Source of the DNA: Deltaproteobacteria bacterium
GTDB taxonomy: Bacteria > Myxococcota_A > UBA796 > UBA9615
NCBI GenBank assembly: GCA_002724675.1
Contig: PBPL01000101.1
Span: forward strand, 8-64,007
Length of the DNA: 64,000 bases
Reading direction: 5' to 3'
How positions within the stretch are numbered: the first letter of the stretch is position 1; each line of letters opens with the position of its first letter. Under the pieces are notes generated by a model. It was not told where the DNA came from, ran no database searches, and was given only the letters and a program-made list of their open reading frames with translations. Made by a program: the position numbers and the translations under genes. Below are positions 1 to 64,000 of this stretch, one piece after another.

Positions 1-60
1 ACCGGCGACGAAAACACCGGCGACGAAAACACCGGCGACGAAAACACCGGCGACGAAAAC
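1..60 (+). repeat. Perfect tandem repeat of the 15-bp unit accggcgacgaaaac, x4 and probably continuing upstream. It is coding and gives (TGDEN)4.
   Basis: Directly visible at the start of the sequence. It lies in frame with the downstream ORF. Confidence 0.9.
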
Positions 61-870
61 ACCGACACCGACGATGGCGCGGCTGACGGTGACCAGGACC
101 CAACAACCGATCAAGACGACTCTCCAGCGGATCTGGACGATGCTGCCCTGGTGTATGCCGACTTCCCGCTGGAGTCGGAGTGCAACGGTGTCCGCTCGGC
201 AGCCGTCACGATGCAGAACACCGGAACCACTACATGGACCCGAGCCGACGGCTACAAGCTAGGAGCCGTCGATGACAGTGACCCCTTCTATGGTCCCGAC
301 ACGCGAGTGTGGTTGCCCGCCGACGCGGTCGTCCTTCCTGGTGACAACTGGACGTTCTACATCGACATGCAGGCTCCCTCGACTCCAGGCCTGCTGACGA
401 CGGACTGGCAAATGGTGCACGAAGCCGTCCAGTGGTTCGGAGAAGAGGCTGTAGGCGAGGTAGACGTCACCTGCGCGGACACCACCGAACCTTCCGGTTG
501 GACCACCCTCGCATGTGCTCGCAACGGCGCTGAGATCTGTGATGACGAGCTGTTCACAGCCCCTGGCCCGGGAGACCCACAGCTGGGCATCCTCTGTGAG
601 AACGGAGAAGGGGGCATCGGCTTTGTCTCTAGCAACACCGGCCCAGCCCAGTCCGATGGGGTCACTCGCTGCCAAGGCTGGGAGGACCAAGGGCTCGATG
701 CATGGGACTACCTCGACTACGTGGACTCCATCGTGTGCGACCAGGCCGGTGTCGTCCTACCCATCGACCTCAGCGCCTCGCCCGGCGGACACTTCTGGTT
801 CGGCGCCCACGACAACCCCGGTGGCGGGGGTCACATGACCAACATCTGCCTGGTGGAGTGGACTGGGTAG
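1..870 (+). CDS. Secreted repeat protein, 5'-truncated at the window edge. It has acidic (TGDEN)n repeats followed by an Ig-like / Nbr1-FW-like domain (VTMQNTGTTTW ... DWQMVHEAVQWFGEE).
   Basis: Frame 1 is open from nt 1 with no stop until 868-870. The track ORF 151..870 starts at an internal GTG. The N-terminal part is low-complexity and acidic. The domain assignment is from memory of the four-tryptophan FW fold and is tentative. Confidence 0.5.
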   Translation, partial: TGDENTGDENTGDENTGDENTDTDDGAADGDQDPTTDQDDSPADLDDAALVYADFPLESECNGVRSAAVTMQNTGTTTWTRADGYKLGAVDDSDPFYGPDTRVWLPADAVVLPGDNWTFYIDMQAPSTPGLLTTDWQMVHEAVQWFGEEAVGEVDVTCADTTEPSGWTTLACARNGAEICDDELFTAPGPGDPQLGILCENGEGGIGFVSSNTGPAQSDGVTRCQGWEDQGLDAWDYLDYVDSIVCDQAGVVLPIDLSASPGGHFWFGAHDNPGGGGHMTNICLVEWTG

Positions 871-969
871 GCCTGGGTAAGTCTCGCGAGCCACGCGCTA
901 GCGAGCGAGGCGGTCAGTCGGCCCTCCCAAGCCAAGGGGCCGCAGAGTCTCGATCGCGGGGAGGACCCG

Positions 970-3210
970 TCAGGACTCCCAGAGGAAGTCCACTCTCAGC
1001 TTGAGATGAAGTGTCTCTTCGCCCCAGGCGTCGGCAGGGCTGTGGAAGACCAGAGTATTGCCCTGAACAATGTCCTGGCTGCTGTCCGGCGACTGCACGC
1101 GGGTCGTCACGGGCATCCACCACACGCCGACCGGACGGTCCAACTCGAACACCAAGCTCAGGCCTGCTTCCTGGTCTACCCACTCGAACCAGGTCAGGGC
1201 TCCTAAGTCGGCCGGCCCCGAGACAAGAGCGACGTCGTCCTCATTTCCGTCGCCCTCCCGACGAAGCACGACGGCAGCGGGATTGCCCGAAGGCAACCCA
1301 AAGGTCCACTCGAGGGCATGCCAAGCTTGCGCCGAGTCACGCGAGCGGTTCTGGATCTCGTGCAGTACATCGAGCCGAGGACGGCCCACTTCGAATCGAA
1401 ACGTCTTCTCCACCCGAAGCAGGAGACTGTGTTCCGTGTCCTGAACCACGCCGCTGCGCCCCACCGTCACAGCGCCCGCAGCCGAGAGCTCGTCCGATGT
1501 CTCTGGCGAAGACACCTTCATGACCTCAAAGGGCTGGGATGCGAAGTCGCCGAGTTCTCGAAACTGCCGTCGGGCGAAGCTCTCAAGGGTGGTCTCTGGC
1601 CCCAGGAAGTGGTCCTGAAAAGCTCCGCGCGGCAGCACGGCAGACCAATCGGCATGGTCTGGGGCATCCGCGCCATCGTCTCGGCCCCCCTCCTGGGCGA
1701 CGTCGTCAAAGACAAGGCACACCTCCGTGCCCTCTAGCCGCCGTTCCCCAGGCTCTTCACCACCCGAGAAGCTGGTCTGAAGAGCGATCTGGGCCTGGCG
1801 GAGGTCCAACTCGGACAGCGTACCGCCATCGACTGGATGGACGAGCGCCTGGAAATGAGGCGAGCGCACGCTGACCTCGTCGTGCCCATCGGCGTCGTTG
1901 TCCGCTGTCCCCGCCACCCAACCCCTGTTGGCTGGATCGTTCGCGGCCGCGTCCACGAGGCGCTCAGCTCTCAGCAGGTCGCCAAAGGTGCGTCTGCGGA
2001 GATCCGGGTCATAGATCCCCAAGTGGGATGAGCCCCCATGCCAGTACACACCGTTGTTCTGGGCACGCCAAAGGGCGTCGCAGGCACCGCGAACCACCTG
2101 GGCCAAGTCCATGGGATCCGAGCTTCCACCTCCCGCTTGACTTCGACGCTTCGCCGCGGCGCGCAATCGGTCGACCTTGTACGACACTCGAAGCATGCGC
2201 TTGTGAAGGCGGTTCGCCTCTGGATACTTCACTAGGAAGTTGGACCAAAGGACGCCCCCTAGCAGCCGCTGAACGTCCTCAGTGGTGCCATCCTGTTGCA
2301 TGTGGCGGATCAACCCCTGGCGACGAGCCACAGCCGACGCGGGAAGACTCCAGTTTCGCAGATCCGGGCGAGCGCCCAAGGGCAGATAGAGCCGACCGCT
2401 GCCCGGAGCCTGCGACCAAGCCTGGTCCAGCAGCTGGGTCTTGACCCACGGAAGCTCGTGCTCCAGGAGGTGAAACAGACTCTGGAGTCCGCCGTTTCCT
2501 AGTAGTGCTGAGCCATCCGCAACCAGCACCTCGAGATGTCCAGCCTCGCCGGCAGCCGTGGAGCGCACGCGCTTCCGACCCAGCCGTGACACCAGTTCCT
2601 TGATCTCCCCCGGCGGCTGAGAGGAAACAGCCTGAGACAACTCGCTTCCCATGGGGAACACCGAGATTGGGTGGCCAGCGCGCTCGGTTGTGTAGTGCCC
2701 GCCAAGCTCACCGGGGTGCAGGCCAGCTAAGACAAACTGGGCGTCGTCCAGCAGCGTGTAGCGAAGACCCGCACGTGCTAGGACCACCGGCAACCTAGGG
2801 TCCCAAGCGCGAAGGGGAAGCCAGACACCCTGAGGAGCCTTGCCGAGAGCCTGCTTGATGAGCTGGCGGGATGCCTGCAGCTGAGAGAGGGCGTCTCGCT
2901 CGGGGATTGAACCCAAGACTGGGTCGTACAGGCCACCGCCAAGCACCTCCACCCGGCCATCTCCCACGAGGCCCCGAAGGCTCGTCAGGAAAGCGGGTCG
3001 ATGGGCCTGTGCGTGCTGAAGTATCAACGCCGAGAAGTAGAGATTGAGTCGTAACCGGGGAGAATCACCCAACAGAGCAAGCAGGGGCTCGTAGACCTCT
3101 TCGAACGCCTGATTCAGGGTGTCGGTAGAGCAGTCCACCTCCTGTTGAAAATGAAGAACGATGGAGAGGCGGAGCGAAACACGCGGCGGCGACGACGACG
3201 GAGACGTCAC
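970..3210 (-). CDS. Alpha-amylase / 4-alpha-glucanotransferase-like glycoside hydrolase (GH57-like, with a DUF1925/1926-type architecture)
   Basis: 746-aa ORF. The N-terminus reads IVLHFQQE, which resembles the GH57 region I (lHnHQP). The overall size and composition fit the bacterial GH57 amylopullulanase/glucanotransferase family. Assigned from memory, with no alignment done. Confidence 0.5.
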   Translation of the reverse strand: MTSPSSSPPRVSLRLSIVLHFQQEVDCSTDTLNQAFEEVYEPLLALLGDSPRLRLNLYFSALILQHAQAHRPAFLTSLRGLVGDGRVEVLGGGLYDPVLGSIPERDALSQLQASRQLIKQALGKAPQGVWLPLRAWDPRLPVVLARAGLRYTLLDDAQFVLAGLHPGELGGHYTTERAGHPISVFPMGSELSQAVSSQPPGEIKELVSRLGRKRVRSTAAGEAGHLEVLVADGSALLGNGGLQSLFHLLEHELPWVKTQLLDQAWSQAPGSGRLYLPLGARPDLRNWSLPASAVARRQGLIRHMQQDGTTEDVQRLLGGVLWSNFLVKYPEANRLHKRMLRVSYKVDRLRAAAKRRSQAGGGSSDPMDLAQVVRGACDALWRAQNNGVYWHGGSSHLGIYDPDLRRRTFGDLLRAERLVDAAANDPANRGWVAGTADNDADGHDEVSVRSPHFQALVHPVDGGTLSELDLRQAQIALQTSFSGGEEPGERRLEGTEVCLVFDDVAQEGGRDDGADAPDHADWSAVLPRGAFQDHFLGPETTLESFARRQFRELGDFASQPFEVMKVSSPETSDELSAAGAVTVGRSGVVQDTEHSLLLRVEKTFRFEVGRPRLDVLHEIQNRSRDSAQAWHALEWTFGLPSGNPAAVVLRREGDGNEDDVALVSGPADLGALTWFEWVDQEAGLSLVFELDRPVGVWWMPVTTRVQSPDSSQDIVQGNTLVFHSPADAWGEETLHLKLRVDFLWES

Positions 3211-3235
3211 GGGCTAGGACCCCACAGACCTCAGA

Positions 3236-4735
3236 TCAACCAGCCAGCGCCAGGACGGCGGAGCTCAACCAGCCCAAATAGGACTCACTGAACACGCCCA
3301 GAGCACAGATCGCCAGAGACGTAAGCCCCATACAAAGAGCCACGCGGCGGTTGACCGGGATCACAGCGACCTCACAGCCCACTGTCGGCCGCATGAACAA
3401 CGCGATGACTGGGCGTAGGTAGTACGCGAACGAGACCGCGCTCGTCAGCAAGGCGAGGATTGTGAGGCCCACGTAGCCCTGAGCGACCGCAGCCTTGAAG
3501 ATGACAAACTTGCCAAAGAAGCCGACGAGGGGAGGAATGCCCGTGAGAGACAGCATGGCCAAGACCATCACCCCGCCCACCAGCGGGTGCCGAGCGCCCA
3601 GACCCTGCAGATCACTGAAGCGCTCAGCCTCGTGCCCCTGCCGGGACAGATATACGAGCACAGCAAAGGCTGCGACGTTGCCCACGGTATAGGCGAGAGC
3701 GTAGTAAAGCACCCCCGCCTGGGCCTCCGCAGATCCAGCCAGCACGCCCACGAGAATGTAGCCACCGTGGGCGATGGAGGAATACGCCAGCATTCGCTTC
3801 ACGTTGTCCTGCACCAGCGCCATGAAGTTGCCCACGACCATGGTGAAGGCCGCGACAACCCAGAGCATGCCGTCCAAGCCCAATACCGCCAGCAGAGGTC
3901 CCCCAAAGACACGCAGCAGCACAGCAGCCGCGGTCGCCTTCACCGCCACCGACATGAAAGCCACAAACGGGAGCGGGGCGCCCTCATACACATCGGGAGT
4001 CCACATGTGGAACGGTGCAGCAGAGATCTTGAAGAGCAGCCCTATGAGAACGAGCAGTCCACCTGCTCGCGCATACAGGGGCAGTGCCTCTGCGTTGGCC
4101 ATCAAGGTGGTTTGGAGGGGCTCCAGTTGGGTCGTGGCCACGCCTCCAACCAAGCCCTGGTAGCCGTAAAGAAGGGCGAAACCAAACAACATGATCGCTG
4201 TCGCGAAGGCGCCCAGCACGAGGTACTTGACGCCCGCCTCCACGGAGCGGTCCTCCCAGCGCAGCAAGGCAGCCAAGCAATAGACGGGGATGGACATCAC
4301 CTCGAGGCCGAGGAACAGCGTGACCATGTCTCCCGCGGAGACCATGTACATCATTCCTGAAGTAGCAAACAGGACCAGCGCATGAGCCGCACCCGAGGAC
4401 AGTCGTCGTCGACGCAACCAGCTATCCGAGAGCAACAGACTGAGAGCCGCGCCCACGAGCACAACCAGCTTAAAGAACAGCGAAAACCGATCCGCCACGA
4501 ACAGGCCGTTGAACGAACTCCGCGGTCCTTCAATGTTCCACAGGACGGCCGGGATCCAGGCCGCGGCAACCACACATCCAACCACCGAGAGCGCGAGGGT
4601 CGTGTCCCGAGGGTCCTCCTCTCCGGGTCTTGGGCCACCCCCATGAAGCACTGCATCCAGCAGCAGGACCAGCACCGCACTACCGAGCACCACAAGCTCG
4701 GGAATCATCAGTGAGAAATGGAGATCGGTCGGCAT
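3236..4735 (-). CDS. nuoN: NADH-quinone oxidoreductase subunit N
   Basis: Polytopic antiporter-like subunit with the conserved motifs of the NuoN/ND2 family. It is the last gene of the nuo operon. I chose the start at M34 (MPTDLHFSLMIPELVV), 5 nt after the nuoM stop. The track ORF extends to 4834. Confidence 0.85.
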   Translation of the reverse strand: MPTDLHFSLMIPELVVLGSAVLVLLLDAVLHGGGPRPGEEDPRDTTLALSVVGCVVAAAWIPAVLWNIEGPRSSFNGLFVADRFSLFFKLVVLVGAALSLLLSDSWLRRRRLSSGAAHALVLFATSGMMYMVSAGDMVTLFLGLEVMSIPVYCLAALLRWEDRSVEAGVKYLVLGAFATAIMLFGFALLYGYQGLVGGVATTQLEPLQTTLMANAEALPLYARAGGLLVLIGLLFKISAAPFHMWTPDVYEGAPLPFVAFMSVAVKATAAAVLLRVFGGPLLAVLGLDGMLWVVAAFTMVVGNFMALVQDNVKRMLAYSSIAHGGYILVGVLAGSAEAQAGVLYYALAYTVGNVAAFAVLVYLSRQGHEAERFSDLQGLGARHPLVGGVMVLAMLSLTGIPPLVGFFGKFVIFKAAVAQGYVGLTILALLTSAVSFAYYLRPVIALFMRPTVGCEVAVIPVNRRVALCMGLTSLAICALGVFSESYLGWLSSAVLALAG

Positions 4736-4739
4736 GGCC

Positions 4740-6422
4740 TCAGTCCCCTCCCCCCTCAGAGCCCTCGGACTGGGCATCTCCCGAGGCAGCGAGGCGGCTG
4801 TGGAGCTCCCCTGATGGGTTGGCTGGAGACCCAAAGCCTTGTGGCAGGCTTGCTGCCTTCTTCTCTCCAGCCCTGATCTGCTCGATCCAGGCCTCTACAG
4901 TCGGCTCCATCTTGTCGATGAAAGGCTTCGGATACAGACCCATCCAGAAGATCATGAGCAACAGCGGCGCAAACACGAGGCCCTCGCGGGCGCTGAGGTC
5001 CTTGAGACCAAGCCATCGGCTCTGGAGTATGGGCCCGAAGAACACCCGCTCGATCATCCAGAGCAAGTACACCGCCCCGAGCACCACACCGGTCGCGGCA
5101 ACCACTACGTAGCCGTAGGAGGACCAGAATGAGCCTGTCTGGGCAAAGGCCTCGTGACCCCACTGGAAGGCACCCAGCAGAGTCAGGAACTCGCCGACAA
5201 ACCCATTGGTGCCCGGTAGCCCCGCGGAGCTGAGCGCTACGACGATGAACACTGTCGTGTAGATGGGCATGACCTTTGCCAGGCCACCAAAGTCCCAGAT
5301 GCGGCGGGTGTGGGTGCGGTCGTAGAGAACGCCAACCAACAAGAAGAGAGCCCCTGTGCTGATACCGTGATTCAGCATCTGCAAGATGCCACCTTCCACG
5401 CCTTGGGGATTCAGCACGAAGATACCCAACATGATGTAGCCCATGTGGGAGACGGAGCTGTACGCAACCAGCTTCTTCATGTCGGGCTGAATCATGGCGA
5501 CCAGCGCCCCGTAGACGATGCCCACGACCGCCAAGACCAGAATCACCCAGGCCCACTCGGCAACAGCTGCGGGGAACAGAGGCATCCCCAGCCGCAAGAA
5601 GCCGTATGTCCCCATCTTGAGCAGCACGCCCGCAAGCACGACCGATCCAGCCGTCGGCGCCTGCACGTGGGCATCGGGCAACCAGGTGTGCAGTGGGAAC
5701 ATGGGCACCTTGACGGCGAAGGCCAACGCGAAGGCCAGGAACAGCCAAGCCTGAACGTCTGCGCCCATCTGAACTCGATAGAGATCCGTGAACTCCAGAG
5801 ACCAGGGGGACAGCGCCGCTGCTGGCCCCAGCAGACCGGCCACTGCCTGCTCATGGTGCAACCAGTACAGGTAGAAGATGGCGACCAGCATGAGCATCGA
5901 GCCGAACACGGTGTACAGCACGAACTTCAACGTGGCGTAGAGTCGCTCCTTTCCACCCCAGATCCCGATGAGGAAGAACATGGGGATCAGCATCAGCTCC
6001 CAGAAGACATAAAAGACTGCGAGGTTCTGAGCCACGAAGGCACCGAGCATGGCGGTCTGCAGTGCCAGGAGGTGGAAGAAGAACTCGGTGTGCCTTCGAG
6101 ACACAGAGTCCCAGGCGCCCAGGATGACGATGGGCCCCAGGAACGTCGTCAGCATCACCAACCACACGGAGATGCCATCGATGCCCAGGTGCCAGGTCAG
6201 GCCCCAGGTGGGGATCCAAGCGTAGTTCTCCGCGAACTGCATTCCCGCGGCCACGCCGTCGTAGCCCAAGAGAGGCAACGACACGACAAAGCCGAGAACG
6301 GCCGTTGCGAGAGCCACCCACCGAACCGCGCCCTCCGCACCCTTTGGGACAGCGAACAGCAACAGACCACCCACGAGGGGCAAGAACGTGACAATGGTCA
6401 GCAGGGGCAGGCTATCCATCAC
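4740..6422 (-). CDS. nuoM: NADH-quinone oxidoreductase subunit M
   Basis: 560 aa of the NuoM/ND4 antiporter-like family (…WLPDAHVQAPT…). There is an ATGA overlap with the nuoL stop. It carries a ~50-aa hydrophilic C-terminal tail. Confidence 0.9.
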   Translation of the reverse strand: MMDSLPLLTIVTFLPLVGGLLLFAVPKGAEGAVRWVALATAVLGFVVSLPLLGYDGVAAGMQFAENYAWIPTWGLTWHLGIDGISVWLVMLTTFLGPIVILGAWDSVSRRHTEFFFHLLALQTAMLGAFVAQNLAVFYVFWELMLIPMFFLIGIWGGKERLYATLKFVLYTVFGSMLMLVAIFYLYWLHHEQAVAGLLGPAAALSPWSLEFTDLYRVQMGADVQAWLFLAFALAFAVKVPMFPLHTWLPDAHVQAPTAGSVVLAGVLLKMGTYGFLRLGMPLFPAAVAEWAWVILVLAVVGIVYGALVAMIQPDMKKLVAYSSVSHMGYIMLGIFVLNPQGVEGGILQMLNHGISTGALFLLVGVLYDRTHTRRIWDFGGLAKVMPIYTTVFIVVALSSAGLPGTNGFVGEFLTLLGAFQWGHEAFAQTGSFWSSYGYVVVAATGVVLGAVYLLWMIERVFFGPILQSRWLGLKDLSAREGLVFAPLLLMIFWMGLYPKPFIDKMEPTVEAWIEQIRAGEKKAASLPQGFGSPANPSGELHSRLAASGDAQSEGSEGGGD

Positions 6423-8590
6423 GTCCCCACTCCAAACCCGACAATCACCAAGAGCAACACCACCATGCCGGCCACCATGATTGTGGCGTAGTTGCCCACG
6501 TCACCATCCTGCGCGCGCCCCATCTTGTCGGCGGCCTGCTTACAGAAAGACGCCACACCGTTGACCAAGCCATCGATGATGACCTCATCGACGATGCGCC
6601 AGAGCACCTCTCGCGACACGAAAACCAGCGGCTTCAGGAGCACAGACTCGTACAGCTCGTCGACGTACCACTTGTTCCACAGCAGGTCGTGAAGCCAAGG
6701 CGACTTCTCGGCAAAGATGTCGCGCAGGGCATCCTTACCGCCGCCCCAGAGCAGCCACGTCAGGAAGATCGACAGCCCTGCCACTCCAAGACTCAGGGCC
6801 ATCAGCCCGTACTCCATGGCGTGGTTGTGAGCCATCGTGGGGTCGAGCGCCACGGTGCTGTACTGGAATACCGGGTGAAGCCAGTCATGGAGGAGATTGG
6901 GAAACCCAAAGTGCCCGCCCAACACGGCAGGCACACCCAGGAAGCCACCCACCAAGCTGAGCACGCCCAGCACCATCAGAGGCACTGTCATCGTCCACGG
7001 GCTCTCCTGCGGGTCGCCATGGGCGTGGTGGTGGTGGTCGTCGTCGGCCGACTCAGCCCCGTGGTCGTGACCGTGTCCTTCGGGCACCCCTCGATGCTCA
7101 CCCCAGAATGTCATCCACAAGATGCGGAACATGTAGAAGGCGGTGCAGAAGGCCGCCAGCAAAACCACCGCGTAGATGAGCGTGCCTCCGCGCTGCGAGG
7201 CAATGGCGTTCCAGAGGATCTCGTCCTTCGAGAAGAATCCGGCAAACGGAAAGATCCCGGCAATGGCCAGCGTGGCGAACAAGAACGTCCAGTGGGTGGT
7301 GGGCATGAAGCGCTTCAGCCCGCCATAGAAGCGCATGTCTTGCTCGTGATGCATCGCGAGGATCACCGATCCAGAGCCGAGGAACAGACAGGCCTTGAAG
7401 AAGGCGTGGGTCATCAGGTGGAACACGCCGACAGCCCAGGCGCCGGCGCCCATAGCAACGAACATGAAGCCCAGCTGGCTCACCGTGGAGTAAGCCAGCA
7501 CCTTCTTGATGTCGTTTTGAACCAGCCCAATGGTCGCCGCCAGGAGCGCGGTGGAAGCCCCCACGACGATCACGACGTAACAGGCGAACTCAGCGTGGAA
7601 GAAGACGCCGTTGAGTCGAGCCACCATGTACACGCCTGCGGTCACCATGGTGGCCGCGTGAATCAAAGCCGAGACCGGGGTCGGCCCAGCCATGGCGTCG
7701 GGCAGCCAGATGTAGAGCGGGATCTGGGCGGACTTGCCGCAAGCGCCCACAAAGAGCAGCAGAGCTGCAGCTTCTAGAGTCCACAGCGGGACCGTAGCTG
7801 GGAGACTCCCCTGAGGCACTGCGAGGGCTTGGTTGATGGCCTGGGGCTCGAGCGTCCCGAATACAGCAAACAGCATCATCATGCCCAGGGCGAAGCCGAA
7901 GTCGCCCACCCGGTTGGTCACGAAAGCCTTCTTGCCTGCCCTGGCGTTGGCGCGATCCTCGAACCAGAACCCAATGAGCAAGTACGAGCACAAGCCGACC
8001 CCCTCCCAGCCCAGGAACAGGACCAAGAGGTTGTCGCCCAGAACGAGGCAGAGCATCGAGAACAAGAAGAGGTTCAGGTAAGCGAAAAATCGTGCATAGC
8101 CCGGGTCCCCCTTCATGTAGCCGATGGAGTAGAGGTGGATCAGGAAGCCCACATTGGTCACGACGAGCAGCATCACGGCCGCCAGCGGGTCCAGCCACAG
8201 CGCAAAGTCCGCCTGGAAGGATCCCACGTGGATCCAGGGGAAGAGGTTCTGGTGCAGACCGAAGTTCCCACCAGCCGCGTGCCCGGGCCCGCTCAGCTGA
8301 ACCAGGTCCAAGACCAGCTTCCAGGACAAGAGGGCCGACAAAGCCACCGTGCCGCAGCCGACCAAGTTGACCCCCTGGGTGCCGAGGCGCTTGCCCAGGA
8401 ACCCATTCAGCGCAGCCCCCAGGAGTGGCAACAAGATCACCACCGCCAAGAGCGAGGTCGCCTCCACCGTCGGGGCTACTGCGACAATCGGGCCTTCGGC
8501 CGCGCCGTGCCCACCGCCCGCTCCATGCGCGACAGCTTGGCCGGCACTGGCGGCGATAGCCTGAGCGGTCTGGGCGAGGAGAGGTTGCAC
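6419..8590 (-). CDS. nuoL: NADH-quinone oxidoreductase subunit L
   Basis: 723 aa of the NuoL/ND5 family (…WLPDAMAGPTPVSALIHAATMVTAGV…). The start lies 7 nt after the nuoK stop. The first ~40 aa are Ala/Gly-rich, so the true start could be internal. Confidence 0.88.
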   Translation of the reverse strand: MQPLLAQTAQAIAASAGQAVAHGAGGGHGAAEGPIVAVAPTVEATSLLAVVILLPLLGAALNGFLGKRLGTQGVNLVGCGTVALSALLSWKLVLDLVQLSGPGHAAGGNFGLHQNLFPWIHVGSFQADFALWLDPLAAVMLLVVTNVGFLIHLYSIGYMKGDPGYARFFAYLNLFLFSMLCLVLGDNLLVLFLGWEGVGLCSYLLIGFWFEDRANARAGKKAFVTNRVGDFGFALGMMMLFAVFGTLEPQAINQALAVPQGSLPATVPLWTLEAAALLLFVGACGKSAQIPLYIWLPDAMAGPTPVSALIHAATMVTAGVYMVARLNGVFFHAEFACYVVIVVGASTALLAATIGLVQNDIKKVLAYSTVSQLGFMFVAMGAGAWAVGVFHLMTHAFFKACLFLGSGSVILAMHHEQDMRFYGGLKRFMPTTHWTFLFATLAIAGIFPFAGFFSKDEILWNAIASQRGGTLIYAVVLLAAFCTAFYMFRILWMTFWGEHRGVPEGHGHDHGAESADDDHHHHAHGDPQESPWTMTVPLMVLGVLSLVGGFLGVPAVLGGHFGFPNLLHDWLHPVFQYSTVALDPTMAHNHAMEYGLMALSLGVAGLSIFLTWLLWGGGKDALRDIFAEKSPWLHDLLWNKWYVDELYESVLLKPLVFVSREVLWRIVDEVIIDGLVNGVASFCKQAADKMGRAQDGDVGNYATIMVAGMVVLLLVIVGFGVGT

Positions 8591-8596
8591 GATCCG

Positions 8597-8896
8597 CTAA
8601 CCCCGCATCGAGTGAAAGACGTCGACAGAGAGGCTTCGTTTCTGCCGGTACATGTTCACCAGGATCGCCATACCAATGGCGACCTCGACCGCCGCCACGA
8701 CAAAGATCATGAGCACCATCACCTGCCCGTCGTGATCCACCATCTGGCGTGAGAATGAGACAAAGGCCAGGTTCACCGCGTTGAGCATCAGCTCGATGCT
8801 CATGAGCACGACGATCAGGTTGCGACGCACCATGACACCCGCCGCTCCCACGACGAAGAGTACGAAAGCAACGATGAGCAGATGATCGAGAGGCAT
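8597..8896 (-). CDS. nuoK: NADH-quinone oxidoreductase subunit K
   Basis: 99 aa with three TM helices. The sequence MPLDHLLIVAFVLF…SIELMLNAVNLAFV is a typical NuoK/ND4L. Confidence 0.9.
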   Translation of the reverse strand: MPLDHLLIVAFVLFVVGAAGVMVRRNLIVVLMSIELMLNAVNLAFVSFSRQMVDHDGQVMVLMIFVVAAVEVAIGMAILVNMYRQKRSLSVDVFHSMRG

Positions 8897-9615
8897 CAGA
8901 CTGCTCCCTCAGTGTCCTGGGCCTCAGACGACCCGGAAGCATCGGCGATCGAGCCCGGCTGAATGGCCGGCGGTGGAACCGAGGGCTCCAGTTCTCCGGG
9001 CTTTCGGCCCGTCAGCAAGATGGCTCCCACGATGCCGGCCAACAAGAGCACCGACGCAATCTCGAACGGCAGCACAAAAGGACCCAACAGATTGGCTCCG
9101 ACCGCTTCGACCGTGCCGAAGCAGATCGCAACACCGGCGCAATCGGTGTCTGCACAGTCCGTCATGTTGTCGCCGTCCTGATCGACACCGTCGCCACAGT
9201 CGGTCTCACAAGCGACACCAGGGGGGCAGACCACGGGTCCTTGTGCGAGAGGGGGTGCGGCAGCGTCACCAGCCACGGAGATCATCCCCTGCCCCAGGAG
9301 AAGCAGTAACAGAGCCAGCAGGGGAAGGCCCATCAGCCCGGCCTTGCGGTACACCGTCTGTGCATCGGCGCTGCCCAAGTCGAGCAACATGATGATGTAA
9401 ACCACCAGAATCATGATGGCGCCCGCATAGATAATGACCTGCAAGGCGGCGATCAGGTGGGCGTCGAGGAGCGCGTAGATCCCCGCCAAGGACAGCATGG
9501 AGAACAGCAAACTGATGGCCCCGTGAATGGGGTGCTTGCAGAGCACGAGGCCCAGTCCACCAGCGACGGCCATGCCGCTGAAGACGTAGAGCAGTGCAAC
9601 GCTGAAGTCCATCAT
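8896..9615 (-). CDS. nuoJ: NADH-quinone oxidoreductase subunit J, carrying a Cys/Asp-rich insertion
   Basis: The start is chosen at M37 (MMDFSVALLYVFSG…), with an AGGAAA RBS-like motif 6 nt upstream. The NuoJ TM helices are conserved. There is a ~60-aa insertion, CPPGVACETDCGDGVDQDGDNMTDCADTDCAGVAIC, between the TM helices. Confidence 0.85.
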   Translation of the reverse strand: MMDFSVALLYVFSGMAVAGGLGLVLCKHPIHGAISLLFSMLSLAGIYALLDAHLIAALQVIIYAGAIMILVVYIIMLLDLGSADAQTVYRKAGLMGLPLLALLLLLLGQGMISVAGDAAAPPLAQGPVVCPPGVACETDCGDGVDQDGDNMTDCADTDCAGVAICFGTVEAVGANLLGPFVLPFEIASVLLLAGIVGAILLTGRKPGELEPSVPPPAIQPGSIADASGSSEAQDTEGAV

Positions 9616-9676
9616 CAGTTTCCTACTTGGGGGCTGTGCAAGCGCCCTGGTGCGCAATGAGGCTGGCCCCTGTGGG

Positions 9677-10228
9677 TCAGTCCTCGCGCGGTCGATCCCC
9701 CGGGTAGATGTGTTCGTCTTCAACGACAGTCGGCTTCCAGGTGAGCAGGAAGTCCTTGTCGTAGACCATGCGTTGACGCTTGTAGTCCACGAGGTGCACG
9801 TCCGTCGTTAGCCGGATGGCATCGACCGGGCAGGCCTCCTCGCAGTAACCACAGAAAATGCACTTATCGATCTCAATGTCGAAGCGCACCGGATACTTCT
9901 CGATCTGAGGATCGGGGTGCTCGCCCGCCACAATGTGGATGCAGAAGGCTGGGCAAGCTGTGGCGCACATGTAGCAGGCCACACACTGGGGGTCTCCGCT
10001 GGGGCGCTGGGTCAAGATGTGCTTGCCCCGGTTCACCGGCGAGAAGTCGGGGCGCTGCTCTTCGGGGTAGTAGATGGTCACAGTGCCGCGCTTTGTCTCG
10101 GCTCCCTTGCCTCGGATCCACGCGAAGAACCACACTGCCCACTGCGCCATGTTGGAGAAGAATCGGCCGGCGGTGATCGCCAAGCCACTCAGGACGTACG
10201 GGATGTACATCCGCTCCACCCAAGTCAT
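9677..10228 (-). CDS. nuoI: NADH-quinone oxidoreductase subunit I (2x[4Fe-4S] ferredoxin)
   Basis: It has CxxCxxCxxxCP twice (CVACYMCATACP and CIFCGYCEEACP). The start is chosen at M100 (MTWVERMYIPYV…), which aligns with the E. coli NuoI N-terminus and has GGAGA just upstream. The frame stays open upstream to 10525, so a GTG at 10351 is an alternative start. Confidence 0.8.
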   Translation of the reverse strand: MTWVERMYIPYVLSGLAITAGRFFSNMAQWAVWFFAWIRGKGAETKRGTVTIYYPEEQRPDFSPVNRGKHILTQRPSGDPQCVACYMCATACPAFCIHIVAGEHPDPQIEKYPVRFDIEIDKCIFCGYCEEACPVDAIRLTTDVHLVDYKRQRMVYDKDFLLTWKPTVVEDEHIYPGDRPRED

Positions 10229-10362
10229 CTTCTCCGGGTTGTAGTACGTGACGATCTCGCCTTCGGTGAACTCCCCTGGATAGGCGGACTCCGGCAAGAC
10301 CGGTCCATCCACCAGGTTCCTAAAGCCAGGGTTGCGCCCAAAGTCAGTCACAGAGGCTCCCT

Positions 10363-11598
10363 TCAGCTGCCGACGACAGCCAGCACGATGGCCGTCAACA
10401 GAAGGTTGAGGATGGAGATGGGCAAGAGAATCTTCCAGCCCAGGCGCATGATCTGGTCGTAGCGAAACTTCGGCAGAGTCCAGCGGATCAAGACCAGGAA
10501 CCAACAGAAGAAGGCCAGCTTGCACAGGAACGACAGGACCCGCATCACCACGACCACGACATGGGGTACGGTCGCGCCAAAGACCAGATTGCCCGGCACG
10601 AGCTCAGGATGCTGGGTCCAGTACCAGACGTCTGTGACCGCGTGCACTCCAGGGACATGGTAGGCACCAAAAAAGAGCGACGTCACGATGCCCGCAATCA
10701 CCGCGATCTCGATGAACTCACTCATCATGAACAGCCCCATCTTCATGGCGCTGTACTCGGTGAAGTAGCCAGCGACGAGCTCCGACTCGGCCTCTGGCAT
10801 GTCGAACGGCACCCGCTTGTTCTCGGCCATCATCGCCACCAGGAAGATGACGAACATGTGGGGCTGTACAAAGACACCCCAGGTCGGAATGAAGCCGAAC
10901 CAAACGTCGCCTTGCATCTGCGCGATGAGGCCCATGTCCACGGTGCCGTAAATCACGAGCAGGCCCAAGATGGCCATCCCCATGAAGACCTCGTACGAGA
11001 TCATCTGGGAGCTGGATCGAAGCGCTCCCATAAGGGCGTACTTGTTGTTGGACGACCAGCCAGCCAGAGCCGCCGAGAAGACTCCCGTACCGCCCATGGC
11101 AAACACGAACAACAGACCCACATTCAGATCGGCCAGCTGCAATTGAAATGTCGTGTCACCGAAGAAGTCGTGTGCCGTAGCAGCGAGCCCATCGGCGCCC
11201 ACGAAGAGCAGGACCTCTTCCAGCATCACGCCAGGAATAAAGGGGCCTCCAAACGGAACAACAGCGAAGGTAACCAGTACCGGGATCACGGCAAACCACG
11301 GCGCCAGGTTGAAGACGAAGCGGTCGACAAAGGGCGGCGTGAAGTCTTCCTTGGTCAGCATCTTGATCGCGTCAGCGATGCCGTGAAACAGCCCAATCAG
11401 TGTGAAGCGCTTGTACCAGCGGATCCCATCCTTGCCCGGGATCGGTATGGGGATGTAGGCCCGGTTGGCGCCGATGCGGTTGGCCATGACAGCCGCCTGC
11501 TTGCGCTCGACCCAGGTCAACAGACCCCCCAAGTTGAGCAGCAACCCGAGCACAAAGCCCAGGTTCAGCAACGCCACGACGACGAACGCGGGTTCCAT
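10363..11598 (-). CDS. nuoH: NADH-quinone oxidoreductase subunit H
   Basis: 411 aa of the NuoH/ND1 family (MEPAFVVVALLNLGF…WSSNNKYALMGALRSSSQMISYEV…). Confidence 0.9.
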   Translation of the reverse strand: MEPAFVVVALLNLGFVLGLLLNLGGLLTWVERKQAAVMANRIGANRAYIPIPIPGKDGIRWYKRFTLIGLFHGIADAIKMLTKEDFTPPFVDRFVFNLAPWFAVIPVLVTFAVVPFGGPFIPGVMLEEVLLFVGADGLAATAHDFFGDTTFQLQLADLNVGLLFVFAMGGTGVFSAALAGWSSNNKYALMGALRSSSQMISYEVFMGMAILGLLVIYGTVDMGLIAQMQGDVWFGFIPTWGVFVQPHMFVIFLVAMMAENKRVPFDMPEAESELVAGYFTEYSAMKMGLFMMSEFIEIAVIAGIVTSLFFGAYHVPGVHAVTDVWYWTQHPELVPGNLVFGATVPHVVVVVMRVLSFLCKLAFFCWFLVLIRWTLPKFRYDQIMRLGWKILLPISILNLLLTAIVLAVVGS

Positions 11599-11606
11599 GA
11601 CGTCTC

Positions 11607-13328
11607 TCAGGTCTCCAACACCCCGCCGAGGTGGCGGAATCCGGTCTGATTGCCTGGGAACTCAAAGCGGCCATCCAAGAACTCCCGGGCCTGCAGCTCG
11701 GGATCCTGCTTCAGCTTCTTGCGGGCCTCGCGGAGATTCTTCGCGGGCGACTTCAGTCCACCCGCATCGGCTATGGCCAGCAGGAGCTCAAAGCCGTCCC
11801 ACGCCCCCTTGGGTGGCCGCAGAGCCTTCTTGAACCGACTGTGGAATCCATCCACGTTGGTCCAAGTACCGTCCCGCTCCGCCCAGTTCCGCAGGGGAAT
11901 CACAGCGTGAGCGAGCGGAGTCACCGCGTCCACAGCATCCGTCAGCTGAATTACGCGGGCAACCTTCGCGAGGGCCTCAGCCACAGCATCGTCGCCGCCC
12001 CAGTCGTGGGCGAGCCCTGGACCCCACACAATCAACGTATCGATCTCGCCCGCCTGTGCTGCGGCGAGAATCCCAGCGAGGTCCTTGCCATCCTTCTTGC
12101 CGGGCGCGATGCCCGATGCTGAGGCGCCGAGACGATTGGGGTTGTGGTCGTCTGTGTGGAGCACGTCGTCGGCAGGATAGCCATCGACCCGGTCGGTCTT
12201 GACGGCCAGGTGCTGTCCCTTGACCCCCTTCCCTACCAGATGGCCCAGCAACCACGCCTCCTCGTTACTCATCCAACTCGAACCAATGACGGCCAGGCGT
12301 TCCCGACCCTCTTTCTTGTGGGCTGCCAAGCCCTCACCAATCCACGCGATGACATCCTCTGCAGAGGCCTGGTCCTTGCCGGCCAAGCTGGCTGCTGCCG
12401 GTCGCTCCGTAGCCGCCAACTCCTTGTAGAGGTCCCGGCCCTCGTTGCAGATCCAGAAGTCGTTCACGCCCGGGCGCTCCCGCGGCATGATGCGGATGAT
12501 CTCTTCTCGGTCGTGGTCCACTACCGTGTTGCAGGTGCGAGAGCAGCCACCGCAGACCGACTCCGTGTGCTTCAGGAACCAAACTCGCTTCTTGAAGCGG
12601 AAGTCTGTCTTGGTCAGGGCACCCACCGGGCAGATGTCCGCAACGTTGTCCGTGTAGGCGTTGGCGAAGTCGCCACCTTCGACCACCTCGACGATCGCCC
12701 GGTCCCCCCGATTGACGATGCCGAGCTCGTGGGTCCCCGTCACATGCTCGGTAAAGCGAGTGCAACGAGAGCAAAGAATGCAGCGCTCACCGTTGTAGAG
12801 AATGCGATCTCCAAAGGGAACTAGGCGAGGCTTGTGCACCTTCTCGTCGCGGACCTCCGACCGCTGTCGGTCGTGAAGCATGTAGTAGTCCTGCAACATG
12901 CACTCACCGGCCTTGTCACAGATGGGGCAATCGACCGGATGATTGAGCAACAAGAACTCCATCACCGTTGCCCTAGACTTCAAGACCTCGGGGGTATCCG
13001 TGAACACTTGCATGTTGTCTTCCGCATCGACCCAGCAGGTCACCGCGGGACGACGCGCGGGCATGTGCTTCTCCGCACGAGGATTCCAGGTACGGACATC
13101 CGCAATGCACATGCGGCAGTTGCCATCGACGGGCAGGCCCGGGTGATAACAAAAATGGGGAATGACCTTGCCCGCTTGCTTGGCCGCCTCGATCACCTTC
13201 GTCCCCTTGGGCACGGTGACCTCGATCCCATCAATGCTCAGCGTCACCGTCTCGGGCACGGGAGCGGTGGGCTCGACCGCCACCTCGGGTTTCTCCGACG
13301 CGCTCTCGCTTGTTGCGTTGTCCGACAT
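11607..13328 (-). CDS. nuoG: NADH-quinone oxidoreductase subunit G (short form, ~574 aa)
   Basis: N-terminal 2Fe-2S / 4Fe-4S ferredoxin-like Cys motifs (HFCYHPGLPVDGNCRMC…CPICDKAGEC) followed by a molybdopterin-oxidoreductase-like domain. The start is chosen at M26 (MSDNATSES…), 20 nt after the nuoF stop. Confidence 0.85.
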   Translation of the reverse strand: MSDNATSESASEKPEVAVEPTAPVPETVTLSIDGIEVTVPKGTKVIEAAKQAGKVIPHFCYHPGLPVDGNCRMCIADVRTWNPRAEKHMPARRPAVTCWVDAEDNMQVFTDTPEVLKSRATVMEFLLLNHPVDCPICDKAGECMLQDYYMLHDRQRSEVRDEKVHKPRLVPFGDRILYNGERCILCSRCTRFTEHVTGTHELGIVNRGDRAIVEVVEGGDFANAYTDNVADICPVGALTKTDFRFKKRVWFLKHTESVCGGCSRTCNTVVDHDREEIIRIMPRERPGVNDFWICNEGRDLYKELAATERPAAASLAGKDQASAEDVIAWIGEGLAAHKKEGRERLAVIGSSWMSNEEAWLLGHLVGKGVKGQHLAVKTDRVDGYPADDVLHTDDHNPNRLGASASGIAPGKKDGKDLAGILAAAQAGEIDTLIVWGPGLAHDWGGDDAVAEALAKVARVIQLTDAVDAVTPLAHAVIPLRNWAERDGTWTNVDGFHSRFKKALRPPKGAWDGFELLLAIADAGGLKSPAKNLREARKKLKQDPELQAREFLDGRFEFPGNQTGFRHLGGVLET

Positions 13329-13347
13329 GGTCCTCTCGCTCGAACAG

Positions 13348-14736
13348 TCAGGGCACGAACACGTGCTCGGGGTCATCGTGGCGCTGCGGCACACCGCCTC
13401 CACGCAGATTCAGGGGGTCAGGAAACTGGTTGTCGTACGGGCAGCAACCCTTGTCGATGTGCTCTTCGAACTCGCTGCGGAACACATCAATGAACGACTT
13501 CGTGGGCCAGGCAGCAGCATCGGCCAGGGTGCAGATGGTACGAAGCTCCATTCCGTCGGCGATGCGGTACAGCTCGTCGATGTCGTTGGGGCTGGCGTGC
13601 CCGTGCTCGATGCGATGCACAATGCGCTCAATCCAACCGGTGCCTTCGCGACAGGGAGTGCACTGACCGCAGCTCTCGTGGTGATAGAAGCGCAGCAACA
13701 CCCAGAGTGCCCGAACCATACAGGTGCCTTCGCCGATGACGATGACGCCCCCGGACCCGAGCAGCGTTCCGTGTTCCTGGCAGCTCTCGTAGTCCATGGT
13801 GATCTGCATGGCCGTGTCGGCATCGACCACGGGAACAGAAGACCCACCCACAATGAGTGCCTTGAGTGCGATGCCATCGAGCATGCCTCCGCACTCCTTG
13901 TTCAAAAGATCAGCAAACGGGTAGCCCATGGGCACCTCGTAGACACCCGGACGCTTGACGGGACCGCTGACGCTGAACAGCTTCGTGCCCGCGCTCTTCT
14001 CGGTGCCCCACCTCCGGTACCCCGTGCGGTCCACGGTTGCTCCCGCTCCCTGATCCGCGATGTACACAACGGAAGCGATGCTCTCTACGTTGTTCACGAT
14101 GGTGGGATAGCCGTAGACGCCATACACCGCCGGGAAGGGCGGCTTGATGCGAGGCTGGCCCTTCTTGCCTTCCAAGCTCTCGATTAGACCGGTCTCTTCG
14201 CCACAGATATAGGCCCCAGCACCCGAGTGCACCGTAATGTCACAGTCGAAGCCACTTCCGTAGAGATTCTTACCCAGGTGACCAGCTGCGTAGGCCTCTT
14301 CCACAGCGGCATGCATTCGCTTCAGGCAGCCGACGTACTCACCGCGAATGTAGATGTAGCAATTGTTGCTGCCCATGGCGTAGCAAGACAGCACACAGCC
14401 CTCGATCAACTGGTGAGGATTCTCTTCCATCACCACTCGGTCCTTGAACGTTCCCGGCTCGGACTCGTCCGCATTGACCACGAGCGTGATTGGACCCTCC
14501 GGATCTCTTGGAAGGAAGCTCCACTTGAGCCCAGTGGGGAAGCCGGCACCGCCGCGACCACGCAGCCCCGACTGCTTCACCTCCTCCAGCAGCGCCTCCG
14601 GCGTGTACTTCCCGCCGAGGGCTTCCTTCGCCGTCACATAGCCATGGCGAGACTCATAGCTGGCGAGCGGCCAACTCTCGGTGTTGCGCTCGAAGTTGAG
14701 CAGCACCCGGGCGCCATCCACAATGGGGTAGGTCAT
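13348..14736 (-). CDS. nuoF: NADH-quinone oxidoreductase subunit F (NADH/FMN binding, 51 kDa)
   Basis: It has GRGGAGFPTGLKW and the C-terminal 4Fe-4S motif ESCGQCTPCREG. Confidence 0.92.
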   Translation of the reverse strand: MTYPIVDGARVLLNFERNTESWPLASYESRHGYVTAKEALGGKYTPEALLEEVKQSGLRGRGGAGFPTGLKWSFLPRDPEGPITLVVNADESEPGTFKDRVVMEENPHQLIEGCVLSCYAMGSNNCYIYIRGEYVGCLKRMHAAVEEAYAAGHLGKNLYGSGFDCDITVHSGAGAYICGEETGLIESLEGKKGQPRIKPPFPAVYGVYGYPTIVNNVESIASVVYIADQGAGATVDRTGYRRWGTEKSAGTKLFSVSGPVKRPGVYEVPMGYPFADLLNKECGGMLDGIALKALIVGGSSVPVVDADTAMQITMDYESCQEHGTLLGSGGVIVIGEGTCMVRALWVLLRFYHHESCGQCTPCREGTGWIERIVHRIEHGHASPNDIDELYRIADGMELRTICTLADAAAWPTKSFIDVFRSEFEEHIDKGCCPYDNQFPDPLNLRGGGVPQRHDDPEHVFVP

Positions 14737-15434
14737 TGCGCCATATCCCGTGGCTGGAACGGTGGTTGCGCCTCACCGTCACCCACTGTCGGTCGGTCCT
14801 CGTCTCTGCGGTGTACGCCATGGCCAGGTACCACGACCCCGCGGCCCGCCTGAAGGGCGGCCCCATCAGCGATCCGCCGACTGGGCCCGGAGCCGGGACC
14901 GTGGGGCAGATCTTCCGCCCTAGGCTCCTGGTCGGGGGTCGCCCTGAGCTGCTCGAGAAGCTCGTCGACGGCCTTCAGGCTGAGGTTCTCGTAGTAGTGG
15001 TCGTTGACCTGCATCATGGGCGCGGTGCCACAGGACCCGAGACACTCGGCGCCGATGAGCGTGAACTCGCCATCGGGGGTCGTCTCGCCTTTACGGATAC
15101 CCAGCTTCTGCTCCAGATGATCGATGACGATCTCGGCTCCCATGAGCGAGCAGCTGATGTTGTGACACACCTGCAGATGCCAACGACCCACGGGTTGGGT
15201 GTTGTACATCGTGTAGAACGTCGCGACTTCCTCCACCCACATGGGGGGCACCGGGATTTGTTCGGCCACGAAGTGCACTACGTCCGGCCCCACCCGGCCG
15301 AACTCACGCTGGGCCATGGACAACACCGGCAGAATCAGCGCGCGCTGATGATCCTTCGGATAGCGGGTCCTGAGCCACTCGACACGCTCGCGGGCCGCGG
15401 CACTGAACTCAAGATGGGAGGTGTCGACGCTCAT
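14733..15434 (-). CDS. nuoE: NADH-quinone oxidoreductase subunit E (24 kDa, 2Fe-2S)
   Basis: It has CHNISC…CLGSCGTAPMMQVND. It also carries a ~68-aa Gly/Arg/Pro-rich C-terminal tail that overlaps the nuoF start by 4 nt. Confidence 0.85.
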   Translation of the reverse strand: MSVDTSHLEFSAAARERVEWLRTRYPKDHQRALILPVLSMAQREFGRVGPDVVHFVAEQIPVPPMWVEEVATFYTMYNTQPVGRWHLQVCHNISCSLMGAEIVIDHLEQKLGIRKGETTPDGEFTLIGAECLGSCGTAPMMQVNDHYYENLSLKAVDELLEQLRATPDQEPRAEDLPHGPGSGPSRRIADGAALQAGRGVVVPGHGVHRRDEDRPTVGDGEAQPPFQPRDMAQ

Positions 15435-16732
15435 CGGTCACACTCTCCACCGATCATGTTGATCTGGCCGAACACCGGCACGATGTCGGCCACCTGACTG
15501 CCCAACAGCATCAAGTGGATGGCGCCCATGTTCACGAATGATGGCGGCCGGCAGCGAGCCTTGTAGGGAAGGCCCGTGCCATCGCTCACGAGATAGAAGC
15601 CAAGCTCCCCGTTCGCACCCTCGACCGCGTGGTACGCCTCACCCTTGGGCGGCCGCGGGCCCTCCATGATCAGCTTGAAGTGATTCATGAGGGCTTCAAT
15701 GTTGCTGTAGACCTCTTTCTTGTCGGGGAGGGTCATCCTCGCATCGTCTACGACAATGGGCTCCCCATTGGTCGCTCGGATCATCGGATCGAGCTGGCGA
15801 CAGATGCGGATGCTCTCTTCCATCTCCCGCATGCGCACGAAGTAACGATCGTAGTTGTCCCCGTACTTGCCGATGGGCACCTCGAACGAGACGTCCCCGT
15901 AGGCTGAATAGGGCGCGTACTTTCGAACGTCCAGGCCCACCCCAGTGGAGCGCAGCACGGGCCCTGTGACGCCGTAGGAGACCGCGTCTTCCCTGCTGAT
16001 GACCCCCACACCACGCATGCGGTCGATGAAGATCCGGTTGTGGTCGACGAGACCATGCACATCCCGAAGCTTCGGAATCAGCTCCTCCACATACAAGTGC
16101 TCACATCGATCGAGCCACTCATCGGTGACGTCTCGAGCCAGCCCCCCGACGCGGGCATAGGTCTGGGTCAATCGAGCCCCGCTCACATTGGCGATGTGTT
16201 CCCACAGCCAATCCCGGACCTCGATCATGTAGAGGAACGGAGTGAGGGCCCCGAGCTCCATCAGCGCTGCGCCGAGGCAGGTGAGGTGATCCGTGATTCG
16301 GGACACCTCCGACATGTAGGTGCGAATCAACTGCGTCCTTCGAGTCGCCTCAACCTCGAACAGCTTCTCCACCGTCTCCACCCAACCAAAGTTGTTGATG
16401 AGCGGACTGCAGTAGTTGAGCCGATCCGTATACGGAATCGCCTGATGGTAGGTGTGGTGTTCACACTCCTTCTCGAAGCCTCGGTGCAGATAGCCTGGGA
16501 TGACATCGACGCCCACAATCGTCTCGCCGTCGAGCTCCACCACCATGCGGATGGTCCCGTGCATTGCGGGATGGGACGGACCAATGTTGATCATCGTCCG
16601 GGCGCTGAGATCCGAGTCTTCTCCCTCGGGATAGATCCGACGAATGCACAGCCCCTCGCCCACTGTGACGAACTCCCCGCCCTGGGTGTACGGCAGAGTT
16701 GGCGACCCCTCTGTTGGCATGCCCGCGCTCAT
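15431..16732 (-). CDS. nuoD: NADH-quinone oxidoreductase subunit D (49 kDa)
   Basis: It has INIGPSHPAMHG… and the overall NuoD family pattern. There is an ATGA overlap with nuoC. It is a separate C and D pair, not a fused NuoCD. Confidence 0.9.
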   Translation of the reverse strand: MSAGMPTEGSPTLPYTQGGEFVTVGEGLCIRRIYPEGEDSDLSARTMINIGPSHPAMHGTIRMVVELDGETIVGVDVIPGYLHRGFEKECEHHTYHQAIPYTDRLNYCSPLINNFGWVETVEKLFEVEATRRTQLIRTYMSEVSRITDHLTCLGAALMELGALTPFLYMIEVRDWLWEHIANVSGARLTQTYARVGGLARDVTDEWLDRCEHLYVEELIPKLRDVHGLVDHNRIFIDRMRGVGVISREDAVSYGVTGPVLRSTGVGLDVRKYAPYSAYGDVSFEVPIGKYGDNYDRYFVRMREMEESIRICRQLDPMIRATNGEPIVVDDARMTLPDKKEVYSNIEALMNHFKLIMEGPRPPKGEAYHAVEGANGELGFYLVSDGTGLPYKARCRPPSFVNMGAIHLMLLGSQVADIVPVFGQINMIGGECDR

Positions 16733-17322
16733 TTGGGAGCGTCCAGATCTCGAGGGCCGGGGTGAACCACCTCGTCTGTCTCGCGGGTGCCCGGGTACCG
16801 TTCCTCGAACAGCGGATGTGCCTCAAGCTTGTCGTAGTCCTTGCGCAACGGGAATCCCTTGAACTCTGGATAAAGAAGGATTCGACGCAAGTCGGGGTGA
16901 CCATCGAACTCGATGCCGTACATGTCGTAGGTCTCTCGCTCCATCCAGTTGGCAGAACCATAGAGGGAGCACAGGGACGGCACCCTGGCCTCGTCCTCAT
17001 CCACTCGACACTTCACGCGCAGCCGGTGCTGGAAGCGGGTGCTGAAGAAGTGGTCCACGATCTCGAAGCGCGGCTCTTCGTCGATCCAGTCCACAGCCGT
17101 GCTGTCCATCAGCATGTCGAACTGCAGCTCAGAGTCCTCCATCAGCCACTGGCTGGCAGAGAGCCGATGGCTGGCTTCGATGACAATCGTGTCATCGCCC
17201 AGTCGGTCGTGGTGCGACAGAACCGCCTCACCCAAGCCGCTGATGACACGCGACAGAACCGCACTCATCGACGGCTCTGCAGCGGCGTCCTGGGGTGAAG
17301 CGGGGTGGGGTGCGTCAGTCAT
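16729..17322 (-). CDS. nuoC: NADH-quinone oxidoreductase subunit C (30 kDa)
   Basis: 197 aa. The sequence …RLRVKCRVDEDEARVPSLCSLYGSANWMERETYDMYGIEFDGHPDLRRIL is a typical NuoC. Confidence 0.9.
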   Translation of the reverse strand: MTDAPHPASPQDAAAEPSMSAVLSRVISGLGEAVLSHHDRLGDDTIVIEASHRLSASQWLMEDSELQFDMLMDSTAVDWIDEEPRFEIVDHFFSTRFQHRLRVKCRVDEDEARVPSLCSLYGSANWMERETYDMYGIEFDGHPDLRRILLYPEFKGFPLRKDYDKLEAHPLFEERYPGTRETDEVVHPGPRDLDAPK

Positions 17323-17368
17323 GATGGGAAGCGGAGGGTACCAGCGGTCAACGGGGAAAGGAGGGGGC

Positions 17369-17974
17369 CTAGAAGATGGGGTGTCGCTGGCCCTGGATCT
17401 TCTCTTGAAGCTTGATCAGGGCGTCGAGGATCGTCTCTGGACGGGGCGGACAACCAGGGATGTAGACATCAACGGGGATCACCTTGTCGCAGCCGGGCAC
17501 CGATGTGTAGTTCTGATAGAAGCCACCAGAGACAGCACAGGCGCCCACGGCAACGACCCACTTGGGCTCACACATCTGATCGTAGACCGTCTTCAGGACC
17601 GGGGCCTGCTTGTGCACGATGGTCCCCACCACCATGAGCATGTCGCTCTGGCGGGGCGAGAAGCGGGGCAGCGCCGCTCCGAAGCGATCCGTGTCGTAGT
17701 GATTGCCTGAGACGGCCATGAACTCCATGCCACAGCAGGCGGTCACAAATGGGTACTGAAACAGTGAGAACTTCCGTGCCCAACCCATCACAGCATCGAC
17801 ACGGGAGGTCCAGACCGTGTTGGCGAGTCCACTCTCCGCGAGGATCTCGCTACCCGGCGGCAGTGGAGCCACCGGAAGAGCCGCAGCCGAACCGGAGCCC
17901 TGACCAATCTGGACCGTAGCAGCCTCAGGCCCGGCGCCAGTCTCCGCAGGCGGGCCAGCTTCATCTACTGCCAT
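17369..17974 (-). CDS. nuoB: NADH-quinone oxidoreductase subunit B (20 kDa, N2 cluster)
   Basis: It has FVTACCGMEFMA…GACAVSGG…IPGCPPRP. The start is chosen at M75, which gives a ~60-aa N-terminal extension like the one in E. coli NuoB. It overlaps the nuoA 3' end by ~10 nt. Confidence 0.85.
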   Translation of the reverse strand: MAVDEAGPPAETGAGPEAATVQIGQGSGSAAALPVAPLPPGSEILAESGLANTVWTSRVDAVMGWARKFSLFQYPFVTACCGMEFMAVSGNHYDTDRFGAALPRFSPRQSDMLMVVGTIVHKQAPVLKTVYDQMCEPKWVVAVGACAVSGGFYQNYTSVPGCDKVIPVDVYIPGCPPRPETILDALIKLQEKIQGQRHPIF

Positions 17975-18336
17975 TCGAGAGCCCCCTTTCTCCACGCATA
18001 GATAAGCCCCACCACCAAAGAGATGAGGAACACCACGAGCTCCACCAGACCAAACAGGCCCAGCTCCCGATACAGCACAGCCCACGGGTAGAGCAGCACC
18101 GCCTCCAGGTCGAACATGACGAACAAGATGGCGACGAGGTAGTACTTGACGGAGATCCGCCTGCGATTGTCTCGCTGAAGCGCAGGAACCCCGCACTCAA
18201 AGGGCTCGAACTTGACCGCCGGGGTCAAGGCAGCCTTCGGCTTCGGCCCGAGCAGATGGTTCAGCCCGAGCATGACGGCCATGAAGCCGATGGCGCCCAT
18301 GAACGCAAACAGCACCGGAAGGTACTGGGCCGACAT
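17965..18336 (-). CDS. nuoA: NADH-quinone oxidoreductase subunit A
   Basis: The start is chosen at M30 (MSAQYLPVLFAFMGAIGF…). It has 3 TM helices and is the first gene of the operon. Confidence 0.85.
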   Translation of the reverse strand: MSAQYLPVLFAFMGAIGFMAVMLGLNHLLGPKPKAALTPAVKFEPFECGVPALQRDNRRRISVKYYLVAILFVMFDLEAVLLYPWAVLYRELGLFGLVELVVFLISLVVGLIYAWRKGALEWQ

Positions 18337-18576
18337 CAAGACTCCTGACTCCCAGCCGCGGGCTGTAGCCCATCCAGGCAAGCGGCAACGAGCGTCCTCT
18401 CCAGTTGCACCGAAAGTAGGCAACTAGAGTGGGGTCTCCGCAAACTGAAACCCCGCCTGAATCGCCTGTTGGGTTTACACGCGTGTGTGTGCCATTGCAA
18501 GACAACGGGGCCTTCCCAGCCCACCTTTGGTAGTCCTTCACCCGCCCTCGCAAGCAGCCATTGTACAATCGCGATC
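18337..18576. promoter_or_regulatory. Divergent intergenic region of ~240 bp between the nuoA start and the hypothetical/UbiB operon. It probably holds both promoters.
   Basis: It is the only sizeable non-coding stretch here. It contains AT-richer hexamers (ttgcaa, tacaat) near 18495 and 18563. No confident -35/-10 pairing was found. Confidence 0.3.
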
Positions 18577-19176
18577 ATGATCCCCGGCCCCCTCCAGTTC
18601 CAGCCACTACCCCAGGACGACCCGCTGCACCGCGCGCTCGCACAAATTGGTGAGCTCTATACAGCGACCAACTTCATGACCTGGTGGGATGCGCGAGCGT
18701 TCTCTGTGGATGGCAACTCTCAGGAGTGGGACCCGTTCGAGCGAAGCCACGCTTCGCTTCTCGCCAGCTTCTTGGAGGAGCATGTGCTGCCCACGTACAT
18801 CTCCGACGGTCCCGCTCGGTTCGACGAACACGTGGCTCGGGTAGGCAAGATCGGCTGGACCGATGTGCGCACTGGAATTCTCGAAGCTCTCAAGCACCAT
18901 CCAGTGTCAGGGGGAGCCCGACCGGGAACAGCGGCGGGCCAGTTTTCCCCGCACGCCTTCATGTTGTTGGAGGTGCTCGAAGACCAGGTGGCCGCCGCCC
19001 TCGGCCTGCCCAGCAGAGAAGAGCTGGATACGATCGAGCGAGAACATCTGCGTTGTGCGGTGTTGCGTCCACGAACAGGCTCCGTGTTCCGAGGCACCCT
19101 CTACCAATATCTGTTCCTGGTGTGGGCTCCGGCGAGCCGTCGGCTGCTTTGGTTCGACCTGGGAGGCAGTCAGTGA
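18577..19176 (+). CDS. Hypothetical protein (~200 aa), translationally coupled to the downstream ABC1 kinase
   Basis: The start is chosen at M37 (MIPGPLQFQ…). Its stop TGA overlaps the GTG start of the next gene as GTGA. No domain was recognised. Confidence 0.45.
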   Translation: MIPGPLQFQPLPQDDPLHRALAQIGELYTATNFMTWWDARAFSVDGNSQEWDPFERSHASLLASFLEEHVLPTYISDGPARFDEHVARVGKIGWTDVRTGILEALKHHPVSGGARPGTAAGQFSPHAFMLLEVLEDQVAAALGLPSREELDTIEREHLRCAVLRPRTGSVFRGTLYQYLFLVWAPASRRLLWFDLGGSQ

Positions 19177-20999
19177 CCTGGCAGCCGACTCATCGCGCGG
19201 GTGCGGCCATCCCGTTCACTCCGGGGTCGCCCACCTATCGCCTGAGGGACATCAGCCGAGCACAACAGATCCTTCGCGTCTGTGTACGCCACGGGTTCGG
19301 GCAGGTCATCTCTTCGCTGCCACTGCACCGGATCCCCGGCTTGGGCAAGGCGGTCGAGAGTGTCGAAGACCCCCAGGAAGGCACCGCTCCACGCCGACTC
19401 GTTCGTGCCATGCAGGAATTGGGACCGACCTTCGTCAAGCTGGGCCAGGTGCTGAGCACCCGACCCGACATCCTCCCCGAGTCCTACCTCACGGAGTTCG
19501 CCACACTGCAGGATCAGGTCCCTCCATTTGCTGGCACCACCGCACGAACCATCATTGAGGACGAGCTGGGGACGGAGATAGAGGATGTCTTTGATGGGTT
19601 TGAGGACCAGCCGGTCGCCTCAGCATCCATCGCCCAGGTACACAGAGCAAAGCTGCCAGACGGAACTGTGGTAGCGGTCAAAGTCCAGCGGCCAGGCATC
19701 GAGCAAACACTGCGCTCCGACATCAACATCCTCTATCTGCTGGCCGATCTCTTCACCGGGCAGCTGGACCTCGGCGTCACCTCACCCGTAGCCATTGTCG
19801 AAGCGTTCGACAGAGCGGTCTTCGTCGAGATCGACTTCCACTCGGAAGCAGCCAACGCCGAGGCCTTCAGCCAGGCGGTAGCTGACATCGAGGGAGTCAA
19901 GGTGCCGCGCATCCATCGAGCACTGAGCAGCCGACGTGTGCTCTGCATGGACTGGGTGACGGGGGTCAAGCTGTCCGATATCGACAGCACCAAGGCCGAC
20001 CGACAGTTGGTAATGGACCGCCTCGTAGAGGCTACGTATCAGCAGATCTTCGTGAGTGGAATCTTCCACGCGGACCCTCACCCGGGCAACTTGGTAGTGG
20101 ACGACAACTCGACGCTCAGCTTCCTGGACTTTGGTCTCATCGGCCGGATTACCCCAGAGATGCGAGACACACTGGAGTCGTTGTTCGTGGGGGCGGTCTT
20201 CCGGGACCCAGACACCATCGCCCGGACACTCTACCGAGTCGGGGCGGCAGAAGGCCGCGTGCAGATCCGGCAACTCAGCGCCGAGATTGAGGAACTCCTG
20301 GACCGACACGGCAACATCGCGCTCCAAGATCAGGACACCAGCCGCATCGCACTGGACGTCCTGGAGATTGCTCGCGGGCACGAACTGAAGTTGCCCGAAC
20401 AGTACGCGGTCCTGGCCCGCAGCGAGGTCACCCTCGACGGCATCGCACGAAGCCTTGTCCCCGACTGGGATCCCATCGAGGCGACGCGCCCCTACGCCAA
20501 CCGACTGGCAGCAGATCGCCTCGACCCACAGCGCATGGGCGGAGATCTACTCCGAACGGGCCTGTCCACAGCGACTCTGCTCAAGGACCTCCCCTCGCAA
20601 GTGGACCAACTCATGCTGGACCTCGAGCGAGGCAAGCTGATGCTCAACACGGCGGTGCCTGAACTGAACGAGTTGACTCGAACCCTCGATCGACTGGGCC
20701 GTGCGCTCATCTTCGCCCTGGGCGCCTCAGCATTCCTCGTGTCGGCCTCCACCCTGATGGCTGTGCTCGTCCAGCAAGAGGCTCAGTCCGAGGGCTACGG
20801 GCTCGTAGGAACCTTGCTGGCGTTCACCGTCGTCGTGGGGCTCGGGCTGGCCACCCTCGTTGCCGGTGGACTGATCACCGCCCTGCTCTGGAACCTGTTC
20901 TTCAAGGAGCCTTTCCAGAAGATCCGATGGACTTGGCTCCTTCGCTTCATACCAGGTCTGGAACGAGGTTCCCGGGCCGATCGGCAGAACAGCCGTTGA
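19173..20999 (+). CDS. ABC1/UbiB-family atypical protein kinase (AarF domain), with a C-terminal TM segment
   Basis: It has VKLGQVLSTRPDILP…ASASIAQVHRAKLPDGTVVAVKVQRPG…DFHSEAANAE…GIFHADPHPGNL. The GTG start is at 19173, in frame. Confidence 0.8.
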   Translation: MTWQPTHRAGAAIPFTPGSPTYRLRDISRAQQILRVCVRHGFGQVISSLPLHRIPGLGKAVESVEDPQEGTAPRRLVRAMQELGPTFVKLGQVLSTRPDILPESYLTEFATLQDQVPPFAGTTARTIIEDELGTEIEDVFDGFEDQPVASASIAQVHRAKLPDGTVVAVKVQRPGIEQTLRSDINILYLLADLFTGQLDLGVTSPVAIVEAFDRAVFVEIDFHSEAANAEAFSQAVADIEGVKVPRIHRALSSRRVLCMDWVTGVKLSDIDSTKADRQLVMDRLVEATYQQIFVSGIFHADPHPGNLVVDDNSTLSFLDFGLIGRITPEMRDTLESLFVGAVFRDPDTIARTLYRVGAAEGRVQIRQLSAEIEELLDRHGNIALQDQDTSRIALDVLEIARGHELKLPEQYAVLARSEVTLDGIARSLVPDWDPIEATRPYANRLAADRLDPQRMGGDLLRTGLSTATLLKDLPSQVDQLMLDLERGKLMLNTAVPELNELTRTLDRLGRALIFALGASAFLVSASTLMAVLVQQEAQSEGYGLVGTLLAFTVVVGLGLATLVAGGLITALLWNLFFKEPFQKIRWTWLLRFIPGLERGSRADRQNSR

Positions 21000-21081
21000 A
21001 GCTGGCTGGACTCGGGCTCGCAGCCACTGGTAGCATTCGCCGGCTGAAGTCCAAGCTCTTCTGTACCCTCCCCGGAAACTC

Positions 21082-22857
21082 ATGACAACGACCAGCATCA
21101 GCGTTCAGGCCGCCCAGGATCATCCTCTACCCGACCACGCTCCCGGCGATCGCATCGGGGGCCACTACGAGGTAATTGAGAAGCTGGGAGACGGCATGCT
21201 AGGGGCTGTCTACAAGGTCAAGCACGAGGCCACAGGCGAGGTCGTGGCTCTGAAGCTCATCCGGCCTCAGCTCGTGGCCGAGGACATCGACATCAATCGA
21301 TTCAACCACGAGTTGCAGATTGCCAAGGGATTCGACCACCCGGGCATCGTCAAGTTGCTGGACAGTGGGGAGGCGGATGGAACGCTCTACCTCACGTCCG
21401 AGTTGATCGAGGGCGAGTCTCTTCGAGATCTGATCACCAAGTACCGCTCCCGCGGTGAAGACCTACCGCTCGACGAGGTTCACGAGATACTGGACGAGGT
21501 TCTCGAAGCCCTCAAGCATGCGCACGGGACCACCATCCACCGGGATCTCAAGCCAGAGAACATCCTGCTCTATGACGTCCCCGACAAGGACGGACAGTTG
21601 ATGCGTAAGGTCAAGGTCAGCGACTTTGCGATCGCCAACGTGGTCAGCCCCACGATCTTCGCGACTTCGTATCTCAATCGAGAGAACGCCTTCTATCTCG
21701 CACCCGAGATGTCCGAATTCCGGGACAAGACAGCCCCCAACAGCGATCTGTACTCGGTGGGCGCCATCCTCTACGAGATGCTGTTGGGCTATCCCCCCAC
21801 TGGCGTCTACGAGATGCCCTCGGACATCCGCAGTGGCGAGGTGCCCAACAGTATCGATGACTTTGTGGAGATCGCCCTCGCTCCCAACCCCCAAGATCGC
21901 TTCCAGCGATGCGAAGACATGCAGAGCGCTCTGGAGCAAGCGTTCTCCGAGGTGTATTTGGTCTCTGAGACCAACATGAGGCGCACGCTCCTCCTGCTCT
22001 TGCTGTTGGCGGCAGCACTCATGGCGGCCGGCGTTTACTTTCAGCAGAGCAAGCCGACCCCTGAAGAGATCCTGGCCAGTGACTACCGGCATCGGGACGC
22101 CATGCGGGAACGGATCAAGATGGAGAACGGCCAACCCGAAAAGGCCCCCGCAATCGACCCGAACAATCCCGACCACGCGAAGTACGCGGGCATGCAGTAC
22201 GTGCCTGCAGGTCAGTTCATACGCGGCAAGTTCCGATTCGCCTCGGAAGAACTCACGGCGATGCAAGGCAAGGGCGAGCTAGACGAGCAAGTCGTACAGG
22301 TGGATGGCTTTTGGATCGATCAGTACGAGATGCACTACGCCCCCAAGGAAGTGCTGGAGGAAGACTCTGAAGCACTCAGTGAAGAGAAAACCCGCTGGAA
22401 CGAGAACACCGCCTACGGCCCGGTCCGCGAGGTCACTTGGACTGAGGCCAAGGCCGAGTGCGAGCGGCTCTCCAAGAGGCTCTGCACGGAAGATGAGTGG
22501 GAGAAGGCCTGCAAGGGGCCCAGCAATTCCATCTATGCCTATGGCGACGACCCGGCGATCACCGTCTACAACCCGCAGGGCAGCGAGATCACCAGTGAGG
22601 GCATCTGCCTGGAGTCGGGCTTCAAGCGTGGGGACAAGGTCAACAGTCTCCCGGCCTGCAAGAGTGCCTACGGCGTCTCTGGAATGTCAGGAGGCGTCGC
22701 TGAGTGGACTTCCACCCAGACCCCGGACGGCAAGAATTACATCGTCAAGCCTGGGCCTCGCGGTGGAGACGCACTCAACACCCGGTGTTCAGGACGCAAT
22801 GACCGACCACCCACGTTCTCTCAGATCCACGTGGGCGCTCGCTGCTGCGCAGACTGA
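21082..22857 (+). CDS. Ser/Thr protein kinase with a TM helix and a C-terminal FGE-sulfatase (SUMF1-like) domain
   Basis: Hanks kinase motifs are present (GxGxxG-like, VALK, HRDLKPENILL, DFAIA). It has a poly-Leu TM helix. The C-terminus has …VQVDGFWIDQYEMHYAP…REVTWTEAKAECERL…, typical of the FGE family. Confidence 0.8.
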   Translation: MTTTSISVQAAQDHPLPDHAPGDRIGGHYEVIEKLGDGMLGAVYKVKHEATGEVVALKLIRPQLVAEDIDINRFNHELQIAKGFDHPGIVKLLDSGEADGTLYLTSELIEGESLRDLITKYRSRGEDLPLDEVHEILDEVLEALKHAHGTTIHRDLKPENILLYDVPDKDGQLMRKVKVSDFAIANVVSPTIFATSYLNRENAFYLAPEMSEFRDKTAPNSDLYSVGAILYEMLLGYPPTGVYEMPSDIRSGEVPNSIDDFVEIALAPNPQDRFQRCEDMQSALEQAFSEVYLVSETNMRRTLLLLLLLAAALMAAGVYFQQSKPTPEEILASDYRHRDAMRERIKMENGQPEKAPAIDPNNPDHAKYAGMQYVPAGQFIRGKFRFASEELTAMQGKGELDEQVVQVDGFWIDQYEMHYAPKEVLEEDSEALSEEKTRWNENTAYGPVREVTWTEAKAECERLSKRLCTEDEWEKACKGPSNSIYAYGDDPAITVYNPQGSEITSEGICLESGFKRGDKVNSLPACKSAYGVSGMSGGVAEWTSTQTPDGKNYIVKPGPRGGDALNTRCSGRNDRPPTFSQIHVGARCCAD

Positions 22858-22879
22858 GTCGACGCCTGATCCGATTCCA

Positions 22880-23737
22880 TCACCGAGAGCGACGGCGGCG
22901 GATGGTGACCTCCTCGTCAAACTCCGTCATGGGTCCTCCAGCTGAATCCACCGGACGGTCTCGCAGCTCACGCAGGATCAATCCGTACACGTAAGGATCT
23001 TCCACAAGGTCCATGTGACCTAGCTCGCGCACCACCACATTGCGCACGTCCTGGCCGTTGGCCACGGTCAGCGTGGAGAATCGGTGGGGACTGACAATGT
23101 CCGACGTCGAGTAGACAGAGACCAGGCGTACACCCTGGGGAAAAGGCTCTTCGTTGAGTTCTCGAATGAGGCCGGACCCAGGAAAGAGCTGCCACAGGCT
23201 TCTGGAAACCAGCAACAGCCCCACTCCGGCACCGATGGCAGCAACAGGGGTCCCATGGTGGGGAGTGCCAAGGGTGATGACTGTTCGAACGTATTCGTGG
23301 CCGCCAGCGCGCTGCACCAGATAGCGCGCAATGAGCCCCCCCTTGCTGTGACCGATGATGTGCAGATGACCAAACCCTCGGCGCTCCTGAAGTCGACGAA
23401 TCTTGACGTCGATCATCTGCGCCAGGCTGGCGATGCTCCGGGTGTTGAAGTTCCCCAGCAAGCCACCCAAGTGGAACGAGAGCACGCGATATCCATCTGC
23501 CCGCAGTCGATCCTCCAGCGTCCGCATGACGGCCCGAGTCTGAAAGAATCCCTGGATCAACAGGACGGTCTCTCCATCCATTCCGCTGTCATCGCGACGG
23601 ACGACTCCATCCCCCATGTAGTACTCCAGGCTCCCGATATTTCCGGAGAGAGTTCGACCAATCAGTCGACCTATCCGAAAGGGGCTGAAGCGTCGTGAAC
23701 GACCGACCATGAGAGCTCCAAGTCCAGGCCTCGGCAA
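22880..23737 (-). CDS. Alpha/beta-hydrolase lipase/esterase (GHSxGG lipase-like)
   Basis: It has HLHIIGHSKGGLIARY, with the nucleophile elbow, followed by the conserved D/H region. Confidence 0.7.
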   Translation of the reverse strand: MPRPGLGALMVGRSRRFSPFRIGRLIGRTLSGNIGSLEYYMGDGVVRRDDSGMDGETVLLIQGFFQTRAVMRTLEDRLRADGYRVLSFHLGGLLGNFNTRSIASLAQMIDVKIRRLQERRGFGHLHIIGHSKGGLIARYLVQRAGGHEYVRTVITLGTPHHGTPVAAIGAGVGLLLVSRSLWQLFPGSGLIRELNEEPFPQGVRLVSVYSTSDIVSPHRFSTLTVANGQDVRNVVVRELGHMDLVEDPYVYGLILRELRDRPVDSAGGPMTEFDEEVTIRRRRSR

Positions 23738-23910
23738 AGAGACTGGGACCGGCGGAGAATAGGCAGGTCAACGCGCCTTGCAAAGCCCCCCCCTGCCGAG
23801 TCCAATTACAGGCCTCATCCTCCTTGCAAAGGTCCCCTCTGTCCTGCATCATGCCGCCGTTCCCGGGAGTGGAATCGGCATGCGATTCTGCCCCTCGCGA
23901 GCACGGGCCG

Positions 23911-24975
23911 ATGCAGGCGGCCCCGGGGGCTTCCGTGGTCCAGGACCGCTACAAAGAGGCTGGTGTCGACATTGATGCTGGAGCCCTGCTCGTCGATCGC
24001 ATCTCCCCACTAGCCCGCTCGACGATGCGCGACGAGGTCCTTGGAGGCCTGGGGCACTTCGGTGCCATGTGGTCCATCCCAGCCGGGCGCTACAACGACC
24101 TGGTGCTCGTCTCTGCCACAGACGGGGTTGGCACCAAGCTGAAGGTCGCCCAAGCGGCCAACCGCCATGACACGATTGGGATCGACCTGGTCGCCATGTG
24201 CGTCAACGACATCATCTGCACCGGCGCCGAGCCCTTCTTCTTTCTGGACTACTTCGCCTCGGGCAAGCTCGATGTGGACGTCGCCGAGGCGGTCGTAAGC
24301 GGGATCGCGGAGGGCTGTCGCCAGGCGGGCTGTGCGCTGGTCGGCGGCGAGACCGCAGAAATGCCGGGTGTCTATGACCCAGGCGTCTACGATCTTGCGG
24401 GTTTTTCGGTCGGGGGCGCGGAGCGCAGCGCAATCCTCGATGGGACCAGCGTTCGTTCGGGGATGGCCGTGGTGGGGCTCACCTCTTCAGGACTACACAG
24501 CAACGGCTATTCGCTGGTGCGCCGCATCCTGTTCGACGAGTTGAGCCTGGACATGAACGCTCCTCTGCCGGGCACCGATCACACCATCGCCGACGAGCTG
24601 CTGCAGCCGACGCGCATCTACGTTCGACCGGTACTAGCCGTCCTGGAAGAGGTCTCCGTGGCCGCCATCGCCCACATCACAGGCGGCGGTCTCCTGGAGA
24701 ATATTCCTCGAGTCATTCCCGAGGACCTGGCTGTACGAGTGGAACGTGAGTCGTGGAGCCTACCTGCTATCTACGAGTTCCTGGAGACCGAGGGGCGCCT
24801 GTCCCAGACCGATCTGCTCCGGACGTTCAACTGCGGGGTAGGCATGGTCCTACTCGTGGACCGCGACCAGGCGAGTACTACGGTCTCCATTCTCGACAAG
24901 CATGGTCAAGAAGCATTCGTCTTGGGGGAGGTTGTGGAGCGACCGGAGGGCTGCTCAGGGGTTCTCGTTTCATGA
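23911..24975 (+). CDS. purM: Phosphoribosylformylglycinamidine cyclo-ligase (AIR synthetase)
   Basis: It has DGVGTKLKVA…IGIDLVAMCVNDI…GGETAEMPGVY. The start is chosen at the ATG at 23911. Confidence 0.9.
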   Translation: MQAAPGASVVQDRYKEAGVDIDAGALLVDRISPLARSTMRDEVLGGLGHFGAMWSIPAGRYNDLVLVSATDGVGTKLKVAQAANRHDTIGIDLVAMCVNDIICTGAEPFFFLDYFASGKLDVDVAEAVVSGIAEGCRQAGCALVGGETAEMPGVYDPGVYDLAGFSVGGAERSAILDGTSVRSGMAVVGLTSSGLHSNGYSLVRRILFDELSLDMNAPLPGTDHTIADELLQPTRIYVRPVLAVLEEVSVAAIAHITGGGLLENIPRVIPEDLAVRVERESWSLPAIYEFLETEGRLSQTDLLRTFNCGVGMVLLVDRDQASTTVSILDKHGQEAFVLGEVVERPEGCSGVLVS

Positions 24976-25622
24976 CCCGACCCGGACCCCGGGCTGCCAT
25001 TCTCATCTCTGGCCGTGGCTCCAACATGGCGGCCATTCTCGACAATGCAACCGCAGAGGGCTGGTCGGATCAGATCGCGCTGGTCGCATCCAATCGGCCC
25101 GAAGCAGAAGGCCTCGGGCTCGCCACGGCTCGGGGGGTTCCAACAGCAGTGCTGGACCACCAGCCGTATGGCACCGAGCACAGAGGACGCTTCGACACTG
25201 ATCTGGCTGAGCTCGTCCTCGCGCACGGAGCAACCTGGGTCGTTCTTGCCGGGTTCATGCGCATCCTCGGCCCAGGCTTTCTGAGCCACTTTCCAGATCG
25301 AATCCTCAACATCCACCCGAGTCTGCTACCCAGACATCCTGGGCTCCACACACACCGACGGGCCCTAGAAGCTGGCGACCGTGAGCACGGCTGTACCGTA
25401 CACTTGGTCAACGAGAGCCTAGATGGTGGCCCCATCCTCGCTCAGAAAGCAGTCCCCATCCTTCCCGATGACGACGAAGACCGACTGGCGGCCAGGGTTC
25501 TAGTGGAAGAACAGCGACTCTTCCCGCAAGTCGTCCGCGCTGCGCTCGAGGGTCGACTACAACGCAGTGATGCCTGTGGCGACCCCGCCAGTTCCTCTCA
25601 AACGAAGGCTGTGTTCACGTGA
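24972..25622 (+). CDS. purN: Phosphoribosylglycinamide formyltransferase
   Basis: It has AAILISGRGSNM…VVLAGFMRIL…NIHPSLLP. There is an ATGA overlap with purM. Confidence 0.85.
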   Translation: MTRPGPRAAILISGRGSNMAAILDNATAEGWSDQIALVASNRPEAEGLGLATARGVPTAVLDHQPYGTEHRGRFDTDLAELVLAHGATWVVLAGFMRILGPGFLSHFPDRILNIHPSLLPRHPGLHTHRRALEAGDREHGCTVHLVNESLDGGPILAQKAVPILPDDDEDRLAARVLVEEQRLFPQVVRAALEGRLQRSDACGDPASSSQTKAVFT

Positions 25623-27103
25623 TCTCCCGAAACTACGACGTCTTGGTCGTCGATCCGTCCCCAGGTGCACTCATTGCCGCCGCTCTCCTGGCCCGGGCTG
25701 GTCTGTCGGTCCTTGTCCTGGATCCCGAAGAGACACCAGGCCGAGTGGGACCGTTCCGCTTTGCCCGCCACCGCCCCCCAGTGGTGGGCTTCGGCGGCGG
25801 CCATCTCCTTCCCCGAACATTGAAGGCGCTGAAGTTTCATCCCCACGAGCTCCAGGCCCTGCGCAGAGGGGACCCGGGGCTCCAGGTCATCAGTAGTCGG
25901 CATCGTATCGACCTCCACTCCGACCCAGAGGCCATGGACGCCGAGTTTCGACGTGAATATCCGAGGCAGGCCAGAGAACTCAGTTCTGTGGTTCGCAAGA
26001 GCCTCGCTTCTGCCCAGTCGTTCGCCGAGGCGCTGGAGCGAGCCACCGAAGAGGCTGGTCAGGTGGGGCTACTCCAGAGCGTCGGTCTGCAGCGACCCAA
26101 GTGGAACCCGCCACTGCCCCCCCAAGATGTCCCTACATGGGGAGAGTTCCTCGATGACAGCGACCTGGCCGACTCGGGCAGGCTGCTGCTTCGGGGACTC
26201 CTGAGGCCCTTCTGCTCGCTGGACGTGGTCGAGGATCTACCCCTGCCAGTGGCAGGCATCCACCTTGCGGCTGCTTTGGACGGTGCGTTCTCCGATCCGG
26301 GCGAGGAGGACCCGCTACTGACCCTCTTGTTGCGTCGGGTGCGGGCCATGCGTGTCGACGTACTGCCCGCCCACCTCGAGCGCCTCGAGGGCAACCGGCG
26401 TCGGATTGAGCGGGCGATCTTCGAGGGCGGCACAGATCCCATGCCTGTGGAACTCCTTGTCACCGGGGGCGACCCAGAAGACCTGCTCCCGCTGCTGCCA
26501 GGCAAGCCTCGGCCCTACCAAAAAGTGCTGAGTCAGCTGGCGCCGTCACACTTCCGCTACTCCATCTACATCGGGGTTCAGGGCGACGTCATCCCTCCAG
26601 ACCTAGCCGAACAAGCGGTACTCCTGGATGACGAAGACCCCGATGGGGACGCAGGCTGCATGCTTCTGTCCACCTCGCCACCGGACAGTCCCTTGGCCCC
26701 CGGCGAGTTCCGTTCACTGACGCTATCGACACTGCTTCCCTACACAGAAGACGGCCAGCTGCCTGGCAACCTGGAGGGCGTGGCCGCAGCCATGCTCGAT
26801 CGGGTGAAGTGGCTGATGCCCTTCCTAGAACGACATATCGAGGTGCTTCACGTCCCCACGCTGAACGAGCTAGAGGACTCTGACGCGCACATTGCCATCG
26901 ACCCTCGTCCTGTGGCCTACACCCCAGCGATCCCTCCTGCAGAAGACCCCGTCGCTGCCGGGCTCGGAGTCTACCTCCCCCATCGCAACGTCTTCTGTGC
27001 CGGTCCCGCCGCATTCCCTGCGCTGGGGCTCGGTGGTGAAGGGCTGGCGGGTCGACTGGTAGAACGGGTCGCGCTGGCAGGGCTCAAGCGAACGACCGAA
27101 TAA
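25619..27103 (+). CDS. FAD/NAD(P)-dependent oxidoreductase-like protein (phytoene-desaturase-like; degenerate dinucleotide-binding motif)
   Basis: It has a GTG start overlapping the purN stop (GTGA). The N-terminus YDVLVVDPSPGALIAAALLARAGLSVLVLD is Rossmann-like, but the Gly motif is degenerate. The function is unclear. Confidence 0.45.
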   Translation: MISRNYDVLVVDPSPGALIAAALLARAGLSVLVLDPEETPGRVGPFRFARHRPPVVGFGGGHLLPRTLKALKFHPHELQALRRGDPGLQVISSRHRIDLHSDPEAMDAEFRREYPRQARELSSVVRKSLASAQSFAEALERATEEAGQVGLLQSVGLQRPKWNPPLPPQDVPTWGEFLDDSDLADSGRLLLRGLLRPFCSLDVVEDLPLPVAGIHLAAALDGAFSDPGEEDPLLTLLLRRVRAMRVDVLPAHLERLEGNRRRIERAIFEGGTDPMPVELLVTGGDPEDLLPLLPGKPRPYQKVLSQLAPSHFRYSIYIGVQGDVIPPDLAEQAVLLDDEDPDGDAGCMLLSTSPPDSPLAPGEFRSLTLSTLLPYTEDGQLPGNLEGVAAAMLDRVKWLMPFLERHIEVLHVPTLNELEDSDAHIAIDPRPVAYTPAIPPAEDPVAAGLGVYLPHRNVFCAGPAAFPALGLGGEGLAGRLVERVALAGLKRTTE

Positions 27104-27141
27104 CCTCTAGGGCGCTGGGCTGGCAGACACCCGCCAGCGGG

Positions 27142-29307
27142 TCAGGGAGTGCGCTCCCGAGACACCGACACAACCCCCTTCAGGCGGCTGATGTCGTTCA
27201 TCAACGATTGCAGCTGCCGGGCATCGTGCACTGACACCTCGAGCAAGATCTGGGCCTTCTCACCCCTCTGCGTTCGGGCCTCGGCCTTCGTGATGTTGAC
27301 GTTCATCTTGCCCACTGCGCGCGTCAACTCGGCCAGCATCATGGGTCGATCGACCGTCACTACCGAGATGCGCGCCGCGTGGTTGCCCGAATTCTGCCGA
27401 TCCCACTCCACGTCCACCCGACGCTCAGCAGGCAAGGCCAGGGCTTGTCGGCAAGTGGACATGTGGACGGTAATCCCCCGCCCTCGCGTAATGAACCCGA
27501 TGATTGGCTCCCCTGGAAGCGGACGACAGCACTTCGCAAAGACGGTCAACATCCCGTCCATGCCGTGGATTCGAACCGGCGATCCACCACGACGAGCCAT
27601 CCTCCGAAAGAGGCCCGACAAGGACATGGTCCCGACCTCTTCTTCTTCTTCCTCCGCCGCAAGCATCTCGGGCGCTACGTACAGAGCCAGCACCTTGGTG
27701 GGTGCCAGCCGCCCGTAGCCAACATCGGCATAGAGTTGGTCCGGGCTCGGGTGATGAAACTCGTCCAAGGCACGCCGGAGACCGTCGTCCTTGAGCAAGC
27801 CCTTCAAGCTCAGTCGATGCTTTCTCAGTTCCTGATCCAGGAGCGTTCGGCCCATCTCCATGGCGCGGTTGTTTTCTTCCCGACGTAGGAAGTGCCGGAT
27901 CTTGGACAGCGCGCGCGAGGTAACAGCGAACTTCAACCAGTCCTTGGTGGGGTGCTGATCGTTTCGAGTGATGATCTCGATCGTATCTCCAGCCCGGAGC
28001 TGGTAGTTGAGCTTGACCATCCGATCGTTGACACGGGCACCACTGCAGTGTTGACCCACCTCGCTGTGGATGGCGTAGGCAAAGTCGAGCGTCGTCGCGC
28101 CCGCGGGGAACCATCGGATGTCCCCTGCAGGCGTATAGACGTGGACTTGATCGGCGTACAGGTCCACCTTCAAGACATCGAGAAACTCCCGCGAGTCCTC
28201 AATGTCTTCCGCCCACTGCAAGAGCTGACGAATCTTCGTGTACTGAGCGATCTCTTCCGGCTTGAGGGCGAGCTTGCCCTCCTTGTATTTCCAGTGGGCA
28301 GCAATGCCAAACTCGGCCAAGCGGTGCATGTCCTGGGTCCGGATCTGGACCTCGATGCGATGCCCCTCCGGACCAACGACCGTGGTGTGCAGGGATCGAT
28401 AGCCATTGGCCTTGGGCTGCGCAATGTAGTCCTTGAACAGCTCGGAGTGGGGGCTCCACAAGCCATGGATGGCGCCCAACACTCCGTAACAAGCGCCCAC
28501 ATCATCGACCAGCACTCGAAATGCGATGAGGTCGTGGACCTCTTCGAAGGTGAGCTGCTTGTCCTGCATCTTGAGCCAGATGGACCAGAGACGCTTCACG
28601 CGCCCCTTGACCTCGGCCTCGAACCCATAGGGACGGAGAGCCTCGACGATTTCGTTACGCACGCGATCGATGTAGGCCTCGAAGTACGGCCGCCTCGCCT
28701 CCACCTCGGAGTTCAGCTGGGCGTAGACGTCCTCGTGCAGATACTTGAAGCTGAGGTCCTGGAGTTCTCCCTGGATGGACACGATGCCCAATCGATTGGC
28801 GATGGGAGCGTACAGTTCCATTGTCTCCCGGGAGATACGCAGCTTTTTCGCAGCAGGCATCGCATCGAGAGTGCGCATGTTGTGCAGGCGATCCGCGAGC
28901 TTGACCACGATGACCCGGATATCCTTGGCCATCGCAAAGACCAGCTTGCGGAAGCTCTCTGCCTGCGCCTCTTCTGCCGTCCGAAAGTCCAGCTTCTTGA
29001 GCTTGGTGACGCCGTCCACCATGGCCGCCACATCCGTCCCGAACTGGGACTGGATGTCCTGTCCCGTGGCCTCGGTGTCCTCGACCGTATCGTGCAAGAT
29101 CGCCACCGCGATGGTCTCGGTGTCCATGCGGAGGCCTGCGAGGATATTCGCCACCTCTAGGGGATGAGCGAAGTAGGGCTCCCCCGACTTCCGTTGCTGA
29201 CCCTGGTGGTACTTGGAGCCAAACACCCACGCCTTGCGCAAGATGCCTAGGTCCGCATCGGGCGCGTAGGACTGCACCTTCTCCAGGATCTCGTCGAGAC
29301 GAATCAC
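27142..29307 (-). CDS. rel: Bifunctional (p)ppGpp synthetase/hydrolase (RelA/SpoT family)
   Basis: It has an HD hydrolase motif (HDTVEDT), the synthetase domain, and the TGS and ACT regions. There is a GTG start with AAGGAG 10 nt upstream. Confidence 0.9.
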   Translation of the reverse strand: MIRLDEILEKVQSYAPDADLGILRKAWVFGSKYHQGQQRKSGEPYFAHPLEVANILAGLRMDTETIAVAILHDTVEDTEATGQDIQSQFGTDVAAMVDGVTKLKKLDFRTAEEAQAESFRKLVFAMAKDIRVIVVKLADRLHNMRTLDAMPAAKKLRISRETMELYAPIANRLGIVSIQGELQDLSFKYLHEDVYAQLNSEVEARRPYFEAYIDRVRNEIVEALRPYGFEAEVKGRVKRLWSIWLKMQDKQLTFEEVHDLIAFRVLVDDVGACYGVLGAIHGLWSPHSELFKDYIAQPKANGYRSLHTTVVGPEGHRIEVQIRTQDMHRLAEFGIAAHWKYKEGKLALKPEEIAQYTKIRQLLQWAEDIEDSREFLDVLKVDLYADQVHVYTPAGDIRWFPAGATTLDFAYAIHSEVGQHCSGARVNDRMVKLNYQLRAGDTIEIITRNDQHPTKDWLKFAVTSRALSKIRHFLRREENNRAMEMGRTLLDQELRKHRLSLKGLLKDDGLRRALDEFHHPSPDQLYADVGYGRLAPTKVLALYVAPEMLAAEEEEEEVGTMSLSGLFRRMARRGGSPVRIHGMDGMLTVFAKCCRPLPGEPIIGFITRGRGITVHMSTCRQALALPAERRVDVEWDRQNSGNHAARISVVTVDRPMMLAELTRAVGKMNVNITKAEARTQRGEKAQILLEVSVHDARQLQSLMNDISRLKGVVSVSRERTP

Positions 29308-29352
29308 AGCCTCGGTACGCTCCTTTGACCACGCGGACCAACCGCAAAGACC

Positions 29353-29374
29353 AAGGGCGCCTCCTGGCGCCCCG
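29353..29374 (-). terminator. GC-rich inverted repeat GGGCGCC-AGGA-GGCGCCC in the gmk-rel spacer. Candidate attenuator or terminator.
   Basis: It forms a perfect 7-bp stem and is followed on the minus strand by TTGGTCTTT. It lies 45 nt upstream of the rel start. Confidence 0.3.
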
Positions 29375-29450
29375 ATAGAATCCTATCAAGCCAAAATGCC
29401 ACCGGCTATGACCCAGATGTGCCCGACCCCCACAGAGGGAGACCGGAGCC

Positions 29451-30068
29451 TCAGCGTGGCGTAGTTCGTCGCTGGCGTTCCTCGTGAATTACGGCGAGAA
29501 ATTCTTCCTCGGCCCGCTCGAGGTCGTCATTGACAATGCGGTAGTCAAACATCGGCGCCTCTGCGATCTCGGATCTGGCAACCGCGAGCCGTCCTTCGAT
29601 CACATCGGCAGTGTCCGTCGCACGCCCGCGCAGCCGGGCCTCGAGTTCATCCATAGACGGCGGAAGCAGAAAGACAAAGACGGCATCTGCGTCCGATGCC
29701 CGGACCTGCTGTGCTCCCTGGACATCGATGTCCAACAGCACGACAGACCCAGCCTGAACCAGGGCCTCCACCGACCCCCGATGGGTGCCATATCGATTGC
29801 CATGAACGAGCGCATGCTCGAGGAATTCGCCTCGAGCCAAGCGAGATTCGAAGTCGTCCAACGCGACAAAGTGGTAGTCCTCGCCGTCCACCTCTGTGCC
29901 CCTCCGCGGACGAGTCGTGTACGAGACGGAGAATCGCAACTCGGGCAAGCGGGCCATCGCACGCCGCACCAAGGTCGTCTTGCCACAGCCCGAGGGCCCG
30001 GTAAACACGAGAAGAAGGCCTGGATCACTCAAGGTTGGCAACCTGCTCCCGCACCTTTTCGATCTCAC
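29451..30068 (-). CDS. gmk: Guanylate kinase
   Basis: It has the P-loop GPSGCGKTT, SVSYTTRPRRGTEVDGEDYHFV and the LID region. The start is uncertain, because the ORF overlaps the yicC 3' end by 44 nt. Confidence 0.85.
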   Translation of the reverse strand: MRSKRCGSRLPTLSDPGLLLVFTGPSGCGKTTLVRRAMARLPELRFSVSYTTRPRRGTEVDGEDYHFVALDDFESRLARGEFLEHALVHGNRYGTHRGSVEALVQAGSVVLLDIDVQGAQQVRASDADAVFVFLLPPSMDELEARLRGRATDTADVIEGRLAVARSEIAEAPMFDYRIVNDDLERAEEEFLAVIHEERQRRTTPR

Positions 30069-30912
30069 TCTTCAGCTCAACGGCCAAGGCCGAGACTTCC
30101 GTTGCAGCAGACTTCGACGCAATGGTATTGGCCTCGCGGAGGAACTCCTGGACCAGAAACTCCAACCGCCGACCCACGGGCTCGGACTTGCCGAGGAGCT
30201 CACTGGCCTGCTCCACATGAGACCGGAGGCGGCAGAGTTCCTCATCGACGTCCGCCTTGTCGGCCAGGATTGCAGCCTCCTGGGCAACTCGACCAGCATC
30301 CACATCAGCGGAGCCAAGGAGCTCGAGCACCCGAGCTTCCAGGCGTGCCTTCAAGAGAGCAGGCTGCTCTCGAACAATCCGCTCGACCGAATCCACCAAC
30401 CCACTAATGGAGGATAGGTAGCCTCGCAACGCCCGGACGAGACGCTCTCCCTCCGCCTCCCGCATCGCCTCAAGGCCCGAGAGCGCGGAATCAAGAGCTT
30501 CTTCGACCTGGGCGGCTTCAGCGGTGACGTCAACCTCAGGCTCGGACACCTCCAAGACCCCCGGAATGCGCAACAAGTCCGATGGACCCAGGTCCTGTGG
30601 GAGACCCAGCTCATCCGCCAGCTGAGCCACCTCGTCACGAATCGCTACCGCCAACGGCCGATTGACCCTCACCTCGTGGCGACGGGCCTCCTCTTGAATC
30701 TCCCGATGCACGTGCACGTCGACCCGACCCCGACCCAATCGATCCCGAAGTCGCTGGGTGAGCTGCTGCTCCAGACCCAGCCAGGATCGAGGCAGCTTCA
30801 TCTTCACGTCCAAGAACCGATGGTTGACCGAGCGCAGCTCCACCGTCACCCGCAAGGTAGGCGAGACGCTCTCTCCTCGGCCGTATCCAGTCATGGACTT
30901 CGCAGCGCTCAA
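30025..30912 (-). CDS. yicC: YicC-family stress-induced protein (YicC/YloC, DUF1732)
   Basis: It has MSAAKSMTGYGRG… and a C-terminal DUF1732-like region. It shows the typical yicC-gmk linkage. Confidence 0.75.
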   Translation of the reverse strand: MSAAKSMTGYGRGESVSPTLRVTVELRSVNHRFLDVKMKLPRSWLGLEQQLTQRLRDRLGRGRVDVHVHREIQEEARRHEVRVNRPLAVAIRDEVAQLADELGLPQDLGPSDLLRIPGVLEVSEPEVDVTAEAAQVEEALDSALSGLEAMREAEGERLVRALRGYLSSISGLVDSVERIVREQPALLKARLEARVLELLGSADVDAGRVAQEAAILADKADVDEELCRLRSHVEQASELLGKSEPVGRRLEFLVQEFLREANTIASKSAATEVSALAVELKSEIEKVREQVANLE

Positions 30913-30950
30913 GAAGACCTCCAGAGAATTGAGAGACGTGGCGTCGTTGA

Positions 30951-32207
30951 CTACGAGGGGGCGCCAGGCGGCAGCATGTTACTACAGAGGCCGAGCAGCA
31001 TCCGCTGGAGCTCCAGCCCCGTCTGCTCCCAGCTCATCCGCTCCTCGGCTGATAGACGAGCGGCCTGGGCGAGGCGCCTCTGGTATGCAGGATCGTTGTA
31101 CAGCGCACCCAAACAAGCCACTAGGTCACCCGCCGACGGCTCGACAGCGCCCGCTCGATCGTAGAGGGGCAAGAGCACTGCGCCGCCTTCGGCCGAGAAC
31201 TCGAAGTCAAATCCCGGAAGGGCCGAGGTGACTACTGGCAACCCACGGGCCTGGGCCTCAAGCAGGGCTACTGGAACTCCATCTCGATCACCCTCTCGAT
31301 CCACCCGACATGCGAGCACAGCGGCGTGATACCGGCTCCGCTCTAAGCGGTTCTCGATCCACTCTGCGGACTTCATGCCCACCAGATCCACCTTCAGCGC
31401 CCCGCCCGTATCTCGGGACAACACATCGGCAAAGTCAGTAAGGGTCTCGCGCTCTCGCCCATCACCCACGAGGGTGATCTCCACTTGGACCCCACTGCGA
31501 GCCAGGGCTCCACAAGCCTCCAGGGTCAAGTCATGACCCTTCTTCGCGATGAGCCGTCCGACAGACAAGATCCGCAGAGGACCATCGGAAGCTGGTGTCG
31601 AGACAACCTGGTCGGGAATGGCCACGGGACAAGCGAGCAGCTCGACCCGCTGCGACGGCAAGCCCAGCCTGAGGAGCCGATCGCGGTGAAATGGCGTGAT
31701 CGTGGTCACGTGGTTCGAAGCACGGAGGATCCAAGAGAGATCAGGCACAGGAACAAAGAGATCGCGGGCGTGGACGGCCAGAGACACGGGGAGCCGGGCA
31801 AGAAGAGCTGCTGCCACCGCATACCGAGCAGTCTCTGCCGCGTGATGCACTCGGACGACATCGATACGAGCGCGCTTCCAAGATCCAGCCAACCAGGCCA
31901 CTCGACGTAGGTCCCGCATACGAGCGTGTCGAACCCAATTCTGGTGGACCTGGGGATAGTTGGCTCGGGTCTCCATGCCAAGCGAGGAGAGCACACAGCG
32001 CACACTGGACGGACGAGGCACCACCCGAGCAGCCGAGTAAAAGCTCTCGTGTCGGCCGTGACGCACTGCCTCGGAGTCCCTGTCGAGCATCCATGTCTGC
32101 ACCCAGGCTCCCGAGGCCCGAAGCGCTGCGGCCTCGTCCAGAACGAACGTCTCCGTCGGCGCCGGGAGGTATCGCATGAGATAAGCCACCCGCAACCGCC
32201 GGCTCAT
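30951..32207 (-). CDS. Glycosyltransferase family 1 (GT4)
   Basis: It has the C-terminal GT4 motifs …ILSVGRLIAKKGHDL…EAQARGLPVVTS. Confidence 0.75.
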   Translation of the reverse strand: MSRRLRVAYLMRYLPAPTETFVLDEAAALRASGAWVQTWMLDRDSEAVRHGRHESFYSAARVVPRPSSVRCVLSSLGMETRANYPQVHQNWVRHARMRDLRRVAWLAGSWKRARIDVVRVHHAAETARYAVAAALLARLPVSLAVHARDLFVPVPDLSWILRASNHVTTITPFHRDRLLRLGLPSQRVELLACPVAIPDQVVSTPASDGPLRILSVGRLIAKKGHDLTLEACGALARSGVQVEITLVGDGRERETLTDFADVLSRDTGGALKVDLVGMKSAEWIENRLERSRYHAAVLACRVDREGDRDGVPVALLEAQARGLPVVTSALPGFDFEFSAEGGAVLLPLYDRAGAVEPSAGDLVACLGALYNDPAYQRRLAQAARLSAEERMSWEQTGLELQRMLLGLCSNMLPPGAPS

Positions 32208-33346
32208 GGAAGCTTCCCCTCAAGACGCTCCCCCACGAGCTCTACCAGGCGGTGAGCTCGGTCCTCCCAACGAGGGCGACCGACGACCTGCTGCTCCGAG
32301 GGTCTCGGCCCAGCCAACGACCGGTGAATGCCCTCTACCAGGCTGTCCACATCGTCTGGTGCCACAAAGGTGACCAATCCATCTCCCACCGCGAACCGGG
32401 TCGACGGAAGGTCCGTGGCCACCACAGGCAGACCAGAGCCCACGGCATCGACGACTTGGAGCGGACACAGGGAGCGCCGGGTGACATCGTCTTCTGGATA
32501 GAGGGTCAACCACAGACCCACGCGTTCGAGCAATTCTTCCCGACGCCGGCCCCAGCAAGGCCCCAGCAGATGCACACGTCCTGCCAGTCTCGGGTCATCC
32601 TCTATGGCCCGAGACCAGGCCGCAAAGCGCACACTCCCCTGATCCCGTCCCGCGACGATCAGATCGGGCAACGTGGCGTCCTTGCGCCACGCTGACAACG
32701 CCAGGTCGATGCCAGAACGTCGGTGCAGCCCCATGGCAAGCACGGGTCGTTGTCGATCAGAGGCCGAGGTCACCCGACGGCGAGCGGCATCCCGAGATAG
32801 GCCACAGGCATTGGGAAGCAGAACGATGCGATGGGGATCGACTCCGGACCGGCAGAGGTCGTCGGCGATGCCCTGAGAGGGCGTGAGATGAAGTGAGGAA
32901 CGCACAAGGGCACGCCGATGAACCCGCAAGTCACGCCGCGGCCGCACGTGCCACTCCATCAGCACGGCCTGCCACGGGCGAGAGGCTTCCGAAGAAACGA
33001 CGCGAGGGTCACGGGCCAGCAACACCGCACCACGTGATCGACACTTGGCAAGGTTGCGTCGGAAACGAACACCAGCAAGGGGCGGGCGAGAAGGACGCGA
33101 GGGCCTGGCCAGCTCCAGATGGTTCGACAGAGGGCGCCCCAGCCAGTCGGCCAACTCAGCAGGGCCTCCGTCAGGACGTCCCGCATCCGCCACCAACGTC
33201 ACGGGAGCTTCCGTCACCGACGCGAGCGCTTCCGCTTGCTGAAAAGCCTGCCAGGCCTGGGGTCTTGGGGATGGCATCGCAGCTCGAACTGCCACAACCC
33301 AAGAGGGGGCGGCAGGGACAGCCCTGAACCCCGGGGTTCCTGTCAC
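32204..33346 (-). CDS. Glycosyltransferase family 1 (GT4)
   Basis: It has …VGSGLPVVATDLP…, which is GT-B fold-like. There is a 4-nt overlap on both sides. Confidence 0.65.
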   Translation of the reverse strand: MTGTPGFRAVPAAPSWVVAVRAAMPSPRPQAWQAFQQAEALASVTEAPVTLVADAGRPDGGPAELADWLGRPLSNHLELARPSRPSRPPLAGVRFRRNLAKCRSRGAVLLARDPRVVSSEASRPWQAVLMEWHVRPRRDLRVHRRALVRSSLHLTPSQGIADDLCRSGVDPHRIVLLPNACGLSRDAARRRVTSASDRQRPVLAMGLHRRSGIDLALSAWRKDATLPDLIVAGRDQGSVRFAAWSRAIEDDPRLAGRVHLLGPCWGRRREELLERVGLWLTLYPEDDVTRRSLCPLQVVDAVGSGLPVVATDLPSTRFAVGDGLVTFVAPDDVDSLVEGIHRSLAGPRPSEQQVVGRPRWEDRAHRLVELVGERLEGKLP

Positions 33347-34494
33347 GAGACAGCCTGCAGGGCCGACAGCACCGAAGAGCCCAGGTGATGTGCTCGGCCC
33401 CCTTGCTCAAAGCGCTGCCGACCTCCCTCACCGAGTCGAAACCGAAGAGCAGAGTCCTGGACCAGCTGATCTAGAACAGAGGCCACGGACGACGGCGACG
33501 TGGGGTCGTCGACACGGAGCCCCGTGACCCCAGGCTTGACCGCCTCGGCCGCTCCGGCCGAGCGAGACCCGATCACGGGCAGCCCCCGGGCCCCGGCCTC
33601 GAGATACACCAGCCCGTAGCCTTCGGTGTCACCACCCTCCTGCCGGGGCACCATCACGAACAGATCCGCAGCTCGATAGGCGCGGTCCAAGGCGGAAGTG
33701 GGGACATAGCCGCGAAAGCGAACCCGCTCCGAAATGCCCAACTCGAGCGCGAGCCGCTCAAGGCGGGCTCGGTCAGGCCCATCCCCGACGACCTCGTAGA
33801 GCAAGGCAGGGCAACGATCAGCCAACAGGGCCAGAGCCCGAAGGGTGACGTCGTGCCCCTTGCGACGCACGAGGCGCCCTACGGTCAGCATTCGTATCGG
33901 GGCCCCTGACGATGAATCGAGCAGCCCCTCCACAGTGTCTTCACCGGAATCGGCGGGATCTTCGATGGCAGCGGGAATCGAGTGAATACGATGCGGTGCA
34001 ACGCCACGCTGGAGGAGCTCTTCCCGCATCCAGTGGGTCATGACCAGCCAGAGCACAGGCGCCCGAAGCACCTGTTCCCGCTGTTGGTCACGAGCTGGAG
34101 TCGCCTGCCCCGTAATGTCACGACCATGGGCCAGGACTGCAATGGGCGGCGAATCGGCCTGTGGATCTCGAGCCAGCAGCGCAGGAACCGGCTCCCAGGT
34201 GGTCGCCACAAGCGCATCCGGCCGGGCCGCTTCAACAAGGGCCGGGAGACCGCGAAGCCAATGGCGGTGCCCCTTGTTCCGCCAGCTACGCCCCGGGACT
34301 CCAACAACCGTCCAGGGGCACTCGTTCGCCTTGCGCTCCTGCTTGAGGGCTCTCGCTCGGGGACCACCTCCACGGGTGATGACCCGAACACCCGCACCCC
34401 GCTCGAACAGACCCCTTGCGAGGACCCGAGACAACGTCGCTACGCCGCCATCAGACCATGCGGGCCAGTCCGGGGTAACGATATCGAGTCTCAC
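33343..34494 (-). CDS. Glycosyltransferase family 1 (GT4)
   Basis: It has …MLTVGRLVRRKGHDV…EGYGLVYLEAGARGLPVIGS…. Confidence 0.75.
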   Translation of the reverse strand: MRLDIVTPDWPAWSDGGVATLSRVLARGLFERGAGVRVITRGGGPRARALKQERKANECPWTVVGVPGRSWRNKGHRHWLRGLPALVEAARPDALVATTWEPVPALLARDPQADSPPIAVLAHGRDITGQATPARDQQREQVLRAPVLWLVMTHWMREELLQRGVAPHRIHSIPAAIEDPADSGEDTVEGLLDSSSGAPIRMLTVGRLVRRKGHDVTLRALALLADRCPALLYEVVGDGPDRARLERLALELGISERVRFRGYVPTSALDRAYRAADLFVMVPRQEGGDTEGYGLVYLEAGARGLPVIGSRSAGAAEAVKPGVTGLRVDDPTSPSSVASVLDQLVQDSALRFRLGEGGRQRFEQGGRAHHLGSSVLSALQAVS

Positions 34495-35600
34495 GGGGCG
34501 ACGCTCCGCACCGTCTCTACGAGGTCCACATCGAACCCCTTGCCCGCACGGATCACAGGAGTCTCTCGGGGCCTAGCAAGATCCACCGCGGCGTCTAGGA
34601 CCCGTTGCGGGTCTAGCTCCTCAAGGCATCGATGATGACTCAGCGGACAGCGGGCCTGACCATGGAGGCTGCAGGGAGCACAAGGGGGGCTTGTCTCGGG
34701 TAGCTGCACGCCCCGCTCCTGCCAGACCCAGAACCCGGCATCCTGGGGAGTCGGCCCGTACAAACCAACCACCGGCACCCCCAGTGCACCCGCCAGATGG
34801 AGGGGGCCACTGTCACCGCAAACCACAACGTCACAAGAAGCAAGGCCCTCGATCAATCCGCCGAGGCTGCTGTCTGGCCAGGGTTCCGAGACACCATCCA
34901 CAGCAATCTGCTCGAGAAGCGACGACTCGCCGGGCGAACCAAAGAGCCAGCTGCCCCCTCGCTCCCGTTTGCTCCAGAGGGTCGAGAGCTCGGACCAGTG
35001 GCGCACTGGCCATCGCTTTGTTTCCCAACTGGCGCCCGGGCAGAGACCAAGGATAGGTCCCGAGAGCGTGCCATCGGCATTGGCCTCCTCCATCCGGTCG
35101 GCGACCAACTCCGGAATGGAAGAAGGGCGCGCAGGCCACCCTGACTCAGGTAGCCCCAGCCGAGCGAACAGCTCGGCAACAGCAGCCAGGTGACGCTCAG
35201 GCCAGCTTCTGAGGGGGGCGTGCCTCAAGCGACTGGAGCCCAAGACTCGCGGCCACCTCGCCGCTAGGAGCAGAGACCGACGACGGAGTGACTCCTTGCG
35301 TGTCGCCACCCGAGCCGCCCGAAGAAAGCGGGGCACTCGTTGAATGACGCGCCGCGAAGCTGGGACTCCGTGCAAGTCCAAGACGGCGTGGGCAGGTTCA
35401 AGAGTCCCCACATCTTGAGCGCTAACGACATCGACCTCTGAAAGATGATGCGCCAGGAAGGTCACATAGGACGACCCCGTCACCAGGGTGACGCGCAGTT
35501 CTGGATGACGGACGAGCCAACGTAGGGCCGGCAAGACCATGACCAGATCCCCGAGGTGGCCGAGCCGAACCGCCACGACATGACGACGCTGCGATGCCAT
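34491..35600 (-). CDS. Glycosyltransferase family 9 (LPS heptosyltransferase-like)
   Basis: The start is at M152 of the track ORF, with a TGATG overlap with the upstream gene. It has …VRLGHLGDLVMVLPAL…GDSGPLHLAGALGVPVVGLYGPT…. Confidence 0.75.
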   Translation of the reverse strand: MASQRRHVVAVRLGHLGDLVMVLPALRWLVRHPELRVTLVTGSSYVTFLAHHLSEVDVVSAQDVGTLEPAHAVLDLHGVPASRRVIQRVPRFLRAARVATRKESLRRRSLLLAARWPRVLGSSRLRHAPLRSWPERHLAAVAELFARLGLPESGWPARPSSIPELVADRMEEANADGTLSGPILGLCPGASWETKRWPVRHWSELSTLWSKRERGGSWLFGSPGESSLLEQIAVDGVSEPWPDSSLGGLIEGLASCDVVVCGDSGPLHLAGALGVPVVGLYGPTPQDAGFWVWQERGVQLPETSPPCAPCSLHGQARCPLSHHRCLEELDPQRVLDAAVDLARPRETPVIRAGKGFDVDLVETVRSVAP

Positions 35601-36640
35601 CAAGCAACTCCCCGCACAGCCAGCTCCACCCGCTCGGCGACCTGCTCCACCGAGATCGAGACGGTACACGATGGAGAGAAGCCGTGAGAACATCGCGGCT
35701 GGTAACAGGGCCAGCAAGTGAGATCGCTCCCTCCCTCGAGCGTCGACCCGTGGCCGGGGCCGTGGCGCCCTGGATCGGTAGGCCCGAACAAGACAATGGG
35801 CCACGAACCCACCGCACTGGCCAGATGGGCCAGGCCCGTGTCGGGTAAGACGACGCAGCGAGCCCGCTGCGCCACCCCAGCCCACGCAGAAGGCCCCCAC
35901 AAGTAAGGGCCCAGTGGAGGCGCGCCGCCGAGCCCCGCTACCACGGACTCGGCGCACCTCCCATCGGGAGCTGAGGGCCCCCTGGTGACGGCAATGCGAA
36001 GGCCGCCAGCCTGGAGTCGGCGGCCCAGAGAGACCCAGTTGGCTGTAGTCCAACGCTTGGTGTCCAGCCCCTCGGCCCAGGGATGAAGCAGCACCTCAGG
36101 CTCGCCAGCCGAACGCCAAAGAGCCAGAACCGTCGCGGCTCTCACAGGCGAGAGCCGGAACGAGGCATCGGGCACGCCTTGAGCAGCGACGCCGAGCACC
36201 CGGGTGGCATGCCGCGCCACACGGAGGTAGGAATCTCGCTGATGCTCACCGGGCCCCAGCAACCGGAGTCTCCGGCCTGGCAGCGCTTCCAGAGGGCCAG
36301 GCACCGGATCCGTGAGCAACAGCCGCCGGTGATCCGATGGCAGCCCAATGCGAGTGGGCAGTCGAGAAGCTGCAGCTTGCCAGGCCACCCGAAGAGACGG
36401 TGCAAGGAGCACCGCGACACCGCTCTCGTCTCGACGCAAGCGGGATCGCACCGGCAATCCACAACCCTGGTCTACGAGAAGATCGGAAGCAACCGCGGGT
36501 CCACCAACCGGCTGTAGGGCCCAGTCCGGCAATGCGTTTCGGAGGAGACGAAGTGCCGGAAGCGCGAGGACTGTGTCCCCAAGATGACCGGGTAGGACCA
36601 CCTGCAGAGTCGGAGCCCGGACCTCGCTGCGGCGCACCAC
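35600..36640 (-). CDS. Glycosyltransferase family 9 (LPS heptosyltransferase-like)
   Basis: It has …VLPGHLGDTVLALPAL…PDTGLAHLASAVGSWPIVLFGPT…. Confidence 0.75.
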   Translation of the reverse strand: MVRRSEVRAPTLQVVLPGHLGDTVLALPALRLLRNALPDWALQPVGGPAVASDLLVDQGCGLPVRSRLRRDESGVAVLLAPSLRVAWQAAASRLPTRIGLPSDHRRLLLTDPVPGPLEALPGRRLRLLGPGEHQRDSYLRVARHATRVLGVAAQGVPDASFRLSPVRAATVLALWRSAGEPEVLLHPWAEGLDTKRWTTANWVSLGRRLQAGGLRIAVTRGPSAPDGRCAESVVAGLGGAPPLGPYLWGPSAWAGVAQRARCVVLPDTGLAHLASAVGSWPIVLFGPTDPGRHGPGHGSTLEGGSDLTCWPCYQPRCSHGFSPSCTVSISVEQVAERVELAVRGVA

Positions 36641-36661
36641 TGGGCCCCTCCCCCGCCTCGT

Positions 36662-38215
36662 CTAGCGACGCTTGTTCTTCTTGCGCGCCTTGCGCGCCTT
36701 CTTGCGCATGGCCTTCTTCTTGCTCGCATCCACAGAACGCCGCTGGCTTCCGCCGCCAGTACCCAGACCCAGCGCATCCGCGCCGGCCATGTTCTGCAGG
36801 CTGGAGAGCATCGATGGATTGATGTTGAGTCCCTGCCGGCGCAGACGTGCGAGCCCCTGCGCCTGACGAAGCCCGGGCACCTTGCCCATCAAGCCCGTCG
36901 CCTTGCCCATCTCCCGCATCATCACCCGGGCCATCTTGAACCGCTCGAGCAGTCCCTTTACCTCTTTGCGGCTATGCCCAGAGCCTCCGGCCACTCGCTC
37001 AATGCGACTGTCGCCGAGAATGTCAGGATTGCGGCGTTCCGCCTTGGTCATGGAGTTGAAGATGGCCTCAATCTTCACCAGCTCCCCGTCGTCGACCTTG
37101 GTCCCCTTGGGCACCATGTCGCCCAGCAGAGGCATCTTGTCGAAGACCTCCTGTAGGGGACCCATTTTCTGAATCATCTTCATCTGCTCGATGAAGTCCT
37201 CGAAGTTAAAGTCGCCACTCAGGAGCTTCTCGGCATCCTTCTCGGCCTGCTCCACATCGGCGACTTCCTCGAAGTCCTTCATCAGGCCGACGACGTCGCC
37301 CATGCCGAGGATGCGCCCCGCGAGACCCTCTGGACGGAACTCTTCGAGTCGATCCAGCTCCTCGCCCATGCCCAGATACTTGATGGGGACGCCGCAGACT
37401 TCCTTGATGGAGAGTGCGGCACCTCCTCGAGCATCGCCATCGAGCTTGGTCAGAACAAAGCCCGAGAGCGCAAGGCGCTCGTGGAAGCTCGCGGCCGTTC
37501 GCACCGCATCCTGACCAATCATCGCGTCACAGACGAACAGCGTGTTGCGGGGCTGGGTGCGCTCCCGGATGGCGTCCAGCTCACCCATCATGGAGTCATC
37601 GATAGCCAACCGACCGGCGGTGTCGAACAGGACAACATCGCGTCCAACGCTGGCAGCCTGCTGCATGGCCATCGCACACAAGTCGGGAGGCGACATGCCC
37701 TTCAGCGAGAAGACTGGAATGTCCAGCTTCCGCCCGAGCACCATCAACTGATTGATCGCAGCAGGCCGATAGGTGTCGGCCGCCACCATCATGGGCTTCT
37801 TGCCCTTCTTCTCCTTGAGGAACCAGGCCAGCTTCGCGGTGGTGGTGGTCTTACCAGAGCCTTGGAGACCAACCATCATGACGCCGGTCGGGCCCTTGTT
37901 GGCGTAGTCCAGCTCGGCATCGACGGGACCCATGAGGCCCACGAGTTCATCGTGACAGAGCCGCACAAAGTGGTCACCAGGCGTGACCTGCATGGACTTC
38001 TGCTTTGTCTTGGCCTTGACCTGGACGATCTCGCCTACGGCCTTCCCCTTCAGCCGCTCCAGAAAGCCATTGACCACCCCGTAGTCGACATCCGCCTCCA
38101 GCAGGGAGACGCGGATGTCCCGCAGCGCAGCCTCTACGTCCTCTTCACTGATGCGCGCCTGCCCCTGAAATCGGAGTCGGACATCGCGAAAACCAGAAGT
38201 GAGGGTGTCGAGCAT
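36662..38215 (-). CDS. ffh: Signal recognition particle protein Ffh
   Basis: It has the NG domain GLQGSGKTTTTAKLA…, the DTAGR motif and a Met-rich M domain. It also carries a polybasic C-terminal tail KKKAMRKKARKARKKNKRR. Confidence 0.9.
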   Translation of the reverse strand: MLDTLTSGFRDVRLRFQGQARISEEDVEAALRDIRVSLLEADVDYGVVNGFLERLKGKAVGEIVQVKAKTKQKSMQVTPGDHFVRLCHDELVGLMGPVDAELDYANKGPTGVMMVGLQGSGKTTTTAKLAWFLKEKKGKKPMMVAADTYRPAAINQLMVLGRKLDIPVFSLKGMSPPDLCAMAMQQAASVGRDVVLFDTAGRLAIDDSMMGELDAIRERTQPRNTLFVCDAMIGQDAVRTAASFHERLALSGFVLTKLDGDARGGAALSIKEVCGVPIKYLGMGEELDRLEEFRPEGLAGRILGMGDVVGLMKDFEEVADVEQAEKDAEKLLSGDFNFEDFIEQMKMIQKMGPLQEVFDKMPLLGDMVPKGTKVDDGELVKIEAIFNSMTKAERRNPDILGDSRIERVAGGSGHSRKEVKGLLERFKMARVMMREMGKATGLMGKVPGLRQAQGLARLRRQGLNINPSMLSSLQNMAGADALGLGTGGGSQRRSVDASKKKAMRKKARKARKKNKRR

Positions 38216-38246
38216 GAGCAGCTTTCAGCCAGTACTAGGGAATGGG

Positions 38247-38732
38247 TTATTGAGGCTGTAGCCTCGCCTCGGTGCCGGATCCGGTGGAACCGAACCCGCC
38301 TTCTCCGCGCTCGGTAGCGTCGAGGATCTCGACCTGTTCTACCGACACCTGAGCCACCCGGGCCACCACCAACTGAGCAATGCGCATGCCTCGCTCGATG
38401 ACAAAAGGCTCAGACCCCAGGTTGGCAAGAAGCACCTTCACCTCACCCCGATAGTCCGAGTCGATGGTTCCAGGTGCATTGATGATCGTCACGCCGTGTC
38501 GGAGCGCCAGACCGGACCGAGGGCGGACCTGAATCTCGGTGCCCGGAGGCACCGCCATGGACAGGCCCGTTGGCACCGCGAGGCGGTCTCCTGGGTGAAG
38601 CGTGATGGGTTCAGTGACCGCTGCGCGGACATCGAGTCCCGCCGCCTGAGCGCTCATGGCCTCAGGCAGCGGGACGTCGTTGTCAGCTTCCGGTCGGAGC
38701 CGGCAAACACGTAGGGGTATGACCGGCTCCAC
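38247..38732 (-). CDS. dut: dUTP diphosphatase
   Basis: It has the dUTPase motifs …AAGLDVRA…[27 protein letters not shown]…. Confidence 0.9.
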
Positions 38733-38739
38733 GCTCGCC

Positions 38740-40881
38740 TCAGTGCGCGGCGTGCGCGGCTTCTTCGCCGAGCGTCTCGCCGAGGGCAGCCTTGCGGGAC
38801 AGCCGGATCTTGCCCGACTTGTCGACGTCGATGCACTTCACGAGTACCTCGTCGCCCTCCTGCAGGATGTCAGTCACCTTGTTGACCCGTGCCTCAGCCA
38901 GCTCGCTGATGTGCACAAGGCCATCGGTGTTGGCGAAGATCTCCACAAAGGCGCCGAAGTCCACGACCTTCTTCACGATGCCCAGGTAGAGCTTGCCCAC
39001 CTCGGCTTCCTGCGTCAGCTCACGGATCATACGGATAGCCGCCTCACAGGCCGCCGAGTCCGGCGACGAGATCGTGACCACGCCGACCCCAGAGGAGTCG
39101 TCCACGTTTACCTGAGCGCCCGTGGCCTCCACGATGCCCTTGATCGTCTTGCCACCGGGGCCAATGACGTCCCGGACACGGCTCTGGGCAATCTCCAGCT
39201 GGTGAATGCGGGGCGCGAAGGGGCTCAGGTCATCCCGTGCCTCTCCCAGCACCGTATTCATGCAACCGAGGATGTGCTCTCGTCCCTCACGCGCCTGGCT
39301 GAGCGCCTTGCGCATGATCTCCGAGCTCACGCCCTTGATCTTGGTGTCCATCTGGAAGGCGGTGACACCCGCGCGGGTGCCCGTGACCTTAAAGTCCATG
39401 TCGCCCAAGTGGTCCTCATCGCCCGAGATGTCGGACAGGACGGCGTATCGCTCGCCTTCCTTGATGAGACCCATGGCGATACCGGCAACCGGTGCTTTCG
39501 TGGGGACACCAGCGTCCATCATGGCGAGGGACGCACCGCACACCGAGGCCATCGACGAACTGCCGTTGCTCTCGGTGATGTCGGAGACGACACGCACCAC
39601 GTAGGGGTAGTCCTTCTGAGGGACGACCGGGTGCACCGCGCGTCGCGCGAGAGCGCCATGGCCGATTTCCCGGCGACCGGGACCCATCATGCGACGAGTC
39701 TCTCCCACCGAATAGGCGGGGAAGTTGTAGTGCAGCATGAAGCGATTCCAGCCCTGCTCATCGAGTTCATCGATGCGCTGCTCGTCCATGCGTGTACCGA
39801 GCGTGCAGGTCACCAGCGCTTGCGTCTCACCCCGGGTGAACAGGGCCGAGCCGTGGGTTCGCGGCAGCACACCGACCTCCACGTTGATGTTTCGCACCTG
39901 GTCCGGGACACGACCATCCAATCGGACACCCTCGTCCAGGAGACGTCCACGCATCAGCTGCTTGACCAGCTTTCCGTGAATCTCACCCAGCTGCTTGCGG
40001 CGACCCGCCTTCTCGTCGTCACTGGCGTCATCGGCCGCAGCGAACTTCTCTCGAATCGCCTCCTTCACGGCCTTGAGCGCATCCTTGCGGTCGTGCTTGC
40101 CTTCCACCTGGAAGGCGTCGACGATCGCCGAGCTGAACTCCGCGCGGACTTCGTCGACGAGCGACGAGATGTCCTCCTCCTCCGTCACGGTCATCTTGGC
40201 CTTACCGACCGCTGCCACCAACTCCTTCTGGAGCTCAATGATGGGCTGCGCGGCCTGGAAGCCAAACTCGAGACCGGCGACGATGTCTTCTTCGCTGGCC
40301 TCTTCCATTCCGCCCTCGACCATCGTGATGGCCTCGCTGCTGGCGGCAATGATCATGTCGAAGTCACTGTCCTCGAGCTGCGTCAGCGTGGGGTTGGCTA
40401 CCCACTCGCCATTGATGCGACCAACTCGGATGCCCGCGATGGGACCGTCGAACGGAATGTCCGAAATGCAGGTCGCAGCCGAGGCGCCGGTCAGCGCCAG
40501 GACATCGGTGGGGTTCTCCTGGTCGTGCGACACGACATAGGCGAGAACCTGAATCTCAGCACGCCACGTCTTTGGAAACAGCGGCCGGATGGGACGGTCC
40601 ATCATGCGGGCAACGAGAATGCTCTTCGGCCCGGGACGACCCTCACGCTTGAAGTAACCACCTGGGATGCGACCAGCGGCAGCCGCCATGGGTCGGTAAT
40701 CACAGGTCAAGGGCAGGAAGTCAGTGCCAGGACGGCCCTCACTCGCACCCGTTGCCGCGACCAGCACGACGGAATCGCCATACCGGACCAGCACCGAACC
40801 GCCCGCCTGCTTGGCGACGCGTCCGGTCTCAATGGATAGTTGTTTTCCGTTGATCTCAACGGACTTAATTGTAGTTGCCAT
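38740..40881 (-). CDS. pnp: Polyribonucleotide nucleotidyltransferase (PNPase)
   Basis: It has two RNase PH domains plus KH and S1 domains. The start is chosen at M21 ([20 protein letters not shown]). Confidence 0.9.
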
Positions 40882-40941
40882 CTTGGCAGTCTCTTTCGTC
40901 GCGGTCAGCAGCCCCTGGGCGAAACCCCTTGGTTCCGCCAT

Positions 40942-41154
40942 CCACGTTTCCGTGGGACTGCCGTCTTCGTAGGCTCCCGAGGCACCCGCGCTGACCGCGT
41001 GGGCAGGGGTGGACGTTCCCCGGGAGATGCCAGCGCTCTCCTTCCCCGTTCCGGGGGAGCGCGCTGAACCAATGGAAAGGAGCCGGTCGGCTCCTGGCGC
41101 GAAACTGTTCCGCGCAAATGGTCAGAGCGCTGCGCTTACTGCGCAGCAGAGGAG
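40942..41154 (-). promoter_or_regulatory. rpsO-pnp intercistronic leader containing GC-rich hairpins (for example GGAGCCGG/CCGGCTCC near 41079-41094). It resembles the rpsO terminator / pnp autoregulatory leader.
   Basis: It is a 213-nt non-coding spacer between rpsO and pnp. Inverted repeats can be seen by eye. Confidence 0.3.
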
Positions 41155-41418
41155 CTACTTCCGCAGCCCCAATTCCTTGATGATGCTCTTGTACCGACCA
41201 AAATCGCCACCCCGGAGGTAGTCCAGGAGGCCACGGCGCCGGGCAACCATCATCAAGAGACCGCGCCGCGAGGCATGGTCCTTGTGGTGGGTCCGGAAGT
41301 GGTCGGTCAAGTTGTTGATTCGTTCGGTCAGCAGCGCGATCTGGATCTCGGGGGACCCGGTGTCACCGTCGCTGCGGGCGAACGTCGAGATGAGCTCGGC
41401 TTTTCGCTCGGGGGTCAT
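41155..41418 (-). CDS. rpsO: 30S ribosomal protein S15
   Basis: 87 aa with …[40 protein letters not shown]…. Confidence 0.92.
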
Positions 41419-41583
41419 CGTATTGTCTCCTCCGCCGGTGCCGGCCCCGGAACACCCGGAAATCGCACACCGCAGATAGGTTTTCGGCGCGAAGGGTAGG
41501 GTCTAAAGCAGAGGAAGTCAATGATTCACTGCGAGGCGAGTTCCGTGTCACCAGCACCAAGCGCTGGAGCGCCACGAGTCAAG

Positions 41584-42660
41584 TCACCGCAGGACCCGCT
41601 CCACTTGAAAGACAACGGCACCCGCTTCTCGCCGGGAGAGCGAGCCCCGAGAACAGGTGGCGCGCACGACAGCGACCCCCCGCAAGCCATTCCCATCCTC
41701 CAGCACGAGCCGATCGCCCTCGTGGAAGTCGAGGGCCATCAGCGCGGGATCTTGCTGGAGCTCCGACTTCCTCAGAGGCTGGCCTGACCCCACTCTGGCG
41801 GCCAGGAGGTCCGGGAGACGCAGCGTGGGCAAGCCTCCCAGGAGATCGGCTACCGGACACAGCGCGCCAGCCAGGAAGTCCCGCCAGCGACGAGCGTTGT
41901 CTTCGGGCACGAACCGGATCACTTCCCCACCCTCTTGAAGAGCCTGACGCTCAGTGCGCCACTGCTCAGACTTCTCCACGATGTGGTCCAAGGGCAGCGC
42001 ATCATCGACACTGAGAGAGCCCGTGCTCGTACGCCGCAGCATATGCAAGTGGCCACCAACACCCAACACCTCACCCAGATCGTCAGCCAGTGCCCGCACA
42101 TAGGTTCCTGCTCCGCACTTGACCTGAATCACGACATCAGCCGTCGACTCGGCTTGCTCCAGACCCATGAGCTCAATCCCATGAATCACCACGTCCTTGA
42201 CGGGCAGTGCCACCTCTTCCCCTGACCGGGCGTAGTCGTAGAGCCGGCGACCCTCAACGCGTGCTGCGGAGAAGCGAGGCACGGTCTGCTGCTGCTCACC
42301 GAGGAAGCCCTTGAGAGCCTCGCGAATGCTGGCCTCGTCCACAGCCGACGCATCCCTCTGCTGCGTCACCTCGCCCGTCGGGTCCATCGTATCGGTGCGC
42401 ACTCCCAGACGGACTACAGCCTCGTAGCACTTGTCCTGGTTCTGGAGGTAGGGCATCACCCTCGTCGCTCCATTCAGGAGCAACGGGAGCAAGCCTGTAG
42501 CAAAGGGATCCAGCGTCCCGCCATGGCCTACTTTGCCGAGGCGTAGCCTGGCCTTGATGCGCTGGCAGACCTCATGCGAGGTCACGCCGGCAGGCTTGTC
42601 CACCAACAAGACCCCCTGCAGGATCGTATCGGCACCGTTGCGACGACGTCGACGGCCCAT
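41584..42660 (-). CDS. truB: tRNA pseudouridine(55) synthase
   Basis: It has …LLVDKPAGVTSHEV…GHGGTLDPFATGLLPLLL…, which includes the catalytic Asp motif. Confidence 0.85.
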   Translation of the reverse strand: MGRRRRRNGADTILQGVLLVDKPAGVTSHEVCQRIKARLRLGKVGHGGTLDPFATGLLPLLLNGATRVMPYLQNQDKCYEAVVRLGVRTDTMDPTGEVTQQRDASAVDEASIREALKGFLGEQQQTVPRFSAARVEGRRLYDYARSGEEVALPVKDVVIHGIELMGLEQAESTADVVIQVKCGAGTYVRALADDLGEVLGVGGHLHMLRRTSTGSLSVDDALPLDHIVEKSEQWRTERQALQEGGEVIRFVPEDNARRWRDFLAGALCPVADLLGGLPTLRLPDLLAARVGSGQPLRKSELQQDPALMALDFHEGDRLVLEDGNGLRGVAVVRATCSRGSLSRREAGAVVFQVERVLR

Positions 42661-43106
42661 CAGCCTTGTCCCTCCTGCTCCGAGTCGTCCCCAGCGGTGG
42701 CCTCGGGAGCTGTCATGGGTTCCGAGGGAGTCACAGACTCTGCGACCTCCTCGTCCGCATTCAGTCCATCCATGAGGTCATGCATGTCCACCAGGTTTGC
42801 GACGCCAACGTCATACCGAAACGAGAGCTTCGGGGTGAAGCGAAGACGTAGGTTTCTCCCGGCTTTGCGTTGGAGAAAGGTGGACGCGGCCCGAAGACCA
42901 GCCTCAAGCTCGGCGACCCTCTCCATGTCACCGATTCCGGCCATGGGAACGAAATAGACTCGCGCTTCCCGCAGGTCGTCGGTGACTTCCACCCGAGTGA
43001 TGGTCACAGACTGGACTCGGGGGTCTTTCACCTCGCGCTGCACCAGGCGGGACAACTCCACCTGCAGCTGCTTCCCCACACGATCGCCTCTTCGGATTGT
43101 GGTCAT
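42660..43106 (-). CDS. rbfA: Ribosome-binding factor A
   Basis: The start is chosen at M53 (MTTIRRGDRVGKQLQ…). It has …ITRVEVTDDLREARVYF…. Confidence 0.8.
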   Translation of the reverse strand: MTTIRRGDRVGKQLQVELSRLVQREVKDPRVQSVTITRVEVTDDLREARVYFVPMAGIGDMERVAELEAGLRAASTFLQRKAGRNLRLRFTPKLSFRYDVGVANLVDMHDLMDGLNADEEVAESVTPSEPMTAPEATAGDDSEQEGQG

Positions 43107-43162
43107 AGCGCGCCTTCTACCCGCTAGACGGCCCCACGTCACGCGCTGAGACCGTTCGAGGC

Positions 43163-43747
43163 TCAGAAGAACTCCTTGGGAAGGAACGCGGCCACGTCGA
43201 TCACACGGTAGAGCCGCTCGTCCTCTCGGCTCTTCATGAGACGAATACGGCGCATGTTCCAAGTGGAGTTCCAGCGCAGCTCCGCCGTGGACTCGATGGG
43301 AGAACCGAGATCCAGCGGAAAGCCAGATGTTCCCAGCGCAGTGGGGATGTCCATCAAGTGCTCTAGATCCTTCCGAATACGATAAATGCGACCGTCGTAG
43401 GTCCAGACCTCAGCTCGCTCGAACACCACCTGGCGCTCATTCTCGGGGAGGTCCTCGTAGCGAAGTTGCTCCCCCAACTGGTCCTGCACAACATCCGCCG
43501 GCAGCTCCGACAGCTTGCGTCGCGACAGGTACGGGATGTCGATGTGGAGGCCCGTTCGTTTCTCATAACCGACCTGCACGCGAGCGGAGGGTACACTGGC
43601 TGCGGGCTCCGTCGTAGCGGCCGAGGGACGTGCTGCAAGCCGGGCGTCTTCCTGCTCGATCAGGCTCGGTGGCAGTGTCCCGTCCGATGAGCAACCCCAT
43701 GCCCCCAACAGAAAGGCGACGACGAGGGCAGGGACAGCAGGCACCAT
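43163..43747 (-). CDS. Hypothetical lipoprotein
   Basis: The start is at M19. It has a signal peptide plus the lipobox LLGAWGC. It occupies the position where infB is usually found upstream of rbfA. Confidence 0.5.
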   Translation of the reverse strand: MVPAVPALVVAFLLGAWGCSSDGTLPPSLIEQEDARLAARPSAATTEPAASVPSARVQVGYEKRTGLHIDIPYLSRRKLSELPADVVQDQLGEQLRYEDLPENERQVVFERAEVWTYDGRIYRIRKDLEHLMDIPTALGTSGFPLDLGSPIESTAELRWNSTWNMRRIRLMKSREDERLYRVIDVAAFLPKEFF

Positions 43748-43833
43748 TGCGACATCCTGCGGCCCAGCAGCGCCGTTGACAAGGCCTTCTCGCCCACCCA
43801 AGATGACGACGCCTACGCTCCGGGACCCCCACC

Positions 43834-44517
43834 ATGGCTATCACCGTCAGGTTGTTTGCAGCCCTCCGCGAGCACGTCGGACACAGCAAGCTTGAGTTGG
43901 AGTTGGCACCGAACGAGACCGTGGGTTCTCTGTTTGACCGACTCTTCGTCGACCCAGCCCTCCAGGGACTGAGACCGTCGCTGCTCTTCGCGGTGAACCG
44001 GGACTACGTGAGCCACGACCACGAGCTTCGCGATGGTGACGAGGTCGCGTTCATCCCCCCACTGGGCGGGGGTGCTCCCGGTCCAGAGGGCGAGCCCATA
44101 GCCCGCGTGTTTCTGTCTCGGGAACCTCTGAACCTGTCCGCGCTGATTGACTGCGTTCGCGGACCAGGCCGGGGTGGAATCACGACATTCACCGGAACCG
44201 TCCGGGACCACTTTGAGGGCCGACCTGTCCTGCACCTGGACTACGAGGCCTACGAAGAGATGGTCCTACCCAAGATGGCCGAACTGTGCGAGATCATCGA
44301 GACCCGATGGCCGGAAACTTCGGTCGCTATGGCTCATCGAGTCGGCCGGCTCCACATCGGAGACGAGGCTGTCCACGTGGCGGTCGGCGCACCGCACCGG
44401 GACGCCGCCTTCGCAGCGTGTCGGTTCGCAATCGACGAACTCAAGGCCACCGTTCCTATCTTCAAGAAGGAGATCTACGAGGACGGCAGCCAGTGGAAGG
44501 CGCAGGGTGGTGGCTGA
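43834..44517 (+). CDS. Molybdopterin synthase MoaD-MoaE fusion (MoaX-like)
   Basis: The N-terminal MoaD/ThiS-like fold (MAITVRLFAALRE…GDEVAFIPPLGGG) ends in GG and is followed by a linker. The MoaE domain follows (…TFTGTVRD…LDYEAYEEM…VAMAHRVGRL…IFKKEIYEDGSQWK). Confidence 0.75.
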   Translation: MAITVRLFAALREHVGHSKLELELAPNETVGSLFDRLFVDPALQGLRPSLLFAVNRDYVSHDHELRDGDEVAFIPPLGGGAPGPEGEPIARVFLSREPLNLSALIDCVRGPGRGGITTFTGTVRDHFEGRPVLHLDYEAYEEMVLPKMAELCEIIETRWPETSVAMAHRVGRLHIGDEAVHVAVGAPHRDAAFAACRFAIDELKATVPIFKKEIYEDGSQWKAQGGG

Positions 44518-45238
44518 GGACACATTTCATTTCCGCTCGTCTCGGGGGCGAGCGGATCGCAACCCCTACGTGGACCGCATCAAGGACTTCGGCTCCCATG
44601 CGCTCCGCGCCGAGGAATCTGAGCCGCTGAGAGGTCACTGGCGAGAGGCCATCGGCAAGAGCGCCGACGCACCCCTGTTGTTGGAGATTGGCCCAGGGAA
44701 TGGTTTCTTCTTTGCCGAACTAGCCCGACGCCACCCAGAAGCCGCCGTGGTCGCCGTGGAGATTCGGTTCAAGCGGGTCTGGCTCACCGCCAAGAAAGCC
44801 CTAGAGGCTGGGGCCCATAACTTTCGTGTGATTCACCACCACAGTCGCCACCTGCCGGACCTGTTCGAAGATGGCGAGCTGGACGCCGTGTTCATCCACC
44901 ACCCCGACCCCTGGCCCAAGGAACGGCACCACAAGCATCGACTCTTGCAACCCAGCTTCGCCAACCAGCTGGCGCGCCTCCTGCGAACCAACGGCGAGGT
45001 CTGGCTCAAGAGCGACTTCGAGCCCTACGGACCGCTCGCTCGCGAGGTCTTCTCGGGGAGCGACTTCTCCGAAATCGAGTACACCGCCGACCTGCACGGA
45101 AGACCAAGTCTCGAAGCCCCAGAGGACGTAGTGGCCCGCTTTCGCATGGCCGACGTGGCTACGAACTACGAGGTCAAGTCTCGGAAAAAGGGCGCTCGAA
45201 TCATGCTGGCGGGCTACCGTCGTCAGCCGGTGAGCTAG
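44507..45238 (+). CDS. trmB: tRNA (guanine46-N7)-methyltransferase
   Basis: It has …LLLEIGPGNGFFFAELA…VAVEIRFKRV…FIHHPDPWPKERHHKHRLL… The GTG start overlaps the moaDE 3' end by ~10 nt. Confidence 0.8.
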   Translation: MVAEDTFHFRSSRGRADRNPYVDRIKDFGSHALRAEESEPLRGHWREAIGKSADAPLLLEIGPGNGFFFAELARRHPEAAVVAVEIRFKRVWLTAKKALEAGAHNFRVIHHHSRHLPDLFEDGELDAVFIHHPDPWPKERHHKHRLLQPSFANQLARLLRTNGEVWLKSDFEPYGPLAREVFSGSDFSEIEYTADLHGRPSLEAPEDVVARFRMADVATNYEVKSRKKGARIMLAGYRRQPVS

Positions 45239-46406
45239 AGCCCATCTGACGGCTCTGACTCAGCAATCGTCGAACGCTGATTCGGTCCACTACGAGGAAG
45301 AACCCGCCCAGAACACTCAGCAAGAGAAACTGGCTGCCGTGGACCAACACCGAAAAAGCAGCCGCCTGGTCATAGAACTCCGTGCCGACGACCAGCACCA
45401 CGCCGACAATCACCGCAGCCTCGAAGACCCCGGCAAAGAGCGGGGGTGCCGGCAGAATCAGGAAGATGCAGATCGACGAAAGAATCGCTCCTGCGTCCCA
45501 GAAGCCCACCTGGGCACCGAACTCAAGCCCACGAGCCATCACGAGGATCGAGAACACGTTGAGAACCCACGTGATCACCGTCCAAGCGAGGACTGGAACA
45601 GCGCTACGCAAAGAACCCAACGACAGCAGTGCATCCAGGAACGTGCGCAGCAACCCAGAAACCAGCGATCCCATCCTCTCGCCCGCCAGTCCAGCGAGAC
45701 GACCCGCGAGCGAGACACCCCGGTCCCCCATAGCCAGTAGCACGACGAGAAGACCCGATGCGGGCAGCAACACAGAGAGAATGGCGGTGCGGCCCGTACC
45801 CACCAAGTCCACAGGCTCTCCACCAATACTCACCGGACCATCGGGAAGATCTGCCAGAGCCAGCGCGCCAACAAAGATCGCCCCGAGGGCCAGCATGTCG
45901 AGAACCCGCTCGACAACCACCGTCGCTACACCAGACCCAAAGGGGATCTCTTCCCGCTCGAACAGAAGGTACGGACGCACCACCTCCCCGAGCCTAAACG
46001 GAAGCACGTTGATCAGAAAGAAACCAACAGAGCAGACCGAAAAATAGGTCCTAAAACCGACCCGCGGCTCCACGGCCTGAACCAGACGACCCCAGCGAAT
46101 CGACCGACACACATGAACGCTGAAGAAGAGCCCTAAGCCAGCGATGAAGGTCGGGACATGGACCCCTTGCAGGGCCTCCAGAAACGCCTGACCATCGACC
46201 CCTCGAAACGCGAGATACAAGGCGACGGCACCCACCGCCAACATCACGAAGATCTGAAGGATTCTGGGCAACGTGTTGAGCGCCAGCGAGACGCGCCTAG
46301 AGCTTGTGGATCCGACCGGCAGGAGAGTCAACTCCAGCCAGAGCATTACGACAGTCGACAATCGCCACTGATTTCCGCGCGACCAACTCCCAGTCGATGG
46401 CAGCAT
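45201..46406 (-). CDS. Membrane protein with a lysylphosphatidylglycerol-synthase-TM / flippase-like domain (UPF0104-like)
   Basis: It has ~8 TM helices and …FRLGEVVRPYLL… The start is uncertain, because the ORF overlaps the upstream dehydrogenase 3' end by ~110 nt. Its 3' end overlaps convergent trmB by 38 nt. Confidence 0.5.
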   Translation of the reverse strand: MLPSTGSWSRGNQWRLSTVVMLWLELTLLPVGSTSSRRVSLALNTLPRILQIFVMLAVGAVALYLAFRGVDGQAFLEALQGVHVPTFIAGLGLFFSVHVCRSIRWGRLVQAVEPRVGFRTYFSVCSVGFFLINVLPFRLGEVVRPYLLFEREEIPFGSGVATVVVERVLDMLALGAIFVGALALADLPDGPVSIGGEPVDLVGTGRTAILSVLLPASGLLVVLLAMGDRGVSLAGRLAGLAGERMGSLVSGLLRTFLDALLSLGSLRSAVPVLAWTVITWVLNVFSILVMARGLEFGAQVGFWDAGAILSSICIFLILPAPPLFAGVFEAAVIVGVVLVVGTEFYDQAAAFSVLVHGSQFLLLSVLGGFFLVVDRISVRRLLSQSRQMGSSSPADDGSPPA

Positions 46407-47649
46407 GATCCGCGGTCACCACGACACAATCAAAGGAGGAGAGCATCTCTTCGCCCAGCGACTCCGAAGCCAGCAACTCCCCCGAGACAAGCTCCAAGTG
46501 TGGCACATGTGGATCGTGGTACCGGATCTCAGCTCCCCGAGCGATCAGTAACTGAATGACATCGAGCGCCGGGCTCTCCCGAGTGTCGGACACGTTGGCC
46601 TTGTAGCTCACACCTAGGATGAGCACTCGACTGCCACGCACCGACTTGGAGTCCTCGTTCAGGCTCTCAGAGACCAACTCCACCACATGAGCCGGCATCG
46701 AGGTGTTGACCTCGGCGGCCAACTCGATGAACCGTGCGCGATAGTTGAGTGTCTTGAGGATCCAGGAAAGATAGTGCGGATCCACAGGGATGCAGTGCCC
46801 ACCCAGACCGGGGCCTGGATAAAACTTCATGAAGCCAAACGGCTTGGTGGCGGCGGCATCGATCACCTCCCAGGTGTCCAGGCCCAGCTTGCGACACATG
46901 AGCGCGACCTCGTTGACCAGCCCAATGTTCACCGCTCGAAAGGTGTTCTCCAGTAGCTTGGCCATCTCCGCTGCTCGGGTAGACGACATGGGGACAACCG
47001 TCGTCAAGAAGGTGTTGTACAGCGCGCAACCCACGGCAGTGCACGAATCGGTGATGCCGCCAACGAGACGCGGTGTGTTGCGGATATCGAACGAGAGGTT
47101 CCCCGGATCGACGCGCTCCGGGGAGAAGCAGAGGAAGAAGTCCTCACCGACCACCAAGCCCTTCTCTTCGAAGACGGGCAAGAGAAGCTCGTCGGTGCTC
47201 CCAGGGTAGGTGGTCGACTCCAGGACAATGAGTTGCCCAGGTCGAAGCCGCTCAGCCACTTCGCGGGCAGCCGTCAGAATGAACGAGATGTCCGGATCCC
47301 GCGTCTTGGATAGCGGAGTCGGCACGCAGATAGAGATCGCGTCCATCTCGGACAAATCATCGAAGCTCGCCCGGGGATGGAATCGACCCGACTGAAGGCA
47401 CTCCTGCAGGACCTTGTCGCTTACGTCGTCAATGTAGGACTTTCCCGCTAATAGACTGTCAATCTTTCGCTGATCAATGTCGTAGCCGGTCACATCGAGA
47501 CCAGCAGAGACCATGGTCATCGCCAGAGGAAGACCCACATAGCCCTGCCCGATGACACCCACTCGAGCCCCACCAGACTGAATGAGCCCAATCAACGCTG
47601 CGCTGGCATCCGTAGCTTGGTCGAGCGGCGTTGATTGATCAGTTCTCAT
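46297..47649 (-). CDS. Nucleotide-sugar (UDP-GlcNAc/ManNAc or UDP-glucose family) dehydrogenase
   Basis: It has VGVIGQGYVGLPLAM…ISICVPTPL…GVSYKANVSDTRESPAL. There is an ATGA overlap with the upstream gene. Confidence 0.8.
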   Translation of the reverse strand: MRTDQSTPLDQATDASAALIGLIQSGGARVGVIGQGYVGLPLAMTMVSAGLDVTGYDIDQRKIDSLLAGKSYIDDVSDKVLQECLQSGRFHPRASFDDLSEMDAISICVPTPLSKTRDPDISFILTAAREVAERLRPGQLIVLESTTYPGSTDELLLPVFEEKGLVVGEDFFLCFSPERVDPGNLSFDIRNTPRLVGGITDSCTAVGCALYNTFLTTVVPMSSTRAAEMAKLLENTFRAVNIGLVNEVALMCRKLGLDTWEVIDAAATKPFGFMKFYPGPGLGGHCIPVDPHYLSWILKTLNYRARFIELAAEVNTSMPAHVVELVSESLNEDSKSVRGSRVLILGVSYKANVSDTRESPALDVIQLLIARGAEIRYHDPHVPHLELVSGELLASESLGEEMLSSFDCVVVTADHAAIDWELVARKSVAIVDCRNALAGVDSPAGRIHKL

Positions 47650-49397
47650 CGGTGCTTGGCGGGTCCCACACAGGAGCGACGCATCCTACCCGGATTCCGT
47701 CCGCGCGACACCAGCCCGAGCAGTGCCCACGCCATCAGCAGAGCCACCGGCCCGTGTCCGCGAGCAGAACCACCCAACGACAGGAGCGAGGCCCCACAGT
47801 CCAAGCTGGGAGTCTCGTCCAGACGAAGAGGGTCGGAATAGCCCAGGTATTCCTCTAGGTTCGAGACGCCATCTCCATCGGCATCGAGCGCCCCATCGGC
47901 TCTCTGCGGATTCAATCCCCAGGCAAGCTCCCACACGTCATCCATGCCGTCCGCGTCCCCATCCGGAGGCAGATAGATCAGGCCCAACTCCACCCGTTCT
48001 TCAGTTCCCACCGAGACGACATCAGCGCTCCGCAGCGACCGTGCCTCTGGCCAGTAGGTTGTGACGCGGCTGGGATCGCCGGTGCAAAATGGTAGCCACT
48101 CAACCTGGACCAGGTAGGCGCCAGTATCGAGGCCCTGGACCACAAAAGCGCCATCCCCATCCGTTCGACCACCAGCGACCTCCATCTCGTCAGAGGCGTC
48201 GAATACTGTAATTGCGGCTCCACGAACCGCGGTGCCTGTTCGAGTCCGCACCGACCCCACCAACTGGCCTCCTTCCAGCATGGAGATGTCCAGCTGGCGT
48301 GTCTCACCAGCAACCAATCGGATGGGTTCGGCTGTGCGAAATGGAAGCAGTGGCGACGTACCGGCCAACTGGACCTCCACAGACACCGCACCCGCGGGCA
48401 AGTGCTCCAGACGAGCGGGTGTACTGGAGGTCTCCGGTCCCACCGACCGCGCCAGTAGGCGCTCCCCTCCCCCTCCATCGCTCGCCTGCCGCACAACCAA
48501 TTGCGCCCCGTAGCCCGCCTGCTCCTCCAGCCCACTGACACGAACCTCCAAGACCGCGGCCTCGGCGAGGACGAGGTCAGGAACCGTTGTCACCTCGCCC
48601 GCTTCGAGAAGCAGCCAATCAGCTTCGGCTTGAGTGTCCACTCCAGGAGACCACGTCCTTGAAAACCCCTCCGCTTCCACTCGCAACTGAAACTCAGAGC
48701 CGGGAACGGCGTCGAAGTAAAACCGACCGGTCGAATCGGTTGTAGAGGGCGGAACTGACGCGTTCCGCATCGACAAGAAAACCTCAGCCCCCGGGACAGG
48801 TCTATCTTCCTCGAGGACCCGACCCGCCACCGTGGCTCCTGCAGGCACCACGAGGTCAGCGCGTCGGTCCTCTCCACGCACAGCGTGAATGAACTCCGCC
48901 CCCTCAGGATTCCAGGTCCCCGGGAACCAGACCGACCCCGCCATGGGCACCTCGCCCAGCGGCGCCAGGGAGACTCTCAGCTCGTAGAGCCCCGGGAGGA
49001 TCTCCTCGTCCTCCACGAACGAATCCAGACCCGTGATGCGGTACTGACCTTCATCATCGGTCCAGGATTCTCGAATCAGCCCCTGGTGGAAATAGCCCAC
49101 CCCAGTGGCCGTGACCCTCTGGCCAGCGAGAGGGGCTCCATTGGAGTCCACAACCGTGCCCCACAACGACCCCCCTACAGGCAACAGGAAGTCGATGCCA
49201 GACAAGGTCTGATCGCTCTCTAAGCGCAAGATCTCTGCATTGCAGAAGAGATAGCGATCATCGTAGTAGGCACCCAGCCGATTGAGGGCATCCGGCGGCA
49301 AGGCCCAGGCCCGGTGCAGGCCTGGGTCGACTCCTTCGATGCGGTAGAACCCGCGCTCGTCCGTCGTGGACAGGGCCGCTTGGCCCTTGAGGTCCAT
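47646..49397 (-). CDS. Large secreted protein with repeated carboxypeptidase-regulatory-like (CarbopepD_reg_2-type) beta-sandwich domains, TSP3-type Ca-binding repeats and a C-terminal sorting-signal-like tail
   Basis: It contains multiple instances of …GTVVDSNGAPLAGQRVTA…DDEGQYRI… The C-terminus has …DGDADGMDD…DADGDGVSN… followed by a Cys/Gly segment, a hydrophobic helix and RGRNPGRMRR. The span given starts at the first ATG. A signal-peptide-like segment lies upstream in frame without a canonical start (see findings). Confidence 0.6.
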   Translation of the reverse strand: MDLKGQAALSTTDERGFYRIEGVDPGLHRAWALPPDALNRLGAYYDDRYLFCNAEILRLESDQTLSGIDFLLPVGGSLWGTVVDSNGAPLAGQRVTATGVGYFHQGLIRESWTDDEGQYRITGLDSFVEDEEILPGLYELRVSLAPLGEVPMAGSVWFPGTWNPEGAEFIHAVRGEDRRADLVVPAGATVAGRVLEEDRPVPGAEVFLSMRNASVPPSTTDSTGRFYFDAVPGSEFQLRVEAEGFSRTWSPGVDTQAEADWLLLEAGEVTTVPDLVLAEAAVLEVRVSGLEEQAGYGAQLVVRQASDGGGGERLLARSVGPETSSTPARLEHLPAGAVSVEVQLAGTSPLLPFRTAEPIRLVAGETRQLDISMLEGGQLVGSVRTRTGTAVRGAAITVFDASDEMEVAGGRTDGDGAFVVQGLDTGAYLVQVEWLPFCTGDPSRVTTYWPEARSLRSADVVSVGTEERVELGLIYLPPDGDADGMDDVWELAWGLNPQRADGALDADGDGVSNLEEYLGYSDPLRLDETPSLDCGASLLSLGGSARGHGPVALLMAWALLGLVSRGRNPGRMRRSCVGPAKHR

Positions 49398-49529
49398 GGC
49401 ATAGACCTGGACGCCCTCCAGCGGCTCCCCACCAGGGTATCCGGCGACCTCCCCCTCCAGAACGGCAGCGGCCGCGGCCCCCCCGTAGAGGAGGACCGCG
49501 GCCGCGAGAATGCCTATTGGGCGAATGGC

Positions 49530-50462
49530 TTACTCGAAGCCAATCAGCCAGATCGCCTGTCCACCGTACTGCCCAGACAGGTCCGTGCCCACGTAGGGGT
49601 TGGTCTCGGTGTTCTTGAAGAACTCCCAGTATCCGTACCACGAAGAGCCGGGGCCCGCCGCAGCCGAGACCTGGTTGATACCAATCTCGTTGGACAGCGT
49701 TCCAGGGGTGTTGTTCACGAAACCAGCGTGGGTGAACTCAAGCCCGTACTCAGACAGGGTCTGCTCGATCTCGGCAGCGCTGTAGCCACCGTCCACCGTC
49801 AGCTCCATGCCCTGATCGCTCATCGTGGTGACATCCACCAAGCCGAGGCTGAGGAAGTCGCCCATGCCACCATCGGTGATGGGAGTCAGCAGCGAGGGGC
49901 CGAAGTTGGCGCCGGCGAGGTCCAGCTCGGCGACATCGCAGTCGTCCGGGTTGGTCGCAGGATCGGAGATGTCGGTGGCCGACGTGTGATCGAACTCAAT
50001 GGAGCCCGTGCAGTTGTTGCAGCCTTCACCAGCCAGGATGCCGGGGCCGAAGGTGGCAGAGCCAGCGATCTGAATCCACTGCGTGCAGTTCAGGATCTGG
50101 GTTGCCTCGTTGTACTCAGCCCAGTAGTTGACACCGAACACGGCAGAGATGTCGGTAGAGGAGTCGTCCACGGGGACCGCTTCCATCTCGATGGAGAAGC
50201 TGATGGCAGCCAGCGCGAACTCAGCCGCGGTGTCGTCATCATCATCGTCGTCATCATCATCGTCGTCGCCGAGGTTGTTACCACCGTCGTCGTCGTCGTC
50301 ACCAGGAATGTTGTTGCCGTCGTTGTCAGTGTCACCGTCGATGGACGAGTCGCCACCATTGGCACCATCTGTGCGGGCATCACAGCCCATTCCAACCAAC
50401 GCAACACCCACAACCAGCGCCAACATATAGCTACTGAACATCTTCACGATAACCTTGAACAT
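49530..50462 (-). CDS. Acidic lipoprotein with a poly-Asp tract
   Basis: The start is at M48 (MFKVIVKMFSSYMLALVVGVALVGMGC), with GGAGGGA upstream. It has a lipobox. It contains DDDDDGGNNLGDDDDDDDDDDDD. The C-terminal domain is of unknown function. Confidence 0.6.
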   Translation of the reverse strand: MFKVIVKMFSSYMLALVVGVALVGMGCDARTDGANGGDSSIDGDTDNDGNNIPGDDDDDGGNNLGDDDDDDDDDDDDTAAEFALAAISFSIEMEAVPVDDSSTDISAVFGVNYWAEYNEATQILNCTQWIQIAGSATFGPGILAGEGCNNCTGSIEFDHTSATDISDPATNPDDCDVAELDLAGANFGPSLLTPITDGGMGDFLSLGLVDVTTMSDQGMELTVDGGYSAAEIEQTLSEYGLEFTHAGFVNNTPGTLSNEIGINQVSAAAGPGSSWYGYWEFFKNTETNPYVGTDLSGQYGGQAIWLIGFE

Positions 50463-50704
50463 TCGGGTCTCCCTCCACCTCGCATATACCGACCAGACCG
50501 GTTGCAGACACCCTGCAACACGAACCATCCAGCCCAGCTGAGTGCGAGCGGCGAGCGGTATGTACCCGAGAGCCGCGCGAAAGAAAAGTCCTTTTTCGAA
50601 CAAGCCCTACGCGAAACGGCAACAGGCATCGAAATCGGAAAAAACAAGAAGAGACGCAACTTCAAGACAAGGTCGACGCTGTAACCGATAGCGGCAACCG
50701 CAGC

Positions 50705-51991
50705 TCAGTCAACGCGAACCTGCCTGGGAGGCTCCTTCGACGCCGAGACCGCTCTGACCCGAGCCGTATCCAGCTGACCTCGACCAAACTCCGAGTCGAT
50801 CTCGCGTGCCAGCGAGAGCACGAAGCGAAGAGTTTGCTCGAGAGCGCGGGGCTCTACCGAGTCCAATCGGTCCTGGTGCGTGTGTAAGACCTCCGCAGCC
50901 CTGCCACGAACCAACGTAGTGAGCGTCACCGCCCGGTAGCCGGCCTCCGTCACCGGACCCGCATCGGTTCGCCCCACAAGGGCGACCTCGCCGACCCCAT
51001 CGAACTCATCGGACTGAGCGAGACGCTCCGCCAGAGCAGGCAGGCTTGGTCTATATGGCAAGCGGTCCCAACGCCCTTCTGAGCTGACGAAGTGCAGCTC
51101 CCCACGGCCGACGTCGTCTAGGTTGACGAAGAAGGTCGCGCGCCGGTCCAGAAGATGAGCGAACTGGCGCACGAACGCCTTCATGCCGCCCGAGTCCGCT
51201 TCACGCGCGCCGGTCGCGAGGACCCACAGCTCGCAGTGCTCCAGTGGTTCATTCACCAGATGCTCCGCGGCCACTAGAGCCACCGCGAGGCCAGAGCCGT
51301 TGTCGATGGCCCCAGCGGTGGGGACAGAGCGCCACCAATCGATGGCAATGAGAAGCGTGGCGACGTGGATCCAGGCCGCCATCAGCAGCGCCGCAAGCGC
51401 GACGGGAGAGGGTTCAGGAAGCGCCAACGCCAAGATGGAGGCGACAAGTTGAGTAGCACCACCGACGAGTACAATGGTGCCAGGGTGCAGGGGCACACCA
51501 CCGATTAATTCATAGTGAGCCAGTCGCTTGACCCAGGGACTGAAGAGCGTGGACGCACCGGCCACGTCCGCATGCGCCACGAGCACCACCCGACCCCGAC
51601 TGCCCGGCTGCCGAAGGCGCGCGACCATATTGCCCGTCAGCTGCTTCATGAGAAGCCAGCGCACCAGACGCGGGCGGCCGCGAAGCTCACCCCAAAAGGA
51701 CAGCAAGACCAACGAAGTCAGCAACACAGGCCCCAACCCGTTGCTCAGAAGGGACCAGAGCAGGGCCACGAGCAGAAGGGCCGAGTGTGTCCCCAGCAGG
51801 ACAGAGGTCTGAGGAGCGCACACCGCCCCCTCAACGACCGTGTCCATGCCCAGCCGGTCTAGACGCCCGGCAAGCGCAGCCTGGGCCATGCGCTCACCTT
51901 GAGAACCCGCCAGTCGACCAGGCAACTCGGTGACAACCCCGATGAATTCCTTCATGCGTTGGACCGTCGATGTTTGATGCGAGTGTGACAT
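50705..51991 (-). CDS. M28-family metallopeptidase, membrane-anchored
   Basis: It has N-terminal TM helices, the …AIDNGSG… motif and other M28-like metal-ligand regions. Confidence 0.65.
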   Translation of the reverse strand: MSHSHQTSTVQRMKEFIGVVTELPGRLAGSQGERMAQAALAGRLDRLGMDTVVEGAVCAPQTSVLLGTHSALLLVALLWSLLSNGLGPVLLTSLVLLSFWGELRGRPRLVRWLLMKQLTGNMVARLRQPGSRGRVVLVAHADVAGASTLFSPWVKRLAHYELIGGVPLHPGTIVLVGGATQLVASILALALPEPSPVALAALLMAAWIHVATLLIAIDWWRSVPTAGAIDNGSGLAVALVAAEHLVNEPLEHCELWVLATGAREADSGGMKAFVRQFAHLLDRRATFFVNLDDVGRGELHFVSSEGRWDRLPYRPSLPALAERLAQSDEFDGVGEVALVGRTDAGPVTEAGYRAVTLTTLVRGRAAEVLHTHQDRLDSVEPRALEQTLRFVLSLAREIDSEFGRGQLDTARVRAVSASKEPPRQVRVD

Positions 51992-52073
51992 TGTCGAGAA
52001 GAGTCTAAACCGTTCGCTATACTCTCAAACCCCAGGGGTCGGTCTTCGGCCCATTACCTCGGTTAGGACCTCG

Positions 52074-53498
52074 ATGAACCTCGTTGTCGACGAGGTTGTT
52101 TCGCTGCACAGCGACAACCTCTCTCATGTATTCCATGTACCCACATCATCGCTGTATGCGATGGACTCCGAAACCATGTCTATCCTCGAGGGTGCTCGTG
52201 ATGGACTGCATACCGATCAGAGCCTGCAGAAACTGACGGCGGACTCAGGTCTCGACCCGGCCGAGGTCGAGGACATCATCGACAATTTGGTGAAGTTGCG
52301 TCTCCTGGTCCCACCAGGCGAGACCGGCAACCGAGGCCCACTTGCTGACCGGCCGCAGAGTGGCCGGAGCATGGGCAATCTCGTCCTCCACGTGGCACAC
52401 ACCTGCAATCTGGGTTGCGGCTACTGCTATGCGGAGCAAGGCCTGTACAAGGGCAAAGCCACCCTCATGAACGAAGAGCGAGCCCATGAATATGTGGACT
52501 GGCTATTCGACCAGTGTGATCCGGAGACCAAGTCTCTCGGCATCACTTTCTTCGGGGGCGAGCCACTGCTGAATCTGAAAGTCATGAAGTCCGCCGCAGC
52601 CCATGCTCGAGAACGAGCGGACACGGACAACAAGTCTGTGCGGTTCTCCGTGACGACCAACGGCACCCTAGTCACCCCCGAGATCGTCGACTTTCTAGCC
52701 GCCATCGACTGTGTCGTCACAGTGAGTCTGGACGGCATCGGCAAGACCAACGATCGCCTGCGCCCGTTCCACTCGGGCCGCGGGTCCTACGACCTCGTCC
52801 TGGACCGCATCCAACCGCTCCTCGAACGGGGCAAGGTGGCTGCCCGTGTCACCGTCACCCGGCAGAACCTCGATGTCGTAGACACCGTCACGACGCTCCT
52901 CGAACGAGGCTTCGCTGAGGTGGGGTGCTCGCCAGTCGATGCGAAGAATCCTGCCTACGACCTGCGAGGGGAAGACTACGAAGTGCTGCTCGATGGCTTC
53001 GGCACACTCTCCCGACGCTACATCGACGAGGCCGTGCAGGGTCGTAAGTACGGCTTCTCTAACATCGCCAACATCATCAAGGCGGTGCACCAAGGGCACA
53101 ACAAGGACTACCCGTGCGGCGCGGGGCTCCAGATGGTTGCGGGTGCCCCCAACGGTGAGATGAGCCTATGCCACCGATTCGTTGGTGAGCCGGACTACGT
53201 CCTTGGCAACGTCAAAGAGGGTGGAATCGATAGCCATCGTCGGCTTCAGATCCTCGAGGACATCCAGCTGTCCGAGCGATCCGACTGCTCCAGTTGCTGG
53301 GCCCGTTACATCTGCTCCGGCGGATGCCACCACGTCAACTTCCTGTTCGAGGGAGACCCCAGCCGCACTTACCTGACCCACTGTGACTACCTCCGAGCTT
53401 GGTATCGCATGGGCCTCGAAGCCTACGCTGAGATCATGTCACGCAACCCCGAGTTCGTCGGGGAGTTCATCGACCCCGGTTTTCTGTGCAATCAGTAA
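52074..53498 (+). CDS. Radical SAM / SPASM-domain peptide-modifying enzyme with an N-terminal RRE-like extension (QhpD-like thioether-forming maturase)
   Basis: It has the CNLGCGYC radical-SAM motif and a C-terminal SPASM region (CGAG…C…CSSCWARYICSGGCHH). The first ~90 aa read LYAMDSETMSILEG…DPAEVEDIIDNLVKLRLL, which resembles a PqqD-type RiPP recognition element (RRE). Confidence 0.85.
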   Translation: MNLVVDEVVSLHSDNLSHVFHVPTSSLYAMDSETMSILEGARDGLHTDQSLQKLTADSGLDPAEVEDIIDNLVKLRLLVPPGETGNRGPLADRPQSGRSMGNLVLHVAHTCNLGCGYCYAEQGLYKGKATLMNEERAHEYVDWLFDQCDPETKSLGITFFGGEPLLNLKVMKSAAAHARERADTDNKSVRFSVTTNGTLVTPEIVDFLAAIDCVVTVSLDGIGKTNDRLRPFHSGRGSYDLVLDRIQPLLERGKVAARVTVTRQNLDVVDTVTTLLERGFAEVGCSPVDAKNPAYDLRGEDYEVLLDGFGTLSRRYIDEAVQGRKYGFSNIANIIKAVHQGHNKDYPCGAGLQMVAGAPNGEMSLCHRFVGEPDYVLGNVKEGGIDSHRRLQILEDIQLSERSDCSSCWARYICSGGCHHVNFLFEGDPSRTYLTHCDYLRAWYRMGLEAYAEIMSRNPEFVGEFIDPGFLCNQ

Positions 53499-53535
53499 CG
53501 AGAGCCTAAGATTGGCGCGAAAAGGAACCCAGCCC

Positions 53536-53832
53536 ATGAGCCGAATCAAGCCTCTGAACATTAAGGCAAGAGCTGTCGAAGCGAGCACAGACCGCGACGT
53601 GCGGGGCTACGCATTCGGCGACTGCTGCGCATCCTTCGCGCCGGGTTGGGAGGTGGGCACCCAAGACAACGCCGACCCCTGCCCGTGGAAGAGCGACCTC
53701 AGCCTCTGCTGGGGCACCTGCTACTGGATGGGTCAGGTGCCCGACTACATCTCGTACGGGGAGTGGCTCGACACCTGCGGCAACATTCAGAACGACTGGC
53801 GCAATCTCTGTACCATTCCGGACAACGGGTGA
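53536..53832 (+). CDS. Cys-rich precursor peptide (98 aa), resembling the QhpC gamma subunit of quinohemoprotein amine dehydrogenase
   Basis: The ATG lies 10 nt after AAAGGA. The 28-aa leader is MSRIKPLNIKARAVEASTDRDVRGYAFG. The core has 7 Cys, LCWGTCYW (a Cys-x5-Trp motif as in CTQ), PGWEV, QVPD and DWRNL. The stop lies 5 nt before the next start. Confidence 0.75.
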   Translation: MSRIKPLNIKARAVEASTDRDVRGYAFGDCCASFAPGWEVGTQDNADPCPWKSDLSLCWGTCYWMGQVPDYISYGEWLDTCGNIQNDWRNLCTIPDNG

Positions 53833-53837
53833 CGCTC

Positions 53838-54908
53838 ATGCTCCAGCGCACGAACTCCTATATCTGCACTCTGGCCGCTCTCGTCGCGGCTGCCGTCTGG
53901 CTGCTCGCCCTGCCTCAGCACACAGAGGCGGCGGGCGCTCGCACTGCATGGGTATCTAGCAACCACATCCAGGTCATTGACCTGGACACGGCTCGGGTCA
54001 TTGGCCGGCTGCCGCTCTCCGAGTTCATCCACGACATGGACTTCAGCGTGGACGGCAACCGCGTGTACGTAGGCAGCAGCAAGGGGCTGCGTGTGGCCGA
54101 TGCCAACGAGCTCCGGTTTGTGCAGCAGGTGTCCACGAGCATGACCAAGGCCGTAGCGGTCTCCAAAGACGGCAGTCGCGTCGCAGCGATTCATCCTGGG
54201 GACCGAGAGGCGACACAGGCAGCCCGGAAAGCTGGCCTTCCCCTCCCCCCCGCCAAGATCACGATCTACTCGACGCTGGACATGAAGGAACAGAGTTCCT
54301 GGCACGTGCACGCCATGACATTCGATGTCCTGTTCGCGCCATCGAACGATCGGGTCTACGTGTTGGTACCCCCCGAGGGCATGGTCTATGTCCACGACTT
54401 GAGTGGGGCAGTTCTCGACACCATTCAGCTCGTACCGAGGAGCCCCGAGGGTTCCCACCAGGGAGCAATGCTGACCTGGATGGCGCTCTCGCCCGATGGC
54501 CGATCGCTGGTGGTCCCCGGCACAACCGCAGACCGATCGTTCGTAGCAGAGGTCGACCTGGGCAACAGACGACCCCTGGATGAACGCGTGGTCCACCAAG
54601 ATCTGGGACACAACCGGAGGATCCAAGGGCTGGCTTGGGACGATGACGGCAGTGGTGTTTACGTCACTGCAGTGAACTCCATGGTCAAGTTCAATGGTCT
54701 CGGTCTTCCCATCGCCTGGGAATCCATGCCGCTCAACTACGTCGACATCGAGCCCATCCCAGGCACCAACGAGAACGTCCTGGTGGCGCCCATCTTCTCC
54801 AAGTCCAACAAGAGCGGGGGGGTCGCCATCTTGGGCGAAAACGGCGAGTTCCTGAGAACGGTGGAGTTGCCCGACATGAGCCCCTACTTCGTGGCTGTCC
54901 GACCCTGA
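53838..54908 (+). CDS. Secreted beta-propeller protein (YVTN-type repeats), QhpB beta-subunit-like
   Basis: It has a signal peptide (MLQRTNSYICTLAALVAAAVWLLALPQHTEAAG). It also has repeated …DGxRVYV… blades, which fits a 7-bladed propeller of ~326 aa mature length. Confidence 0.7.
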   Translation: MLQRTNSYICTLAALVAAAVWLLALPQHTEAAGARTAWVSSNHIQVIDLDTARVIGRLPLSEFIHDMDFSVDGNRVYVGSSKGLRVADANELRFVQQVSTSMTKAVAVSKDGSRVAAIHPGDREATQAARKAGLPLPPAKITIYSTLDMKEQSSWHVHAMTFDVLFAPSNDRVYVLVPPEGMVYVHDLSGAVLDTIQLVPRSPEGSHQGAMLTWMALSPDGRSLVVPGTTADRSFVAEVDLGNRRPLDERVVHQDLGHNRRIQGLAWDDDGSGVYVTAVNSMVKFNGLGLPIAWESMPLNYVDIEPIPGTNENVLVAPIFSKSNKSGGVAILGENGEFLRTVELPDMSPYFVAVRP

Positions 54909-54918
54909 CCACACTCTG

Positions 54919-54940
54919 CCTACACGCGCCCGACCGGGCG
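54919..54940 (+). promoter_or_regulatory. GC-rich inverted repeat CGCGCCCG-AC-CGGGCGCG immediately 3' of the beta-propeller gene. Candidate intra-operon attenuator.
   Basis: It forms a perfect 8-bp stem. The coordinates are approximate to +/-2 nt. Confidence 0.3.
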
Positions 54941-55072
54941 CGGCTGACGCAACTTGAGCAAGCCTCGGACCTTCGTCGGTCGGAGGCTGCCTGGCTATCC
55001 AGTCTGCCCGACTACAGCCGGCTCTATTTTGGGGTCGAGTTCTGCGAGCACCTGCTTCCCAGCGCGGACGAC

Positions 55073-55900
55073 GTGGAGGCCGCTTGCGACTTCTGCAACC
55101 GGCGTCAATGGAAGCTAACGCTGCTGACACCCTACGTAACCGACTGGGGGCTCGAGAAGATCGACCCACTCCTCCAGGCCCTAGACACCATGGCGCCCCA
55201 TGGCACCGAGGTGGTCGTCAACGACTGGGGAGTACTCCGCCAGGTAGCCAACCGCTCCAACGCAGACCTCTTGGTTGTACTGGGCCGAGGGTTGAACCGG
55301 ATGTTCCGCGACCCGAGAGTTCCCGATGTAGGTCCAGAACATCTGGGGGGAGACGCTCCACCGAGCGCTTGGCGTAGCGCGAGCCACCAGAGTCAGGGTT
55401 TCCGAACCATGCTCCGCTCGGCAGGCATCCAACGGATCGAAACGGACATGCCGATGCAAGGTATGCAGGACCTGGACCCCGACGAACAAGACCTGAAGCT
55501 AAGTGTTCACCTGCCCTATGGAATGGTGGCCAGCGGCCGCATCTGCATGATGAGCGCCCTTGGGCAGTCGGCTTCAGTGCGATTCCCCCCACCTCGCGCC
55601 TGCACTGCGCCCTGCCACGACTACACTTTGGAGCTTCGCGCGCCCTGGACGCGTCGAGCGGTTGGAGCAGGCCGGCTACCCCTGGTTGCAGAGGACAGCT
55701 TTCTGCCTCTAGACCACGTGCTCAATCGCCGTCGTAACGCGTTTCCAGCCCACGAGAATGACGACGCACCGAGGTTCATCCAGAAAGGCAACACCCACTT
55801 CTACTGCCTGGACGAGGAGAAGGTGGACAGTGCGCTGGACTGGGTCCACCGCAACCCCACAGCAGACCGCATCGTGGTAGCACCTGACGTGCCCATGTAG
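55073..55900 (+). CDS. U32-family protein, UbiV-like. The true start is probably upstream, near 55000.
   Basis: …DFCNRRQWK… aligns to the UbiV AVCSKRR Cys-ligand region. …VVVNDWGVLRQVANR… aligns to the UbiV LLEANDLGAVQLAHE region. The in-frame upstream sequence encodes a conserved-looking LYFGVEFCEHLLP, but there is no ATG/GTG/TTG until 55073. Confidence 0.7.
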   Translation: MEAACDFCNRRQWKLTLLTPYVTDWGLEKIDPLLQALDTMAPHGTEVVVNDWGVLRQVANRSNADLLVVLGRGLNRMFRDPRVPDVGPEHLGGDAPPSAWRSASHQSQGFRTMLRSAGIQRIETDMPMQGMQDLDPDEQDLKLSVHLPYGMVASGRICMMSALGQSASVRFPPPRACTAPCHDYTLELRAPWTRRAVGAGRLPLVAEDSFLPLDHVLNRRRNAFPAHENDDAPRFIQKGNTHFYCLDEEKVDSALDWVHRNPTADRIVVAPDVPM

Positions 55901-55928
55901 GCTTGCGAGCCCTAGGACCCAGAGCCCC

Positions 55929-57035
55929 GTGCAAATCCTTTGCCCCGTCAACAGCCCCGAAGAGGTCGCTCCGCTTGTGGATGCAGGGGCGGACGAGTTC
56001 TACTGCGGCCTGTTCCCCACAGAGTGGTACGAAAAGTGGGGTCGTGGGAGCTGGCCTAACCGGCGCGGACCAGGCCCGGCCAACATCAGCAAGATTGACG
56101 ACCTGGCGCGGCTGGCAGACAGCGTGCACACCGCAGGCTCCGGTGGGCCCAACCAGCGGCGAGTTCCACTGTTCGTTGCGCTAAACCAACAGTTCTACCC
56201 AGACGACCAGGCGGACTTCCTCCTGGGGATCGCTCAGGACCTCCAGAGCCGCTCCGCTGTGGACGCCTTCATAGTGAGTGACCCCGGCTTCATGGGCCTC
56301 TTGAAGACTGAGATTCCGGAGGCGCGAGTCTTCTCCTCCACGGTGTCTGTTGCAACCAATGCTCAGGCGGTCCGGTTTCTTGCGGACTTGGGATGCTCCC
56401 GAGTCATCCTGTCCCGTCATCTGCACCTGGCCGAGGTCGAGTCGCTGCAACAATCCGTCCCCGATGTGGAGCTGGAGGTCTTCCTGCTCAACGACAACTG
56501 TTATTTCGAGGAAGGCTTCTGCAGCACGACACACACCATGCCGGGCTTCGGTGTCTACTGCATGACACCGTGGGAGCTGAGAGTCACCCGCGATGATCAG
56601 GGGGGGCAGGGTCTATCCGATCCCGAGGAGCGAGCTCGCTGGGACTTTCTCATCGACGAGCACCGACGCTTCCTGGGCAATCTGTCGCACCGGGGTTTTG
56701 GGGGCGGTCGCGCAGCAGTTCCGCTCGGACCATGCGGACTCTGCGCGATCCCCAAGCTCATGGACCTGGGCATCCACAGCGGCAAGATCGTGGGTAGGGA
56801 GGCCAGCCTGTATCGAAAGATCCGCTCTGTTCAGTCCGTCCGATACGTACGGGACAGCTATCGAGAAACCGGAGATGCTCAAGAGGCAAAGAAGAAGGCA
56901 GTAGAGCTTCGTGCTGACCCACGGGGTTGCAGTAGCGGCATGTCCTGTTACTACCGTAGCGCCCGAGACCGCGACCTCATCCCCCTGCCCTCCCGGAGCA
57001 CCAAGAAGCCGACTCGAAACGCGACCAAGCCATGA
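55929..57035 (+). CDS. U32-family protein, UbiU-like
   Basis: MQILCPVNSPEEVAPLVDAGADEFYCGL matches the UbiU/RlhA N-terminus (MELLCPAGN…GADAVYIGL). There are Cys clusters (NDNCYFEEGFC…, PLGPCGLC). Confidence 0.75.
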   Translation: MQILCPVNSPEEVAPLVDAGADEFYCGLFPTEWYEKWGRGSWPNRRGPGPANISKIDDLARLADSVHTAGSGGPNQRRVPLFVALNQQFYPDDQADFLLGIAQDLQSRSAVDAFIVSDPGFMGLLKTEIPEARVFSSTVSVATNAQAVRFLADLGCSRVILSRHLHLAEVESLQQSVPDVELEVFLLNDNCYFEEGFCSTTHTMPGFGVYCMTPWELRVTRDDQGGQGLSDPEERARWDFLIDEHRRFLGNLSHRGFGGGRAAVPLGPCGLCAIPKLMDLGIHSGKIVGREASLYRKIRSVQSVRYVRDSYRETGDAQEAKKKAVELRADPRGCSSGMSCYYRSARDRDLIPLPSRSTKKPTRNATKP

Positions 57036-58927
57036 CCTCAAAGGGGTCCCCTCCCCCCTCTCCAGCCTTTGTGCCCGAGGCCATACGGCCGGACTCGGTG
57101 CGCCCAGCCGACACGGAGGTGTCGGAGCACACGAAGGTCCCCTGGAAGCGCGTCTTCAGCTACCTACTGCCCTACTGGAAGGCCGAGGTCCTTCTGGTGC
57201 TCGGTATGGCGATCGGTATTGGGCTCTCCTTGGTCTACCCGTTCCTGCTGCGAGAAATCGTCGACGATGTGGTGGGCCCCGGCGCCTCGGCTGCGACCGA
57301 TCGATTGTTACCCCTTGCCGCCCTCATCCTGGCCGCCACGGCCGGCGGGGTCGTGCTCTCTGCCGCTGCCGCCTGGCTCCAGACCTGGGTCACAGCACAC
57401 GTCCTCGTTGATCTCCGCTTGGAGTTGTTCCAGCACCTTCAGTCATTGGGCCCTGCTTTCTTTGCCCGCAAGCGACTGGGGGACGTCCTGTCTCGCATGG
57501 GAGGAGACCTCGCCGAGCTGCAACAGGTGGCCACCGGAACTCTCATCAATGTCATTGGGTCGGTCGTCACACTCGTGGGAGTCATCACGGCGCTCACCTT
57601 CCTCCAGCCCCTATTGCTTGCCGTAGGCGCGGCGTTCATCCCCATCGCTATCGGCTTACTGGTGCTGCTTCGGCCCATCATCCGGCGCCTGTCTTTGAGG
57701 ATTCGAGAGCGCAACGCTGACATCTCCCATCAGATGTTGGAGAGCCTAACCGGCCTGCGCACGGTCCTGGCCCACGGGCTTGCCGACCGAGAAGCGAAGC
57801 GGTTCGAGGGCAACAACTTGGCGTTGATCCGAGCCGTTCTGCTCTTCCGCCTGTGGAACTCGGGATCAGCCGGCGCCTTCCAGATCCTCGTCACGGCGAA
57901 CCTCCTGGCTGTCCTCGTCGTTGGTGTCTGGCTGATGCGAACGACTGCGATGACCCCAGGCGACCTCGTCGCGTTCCTCCTGTTCCAACAGCGACTCTAC
58001 GGTCCGCTGCAGGGGCTGGCGGGCACTTATGTCAATCTGCAGCGGGCAGCAGCGTCAGTGGCGCGAGTCTTCGAGTTGCGCGACGCCAAGCCCCTGGAGG
58101 CTGCCGACCCGGCCCTGTCCCTCGACGAACCCTTCCAGGGACGCGTCGAGTTCGACAAGGTTTCGTTCCAATACGCTCCCGGACGACGGGTTCTGACCGA
58201 CCTGACGATGCGAGTGGATCCCGGAGAGACCGTGTGCCTGGTCGGCCCCTCAGGAGTGGGCAAGACGACCGTCCTCGAGCTCATGTTTCGATTCGTCGAC
58301 CCCGATGAGGGACGCGTTCTACTGGACGGCATCGATCTTCGAGAACTGGACCTCGACAGCGTTCTGCCCCAGGTCGCGTTGGTAGGCCAAGAGCCCGCGC
58401 TGTTCGATGGCACTCTACGCGACAACCTCCGATGGCTCCGGCCGGACGCGCCAGAGGCCACCATGAACGAAGTGGTCGAGCAAGTGGGCTTGTCGGAGTT
58501 CGTCCGCAGCCTGCCCCAGGGGCTGGAGACTCCTCTCGGCGACCGCGGCATTCGCCTGTCCTCTGGGCAGCGCCAGCGCATCGGGCTCGCCCGCGCGCTT
58601 CTCCGAGAACCCGTCCTCTTGGTGCTGGACGAAGTCACCTCGGCCCTGGACTGGGAGAGTGACCGGCTCGTCGTCGAAGCACTCCAAGCTCGGCGAGCCT
58701 CGGGCTGCACCACCCTGATCATCTCCCACCGCCTGCATCTTGCCGTCGATGCAGACCGAGTCGTCGTACTAGAAGACGGTCACGTGGCGACCACAGGCAC
58801 CCACCTCACCCTGCTCGACCAGGGCGGACTGTACCGCAGACTTTGGGACTTGCAGCGAGGCGCGGCAGAGGCCAGGAGGTCCCCCAGCAGCGGCAGAACA
58901 CACCCCACCGAGGACGGCTCGGCGTGA
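57032..58927 (+). CDS. ABC transporter, fused permease/ATPase exporter (QhpF-like)
   Basis: It has 6 TM helices, Walker A GPSGVGKTT, the signature LSSGQRQRIGLARAL and Walker B LLVLDEVTSALD. There is an ATGA overlap with the U32 gene. Confidence 0.85.
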   Translation: MTSKGSPPPSPAFVPEAIRPDSVRPADTEVSEHTKVPWKRVFSYLLPYWKAEVLLVLGMAIGIGLSLVYPFLLREIVDDVVGPGASAATDRLLPLAALILAATAGGVVLSAAAAWLQTWVTAHVLVDLRLELFQHLQSLGPAFFARKRLGDVLSRMGGDLAELQQVATGTLINVIGSVVTLVGVITALTFLQPLLLAVGAAFIPIAIGLLVLLRPIIRRLSLRIRERNADISHQMLESLTGLRTVLAHGLADREAKRFEGNNLALIRAVLLFRLWNSGSAGAFQILVTANLLAVLVVGVWLMRTTAMTPGDLVAFLLFQQRLYGPLQGLAGTYVNLQRAAASVARVFELRDAKPLEAADPALSLDEPFQGRVEFDKVSFQYAPGRRVLTDLTMRVDPGETVCLVGPSGVGKTTVLELMFRFVDPDEGRVLLDGIDLRELDLDSVLPQVALVGQEPALFDGTLRDNLRWLRPDAPEATMNEVVEQVGLSEFVRSLPQGLETPLGDRGIRLSSGQRQRIGLARALLREPVLLVLDEVTSALDWESDRLVVEALQARRASGCTTLIISHRLHLAVDADRVVVLEDGHVATTGTHLTLLDQGGLYRRLWDLQRGAAEARRSPSSGRTHPTEDGSA

Positions 58928-59658
58928 ACAAGTCCACTACAGACCGAGGTCCTCTGGTCGCTGTCGTGGACAGTGGCGTGGCAGCCGGACACCCGCACTT
59001 GGAAGGCCTACAGTTGCGTTCCTTCTCCCTCGAGGGAGCGGGATCACCACTGGACCGACGGCCAGAGGCATCGGACCGGACAGGGCATGGCACTGCGTGT
59101 GTTGCCGCCCTATACCGGGCGAATCCCCGGGTGGAGGTCCTAGCAATCCGTCTCTTGGATGAAGAGTTGAGAACAACCGCCGAGGCTGTGGCCGAGGCGA
59201 TCCGCGTCGCTGCCGACGAAGGAGCGAAGGTCATCAACCTCAGCCTGGGCTCGGGCAGGGCCGAATCGAGGTCCCTACTGGAGGAGGCCGTGCTGTACGC
59301 CAGGGAGCGGTCAGCACACTGTGTGGCTGCCGCCCACCCAAAGGGACGGCAGCTTTGGCCAGCCGACCTGCCCAGCGTGATCTCAGCGATTAGTCACCGC
59401 AGTTGCCCTCTCAGCGACCTGTATCGTGTGGAGGGGCCACTGCCCCGGTTTCTCGCGCACGGCTATCCACGGCCCATCGAGGGCCGGCCCCCCACCGCCA
59501 ATCTGTACGGCCCATCGTTTGCCGCCATTCACTTGTCAGCAAAGGTTGCGGAGATTCTGACCAGAGACTCCCAGTTGGCATTCTCCGACATCGTCACCTG
59601 CCTGGAAGAGAGCTGTTCCGGCTCCTGGAATGAAACCAGCACTCACCCTAGGTCTTGA
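58924..59658 (+). CDS. Small intracellular subtilisin-like serine peptidase (S8), QhpE-like leader peptidase candidate
   Basis: The GTG start overlaps the ABC stop (GTGA). It has the D (VVDSGV), H (HGTACVA) and S (GPSFAAIHLS) catalytic motifs. There is no signal peptide. It is ~244 aa. Confidence 0.75.
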   Translation: MNKSTTDRGPLVAVVDSGVAAGHPHLEGLQLRSFSLEGAGSPLDRRPEASDRTGHGTACVAALYRANPRVEVLAIRLLDEELRTTAEAVAEAIRVAADEGAKVINLSLGSGRAESRSLLEEAVLYARERSAHCVAAAHPKGRQLWPADLPSVISAISHRSCPLSDLYRVEGPLPRFLAHGYPRPIEGRPPTANLYGPSFAAIHLSAKVAEILTRDSQLAFSDIVTCLEESCSGSWNETSTHPRS

Positions 59659-59683
59659 CCGACCCCTCCCAGCCCGATAAACG

Positions 59684-60562
59684 GTGTACATGTCTCCCGC
59701 ACCTGACGAACCGAGCTTCGAAGACGCTGAAGAGGCGTTCGAGCGTGGCGACGTCGAGACTGCCCTGGCGATCTGTGAGGGCTACCTCGGCGAAGACGAG
59801 TCCAAGGCACCCGTCGAGGCCCTCTACTTAGCTGCAGAGTGTCTCCTGGAGCTCCAGGAGGTCACCGAAGCGACCCACATGATCGACCTGGCCTTGAACG
59901 AGCACCCAGACGACGCCGTGCTGGTACACACGAAAGCCATTTGCTGCTTCGAGCAAGCCAAGCTCGAAGATGCTCGGAAGGGCTTCGAGAGAGCCGCGAA
60001 CCTGGACGACCAACTGGGGGAGCCGCTGTTCTACCTAGGCATCCTGACCGAACGAGACGGTGACTTCGGCGCAGCAGACCGCCTCTTTGAGCACGGTGTT
60101 CGCTTGGACCCCGAGAACCTGTCCCTGCCGGTCGATTGGCCGGCCGACAAGGTTCGCCAGATCTTCGATGAGGTGGTCGAAGAGATGCCAGATCCTTTTG
60201 GCATGTGGCTGGCTGGTCTGCGCGTGGACGTGGCCGACCTTCCCGACGACGCTGCTCTGGCTGCCGCAGAGGGACCCATCTCCCCACTCGTTCACTGTCT
60301 CTTTGACGGGCCAGCACCAAGCCCTCCGGCGGAGAAGACGGACCCCGACGAGTGGCTTACGACCCACCCGAGCCGCGTCCGACTGTTTCGACGCAACCTG
60401 GGCAAGAGCGCCCACGACGAGTACGAGCTACACCGAGAGATACTCGAAGCTCTCCTCTGGGAATCCATGGAGTTCCTGGGCCTCGACGAGGGACACCTGG
60501 CCAAGCTCGGTATCCTCGACGACGAGGACGACGAGGCGCTGCTCCCGGGCAAGCCCCACTAG
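59684..60562 (+). CDS. TPR-like protein with a C-terminal acidic / zincin-like (DUF1025-like) region
   Basis: It has an N-terminal TPR-like helical repeat, and a C-terminal …HDEYELHREILEALLWESMEFLGLDEGHLAKLGILDDEDDE. The assignment is weak. Confidence 0.4.
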   Translation: MYMSPAPDEPSFEDAEEAFERGDVETALAICEGYLGEDESKAPVEALYLAAECLLELQEVTEATHMIDLALNEHPDDAVLVHTKAICCFEQAKLEDARKGFERAANLDDQLGEPLFYLGILTERDGDFGAADRLFEHGVRLDPENLSLPVDWPADKVRQIFDEVVEEMPDPFGMWLAGLRVDVADLPDDAALAAAEGPISPLVHCLFDGPAPSPPAEKTDPDEWLTTHPSRVRLFRRNLGKSAHDEYELHREILEALLWESMEFLGLDEGHLAKLGILDDEDDEALLPGKPH

Positions 60563-60609
60563 TCTCAGATGGGCAGACCATCTGAGTCGCGAACAGGCTG
60601 GGTAGGTCG

Positions 60610-62031
60610 TCAGCCGCCGCGAGTCAGTATGATGGTGACTTCGTAGTATCGATTGGCAGCACTCGCTTGCTCATCCACATCAGACACCACGACCTGCCAC
60701 GTACCCGAGGAGAGCTCCTGGGAGACCACAGGGGACTCAGCTGCCATGTCCCAGGGCAAGGGGTCGCCGGCCTCACCTTCGGGGTTGATCAGGTGGACTT
60801 GCGGCGCCGTAGTCTCGCCATGGAGGGTGGATGCGAACGAAACATCGAGGACATCGCCTGACTCAGCTTCCAGGGAGTAGCGATCCTGGTCACCCGCACT
60901 GCCAATCCGGCCCCAGTACGTAGCCTGAGCCACGCTCTCACCCGAGCTAAAGGACAGGCCGAGCGCCATTGCCGTCTCCGTGGTCTCGTTGGGTTCCACC
61001 TCGACCGCCGGCATGTCGGCTGGATTGTTCTTCGCCGCGTGCAGGAAGTACCAGTGATCAAAGCCCCCGGAGTCACCAGCGTCCAGGACTTCCAACATGT
61101 AGAAGCCCGTCTCTAGGACGGGTATCCAGGCCCTGGTCTCTGTCTCCCAGTTCATCCCATCGTAGGTCTGGATGAGGCTCTCACCGTCTTCCAGGTAGAC
61201 ATTGACCCGAGTAGTTCCGGCACTCCCGCTGTTGGGGAACCCGTACAGGCGGAGAACCTCCGAGCTGATCACGGGGACGGAAATCCAGTCGCGGTCTTTA
61301 GACGGGGCAAGGGTGCCACCAGCCGTGTAGTTCACCGCGTACTCGTCCACCCCCCAGACCACAGCATCTTCCAGTTGATCGTTGGGCTCGCCAACGTGCA
61401 TGGGATTGGACTCCGAGCCCAACTGAGAAAAGCTAAGCGTGTACTGGCGATCGTCCCCGGAGCCCGGGACGACAACGCTGGGGTCGTTGGCCCAGCTGCG
61501 CCGATCTTCCAGGCTGAAGTAATAGAGATCTGTAGACGGGACCGCCGAGTAAAAGCGTGAATTGGGCTCCACCGAAGGGACGCGGCTGTAGTTGTCGTTG
61601 TAGCCGATCTCGTCCCCATTCCCGTCGTAGTACACAATCACCGTATCCAGGGACTCGGAGTCCTCAGCATCCGCCGTGACTAGGAACAAGTCCCCCACTG
61701 TTCCGTAGAAACGAAACCAATCCACATCATCTGCTGGGGCGATGTGCAGCTGGACCGTATCCCCGTACTCAATTAGCTGCGCCTCATCGGGAAAATTGTT
61801 GCGATCCCCCTCGACGCACTGGCCAAGTTCATCGCAGATCTCGAGCCCGGACTCGTAGTCACAGTCCAGATCCTCGTCACAAACAGCCTCTGGCTCACCT
61901 CCTCCTGGAGGAGCTACAGGCGCGTCGTCATCCTCCTCAGCCTCATCCCCACAGCCCCAGAGGCCCAGCCCTAGAGCGAGCGTCAGCAACAACCAGCGAG
62001 TACGTTGGCGAGAGAGGGAATGAAGTGGCAT
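60610..62031 (-). CDS. Secreted lipoprotein with three PPC (pre-peptidase C-terminal)-like domains
   Basis: The start is at M17. It has the lipobox LGLWGC and an acidic linker. It has repeated …DVDWFRF…, …DRDWISV… and …DQDRYSLEA… modules, typical of PPC/DVUA domains. Confidence 0.55.
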   Translation of the reverse strand: MPLHSLSRQRTRWLLLTLALGLGLWGCGDEAEEDDDAPVAPPGGGEPEAVCDEDLDCDYESGLEICDELGQCVEGDRNNFPDEAQLIEYGDTVQLHIAPADDVDWFRFYGTVGDLFLVTADAEDSESLDTVIVYYDGNGDEIGYNDNYSRVPSVEPNSRFYSAVPSTDLYYFSLEDRRSWANDPSVVVPGSGDDRQYTLSFSQLGSESNPMHVGEPNDQLEDAVVWGVDEYAVNYTAGGTLAPSKDRDWISVPVISSEVLRLYGFPNSGSAGTTRVNVYLEDGESLIQTYDGMNWETETRAWIPVLETGFYMLEVLDAGDSGGFDHWYFLHAAKNNPADMPAVEVEPNETTETAMALGLSFSSGESVAQATYWGRIGSAGDQDRYSLEAESGDVLDVSFASTLHGETTAPQVHLINPEGEAGDPLPWDMAAESPVVSQELSSGTWQVVVSDVDEQASAANRYYEVTIILTRGG

Positions 62032-62092
62032 GAGACGAACTCCAGCGAGTGGGGGCCGTCCTGGCCGGCGCCCGGGCATTCTCGCCTACAGT

Positions 62093-63643
62093 CTACTCCC
62101 ACTCAATGGTCCCCGGGGGCTTGCTGGAGATGTCATAGACCACCCGATTGATGCCGCGGACCTCGTTGATAATGCGGTTCGAGCAACGCGCCAGCACCTC
62201 CCGCGGCATATCAAACCAGTCCGCTGTCATGCCATCGGTTGAGGTCACGGCACGCAAGGCACACACATTCTCGTAGGTGCGTTCGTCACCCATCACCCCC
62301 ACCGTCTGCACCGGCAAGAGGACAGCAAATGCCTGCCAAATGGAGTCGTAGAGGCCTGCTCGACGGATCTCGTCGATAAAGATGTGGTCGGCTCGCCTCA
62401 AGACGTCGCAACGATCCTCGGTGACTTCACCCAGGACCCGCACACCGAGTCCGGGACCTGGGAACGGATGGCGCCCCAGCTTTTCGGAGCCGATGGCTAA
62501 CTCAGCCCCCAGCAAACGCACCTCGTCCTTGAACAGATCGCGCAGCGGCTCGAGGAGCTCGAGCTTCATGTGCTCGGGCAAGCCACCCACATTGTGATGG
62601 CTCTTGATGGTCGCGGAAGGACCACCCTTGGGCGACACACTCTCGATGACGTCGGGATAGAGCGTACCCTGGGCCAAGAAGCGCGCGCCATCCACAGAGT
62701 CGGCTGAGTCCTCAAAGACCTCCACAAACACACGACCGATGATCTTTCGCTTCTGCTCGGGGTCCGTCACACCCTCTAGGGCGCTGAGGAATCTGTCCGA
62801 GGCATCCACATGTCGAAAATCAATACCTCGGAAGTCCTCAAAAAAACCACAGACCTCGGACGCCTCTTCCCAACGAAGCAGGCCGTTGTCGATAAAAATG
62901 CAGGTGGCCTGAGAGCCTATGGCCTGGGCAAGAAGCGCTGCGACGACGGTGGAGTCCACACCACCAGACAAACCCAGGATGACCCGAGAGTCCCCGACGA
63001 CCCGACGGATGCGATCGACCTCCGTCTCGAGGAAGGACCCCATGGTCCAGTCCGGTCGACATCCACAGACATCGACCACGAAGTTCCGGAGGATCGCCCC
63101 CCCTTGGGGAGTGTGCGCGACCTCGGGATGAAACTGCACCCCAAACATGCGGTCATCATCTGAAGCCATGGCTGCAAAAGGCGAGTTGCCGCTGTGGCCC
63201 ACCGACTGAAATCCATCGGGAAGCCGAAGAACCTTGTCACCGTGACTCATCCAAACCTGGAGCCCCGCCTCGTCAGACACCCCTCGCAGGAGACGACTGT
63301 CGCCCTGGGGAGTCAGCTCGGCATGACCGAACTCACGCTCATTGGAAGGCGCAACCTCGCCACCGAAGAGGTGAGTCAAGAGCTGCATGCCGTAGCAGAT
63401 ACCCAGCACCGGAACCCCGAGATCCACATCGGCACGCTCCAGCCGAGGTGCCCCCTCGGCATAGACAGAAGCGGGACCGCCGCTCAGAATCAGGCCCAGA
63501 AGTTCGTCCGACTCCCAGTCCTGCGCCGGTTGTGTATATGGGCGGACCTCGCAGTAGACGTTCTGCTCACGGATCCGGCGAGCGATCAGTTGGGTGTACT
63601 GGGAGCCGAAGTCGAGGATCAAGATCTTTTCGCGCTTGGCCAC
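62093..63643 (-). CDS. guaA: GMP synthase (glutamine-hydrolysing)
   Basis: It has a class-I glutamine amidotransferase domain ([20 protein letters not shown]…) plus ATP-pyrophosphatase and dimerisation domains. The GTG start is chosen at V82, with AGGAGA 7 nt upstream. Confidence 0.9.
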
Positions 63644-64000
63644 CAGGCTGTCTCCTATCTCCGTGAAGGCCCGCAACGGGAGAGAGGCCCTCTTCCACCT
63701 CAGGGGAGTCTGAGCGGCTGTTTTCCGCCGCCTCGGCAAGTCCCAAAGCCCACCGCCCTCCCGTGAGGCCGTCAAGGGTAGCGTCGAGTTCCTGCAGCCG
63801 CAATCGGCGGTCGAGGGATGCTTCGAGATCCTCGGGACCGGCCACCAGTTCCTCCACCCGCAGCCGCCTCCGATCGAAATAGTCAATGGTCACTCGGTGG
63901 ACAATCGCCTGACGCAACTCGATGGTGGCACGACTCTCACGGACAGCCCGCAAGACTTCCCCACTAGAGGCGAGGTCCGCCAGGTCCCACTCCAACCACA

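What the first reader, a model, noticed from the sequence alone, without database searches (positions are those of the whole stretch)
49398..49532. Signal-peptide-coding segment with no canonical start, in frame with and abutting the stop of the upstream lipoprotein gene
Upstream of the first ATG (49397) of the CarbopepD/TSP3 protein, the same frame encodes …(I)RPIGILAAAVLLYGGAAAAAVLEGEVAGYPGGEPLEGVQVYA-MDLKG…. This is a textbook signal peptide.

Between the TAA stop of the upstream lipoprotein gene (49530-49532, same frame) and the ATG there is no ATG, GTG or TTG. Only ATT/ATA codons sit right after the TAA. There are three possibilities:
- rare ATT/ATA initiation;
- stop-codon readthrough, giving a lipoprotein-CarbopepD fusion;
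- a sequencing error that created the TAA or removed a start.
Basis: seen in the sequence. Interest (0 to 1): 0.55.

Follow-up and report, generated by a model that had tools for sequence, protein, structure and literature searches.

The report
Secreted-protein gene starting at rare ATT
A secreted-protein gene in a marine bacterium has no normal start codon and most likely starts at a rare ATT three bases after the previous gene's stop, just ahead of a very strong RNA hairpin; gene-callers miss this start and cut off the export signal.

Summary
On the minus strand the lipoprotein gene (49530-50462) ends at TAA 49532-49530. The same frame then encodes a signal peptide and the start of the first CarboxypepD_reg domain. 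No in-frame ATG, GTG or TTG occurs before ATG 49397.

- **Not a sequencing error.** Seven independent assemblies of two species (66% protein identity) share GAG-TAA-GCC-ATT and the G7 run.
- **ATG 49397 is an internal Met.** Starting there removes about 26 Pfam profile positions of the first domain.
- **ATT 49526-49524 aligns with the start codon of ten orthologous loci.** Those starts are GTG x6, TTG x3 and ATG x1. All ten precede a signal peptide and none is fused to the lipoprotein gene.
- **The 43 codons before the ATG are under purifying selection** (dN/dS 0.25).

Best reading: initiation at AUU, probably coupled to termination of the upstream gene.

New here: a 17-bp hairpin (49505-49468, -39.5 kcal/mol) begins 22 nt after the AUU. 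It is the most stable local fold in the 64-kb window, is conserved in the sister species, and coincides with a peak of synonymous-site conservation. Its role is unknown.

Readthrough fusion, bypassing and start loss are less likely but not excluded. This is a new member of a known kind, of moderate interest.

The parts
49530..50462 (-). Upstream gene: Asp-rich probable lipoprotein, 310 aa (MFKVIVKMFSSYMLALVVGVALVGMGC...WLIGFE*), with no Pfam or NCBIfam family
   Evidence: Translation. No family hits. Homologues sit at the same position in all orthologous loci. It was called as 310 aa in other assemblies.
49530..49532 (-). TAA stop of the upstream gene, in frame with the downstream gene
   Evidence: It is identical in 7 assemblies. 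The upstream protein's C-terminus aligns with the ends of its orthologues.
49526..49542 (-). Small predicted stem-loop U-GGCUU/CGAGU/AAGCC-A that encloses the stop codon and the A of the AUU
   Evidence: It appears in the minimum-energy fold of both species. This is a prediction only.
49524..49526 (-). [quoted passage not shown]
   Evidence: It is conserved in the sister species. It aligns with the Met/start codon of 10 orthologues. The next residues, R-P, match MRP in L001 and MRS in L138, L142 and L143.
49464..49526 (-). Signal-peptide coding segment ((M/I)RPIGILAAAVLLYGGAAAAA); cleavage is expected near AAA|VLEGEV
   Evidence: Alignment with orthologue signal peptides. Hydrophobicity and charge table. 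The cleavage position is inferred from the alignment and is not predicted by a tool.
49468..49505 (-). 17-bp hairpin GCGGCCGCGGUCCUCCU-CUAC-GGGGGGGCCGCGGCCGC (-39.5 kcal/mol), starting at +22 from the A of the AUU and 24 nt after the stop
   Evidence: Fold z-score -5.3. It is the most stable 45-nt fold in the 64-kb window on either strand. Synonymous resampling gives p=0.003. It is conserved in L050, where one C>U change keeps a G.U pair. The sense strand is more stable than the antisense (-39.5 against -30.4).
49509..49517 (-). Alternative near-cognate codons: ATA 49517-49515 (not conserved) and ATT 49511-49509 (conserved, abuts the hairpin)
49395..49397 (-). ATG chosen by gene callers; it is an internal Met of the first CarboxypepD_reg domain
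   Evidence: with the extension, residues 23-71 match profile positions 2-50; from the ATG, only profile positions 28-50 are matched. Orthologues carry M, R or L at this position, well inside the protein.
47646..49526 (-). Full downstream gene (626 aa from ATT): signal peptide, four CarboxypepD_reg-like domains, TSP3-like Asp repeats, and a C-terminal Cys + hydrophobic helix + Arg-rich tail
   Evidence: Pfam 134 bits, alignment A2, dN/dS 0.15 against the sister species.

Best explanation
The CarboxypepD_reg/TSP3 protein gene does not start at ATG 49397. It most likely starts at ATT 49526-49524, a near-cognate AUU read by initiator tRNA, which lies 3 nt after the UAA stop of the upstream lipoprotein gene.

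The product would be a 626-aa precursor with an ordinary Sec signal peptide, M-RPIGILAAAVLLYGGAAAAA|VLEGEV. No Shine-Dalgarno-like motif precedes the AUU, and the stop is only 3 nt away. Initiation is therefore most plausibly carried out by ribosomes that have just terminated on the lipoprotein gene (termination-reinitiation coupling).

A weak start of this kind would keep the downstream protein at a low level relative to the lipoprotein.

A 17-bp G+C-rich hairpin begins 22 nt after the AUU, inside the signal-peptide codons, and is an added RNA-level element specific to this clade. Its role is inferred only. It may be a 3' stabiliser or partial terminator of the lipoprotein message. Alternatively it may be a barrier that keeps post-termination ribosomes near the AUU.

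Shown: the sequence facts, their conservation, coding selection on the segment, the homology of the start position, and the exceptional stability of the hairpin. Inferred: that AUU is the codon used, that initiation is coupled, and what the hairpin does.
For: (a) There is no in-frame ATG, GTG or TTG between the TAA and ATG 49397.

(b) Starting at ATG 49397 truncates the first CarboxypepD_reg domain: profile positions 2-50 are matched with the extension, only 28-50 without it.

(c) The 43 codons from ATT up to the ATG differ from the sister species at 21 sites, 2/6/13 by codon position, with dN/dS 0.25. The 20 codons after the hairpin show 8 synonymous and 6 conservative changes. Translation must therefore begin upstream of them.

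(d) ATT#1 is conserved in both species. The ATA is not (ACA in the sister species).

(e) In 10 other orthologous loci with the same gene order, the protein starts with a canonical codon (GTG x6, TTG x3, ATG x1) followed by Arg and a hydrophobic core. These starts align with ATT#1: MRP.., MRS.. and MDR.. against (I)RP...

(f) Three consecutive codons of the n-region changed between the two species (IRPIG to ISRTG), yet one Arg is retained. This is expected for a working signal peptide.

(g) The spacing of +3 nt lies within the range where termination-reinitiation coupling works. Distances of about 20 nt abolish it (PMC10666635; review PMC12548453).

(h) AUU is a documented, if rare, bacterial start, for example infC (PMC5499595).

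(i) Hairpin evidence.
Against: There is no experimental evidence here, such as N-terminal proteomics, ribosome profiling or reporters.

AUU is a poor initiator and is discriminated against by IF3. No SD-like motif precedes it, although none precedes the canonical starts of the orthologues either.

Only two species carry the arrangement, so conservation of ATT rests on one comparison. The junction is also constrained by the upstream gene's C-terminus and possibly by RNA structure. Conservation of the triplet therefore cannot be attributed to start function alone.

Nearly all of the hydrophobic-core codons lie inside the hairpin. Their conservation is equally explained by structure.

The in-frame arrangement also permits readthrough.
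Confidence: 0.6

Rival explanations
1. Translation starts at another near-cognate codon in the segment. Candidates are ATT 49511-49509 (giving M-LAAAVLLYGG...), ATA 49517-49515, or CTG 49460-49458 (giving a protein without a signal peptide).
For: ATT#2 and the CTG are conserved in both species. For ATA, the hairpin would sit at +13, near the mRNA entry channel.
Against: ATA is ACA in the sister species. ATT#2 lies 3 nt from the hairpin base, so the hairpin would have to melt for it to reach the P site, and the resulting signal peptide would have no charged n-region. A CTG start would remove the signal peptide from a protein that carries extracellular-type TSP3 repeats and a C-terminal sorting-type tail. 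None of these codons aligns with the orthologous start.
Confidence: 0.12
2. The start codon has been lost and the signal peptide is no longer made. Either a truncated cytoplasmic protein is made from ATG 49397 or very little protein is made. The gene would then be decaying or silenced, and conservation of the segment would reflect the RNA hairpin and the upstream gene's end.
For: There is no canonical start. The hairpin and a weak start would both lower expression. Synonymous conservation of the core codons can be explained by structure.
Against: The 1.9-kb ORF is intact in both species, with dN/dS 0.15 across a saturated dS of about 1.75. The 20 codons between the hairpin and the ATG show coding-type selection. 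The ATG cuts a domain. The C-terminal sorting-type tail and the Asp repeats are retained.
Confidence: 0.12
3. Stop-codon readthrough of UAA makes a lipoprotein-CarboxypepD fusion.
For: The two ORFs are in frame in both species, and a very stable hairpin lies downstream.
Against: There are no fusions in 10 orthologous loci, where the genes lie in different frames, overlap by 19-22 nt, or are spaced by 8-71 nt. UAA is used as a normal stop elsewhere in the window (3 of 35 rough gene calls). The hairpin starts 24 nt after the stop; known readthrough stimulators, such as the MuLV pseudoknot, sit about 8 nt away (own knowledge). A fusion would put a hydrophobic helix in the middle of an exported lipoprotein. 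The conserved n-region Arg would have no explanation.
Confidence: 0.06
4. Translational bypassing of the T4 gene 60 type. Peptidyl-tRNA-Glu takes off at GAG 49535-49533 next to the UAA, skips 75 nt containing the hairpin, and lands on GAG 49457-49455. This would fuse the lipoprotein directly to the mature CarboxypepD domain.
For: A matching GAG lies before the stop and just after the hairpin. The stop follows the take-off codon directly. There is a small stem-loop at the take-off site, a compact hairpin in the gap, and GGAGG-like motifs at the landing site. The landing point coincides with the signal-peptide/mature boundary.
Against: The prior is very low, and GAG is a common codon. The gap is homologous to a functional signal peptide in all relatives and keeps its n-region charge. 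No fusion exists in any orthologue. The stem-loop geometry differs from gene 60.
Confidence: 0.02
5. A sequencing or assembly error created the TAA, removed a start codon, or changed the G7 run.
For: A G7 homopolymer lies in the segment.
Against: The window, three other assemblies of this species and three assemblies of a 66%-identical sister species, from different samples and projects, all share TAA-GCC-ATT and G7. No other frame supplies a start plus a hydrophobic core: the frame with TTG 49543 stops at TAG 49516 and the TTG is absent from L050 (reading).
Confidence: 0.01

Closest known systems
AUU-initiated bacterial genes (E. coli infC; own knowledge also pcnB)
   Same: There is a near-cognate AUU where homologues have a canonical start, and it is conserved between related species. 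A role in setting or regulating expression level is plausible (PMC5499595).
   Different: This is a secreted multi-domain envelope protein, not a translation factor. No IF3 autoregulatory logic is evident. The AUU sits 3 nt after an in-frame stop with no SD-like motif. Use of the AUU is inferred, not demonstrated.
Translational coupling by termination-reinitiation in closely spaced same-strand gene pairs
   Same: The pair is on the same strand with +3 nt spacing, inside the range where coupling is efficient (PMC10666635; PMC12548453). The next junction downstream, at 47646-47649, is a classical 4-nt overlap.
   Different: Typical coupled pairs restart at AUG or GUG, often in an ATGA or TAATG overlap. 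Here the restart codon would be AUU and a very strong hairpin follows. Coupling was not tested.
Intercistronic or post-stop G+C-rich hairpins that stabilise upstream mRNA segments or act as U-tract-less terminators (own knowledge: REP elements, puf operon hairpins, 'I-shaped' terminators of high-GC bacteria)
   Same: A strong G+C hairpin lies shortly (24 nt) after a stop codon and has no U tract. The second-strongest hairpin of the window (38633-38677) is a comparable U-tract-less hairpin 63 nt after another gene's stop.
   Different: This hairpin lies inside the coding sequence of the next gene, in its signal-peptide codons, and is not in an intergenic spacer. It fails the classic terminator pattern.
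Downstream hairpins that enhance recognition of weak or near-cognate start codons in eukaryotic scanning (Kozak 1990, own knowledge; PMC10499604, title and abstract listed)
   Same: A stable hairpin lies a short distance 3' of a near-cognate start.
   Different: That mechanism depends on 40S scanning. No bacterial counterpart is established. The spacing here (+22) is longer than the eukaryotic optimum of about 14 nt.

Membership tests
Near-cognate (AUU) bacterial start codon | No canonical in-frame start can give the full-length homologous protein | tested here: met
   no ATG, GTG or TTG between the TAA and ATG 49397. ATG 49397 truncates the first domain.
Near-cognate (AUU) bacterial start codon | The AUU aligns with the start of orthologues and is conserved in relatives that share the arrangement | tested here: met
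   (10 orthologous starts align). (ATT conserved in the sister species, but only two species are available).
Near-cognate (AUU) bacterial start codon | Direct evidence of initiation at the AUU (fMet N-terminus, initiation-site profiling, mutagenesis) | not testable with these tools
   No expression or proteomic data were available.
Termination-reinitiation coupled gene pair | Same strand, with overlap or a very short stop-to-start distance | tested here: met
   There are 3 nt between the TAA and the ATT. For distance dependence see PMC10666635.
Termination-reinitiation coupled gene pair | Downstream translation depends on translation of the upstream gene | not testable with these tools
   This needs a two-reporter assay with premature stops in the upstream gene.
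Sec (SPase I) signal peptide | Positively charged n-region, hydrophobic h-region of about 7-15 residues, and small residues at -3/-1 before the mature domain | tested here: met
   By inspection and a simple script: one Arg, core GILAAAVLLY with KD10 of 2.96, then AAAAA before VLEGEV. It aligns with orthologue signal peptides. No SignalP-type predictor was run.
Programmed stop-codon readthrough | In-frame downstream ORF | tested here: met
Programmed stop-codon readthrough | Fused (stop-less) versions among homologues, a leaky stop context, or a stimulatory structure immediately 3' of the stop | tested here: not met
   0 of 10 orthologous loci are fused or in frame by design. The stop is UAA-G. 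The hairpin begins 24 nt after the stop.
Translational bypassing (T4 gene 60 type) | Matched take-off and landing codons, with a stop directly after the take-off codon | tested here: inconclusive
   GAG 49535-49533 plus UAA, and GAG 49457-49455, are present. However, GAG is a common codon and the gap is a homologue of a functional signal peptide.
Translational bypassing (T4 gene 60 type) | Nascent-peptide signal and a demonstrated junction peptide | not testable with these tools
   This requires mass spectrometry or reporters.
Intrinsic (Rho-independent) terminator | G+C-rich hairpin followed by a U tract | tested here: not met
   The hairpin is present but is followed by UGCCGUUCUGG. The scan found 0 terminator-like sites in 47000-52500.
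Known structured RNA family (Rfam) | Match to a curated covariance model | tested here: not met
   the only hit is a chance-level mir-598 match elsewhere (E=0.76).

The most novel reading that the evidence does not exclude
The conserved module of UAA stop, 3 nt, AUU, 18 nt, then a 17-bp hairpin may be a dedicated bacterial device for restarting translation at a near-cognate codon. The hairpin would block forward sliding of the post-termination ribosome and hold it over the AUU. The secreted protein would then be made only by ribosomes that have just finished the lipoprotein, fixing a low ratio between the two. This would be a bacterial analogue of hairpin-assisted near-cognate initiation. A more exotic variant is hairpin-assisted bypassing from GAG to GAG. 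The module arose only in this clade, together with loss of the canonical start and collapse of the intergenic spacer.
Probability: 0.1. Interest if true: 0.7.

Novelty: new member of a known kind. Interest (0 to 1): 0.38.

Why it matters
In practice, every gene caller and database entry for this protein (MBN94191.1, P0001, P0002) starts at the internal Met. They therefore lose the signal peptide and part of the first domain, so the protein would be mis-scored as cytoplasmic. Several orthologues with GTG or TTG starts are truncated in the same way.

Biologically, this is a clean, conserved natural case of a probable AUU start placed 3 nt after a stop and followed by an exceptional hairpin. It could be used to test two things: whether termination-reinitiation tolerates near-cognate codons, and whether downstream structure helps. 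If the hairpin proves to be only an mRNA stabiliser or terminator, the case remains a small annotation lesson.

Tried and rejected
- **Frameshift at the G7 run.** Rejected. The hydrophobic core is encoded upstream of the run in the same frame as the rest of the gene. The other two frames give either a TAG (49516-49514) or a non-signal-like Arg/Gly-rich peptide. G7 is identical in 7 assemblies.
- **TTG 49543 in another frame plus a shift.** Rejected. The TTG is absent from the sister species (GTC GGC) and that frame stops after 9 codons.
- **TAA reassigned as a sense codon.** Rejected. TAA ends other good ORFs in the window.
- **Metagenome scan for intermediate relatives.** Wasted.
- **Third protein search, with the N-terminal 299 aa.** It returned only two distant hits, because low-complexity words saturated the candidate list.
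- **The repeat finder.** It did not report the hairpin. Seven of its pairs are not complementary at the DNA level: three are G.U in the RNA and four fall out of register.
- **Rfam and the terminator scan.** Both negative.
- **Look-up of P0001's contig.** Not on record.
- **Shine-Dalgarno use.** Examined only by eye on rough ORF calls and on the 12 junctions. No SD-like motif precedes any orthologous start. No formal genome-wide test was made.

Full report
**1. What is in the sequence**

The genes lie on the minus strand. The upstream ORF is an Asp-rich probable lipoprotein with no Pfam or NCBIfam family. It runs from ATG 50462 to TAA 49532-49530 (it is called as 310 aa in other assemblies).

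The same frame continues GCC ATT CGC CCA ATA GGC ATT CTC ... and reaches ATG 49397 after 44 codons. None of those codons is ATG, GTG or TTG. The peptide is AIRPIGILAAAVLLYGGAAAAAVLEGEVAGYPGGEPLEGVQVYA-MDLKG.

**2. The ATG is not the start**

The downstream protein has four CarboxypepD_reg stretches (134 bits), TSP3-like Asp repeats, and a C-terminal Cys, hydrophobic helix and Arg-rich tail.

I scanned the N-terminus alone. With the extension, residues 23-71 match CarboxypepD_reg profile positions 2-50. From the ATG, only positions 28-50 are matched. The ATG therefore sits inside the first domain, and the domain begins right after the hydrophobic segment.

**3. It is not an error**

An exact-protein look-up found three more assemblies of this species (L144-L146, from different ENA/Tara samples). 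A 66%-identical sister species is present in three further assemblies (L050-L052). All seven carry GAG TAA GCC ATT, the same 132-nt distance to the ATG, and the same G7 run.

The window appears to be a Tara Oceans MAG annotated 'Deltaproteobacteria bacterium' (MBN94191.1). Both species' proteins are deposited starting at MDLKG.

**4. The segment is translated**

Between the two species the 43 codons before the ATG differ at 21 positions, 2/6/13 by codon position, with dN/dS 0.25. The 20 codons between the hairpin and the ATG carry 8 synonymous and 6 conservative replacements, which is the signature of a translated sequence.

The rest of the gene has dN/dS 0.15 at a saturated dS of about 1.75, so the gene has been functional throughout the divergence of the two lineages.

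**5. Where translation starts**

The gene order is conserved in every orthologous locus recovered: radical-SAM, M28 peptidase, Asp-rich lipoprotein, this protein, UDP-glucose dehydrogenase, then an LPG_synthase_TM protein.

In ten such loci the protein has a canonical start in front of a signal peptide:

| Locus | Start codon | Position relative to the upstream stop |
|---|---|---|
| L001 | TTG | +8 |
| L002 | TTG | -19 |
| L053 | GTG | -22 |
| L055 | ATG | -22 |
| L137 | TTG | +25 |
| L140 | GTG | +22 |
| L141 | GTG | +47 |
| L143 | GTG | +40 |
| L138 | GTG | +71 |
| L142 | GTG | +71 |

None of these loci is fused to the lipoprotein gene. None has an SD-like motif. Several were truncated by gene callers.

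In the protein alignment these starts line up with the first ATT of the window: MRPLLPALL, MRSSALL and MDRLPAL against (I)RPIGILAA.

- ATT#1 and ATT#2 are conserved in the sister species. The ATA is not.
- ATT#2 abuts the hairpin and would give a signal peptide without a charged n-region.
- The three n-region codons after ATT#1 all changed between the species (RPI to SRT), yet one Arg is kept.

I therefore place the start at ATT 49526-49524.

AUU is a known but rare bacterial start codon (PMC5499595). With 3 nt between stop and start and no SD-like motif, termination-reinitiation coupling is the most plausible route. Such coupling works only at very short distances (PMC10666635; PMC12548453). 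This step is inference.

**6.

Codons 8-20 of the signal peptide form a perfect 17-bp hairpin with a 4-nt loop (49505-49489, loop 49488-49485, 49484-49468).

- **Stability.** The energy is -39.5 kcal/mol, with z = -5.3 against dinucleotide shuffles.
- **Rank.** It is the most stable 45-nt fold anywhere in the 64-kb window on either strand. The window mean is -11.5 with sd 3.95, and the next-best fold is -35.5.
- **Strand.** It is 9 kcal/mol stronger on the sense strand than on the antisense strand, because three pairs are G.U.
- **Codon choice.** I resampled synonymous codons with the window's codon usage. The peptide alone predisposes to structure (mean -26.7), but only 0.3% of samples reach -39.5.
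- **Conservation.** The sister species keeps it (-36.7), with one C>U change in the stem that preserves pairing as G.U and one change in the loop.
- **Synonymous sites.** Synonymous-codon identity between the species is highest across both genes exactly at the junction and hairpin. It is 0.93, 0.88 and 0.84 there, against about 0.68 upstream and about 0.4 downstream.
- **Relatives.** The canonical-start relatives L137 and L138 have no comparable structure (z about 0).

Loss of the canonical start, collapse of the spacer to 3 nt, and gain of the hairpin therefore go together in this clade.

The hairpin has no U tract and no Rfam match. The window's second-strongest hairpin (38633-38677) is likewise U-tract-less and lies 63 nt after another gene's stop. 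This makes an mRNA-end or stabiliser role reasonable. A role in holding ribosomes near the AUU is the more novel alternative. Neither can be tested here.

**7. Rivals**

- **Readthrough.** It is allowed by the frame but has no support from orthologues, stop context or hairpin spacing. It would also embed a hydrophobic helix in a lipoprotein.
- **Bypassing.** A gene-60-like hop from GAG to GAG is formally possible (matched codons, adjacent stop, structured gap). It carries a very low prior, and the 'gap' is a homologue of a working signal peptide.
- **Start loss.** Loss of the start with decay or silencing is contradicted by strong purifying selection on the whole ORF and on the codons upstream of the ATG.
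- **Sequencing error.** Excluded.

**8. Verdict**

The finding is a new member of a known kind: a near-cognate AUU start in a tightly spaced gene pair that automatic annotation misses. The added, unexplained hairpin gives it moderate interest.

Confidence that translation starts at ATT 49526 is about 0.6. The balance is spread over other near-cognate codons, start loss, readthrough and bypassing.

Noticed in passing
window 47646-47800 (- strand), C-terminus of the downstream protein: An invariant Cys is followed by a short spacer, a hydrophobic helix and an Arg-rich tail (..LDCGASLL..LLMAWALLGLVSRGRNPGRMRR..). All orthologues share this (alignment A2). It looks like a C-terminal sorting signal of the MYXO-CTERM or PEP-CTERM kind, but no NCBIfam model matched at E<0.01.
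   Followed up: partly
window 38633-38677 (both strands): This is the second most stable local hairpin of the window (-35.5 and -32.4 kcal/mol). It lies 63 nt after the TGA of the gene at 38740-40941 (- strand) and has no U tract. It may be a U-tract-less terminator or an mRNA 3' stabiliser in this organism.
   Followed up: partly
window 47646-47649 (- strand): The next gene (UDP-glucose dehydrogenase family, 46297-47649) starts with an ATG that overlaps the stop of the CarboxypepD gene by 4 nt, a classical coupled junction. Synonymous conservation against the sister species also rises at this end of the gene (0.73).
   Followed up: no
L137 4747/4792; L138 2817/2847; L142 1368/1386; L053 637/724: Gene callers also truncated orthologues that do have canonical GTG or TTG starts, choosing a later TTG or GTG inside or after the signal peptide. 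Weak, SD-less starts seem to be the rule for this gene: GTG x6, TTG x3 and ATG x1 among 10 loci.
   Followed up: yes
L144 position ~1403 (equivalent to window 49495): One assembly of the same species has GTC>GGC (Val>Gly in the signal-peptide core). This also turns a G.U pair of the hairpin into a G-G mismatch. It may be a polymorphism or an assembly error.
   Followed up: no
window 49530-53500 and loci L050, L001, L055, L137: There is a conserved gene cluster across distant 'Deltaproteobacteria'/Myxococcota MAGs: radical-SAM (Fer4_12) on the opposite strand, an M28 peptidase, an Asp-rich lipoprotein without a family, the CarboxypepD_reg/TSP3 protein, UDP-glucose dehydrogenase and an LPG_synthase_TM protein. 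In L137 a QH-AmDH gamma-like gene sits beside the radical-SAM gene. The cluster's function is unknown.
   Followed up: no
window 50150-50400 (- strand): The upstream lipoprotein has a long Asp/Gly/Asn low-complexity linker (..DDDDDGGNNLGDDDDDDDDDDDD..) after the lipobox-like LVGMGC. The linker varies in length among orthologues (280-406 aa proteins).
   Followed up: no
L001 6022-6065: The distant orthologue L001, which has a TTG start, also has a strong predicted hairpin about 48 nt downstream of its start, in the region encoding the signal-peptide/mature boundary. The 121-nt fold has z = -2.95. It was not determined whether this is related to the window's hairpin or simply reflects high G+C.
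   Followed up: no

What the first reader, a model, noticed from the sequence alone, without database searches (positions are those of the whole stretch)
52074..60562. Quinohemoprotein-amine-dehydrogenase-like (qhpD-C-B…F-E) operon lacking the haem alpha subunit and QhpG
This is an 8.5-kb co-directional gene block with short overlaps. It holds:
- a radical SAM/SPASM enzyme;
- a Cys-rich 98-aa peptide;
- a secreted beta-propeller;
- two U32 proteins;
- an ABC exporter;
- a small subtilase;
- a TPR protein.

Five of these match the known QHNDH maturation set: QhpD (thioether-forming rSAM), QhpC (gamma subunit with CTQ and Cys-Asp/Glu thioethers), QhpB (7-bladed propeller beta subunit), QhpF (exporter) and QhpE (leader peptidase). 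There is no dihaem cytochrome c alpha subunit (QhpA) and no FAD monooxygenase (QhpG) in or next to the block. The flanks are an M28 peptidase and a PPC lipoprotein on the opposite strand.

This suggests a stripped-down or divergent quinoprotein system: a gamma/beta-only enzyme or a new crosslinked-peptide cofactor protein. I am not aware of such a system in a Myxococcota-like genome.
Basis: partly seen in the sequence, partly recalled or inferred. Interest (0 to 1): 0.9.

Follow-up and report, generated by a model that had tools for sequence, protein, structure and literature searches.

The report
Haem-less amine-dehydrogenase operon with U32 hydroxylase pair
This operon encodes a cut-down relative of quinohaemoprotein amine dehydrogenase that has lost its cytochrome subunit, and two iron-sulfur "U32" proteins probably build its tryptophan-quinone cofactor without oxygen, a route I found described in no searchable paper.

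Summary
It holds a QhpD-like radical SAM enzyme, a 98-aa QhpC-like peptide, a secreted 7-bladed propeller, two U32-family proteins, a QhpF-like exporter, a QhpE-like subtilase and a TPR protein. The peptide keeps every residue needed for the cysteine tryptophylquinone (CTQ) cofactor and the three thioether links.

Neither QhpA nor QhpG is encoded anywhere in the 64-kb window.

The U32 pair explains the missing QhpG. It resembles UbiU/UbiV, the oxygen-independent hydroxylases, and each protein has four conserved cysteines. The same pair sits inside qhp-type operons in 45 of 80 species loci retrieved with it. At least 27 of these have a true dihaem QhpA; none has QhpG. In an independent QhpD-anchored sample, 18 loci had QhpG only, 4 the U32 pair only and 1 both. 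The pair is therefore most likely an oxygen-independent replacement for QhpG (inferred, untested).

Loss of the alpha subunit is lineage-specific. Some relatives keep a haem-less "mini-alpha"; this marine lineage has none, and its peptide carries extra conserved cysteines under purifying selection.

No searchable paper links U32 proteins to this enzyme. I rate it a new variant of a known kind.

The parts
51994..52023 (+). Promoter-like site in the 83-bp divergent intergenic region upstream of the rSAM gene (weak, not significant on its own)
   Evidence: the only sigma-70-like match in 51500-61000 (1 found, 1.2 expected by chance). Its position fits an operon start. No terminator-like site lies on the + strand inside the block.
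52074..53498 (+). qhpD-like radical SAM/SPASM enzyme (474 aa). [quoted passage not shown]
   Evidence: TIGR03906 at 374 bits over 10-467 of 467 (cutoff 453); next best is PapB at 296 bits. Radical_SAM, Fer4_12 and SPASM; 259 bits to Paracoccus QhpD. CX3CX2C motif (CNLGCGYC) and C-terminal SPASM cysteines.
53536..53832 (+). qhpC-like gamma-subunit precursor (98 aa), with a leader of about 25 aa (KPLNxKA motif) and a core. Equivalents of the canonical residues: Cys30 (Cys7), Glu39 (Glu16), Cys49 (Cys27), Asp54 (Asp33), Cys58 (Cys37), Cys62 (Cys41), Trp64 (the CTQ tryptophan Trp43, codon 53725-53727) and Asp70 (Asp49). Extra cysteines: Cys31, Cys81, Cys92.
   Evidence: NF037958 at 63 bits (cutoff 50); aligns to 1jmx_G (E 4.6e-9) and 1jju_C. 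C30, E39, C49, D54, C58, C62, W64, D70 and C81 are invariant in 24 family members, and C92 is nearly so; dN/dS is 0.08-0.36 against seven related loci.
53838..54908 (+). qhpB-like secreted 7-bladed beta-propeller (356 aa; signal peptide within about the first 32 residues)
54905..55900 (+). Small U32-like Fe-S protein (UbiV-like partner; about 331 aa if it starts at CTG 54905). Gene callers use GTG 55073 (275 aa), which would remove the first invariant cysteine.
55929..57035 (+). Large U32 protein (UbiU/TrhP-like, 368 aa)
   Evidence: PF01136 at 121 bits; partial hits to TrhP (82 bits) and UbiU (73 bits). BLASTP to E. coli UbiU, E 1e-16, 27% identity; cysteines align with UbiU C169, C176 and C193, with a conserved downstream 'GPCGLC' motif.
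57032..58927 (+). qhpF-like ABC exporter (631 aa; fused permease and ATPase, no peptidase domain)
   Evidence: ABC_membrane plus ABC_tran; 170 bits to Paracoccus QhpF. It overlaps its neighbours by 4 nt on both sides.
58924..59658 (+). qhpE-like small subtilase (244 aa), the leader peptidase
   Evidence: NF049966 QhpE at 129 bits (cutoff 165); 30% identity to Paracoccus QhpE, E 3e-14, with the Asp (VVDSG), His (GHGTA) and Ser (GPSFAA) positions aligned.
59690..60562 (+). TPR plus Zincin_1-like protein with no signal peptide and no HExxH motif. It is a lineage-specific accessory gene of unknown role and may not be part of the core system.
   Evidence: TPR families plus PF06262; it accompanies the cluster in only 7 loci, all from the alpha-free marine or Myxococcota-labelled lineage.

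Best explanation
The block is an operon for a periplasmic two-subunit quinoprotein related to quinohaemoprotein amine dehydrogenase (QHNDH).

Proposed pathway (steps 1-6 are all inferred from homology and gene context; no chemistry has been tested. What tool results show directly: the gene identities, the conserved residues and the gene-neighbourhood statistics):
1. The 98-aa QhpC-like precursor is held by its leader on the QhpD-like radical SAM enzyme. This enzyme makes three Cys-to-Glu/Asp thioethers: Cys30-Glu39, Cys49-Asp54 and Cys62-Asp70.
2. The two U32 proteins act as a UbiU/UbiV-like heterodimer, each carrying a 4-Cys iron-sulfur cluster. They hydroxylate Trp64 at two ring positions without O2, probably using prephenate as the oxygen donor as in anaerobic ubiquinone synthesis. 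This does the job of the FAD monooxygenase QhpG.
3. The QhpE-like subtilase removes the leader.
4. The QhpF-like ABC exporter moves the cross-linked peptide to the periplasm.
5. There it binds the Sec-exported propeller, and the Cys58-Trp64 quinone (CTQ) is completed.
6. No cytochrome alpha subunit is present. The final oxidation, and electron transfer during catalysis, must use another partner encoded elsewhere. The overall layout resembles methylamine dehydrogenase: a propeller plus a small cross-linked quinone subunit.
For: Identity of the parts: (see the parts list).

All CTQ and thioether residues are invariant across the family, and the peptide is under purifying selection.

The U32 pair belongs to qhp operons:
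- 198 GTDB species representatives encode a relative of the small U32 protein.
- In 45 of the best 80 loci it sits with QhpD, QhpC, ABC and S8 genes, mostly in one conserved order.
- 27 loci have a strong QhpA hit. Two checked by family models score 510 and 309 bits on TIGR03908.
- Gene order varies while the linkage holds: between B and F, after E, or before A.

Alternation with QhpG:
- No QhpG hit occurs in the window or in any qhp locus of the U32-anchored set.
- In a QhpD-anchored metagenome sample with full flanks, 18 loci had QhpG only, 4 U32 only, 1 both and 4 neither.
- The same 5-Cys QhpC subtype occurs with QhpG in some loci and with U32 in others.

U32 nature of the pair:
- PF01136 and UbiU similarity for the large protein.
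- Four invariant cysteines in the small protein and aligned cluster cysteines in the large one.

From the literature:
- UbiU/V, TrhP and RlhA are linked to O2-independent hydroxylation, with prephenate as the oxygen donor (PMC10990095).
- QhpG dihydroxylates the QhpC tryptophan using O2 (PMC7876137).

Loss of alpha:
- No CXXCH-bearing gene and no QhpA-like ORF in the window.
- The same is true within up to 10 kb on each side of the U32 gene (as far as each contig extends) in 8 related species-level loci, L007 and L012-L018.
- Haem-less mini-alpha intermediates exist in other lineages.
Against: - No biochemical evidence exists for any step.
- No U32 protein has yet been shown to hydroxylate in vitro, and none is known to act on a protein.
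- The small U32 protein matches no Pfam model and is only weakly similar to E. coli UbiV (hhalign E 0.09).
- About 33 loci carry the same U32 pair without a nearby qhp cluster, so the pair may serve other substrates.
- The U32-anchored sample has U32 by construction.
- Several host taxa (Blastocatellia, surface-ocean MAGs) are labelled as aerobes, so oxygen-independence is not obviously needed.
- Direct similarity of the propeller to QhpB is weak (15 bits to TIGR03907), and its fold is shared with many proteins.
- QhpA, QhpG or a redox partner could lie outside the window; the rest of the genome was not available.
- The alpha haems have been proposed to complete CTQ oxidation. Without alpha that step has no candidate enzyme here.
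Confidence: 0.6

Rival explanations
1. It is a canonical QHNDH with a split gene set. qhpA and qhpG (or another hydroxylase) lie elsewhere in the genome, and the U32 pair does something unrelated or merely accessory.
For: Split qhp clusters do occur. Four of 27 full-flank loci in the QhpD-anchored sample lack G and U32, and several also lack E and F. L020 lacks both alpha and propeller genes nearby. In L041 and L063, qhpA lies 1.4-4.5 kb away from the rest. Only 64 kb of this genome was visible.
Against: - Eight related species-level loci also lack QhpA as far as their contigs extend, up to 10 kb either side of the U32 gene, and the window lacks it over 52 kb upstream.
- Alpha-free peptides form a distinct subtype: DPCPW in place of LCQP, GQVPD in place of PAQVPD, and extra conserved Cys81 and Cys92. 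This fits a changed subunit interface.
- Haem-less mini-alpha forms show stepwise loss.
- The U32 pair is embedded in the operon with overlapping reading frames and alternates with qhpG.
Confidence: 0.17
2. The cluster makes an exported cross-linked peptide natural product (a ranthipeptide-like RiPP) rather than an enzyme subunit. The propeller would be an unrelated secreted protein or a receptor.
For: A leader peptide, rSAM/SPASM enzyme, S8 protease and ABC exporter is classic RiPP logic. The rSAM also scores 296 bits on the PapB ranthipeptide model and 265 bits on the SCIFF maturase model. There is no redox subunit.
Against: - The rSAM's best match is QhpD.
- The CTQ tryptophan, its cysteine partner and Asp54 are invariant. 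[quoted passage not shown] The invariance is shown.
- The propeller gene follows qhpC in 38 loci and is linked by similarity to QhpB.
- The peptide core is about 70 aa, the size of the gamma subunit.
Confidence: 0.08
3. The U32 proteins are what the family name says, peptidases that help process or degrade the precursor or leader. Tryptophan oxygenation would then happen spontaneously or by an unknown periplasmic oxidant.
For: The family was first named for collagenase-like peptidases. In MADH, LodA and GoxA the first tryptophan hydroxylation is thought to be autocatalytic (PMC7876137).
Against: - A dedicated leader peptidase (QhpE-like, intact triad) is already present.
- Both U32 proteins keep 4-Cys iron-sulfur motifs like UbiU and UbiV.
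- The U32 members whose function has been studied genetically (UbiU/V, TrhP, RlhA) act in O2-independent hydroxylation.
- The near-exclusive alternation with QhpG points to the hydroxylase role, not a protease role.
Confidence: 0.07

Closest known systems
Quinohaemoprotein amine dehydrogenase (QHNDH; qhpADCBEFGR of Paracoccus denitrificans/pantotrophus and Pseudomonas putida; PDB 1JJU, 1JMX)
   Same: Shared features are a gamma-subunit peptide with the same four cysteines, the three acidic acceptors and the CTQ tryptophan; a QhpD-type rSAM; a propeller directly after qhpC; a QhpE-type S8 protease; and a QhpF-type exporter. The operon logic is the same.
   Different: It has no dihaem alpha subunit, no QhpG and no AraC-type QhpR. 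It carries a U32 pair and a TPR/zincin-like gene in addition. The peptide has three extra cysteines and altered motifs. The propeller is very divergent, at 15 bits on the QhpB model.
UbiU-UbiV (E. coli yhbU/yhbV), the O2-independent, prephenate-dependent hydroxylase pair of anaerobic ubiquinone synthesis; also TrhP and RlhA
   Same: Both have two adjacent U32-family genes, one larger and one smaller, each with four conserved cysteines in comparable positions. The large protein is 27% identical to UbiU. Like UbiUV relative to UbiI/H/F, the pair stands where a flavin monooxygenase stands in other genomes.
   Different: The presumed substrate is a protein-bound tryptophan, not a prenylphenol or an RNA base. 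The small subunit is too divergent for Pfam or NCBIfam. It belongs to its own family of at least 2261 representative clusters. No UbiT-like carrier gene is present.
Methylamine and aromatic amine dehydrogenases (MADH/AADH; TTQ enzymes)
   Different: The cofactor would be CTQ, not TTQ. The cross-links are rSAM-made thioethers, not six disulfides. No MauG-like dihaem maturase is present. The small subunits are not detectably homologous. This is a resemblance in how it works, not family membership.
LodA/GoxA CTQ oxidases with flavoprotein LodB/GoxB
   Same: They are CTQ enzymes that work without a haem subunit.
   Different: They are large single polypeptides matured by a flavoprotein and O2. They have no rSAM, no thioether cage and no propeller (from PMC7876137).
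Ranthipeptide/SCIFF RiPP systems (PapB, ScfB)
   Same: The rSAM/SPASM enzyme is homologous and makes Cys-to-Asp/Glu thioethers. The leader, protease and exporter logic is shared.
   Different: The precursor is a QhpC homologue, not a SCIFF or Pap peptide. A conserved partner propeller and the CTQ residues point to an enzyme subunit.

Membership tests
QHNDH (qhp) system | Gamma subunit (QhpC) with four Cys, Glu16/Asp33/Asp49 acceptors and the CTQ Trp43 | tested here: met
   NF037958 at 63 bits against a cutoff of 50. The alignment to 1jmx_G and 1jju_C has every position conserved. These positions are invariant across 24 relatives.
QHNDH (qhp) system | QhpD radical SAM/SPASM maturase next to qhpC | tested here: met
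   TIGR03906 is the best hit, at 374 bits and full length, though below the equivalog cutoff of 453. It scores 259 bits to Paracoccus QhpD.
QHNDH (qhp) system | Beta subunit (QhpB) 7-bladed propeller | tested here: inconclusive
   The fold, signal peptide and gene position fit. Direct sequence evidence is weak: TIGR03907 at 15 bits against a cutoff of 223. Homology rests on chained similarity. The fold is shared with many propellers.
QHNDH (qhp) system | Dihaem cytochrome c alpha subunit (QhpA) | tested here: not met
   The 64 kb contain no CXXCH-bearing gene. There is no phmmer hit to QhpA. There is no domain-IV-like ORF even with filters off.
QHNDH (qhp) system | FAD monooxygenase QhpG | tested here: not met
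   phmmer and jackhmmer find nothing in the window or in any qhp locus of the U32-anchored set. The same jackhmmer run detects QhpG in the QhpD-anchored metagenome loci that carry it.
QHNDH (qhp) system | QhpE subtilase and QhpF ABC exporter | tested here: met
   QhpE model at 129 bits (cutoff 165), with the catalytic triad aligned to Paracoccus QhpE. 170 bits to QhpF.
QHNDH (qhp) system | Mature CTQ cofactor and amine dehydrogenase activity | not testable with these tools
   This needs protein chemistry: mass spectrometry, spectra and activity assays.
U32 O2-independent hydroxylases (UbiU/UbiV type) | U32 (PF01136) fold in both partners | tested here: met
U32 O2-independent hydroxylases (UbiU/UbiV type) | Four conserved Cys per subunit for a [4Fe-4S] cluster | tested here: met
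   Small protein: C47, C214, C233 and C237 are invariant in 77 sequences. Large protein: cysteines align with UbiU C169, C176 and C193, plus a conserved downstream Cys motif. Cluster binding itself was not tested.
U32 O2-independent hydroxylases (UbiU/UbiV type) | Prephenate-dependent hydroxylation of an aromatic ring without O2 | not testable with these tools
   Inferred only from family membership and from the alternation with QhpG.
Ranthipeptide/SCIFF RiPP | PapB/ScfB-type maturase above the family cutoff with a SCIFF- or Pap-type precursor | tested here: not met
   PapB scores 296 bits (cutoff 340) and SCIFF maturase 265 bits (cutoff 425), both below the QhpD score. The precursor is a QhpC homologue.
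Anaerobic sulfatase maturase | AnSME-type rSAM serving a nearby sulfatase | tested here: not met
   TIGR03942 scores only 97 bits against a cutoff of 349. No sulfatase lies in the block.

The most novel reading that the evidence does not exclude
A UbiU/UbiV-like U32 iron-sulfur pair is a peptidyl-tryptophan dihydroxylase that builds cysteine tryptophylquinone without O2. This would be the first oxygen-independent route to a protein-derived quinone cofactor and the first protein substrate for the U32 hydroxylase family. In this marine lineage, the product would be a haem-free gamma-beta quinoprotein that works like methylamine dehydrogenase with an external electron acceptor.
Probability: 0.45. 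Interest if true: 0.85.

Novelty: new variant of a known kind. Interest (0 to 1): 0.75.

Why it matters
Every characterised route to a tryptophan-derived quinone cofactor uses an oxidising maturation enzyme: MauG for TTQ, and LodB/GoxB or QhpG for CTQ. QhpG has been shown directly to insert oxygen from O2.

A U32 pair standing in for QhpG would explain how strict anaerobes can make this enzyme. Complete qhpA-D-C-B operons with the pair occur in Desulforhabdus and in Syntrophobacteraceae MAGs.

U32 hydroxylases have not yet been reconstituted in vitro. This system would offer a genetically encoded peptide substrate with a clean mass readout.

The alpha-free form also shows that the cytochrome subunit can be dispensed with. 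That bears on the proposal that the alpha haems finish CTQ oxidation.

Finally, the small U32 partner defines a family of more than 2000 representative clusters that has no Pfam or NCBIfam model.

Tried and rejected
- **Cryptic haem subunit.** The six-frame CXXCH scan found only 4 motifs, all in short stop-to-stop reading frames.
- **Hidden alpha remnant.** jackhmmer and hmmsearch --max with the mini-alpha/QhpA domain IV profile found nothing in the window or in the marine loci tested (L007, L013, L015, L018).
- **Sulfatase maturase reading.** Rejected on scores.
- **Direct UbiV similarity of the small U32 protein.** BLASTP found nothing. hhalign of the family against the single UbiV sequence gave only E 0.09, although the motifs are colinear. 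A family-against-family comparison was needed.
- **PDB sequence search with the small-U32 profile.** No meaningful hit.
- **AlphaFold-database fold search.** The library was not available.
- **Fold search as proof that the propeller is QhpB.** QhpB ranks high, but so do many unrelated propellers.
- **Fifth cysteine of QhpC (Cys81 equivalent) as a marker of U32-type maturation.** Rejected. The same 5-Cys peptides occur with QhpG.
- **Conserved partner genes for U32 pairs that lie outside qhp clusters.** None was found.
- **Rfam scan of the block.** Nothing.
- **Terminator and promoter scan.** Uninformative beyond one weak promoter-like site.
- **Literature.** Searches for U32 together with tryptophylquinone, quinohaemoprotein, QhpC/QhpD or SPASM returned no relevant paper.

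Full report

Yes. Between 52074 and 60562 the + strand carries eight tightly packed genes.

- The first is a radical SAM/SPASM enzyme. Its best curated match is the QHNDH maturase QhpD (TIGR03906), at 374 bits and full length, below the 453-bit equivalog cutoff. PapB and SCIFF maturases score lower, and the anaerobic sulfatase maturase scores only 97 bits.
- The 98-aa ORF at 53536-53832 passes both curated QhpC models: NF037958 at 63 bits (cutoff 50) and PF08992 at 41 bits (cutoff 25).
- The next gene encodes a protein with a signal-like N-terminus. Its AF2 model is a seven-bladed propeller with pLDDT 92.8.
- Then come a 275-aa ORF with no family hit, a clear U32 protein (PF01136, 121 bits), an ABC exporter, and a small subtilase whose best model is QhpE (129 bits, cutoff 165).
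- The last gene encodes a TPR plus Zincin_1 protein.
- The flanks are an M28 peptidase and a PPC-domain protein on the other strand.

The exact peptide occurs on several marine metagenome contigs, including Tara Oceans assemblies and the MAG GCA_003533695.1. The gene order there is the same.

**2. Details of the peptide and the other qhp-like parts.**

I aligned the peptide to the solved gamma subunits 1JMX_G and 1JJU_C. The correspondences are:

- Cys30 to Cys7 and Glu39 to Glu16
- Cys49 to Cys27 and Asp54 to Asp33
- Cys58 to Cys37 and Trp64 to Trp43 (the CTQ pair)
- Cys62 to Cys41 and Asp70 to Asp49

All of these are invariant in 24 relatives. Cys81 is also invariant and Cys92 nearly so; Cys31 varies.

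Against seven related loci the gene shows dN/dS of 0.08-0.36, so it is under purifying selection.

The subtilase aligns with Paracoccus QhpE at 30% identity (E 3e-14), with Asp, His and Ser in register. The exporter scores 170 bits against QhpF, and the rSAM 259 bits against QhpD.

The propeller is the weakest link:

- It scores 15 bits on the QhpB model.
- Its family profile matches 1jju_B at E 6e-6.
- The assignment rests mainly on position. It always follows qhpC.
- It also rests on a similarity chain that runs through intermediate loci to proteins scoring 67-102 bits on the QhpB model.

**3. What is missing.**

A six-frame scan of all 64 kb finds four CXXCH motifs, all in short stop-to-stop reading frames of 53-150 codons.

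I fetched a canonical operon from Paracoccus pantotrophus (qhpG, A, D, C, B, E, F, R). I then searched its proteins against every ORF of the window. QhpA, QhpG, QhpB and QhpR give no hit.

The rest of the window is housekeeping: complex I genes, RelA/SpoT, Ffh, TruB and glycosyltransferases. It contains no obvious redox partner.

**4. The small 'U32' gene.**

Relatives of the 275-aa ORF are mostly 300-335 aa. They begin with a conserved segment that includes an invariant cysteine in 'YFGxEFC'.

In the window this segment is present and in frame upstream of the annotated GTG at 55073. No ATG, GTG or TTG precedes it. The only candidate starts are CTG codons: one at 54905, which overlaps the propeller's TGA, one at 54944 and one at 55004.

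The AF2 model of the long form is confident (pLDDT 88.9), and its N-terminus scores 95-98.

Four cysteines are invariant in 77 sequences. The family matches no Pfam or NCBIfam model. Two results place it in the U32 family:

- A profile-profile comparison with the large-U32 family gives 94.5% probability, E 7.6e-8.

The large protein is 27% identical to E. coli UbiU (E 1e-16). It keeps cysteines aligned with the UbiU cluster ligands.

Together they look like a UbiU/UbiV-type pair. A profile of the small protein finds 2261 representative clusters among 1.84 billion proteins.

**5. The U32 pair belongs to qhp operons.**

I scanned one genome per GTDB species with the small-U32 alignment. This found 198 species, and the best 80 loci were kept.

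- In 45 of these 80 the pair lies with QhpD-like, QhpC-like, ABC and S8 genes, usually in the window's order.
- 27 loci carry a strong QhpA hit. Two that I checked with curated models score 510 and 309 bits on TIGR03908, and their propellers score 92-102 bits on the QhpB model.
- Hosts by record title include Blastocatellia, Terriglobia, Clostridia-labelled MAGs, Desulforhabdus sp. TSK and Syntrophobacteraceae.
- No conserved FAD enzyme appears among the neighbours. QhpG finds nothing in any of the qhp loci.

To avoid the bias of anchoring on U32, I drew a second sample of 80 metagenome loci anchored on QhpD. Among loci with at least 4 kb upstream and 6 kb downstream:

| Content | Loci |
|---|---|
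| QhpG only | 18 |
| U32 pair only | 4 |
| Both | 1 |
| Neither | 4 |

- The U32-only loci are ordered qhpA-D-C-B-F-E-U32-U32 or A-D-C-B-U32-U32-F-E.
- The locus with both is ordered qhpG-A-D-C-B-F-E-U32-U32.
- The loci with neither mostly lack E and F too.

The same 5-Cys QhpC subtype is found with QhpG in some genomes and with the U32 pair in others. A rough tree of the large U32 protein puts the qhp-linked pairs in one large clade, with a few unlinked members.

**6. Interpretation of the U32 pair.**

QhpG inserts both oxygens into the CTQ tryptophan using O2 (PMC7876137). UbiU/V, TrhP and RlhA are U32 iron-sulfur proteins tied to O2-independent hydroxylation, with prephenate as the oxygen donor (PMC10990095).

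The pair is embedded in qhp operons, alternates with QhpG and occasionally co-occurs with it. This pattern is what one expects of an oxygen-independent substitute, as with UbiUV versus UbiI/H/F.

This is an inference from gene context and homology, not a demonstrated activity. About 33 loci carry the pair without a nearby qhp cluster, so other substrates are possible.

**7. Loss of the alpha subunit.**

Among U32-type clusters I see three forms.

- **Full dihaem QhpA**, with a 5-Cys peptide.
- **Haem-less 'mini-alpha'.** This is a secreted protein of roughly 270-300 aa just upstream, homologous to QhpA domain IV. Some versions carry a type IX secretion tail. It occurs in three Acidobacteriota loci, a Gemmatimonadota locus, Candidatus Glassbacteria and one further contig. 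Three of these six loci have two tandem qhpC copies, and the peptides have 7-8 Cys.
- **No alpha at all.** This covers the window and eight related loci labelled Myxococcota, Deltaproteobacteria or (doubtfully) Rickettsiales.

Alpha-free and mini-alpha peptides share altered motifs and the extra Cys92.

The alpha haems have been proposed to finish CTQ oxidation. An alpha-free enzyme therefore needs another oxidant, and another electron acceptor during catalysis. Neither is visible here.

In Desulfobacterota loci, a small ORF with three or four CXXCH motifs lies within or beside the cluster (in L051, L078, L084 and L085 between the propeller and the U32 genes; in L089 just after the S8 gene). 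This suggests that the electron wiring differs between lineages.

**8. Comparison with known systems, and novelty.**

The system works like QHNDH for peptide maturation and export. It fails two defining features of that family: QhpA and QhpG.

Its predicted final architecture is closer to methylamine dehydrogenase: a propeller plus a small cross-linked quinone subunit with an external acceptor. It has no sequence relationship to that small subunit.

I found no paper in the searchable library that links U32 proteins with QHNDH, QhpC/QhpD, tryptophylquinone or SPASM enzymes. A 2025 review lists only QhpG and QhpA for CTQ biogenesis in QHNDH. The library does not cover many subscription journals.

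I rate the finding a new variant of a known kind.

**9. Limits.**

- Gene calls in the related loci are my own six-frame ORFs scored with phmmer, jackhmmer and hmmsearch.
- Taxon names are record titles of MAGs, and some are clearly unreliable.
- The tree is a quick neighbour-joining tree.
- Genomes were seen only within 10 kb of the anchor gene (64 kb for the window).
- No chemistry has been tested.

Noticed in passing
window 54905-55073: The small U32 gene has no ATG, GTG or TTG before its conserved N-terminus. The candidate starts are CTG codons at 54905 (overlapping the propeller's TGA as 'CTGA'), 54944 and 55004. Public gene calls start at GTG 55073 and so drop an invariant cysteine. The closest marine relatives (L012, L014, L015) show the same lack of a canonical start.
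   Followed up: partly
L025:4379-5515, L028:4623-5552, L035:4421-5509, L071:87-893, L010:6682-7503, L009:18-880: These loci encode a haem-less 'mini-alpha': a secreted protein just upstream of the qhp-like genes, homologous to QhpA domain IV. In three loci it has a FlgD_ig/type IX secretion C-terminal domain. It looks like an intermediate in the loss of the cytochrome subunit.
   Followed up: partly
L009:844-1596, L010:7521-8187, L071:915-1583: There are two tandem qhpC-like genes per locus in the Glassbacteria and Gemmatimonadota loci and in the unassigned contig L010. In L071 the two copies are nearly identical. In L009 and L010 they differ, including around the CTQ loop.
   Followed up: no
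L051:9008-9598, L085:9180-9797, L078:2540-3142, L084:5026-5634, L089:14336-14935: Desulfobacterota-type qhp clusters carry an extra ORF of about 200 aa with three or four CXXCH motifs, probably a multihaem cytochrome c. It could be the electron acceptor in sulfate reducers.
   Followed up: no
L121:6907-17193: One metagenome operon carries both qhpG and the U32 pair, in the order qhpG-A-D-C-B-F-E-U32-U32. This resembles organisms that keep both the aerobic and the anaerobic ubiquinone hydroxylases.
   Followed up: partly
L041:10754-11386: A Uma2-family putative endonuclease gene is inserted between the two U32 genes in a Blastocatellia genome.
   Followed up: no
L020:7822-14207: This Blastocatellia locus has rSAM, QhpC, the U32 pair, ABC and S8 genes but neither propeller nor alpha nearby. 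The maturation genes and the structural subunit genes can therefore be separated.
   Followed up: no
window 49530-50603 (- strand): A 357-aa ORF contains a long poly-aspartate run (DDDDDDDDDDDD) and has no Pfam hit. It is called as a 310-aa gene in public assemblies. It lies between the M28 peptidase and a 583-aa CarboxypepD_reg-repeat protein.
   Followed up: no
window 21082-22857 (+ strand): This gene encodes a Ser/Thr protein kinase fused to an FGE-sulfatase (formylglycine-generating enzyme-like) domain. A separate FGE-sulfatase-domain gene also lies just downstream of the qhp-U32 cluster in five Blastocatellia/Clostridia-labelled loci, for example L032:14416-15588.
   Followed up: no
window 50705-51955 (- strand) and L007, L013-L015, L018: The M28 peptidase, a protein with hydrophobic stretches suggestive of membrane spans, is kept divergently upstream of the rSAM gene across the alpha-free marine or Myxococcota-labelled lineage. 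This could be plain synteny or a functional link.
   Followed up: no

What the first reader, a model, noticed from the sequence alone, without database searches (positions are those of the whole stretch)
53536..53832. Gamma-subunit-like precursor: 28-aa leader, 7-Cys core, and a Cys-x5-Trp motif suited to a cysteine tryptophylquinone
The core DCCASFAPGWEVGTQDNADPCPWKSDLSLCWGTCYWMGQVPDYISYGEWLDTCGNIQNDWRNLCTIPDNG contains LCWGTCYW. In this motif a Cys and a Trp are spaced i and i+6, as in the CTQ crosslink of QhpC. It also has several Cys residues with nearby Asp/Glu, which are potential thioether partners. From memory, the motifs PGWEV and DWRNL resemble QhpC.

The leader length of 28 equals the reported QhpC leader. 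The core has 7 Cys, against 4 in QhpC, which implies additional crosslinks or disulfides.
Basis: partly seen in the sequence, partly recalled or inferred. Interest (0 to 1): 0.8.

Follow-up and report, generated by a model that had tools for sequence, protein, structure and literature searches.

The report
Quinone-cofactor enzyme subunit with unusual maturation genes
The small gene encodes the precursor of the cross-linked, quinone-bearing subunit of a bacterial amine dehydrogenase, a known family, but its operon has no heme subunit and carries an oxygen-independent-type iron-sulfur enzyme pair where the usual oxygen-dependent cofactor-forming enzyme would be.

Summary
The ORF at 53536-53832 (+, 98 aa) is real and belongs to the QhpC family, the gamma subunit of quinohemoprotein amine dehydrogenase. 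It scores above the curated cut-offs of NCBIfam NF037958 (63 vs 50 bits) and Pfam PF08992 (41 vs 25 bits). All eight crosslink residues of the solved gamma subunits align: Cys7-Glu16, Cys27-Asp33, Cys41-Asp49 and the CTQ pair Cys37-Trp43.

The "28-aa leader" does not: homology puts the cleavage point near residue 23/24.

The operon is more interesting than the peptide. It runs QhpD-like radical SAM, gamma, beta-propeller, an unannotated Cys-rich TIM-barrel protein ("orfX"), a U32 Fe-S protein, QhpF-like ABC exporter and QhpE-like protease. The 64-kb window holds no diheme alpha subunit (QhpA) and no flavin monooxygenase (QhpG).

Among 34 related loci, 27 carry orfX+U32, 2 carry QhpG and none carries both. 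Two loci that do have QhpA also carry orfX+U32.

I infer that the U32 pair replaces QhpG as an O2-independent Trp hydroxylase. This rests on gene context only and is untested.

Two extra conserved cysteines (C81, C92) could form a disulfide or further thioethers. Sequence alone cannot decide.

The parts
52074..53498 (+). QhpD-like radical SAM/SPASM thioether-forming maturase (474 aa; CxxxCxxC at residues 111-118)
   Evidence: The best NCBIfam hit is TIGR03906 (quinohemoprotein amine dehydrogenase maturation protein) at 373.8 bits, full length, below the equivalog cut-off of 453. The next hits are the PapB and SCIFF thioether maturases. The closest solved structure is CteB, 5wgg, E 1.2e-59.
53536..53832 (+). 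QhpC-family gamma-subunit precursor (98 aa). The leader is about residues 1-23 (53536-53604) and carries the family-wide N-x-K-A motif; the core is about residues 24-98. Predicted thioethers are C30-E39, C49-D54 and C62-D70. The predicted CTQ pair is C58 (53707-53709) with W64 (53725-53727). Extra Cys are C31, C81 and C92.
   Evidence: NF037958 63 bits (cut-off 50). PF08992 41.3 bits (cut-off 25). 1jmx_G E 4.6e-9 with a residue-by-residue match of the crosslink residues. Conservation in 24 relatives is, and family-wide conservation.
53829..54908 (+). Beta-subunit-like 7-bladed beta-propeller with an N-terminal Sec-type signal/TM segment. The start is GTG 53829 (GTGA overlap with the gamma stop) or ATG 53838.
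   Evidence: The AlphaFold model has pLDDT 91.7 and is all-beta after helix 6-24. In Foldseek against PDB, 1jmx_B ranks 2 (E 3.2e-14) and 1jju_B ranks 7, among many generic propellers. The clade profile hits 1jju_B at E 8.7e-6 and the beta of a QhpA-bearing operon (L046) at 50.8 bits. NCBIfam QH_beta gives only 15 bits against a cut-off of 223. The gene follows gamma in 41 loci.
54905..55900 (+). 'orfX': an unannotated Cys-rich TIM-barrel protein, proposed UbiV-like partner of the U32 protein. The likely start is CTG 54905 (CTGA overlap with the beta stop; 331 aa). The first canonical start, GTG 55073, would cut off the conserved YFGxEFCxHLLPS motif.
55929..57035 (+). U32-family Fe-S protein (368 aa). 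It is not an ortholog of UbiU, TrhP or RlhA, and is the proposed O2-independent hydroxylase subunit.
   Evidence: PF01136 Peptidase_U32 121.2 bits (cut-off 22.4). UbiU scores 72.7 bits against a cut-off of 440, and TrhP 82.5 against 534. The invariant Cys are C191-X6-C198-X12-C211, C269-X2-C272 and C334-X5-C340. This compares with CX6CX15-16C in the U32 family (PMC6747719).
57032..58927 (+). QhpF-like ABC exporter, a half-transporter with fused TMD and NBD (631 aa). Its ATGA overlaps the U32 stop.
   Evidence: ABC_membrane 141 bits and ABC_tran 100.9 bits. It falls in the MsbA/HlyB-type exporter families. It is conserved downstream of U32 in most loci. The role of QhpF is taken from PMC7876137.
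58924..59658 (+). QhpE-like subtilisin-family leader protease (about 244 aa from GTG 58924, GTGA overlap with the ABC stop). The Asp/His/Ser motifs VVDSG, GHGT and GPSFA are present.
   Evidence: The best NCBIfam hit is NF049966 QhpE at 128.9 bits, below the cut-off of 165. Peptidase_S8 scores 49.2 bits. The start codon and motifs were read from the sequence.
50705..51991 (-). Divergently transcribed membrane M28-family peptidase. It is a conserved neighbour within this lineage, and whether it belongs to the system is uncertain.
   Evidence: Peptidase_M28 53.8 bits. It is present divergently upstream of the radical SAM gene in the Myxococcota-type loci. It is absent from the more distant U32-bearing loci L006, L034, L040, L044 and L046, so lineage synteny is the more likely explanation.

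Best explanation
The ORF encodes the precursor of a QhpC-type gamma subunit. This is a small polypeptide whose four canonical cysteines are fixed by post-translational crosslinks. Three are Cys-to-Asp/Glu thioethers (C30-E39, C49-D54, C62-D70). The fourth is the cysteine tryptophylquinone (CTQ) cofactor, formed from C58 and W64.

By analogy with the characterised qhp system, maturation would run as follows. (1) The adjacent QhpD-like radical SAM enzyme binds the N-terminal leader (conserved N-x-K-A motif) and makes the thioethers in the cytoplasm. (2) Trp64 is dihydroxylated. (3) The QhpE-like S8 protease removes the leader of about 23 residues. (4) The QhpF-like ABC exporter moves the crosslinked peptide to the periplasm. 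(5) There it joins the Sec-exported beta-propeller, and the quinone with its Cys-Trp bond is completed.

This operon differs from the characterised enzyme in two ways. First, it has no diheme alpha subunit, so the product would be a heme-less beta-gamma quinoprotein that hands electrons to a separate, unknown acceptor. Second, it has no flavin monooxygenase QhpG. In that place sits a co-conserved pair of Cys-rich proteins: orfX, with a UbiV-like Cys pattern, and a U32-family protein.

I infer that this pair carries out step 2 without O2. It would do so as UbiU-UbiV, TrhP and RlhA hydroxylate aromatic rings, using prephenate as the oxygen donor.

Shown here: family membership of gamma, conservation of the crosslink residues, gene order and its conservation, and absence of QhpA/QhpG from the window. 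Inferred: every chemical step, the role of the U32 pair, the leader cleavage site and the fate of C81/C92.
For: Gamma membership:
- NF037958 63 bits (cut-off 50) and PF08992 41.3 bits (cut-off 25).
- Alignment to 1jmx_G and 1jju_C matches C30/E39, C49/D54, C58/W64 and C62/D70 to Cys7/Glu16, Cys27/Asp33, Cys37/Trp43 and Cys41/Asp49.
- These eight residues are invariant in 24 relatives and conserved in nearly all full-length members across the family.

Maturation genes:
- The best NCBIfam hits of the neighbours are QhpD (374 bits) and QhpE (129 bits), plus an ABC exporter.
- The genes are coupled by 4-nt overlaps: GTGA, CTGA, ATGA, GTGA.

No QhpA:
- No ORF in the 64 kb has more than one CxxCH motif.
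- tblastn with a QhpA that scores 529 bits against TIGR03908 finds nothing in the window.

No QhpG:
- tblastn with two QhpG-like proteins finds nothing in the window.

Co-occurrence:
- Of 34 non-redundant loci with at least 5 kb downstream of gamma, 27 carry orfX+U32, 2 carry QhpG (L038, L043), none carries both, and 5 carry neither.
- L044 (Planctomycetia) and L046 have QhpA in the operon together with orfX+U32 and no QhpG. The pair therefore tracks the absence of QhpG, not the absence of QhpA.
- orfX homologues include a Syntrophobacteraceae MAG.

U32 chemistry:
- UbiU-UbiV form a heterodimer with one 4Fe-4S cluster each, and act as O2-independent hydroxylases (PMC6747719).
- Prephenate is the O donor, and most U32 subfamilies remain uncharacterised (PMC10990095).
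- orfX has C47...C214-X18-C233-X3-C237, against UbiV's CXnCX12CX3C. The U32 protein has C191-X6-C198-X12-C211, against CX6CX15-16C.

Why a replacement is needed:
- QhpG is the O2-dependent Trp dihydroxylase and is essential in the canonical system (PMC7876137).
Against:
- The radical SAM, protease and beta proteins all score below the equivalog cut-offs of the QhpD, QhpE and QhpB models. They are divergent.
- The link from orfX to the U32 family is weak. It has no Pfam or NCBIfam hit, hhalign probability is only 63%, and the fold searches return generic TIM barrels with U32 Mk0906 not on top.
- Direct hydroxylase activity has not been shown in vitro for any U32 protein, and no U32 protein is known to act on a protein substrate.
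- QhpA and QhpG could lie elsewhere in the genome. Only 64 kb was seen, and only +/-10 kb in the related loci.
- The loci were collected by similarity to this gamma clade, so the 27:2:0 tally is not an unbiased sample of the family.
- Five loci have neither QhpG nor U32 nearby.
- An orfX-U32 pair also occurs without any gamma gene (L045), so the pair is not dedicated to QhpC.
Confidence: 0.65

Rival explanations
1. This is an ordinary quinohemoprotein amine dehydrogenase whose qhpA and qhpG genes lie elsewhere in the chromosome. The orfX-U32 pair would then be an unrelated neighbour, or serve another pathway.
For: Gene order in qhp operons is known to vary (PMC7876137). Only 64 kb of this genome was available. 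Five related loci show neither QhpG nor U32 within 10 kb. An orfX-U32 pair also occurs away from any gamma gene (L045).
Against: - orfX and U32 sit inside the operon, between beta and the ABC exporter, with 4-nt overlaps.
- This placement holds in 27 of 34 loci spanning Myxococcota-type, Gemmatimonadota, Glassbacteria and Planctomycetia MAGs.
- No locus has both QhpG and U32.
- Where QhpA is in the operon (L044, L046), QhpG is still absent and the pair is present.
- There is no QhpA or QhpG in 53 kb upstream and 10 kb downstream here.
Confidence: 0.15
2. The orfX-U32 pair belongs to the system but does something other than hydroxylate Trp64. Possibilities are the final two-electron oxidation and Cys-Trp coupling (thought to use the alpha-subunit hemes in the canonical enzyme), hydroxylation of another residue, or proteolysis, as the family name suggests.
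For: The final oxidation to CTQ is only proposed to be done by the QhpA hemes (PMC7876137), and QhpA is missing here. The U32 protein has seven invariant Cys, more than one 4Fe-4S site needs. The gamma core has other conserved Trp/Tyr residues. The U32 family was first described as peptidases.
Against: The pair co-occurs with QhpA in L044 and L046, so it is not a substitute for QhpA. The missing function common to all U32-bearing loci is QhpG's. A dedicated QhpE-like leader protease is already present. The characterised Fe-S U32 members are all linked to hydroxylation, not proteolysis.
Confidence: 0.15
3. The peptide is a secreted ranthipeptide-type natural product (RiPP) rather than an enzyme subunit. 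The Cys-x5-Trp motif would then be incidental.
For: The radical SAM enzyme also scores well against the PapB and SCIFF thioether maturases (296 and 265 bits). An ABC exporter and a protease are typical RiPP genes.
Against: The peptide passes the curated QH_gamma equivalog threshold. It keeps the CTQ Cys/Trp pair and Asp54, which aligns with Asp33 of the solved enzymes; the description of Asp33 as the active-site Asp is from my recollection of the structural papers, not from a tool result. A signal-peptide-bearing beta-propeller follows gamma in 41 loci. That propeller is homologous to the beta of QhpA-bearing operons.
Confidence: 0.03

Closest known systems
QhpC, the gamma subunit of quinohemoprotein amine dehydrogenase (Pseudomonas putida 1JMX chain G; Paracoccus denitrificans 1JJU chain C)
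   Same: It has the same family models above threshold. The PGWEV, CxxxCxW...QVPD and DWRNL motifs match. All eight crosslink residues are conserved. It has a leader with the N-x-K-A motif and no Sec signal. It is followed by the beta gene and preceded by a QhpD-type radical SAM gene.
   Different: Identity in the core is only about 35-40%. There is one residue fewer between the second Cys and its Asp (C-x4-D instead of C-x5-D). The N-terminal region is shorter, with about 23 rather than 28 residues before the homologous mature end. There are three more Cys: C31 (variable), and C81 and C92 (conserved). The C-terminus is LCx[IV]PD.
The qhp operon, qhpABCDEFGR (Nakai/Okajima/Tanizawa; PMC7876137)
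   Same: QhpB-, C-, D-, E- and F-like genes are present and tightly coupled.
   Different: No qhpA (diheme alpha) and no qhpG (FAD monooxygenase) was found in 64 kb. No AraC-type qhpR was noticed next to the operon. Two extra genes, orfX and U32, lie between beta and the exporter.
UbiU-UbiV, and TrhP and RlhA: U32-family Fe-S proteins required for O2-independent, prephenate-dependent hydroxylation of aromatic rings
   Same: There is a U32 domain with a CX6C...C motif. An adjacent second Cys-rich TIM-barrel gene has one distant N-terminal Cys plus a C...CX3C cluster, as in UbiV. The two genes are always adjacent, as ubiU and ubiV are.
   Different: It is not an ortholog: UbiU 72.7 bits against a cut-off of 440, and TrhP 82.5 against 534. 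The partner orfX is not recognised by the U32 Pfam model at all. The proposed substrate is a protein-bound tryptophan rather than a quinone precursor or an RNA base. The U32 protein has seven invariant Cys.
LodA/LodB and GoxA/GoxB (CTQ oxidases), and MADH/MauG (TTQ)
   Same: All are tryptophylquinone enzymes that need a dedicated modifying enzyme for the Trp oxygenation/crosslink (PMC7876137; PMC11951088).
   Different: Those systems use flavoproteins or a diheme enzyme with O2 or H2O2. They have no thioether-crosslinked small subunit, no radical SAM enzyme and no U32 protein.

Membership tests
QhpC / QH_gamma (NF037958, PF08992) | Score above the curated family cut-off | tested here: met
   NF037958 63.0 bits against 50. 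PF08992 41.3 bits against 25.
QhpC / QH_gamma (NF037958, PF08992) | CTQ-forming Cys and Trp at i/i+6, within C-x3-C-x-W | tested here: met
   C58 and W64 align with Cys37 and Trp43 of 1jmx_G and 1jju_C. Both are conserved in nearly all full-length family members.
QhpC / QH_gamma (NF037958, PF08992) | Three Cys with their Asp/Glu thioether partners | tested here: met
   C30/E39, C49/D54 and C62/D70 align with Cys7/Glu16, Cys27/Asp33 and Cys41/Asp49. The second pair is spaced one residue closer.
QhpC / QH_gamma (NF037958, PF08992) | Cleavable N-terminal leader of 28 residues recognised by QhpD, with no Sec signal | tested here: inconclusive
   The leader motif N8-x-K10-A11 is shared with gamma precursors from QhpA-bearing operons. 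By homology the leader is about 23 residues, not 28. The actual cleavage site is unknown.
QhpC / QH_gamma (NF037958, PF08992) | The thioether bonds and the quinone are actually present in the protein | not testable with these tools
   This needs mass spectrometry or a structure of the native or co-expressed protein.
Quinohemoprotein amine dehydrogenase (alpha-beta-gamma holoenzyme) | Diheme cytochrome c alpha subunit (QhpA, TIGR03908) | tested here: not met
   No ORF with two CxxCH motifs. No tblastn hit with a 529-bit QhpA in the 64-kb window. It could still be encoded elsewhere.
Quinohemoprotein amine dehydrogenase (alpha-beta-gamma holoenzyme) | 7-bladed beta-propeller beta subunit (QhpB, TIGR03907) encoded next to gamma | tested here: inconclusive
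   TIGR03907 gives only 15 bits against a cut-off of 223. The model is a confident propeller, with 1jmx_B at rank 2 and 1jju_B at rank 7 among generic propellers. The clade profile hits 1jju_B at E 8.7e-6 and the beta of QhpA-bearing L046 at 50.8 bits.
Quinohemoprotein amine dehydrogenase (alpha-beta-gamma holoenzyme) | Flavin monooxygenase QhpG (NF049967) for Trp dihydroxylation | tested here: not met
   No tblastn hit in the window with two QhpG-like queries.
Quinohemoprotein amine dehydrogenase (alpha-beta-gamma holoenzyme) | QhpD radical SAM, QhpE protease and QhpF ABC exporter | tested here: met
   The best hits are TIGR03906 (374 bits, cut-off 453) and NF049966 (129 bits, cut-off 165), plus an MsbA/HlyB-type exporter. 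They are right by family but below the equivalog cut-offs.
U32 O2-independent hydroxylases (UbiU/UbiV, TrhP, RlhA) | Peptidase_U32 domain (PF01136) | tested here: met
   121.2 bits against a cut-off of 22.4 for 55929-57035. There is no hit for orfX.
U32 O2-independent hydroxylases (UbiU/UbiV, TrhP, RlhA) | Conserved four-Cys 4Fe-4S motif (CX6CX15-16C...C; UbiV: CXnCX12CX3C) | tested here: met
   U32 has invariant C191-X6-C198-X12-C211 plus C269 and others. orfX has C47...C214-X18-C233-X3-C237. The reference motifs are from PMC6747719. The spacings differ somewhat, and cluster binding was not tested.
U32 O2-independent hydroxylases (UbiU/UbiV, TrhP, RlhA) | Orthology to a characterised member | tested here: not met
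   UbiU 72.7 bits against a cut-off of 440. TrhP 82.5 bits against 534.
U32 O2-independent hydroxylases (UbiU/UbiV, TrhP, RlhA) | Partner protein is itself a U32-fold protein forming a heterodimer | tested here: inconclusive
U32 O2-independent hydroxylases (UbiU/UbiV, TrhP, RlhA) | Prephenate-dependent, O2-independent hydroxylation activity | not testable with these tools
   This needs anaerobic reconstitution and 18O-shikimate/prephenate labelling.

The most novel reading that the evidence does not exclude
A tryptophylquinone cofactor is made without molecular oxygen. In this operon, and in at least 26 related loci, a U32-family Fe-S protein and its Cys-rich partner replace the flavoprotein QhpG and dihydroxylate a protein-bound tryptophan. 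These loci include two that also carry the diheme alpha subunit. The enzyme in this window would be a heme-less beta-gamma CTQ quinoprotein, possibly stapled by five rather than three thioethers. This would be the first protein substrate for a U32 hydroxylase and the first O2-independent route to a quinone cofactor derived from an amino-acid residue.
Probability: 0.45. Interest if true: 0.8.

Novelty: new variant of a known kind. Interest (0 to 1): 0.6.

Why it matters
To my knowledge, every characterised route to a protein-derived quinone cofactor (TPQ, LTQ, TTQ, CTQ) consumes O2 or H2O2. This is general knowledge plus PMC7876137 and PMC11951088, not a tool result.

QhpG, the Trp dihydroxylase of the canonical system, is strictly O2-dependent. 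It has not been explained how organisms with little or no oxygen could build CTQ enzymes.

The gene context found here gives a concrete and cheaply testable candidate: a U32 Fe-S pair of the kind that makes ubiquinone and hydroxylated RNA bases anaerobically. If correct, it would extend U32 chemistry to a protein substrate and assign a function to one of the many uncharacterised U32 subfamilies.

It would also define a heme-less two-subunit form of the amine dehydrogenase whose electron acceptor is unknown.

The peptide on its own is ordinary. NCBI's model already names close relatives "quinohemoprotein amine dehydrogenase subunit gamma".

Tried and rejected
- **orfX family models:** Pfam and NCBIfam scans of orfX and 37 homologues gave no meaningful family.
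- **orfX against solved structures:** a profile search of PDB sequences gave only noise.
- **AlphaFold database library:** it was unavailable, so no comparison with the E. coli UbiV model was possible.
- **Beta fold search:** this confirms a 7-bladed propeller but does not separate QhpB from other propellers.
- **GTG 55073 as the orfX start:** rejected as the likely true start. The conserved N-terminal motif with the fourth Cys lies upstream in frame, and that stretch is confidently modelled.
- **TTG 58843 as the protease start:** rejected in favour of GTG 58924, which overlaps the ABC stop and matches the QhpE model start.
- **Literature:** searches linking U32/UbiU with quinohemoprotein amine dehydrogenase or tryptophylquinone, and U32 with RiPP radical SAM systems, gave no relevant paper. 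Subscription-only papers were not searched.
- **Spurious-ORF reading:** rejected on family scores and on conservation in more than 35 loci.
- **C81-C92 disulfide versus extra thioethers:** I could not decide.
Full report
**1. The observation**

ATG 53536 to TGA 53830-53832 on the + strand gives 98 aa, with an AAGGA box about 9 nt upstream. It has seven cysteines (residues 30, 31, 49, 58, 62, 81, 92) and six tryptophans, and it is the only such gene in the window.

It scores above the curated thresholds of both family models for the gamma subunit of quinohemoprotein amine dehydrogenase:
- NCBIfam NF037958: 63.0 bits (cut-off 50, E 2e-17).
- Pfam PF08992: 41.3 bits (cut-off 25).

It also hits both solved gamma subunits directly: 1jmx_G at E 4.6e-9 and 1jju_C at E 3.5e-7.

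**2. Crosslink residues**

In the alignments the PDB chain index equals the published mature numbering, with Cys7 at chain position 7. The mapping is:

| This protein | Solved gamma subunit | Role |
|---|---|---|
| C30 / E39 | Cys7 / Glu16 | thioether |
| C49 / D54 | Cys27 / Asp33 | thioether |
| C58 / W64 | Cys37 / Trp43 | CTQ pair |
| C62 / D70 | Cys41 / Asp49 | thioether |

PGWEV is identical in both structures and DWRNL is identical in P. putida. So the Cys-x5-Trp reading and the two recalled motifs are correct. The only spacing change is one residue fewer between the second Cys and its Asp.

These eight residues are invariant in 24 close relatives. They are also conserved in nearly all full-length members of the 56 cluster representatives that an exhaustive profile search found in 1.84 billion proteins.

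**3. The leader**

The 28-residue leader is not supported. Mature residue 1 of the solved chains corresponds to about G24 here. By homology the leader is therefore about 23 residues and the mature chain about 75. The precursor as a whole is about 8 positions shorter than the family model.

What is shared with precursors from QhpA-bearing operons is the N-terminal motif [KR]-P-[LV]-N-x-K-A. This is presumably the handle for the radical SAM enzyme. The real cleavage site remains unknown.

**4. The extra cysteines**

- C31 is C, S or A among relatives and is unlikely to be structural.
- C81 and C92 are conserved in this clade.
- C81 is not a novelty of this protein. Most family members outside the Pseudomonas/Paracoccus type carry it, including 5-Cys precursors from QhpA-bearing operons (L043, L044, L046) that have no C92.
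- C92 occurs only together with Asp96, in a C-terminal LCx[IV]PD motif.
- C81 lies six residues before the family-invariant Asp87, the same C-x5-D spacing as Cys27-Asp33.

Two readings remain open. One is a periplasmic C81-C92 disulfide. This is favoured a little by three 10-Cys relatives that add Cys at positions 80 and 90, right beside 81 and 92. The other is two further QhpD-type thioethers, C81-D87 and C92-D96. This is favoured by the lone C81 in many relatives and by the C92/D96 co-occurrence. Sequence cannot decide; thiol counting by MS would.

**5. The operon**

The genes are coupled by 4-nt overlaps (GTGA, CTGA, ATGA, GTGA). In order they are:

1. **Radical SAM/SPASM enzyme (52074-53498).** Its best family hit is the QhpD model TIGR03906 (374 bits, below the 453 cut-off). 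Its closest solved structure is the thioether synthase CteB.
2. **Gamma (53536-53832).**
3. **Signal-peptide-bearing 7-bladed propeller (53829/53838-54908).** The model has pLDDT 91.7. QhpB structures rank 2 and 7 in Foldseek but are not separable from other propellers. The clade profile hits 1jju_B at 8.7e-6 and the beta of a QhpA-bearing operon at 50.8 bits.
4. **orfX.**
5. **U32-family protein (55929-57035).** PF01136 scores 121 bits.
6. **ABC exporter (57032-58927).**
7. **Subtilisin-like protease.** Its best hit is QhpE (129 bits, cut-off 165), and it probably starts at GTG 58924.

The flanks are housekeeping genes: ffh, truB, rbfA, a moaD-moaE fusion, a UDP-glucose dehydrogenase-family gene and guaA. 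orfX is 100% identical to a hypothetical protein of a "Deltaproteobacteria bacterium" MAG. The nearest genome relatives are uncultured Myxococcota-type MAGs.

**6. What is missing**

No ORF in the 64 kb has more than one CxxCH motif. tblastn finds nothing in the window with a bona fide QhpA (529 bits to TIGR03908, from L043) or with two QhpG-like proteins, one of which scores 230 bits to NF049967.

In the characterised system QhpG is the O2-dependent FAD enzyme that puts both oxygens on Trp43, and it is essential. The alpha-subunit hemes are proposed to do the final oxidation (PMC7876137).

**7. What is there instead**

The same order, rSAM-gamma-beta-orfX-U32-ABC-S8, recurs in relatives down to about 50% gamma identity and across several phyla. 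The tally for 34 non-redundant loci with at least 5 kb downstream of gamma is:

| Content near gamma | Loci |
|---|---|
| orfX + U32 | 27 |
| QhpG (L038, L043) | 2 |
| both | 0 |
| neither | 5 |

Two loci have a QhpA gene in the operon together with orfX+U32 and no QhpG. These are L044 (Planctomycetia MAG) and L046, which has QhpA with all four alpha-subunit Pfam domains. The pair therefore tracks the absence of QhpG, not the absence of QhpA.

This sample is biased toward relatives of this gamma, and only +/-10 kb was seen per locus.

**8. The pair itself**

The U32 protein is not an ortholog of UbiU or TrhP (73 and 83 bits against cut-offs of 440 and 534). It does carry an invariant C191-X6-C198-X12-C211 motif, plus C269-X2-C272 and C334-X5-C340. 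The family motif is CX6CX15-16C (PMC6747719).

orfX has no Pfam or NCBIfam family in any of its 123 homologues found. Its annotated GTG start at 55073 cuts off a conserved in-frame motif, YFGxEFCxHLLPS. Counting from CTG 54905, which overlaps the beta stop as CTGA, the protein is 331 aa. Its Cys pattern is then C47...C214-X18-C233-X3-C237. This recalls UbiV's CXnCX12CX3C, with its first Cys far upstream. The modelled N-terminal extension is confident, with pLDDT 92-93.

The fold is a TIM barrel. Evidence that it is U32-like is suggestive only:
- hhalign against the neighbouring U32 family: E 7e-5, prob 63%.
- Foldseek: 5d88 at prob 1.0, rank 9.

An orfX-U32 pair also occurs next to an arylsulfotransferase with no gamma gene (L045). 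The pair is therefore a module used in more than one pathway.

**9. Mechanism proposed**

UbiU-UbiV form a heterodimer with one 4Fe-4S cluster each and are required for O2-independent ring hydroxylation. Prephenate is the oxygen donor. TrhP and RlhA do the same on RNA bases. Most U32 subfamilies have no known function.

The most economical reading is that orfX-U32 is the O2-independent counterpart of QhpG. It would act in the cytoplasm on the thioether-crosslinked precursor, before leader removal and export.

In this window the product would then assemble with beta alone, giving a heme-less CTQ quinoprotein. Its electron acceptor, and the catalyst of the last oxidation and Cys-Trp coupling, are both unknown.

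I put about 0.95 on gamma being a true QhpC-family precursor. I put about 0.8 on the operon encoding an alpha-less enzyme rather than having qhpA elsewhere. I put about 0.5 on the U32 pair being the Trp hydroxylase.

**10. Novelty**

The peptide is a new member of a known family. NCBI already names close relatives "quinohemoprotein amine dehydrogenase subunit gamma".

The operon is a new variant of a known system. No paper in the searchable library links U32 proteins with QHNDH, CTQ or thioether-forming radical SAM clusters. A 2025 review lists only flavoprotein- or heme-dependent routes to CTQ and TTQ.

Noticed in passing
window 54905-55072: The conserved N-terminal motif of orfX (SRLYFGVEFCEHLLPS, with a near-invariant Cys) is encoded in frame upstream of the first canonical start, GTG 55073. 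There is no ATG, GTG or TTG before it. CTG 54905 overlaps the beta stop as CTGA. The public 275-aa gene call (P0037) is probably truncated by 56 residues.
   Followed up: partly
L006 931-1599; L007 7545-8190: MAGs of Candidatus Glassbacteria and one JGI metagenome contig (nearly identical to a Gemmatimonadota MAG locus, L039) carry two tandem gamma genes of about 98-100 aa. These have a longer insert between the CTQ Cys and the next Cys (e.g. CHGLFSGCWW). In L006 the pair is followed by orfX, U32 and S8.
   Followed up: no
L008 4446-5327; L038 about 3853-4683 (- strand): Some alpha-less loci encode a protein of about 290 aa that has only the alpha-subunit domain IV (PF09100) and no heme motif. 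It may be a remnant or a minimal alpha subunit. None was found in the window.
   Followed up: partly
L024 11402-12109; L025 1524-2273: Two Myxococcota-type loci lack orfX and U32. They have instead a 235-249-aa signal-peptide protein with no family hit, between beta and the ABC exporter. No QhpG lies within 10 kb.
   Followed up: partly
P0251 (557 aa), P0260 (518 aa): A QhpC-like N-terminal domain, with the leader motif and the CTQ-type Trp but only some of the Cys, is fused to a C-terminal region of about 400-450 residues of unknown function.
   Followed up: no
L045 8001-10018: An orfX-U32 pair in a Vicinamibacterales MAG sits next to an arylsulfotransferase-family gene, with no gamma, beta or radical SAM gene. 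The pair is therefore a reusable module with other substrates.
   Followed up: no
window 55929-57035: The U32 protein has seven invariant cysteines, more than one 4Fe-4S site needs. C269-X2-C272 and C334-X5-C340 could form a second metal site.
   Followed up: no
window 49530-50603 (- strand): This 357-aa ORF has a long acidic run (DDDDDGGNNLGDDDDDDDDDDDD). It is conserved next to the carboxypeptidase-regulatory-domain protein (47646-49397) in several related loci. Its function is unknown and it is probably unrelated to the operon.
   Followed up: no
window 43834-44517: A fused MoaD(ThiS)-MoaE molybdopterin synthase gene. The same fusion occurs upstream in related locus L004.
   Followed up: no
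Genome contigs record titles, L011-L035: Many of the closest MAGs are titled "uncultured Rickettsiales bacterium". Yet they share synteny and 60-78% gamma identity with MAGs titled Deltaproteobacteria or Myxococcota. The Rickettsiales labels look like misassignments.
   Followed up: no
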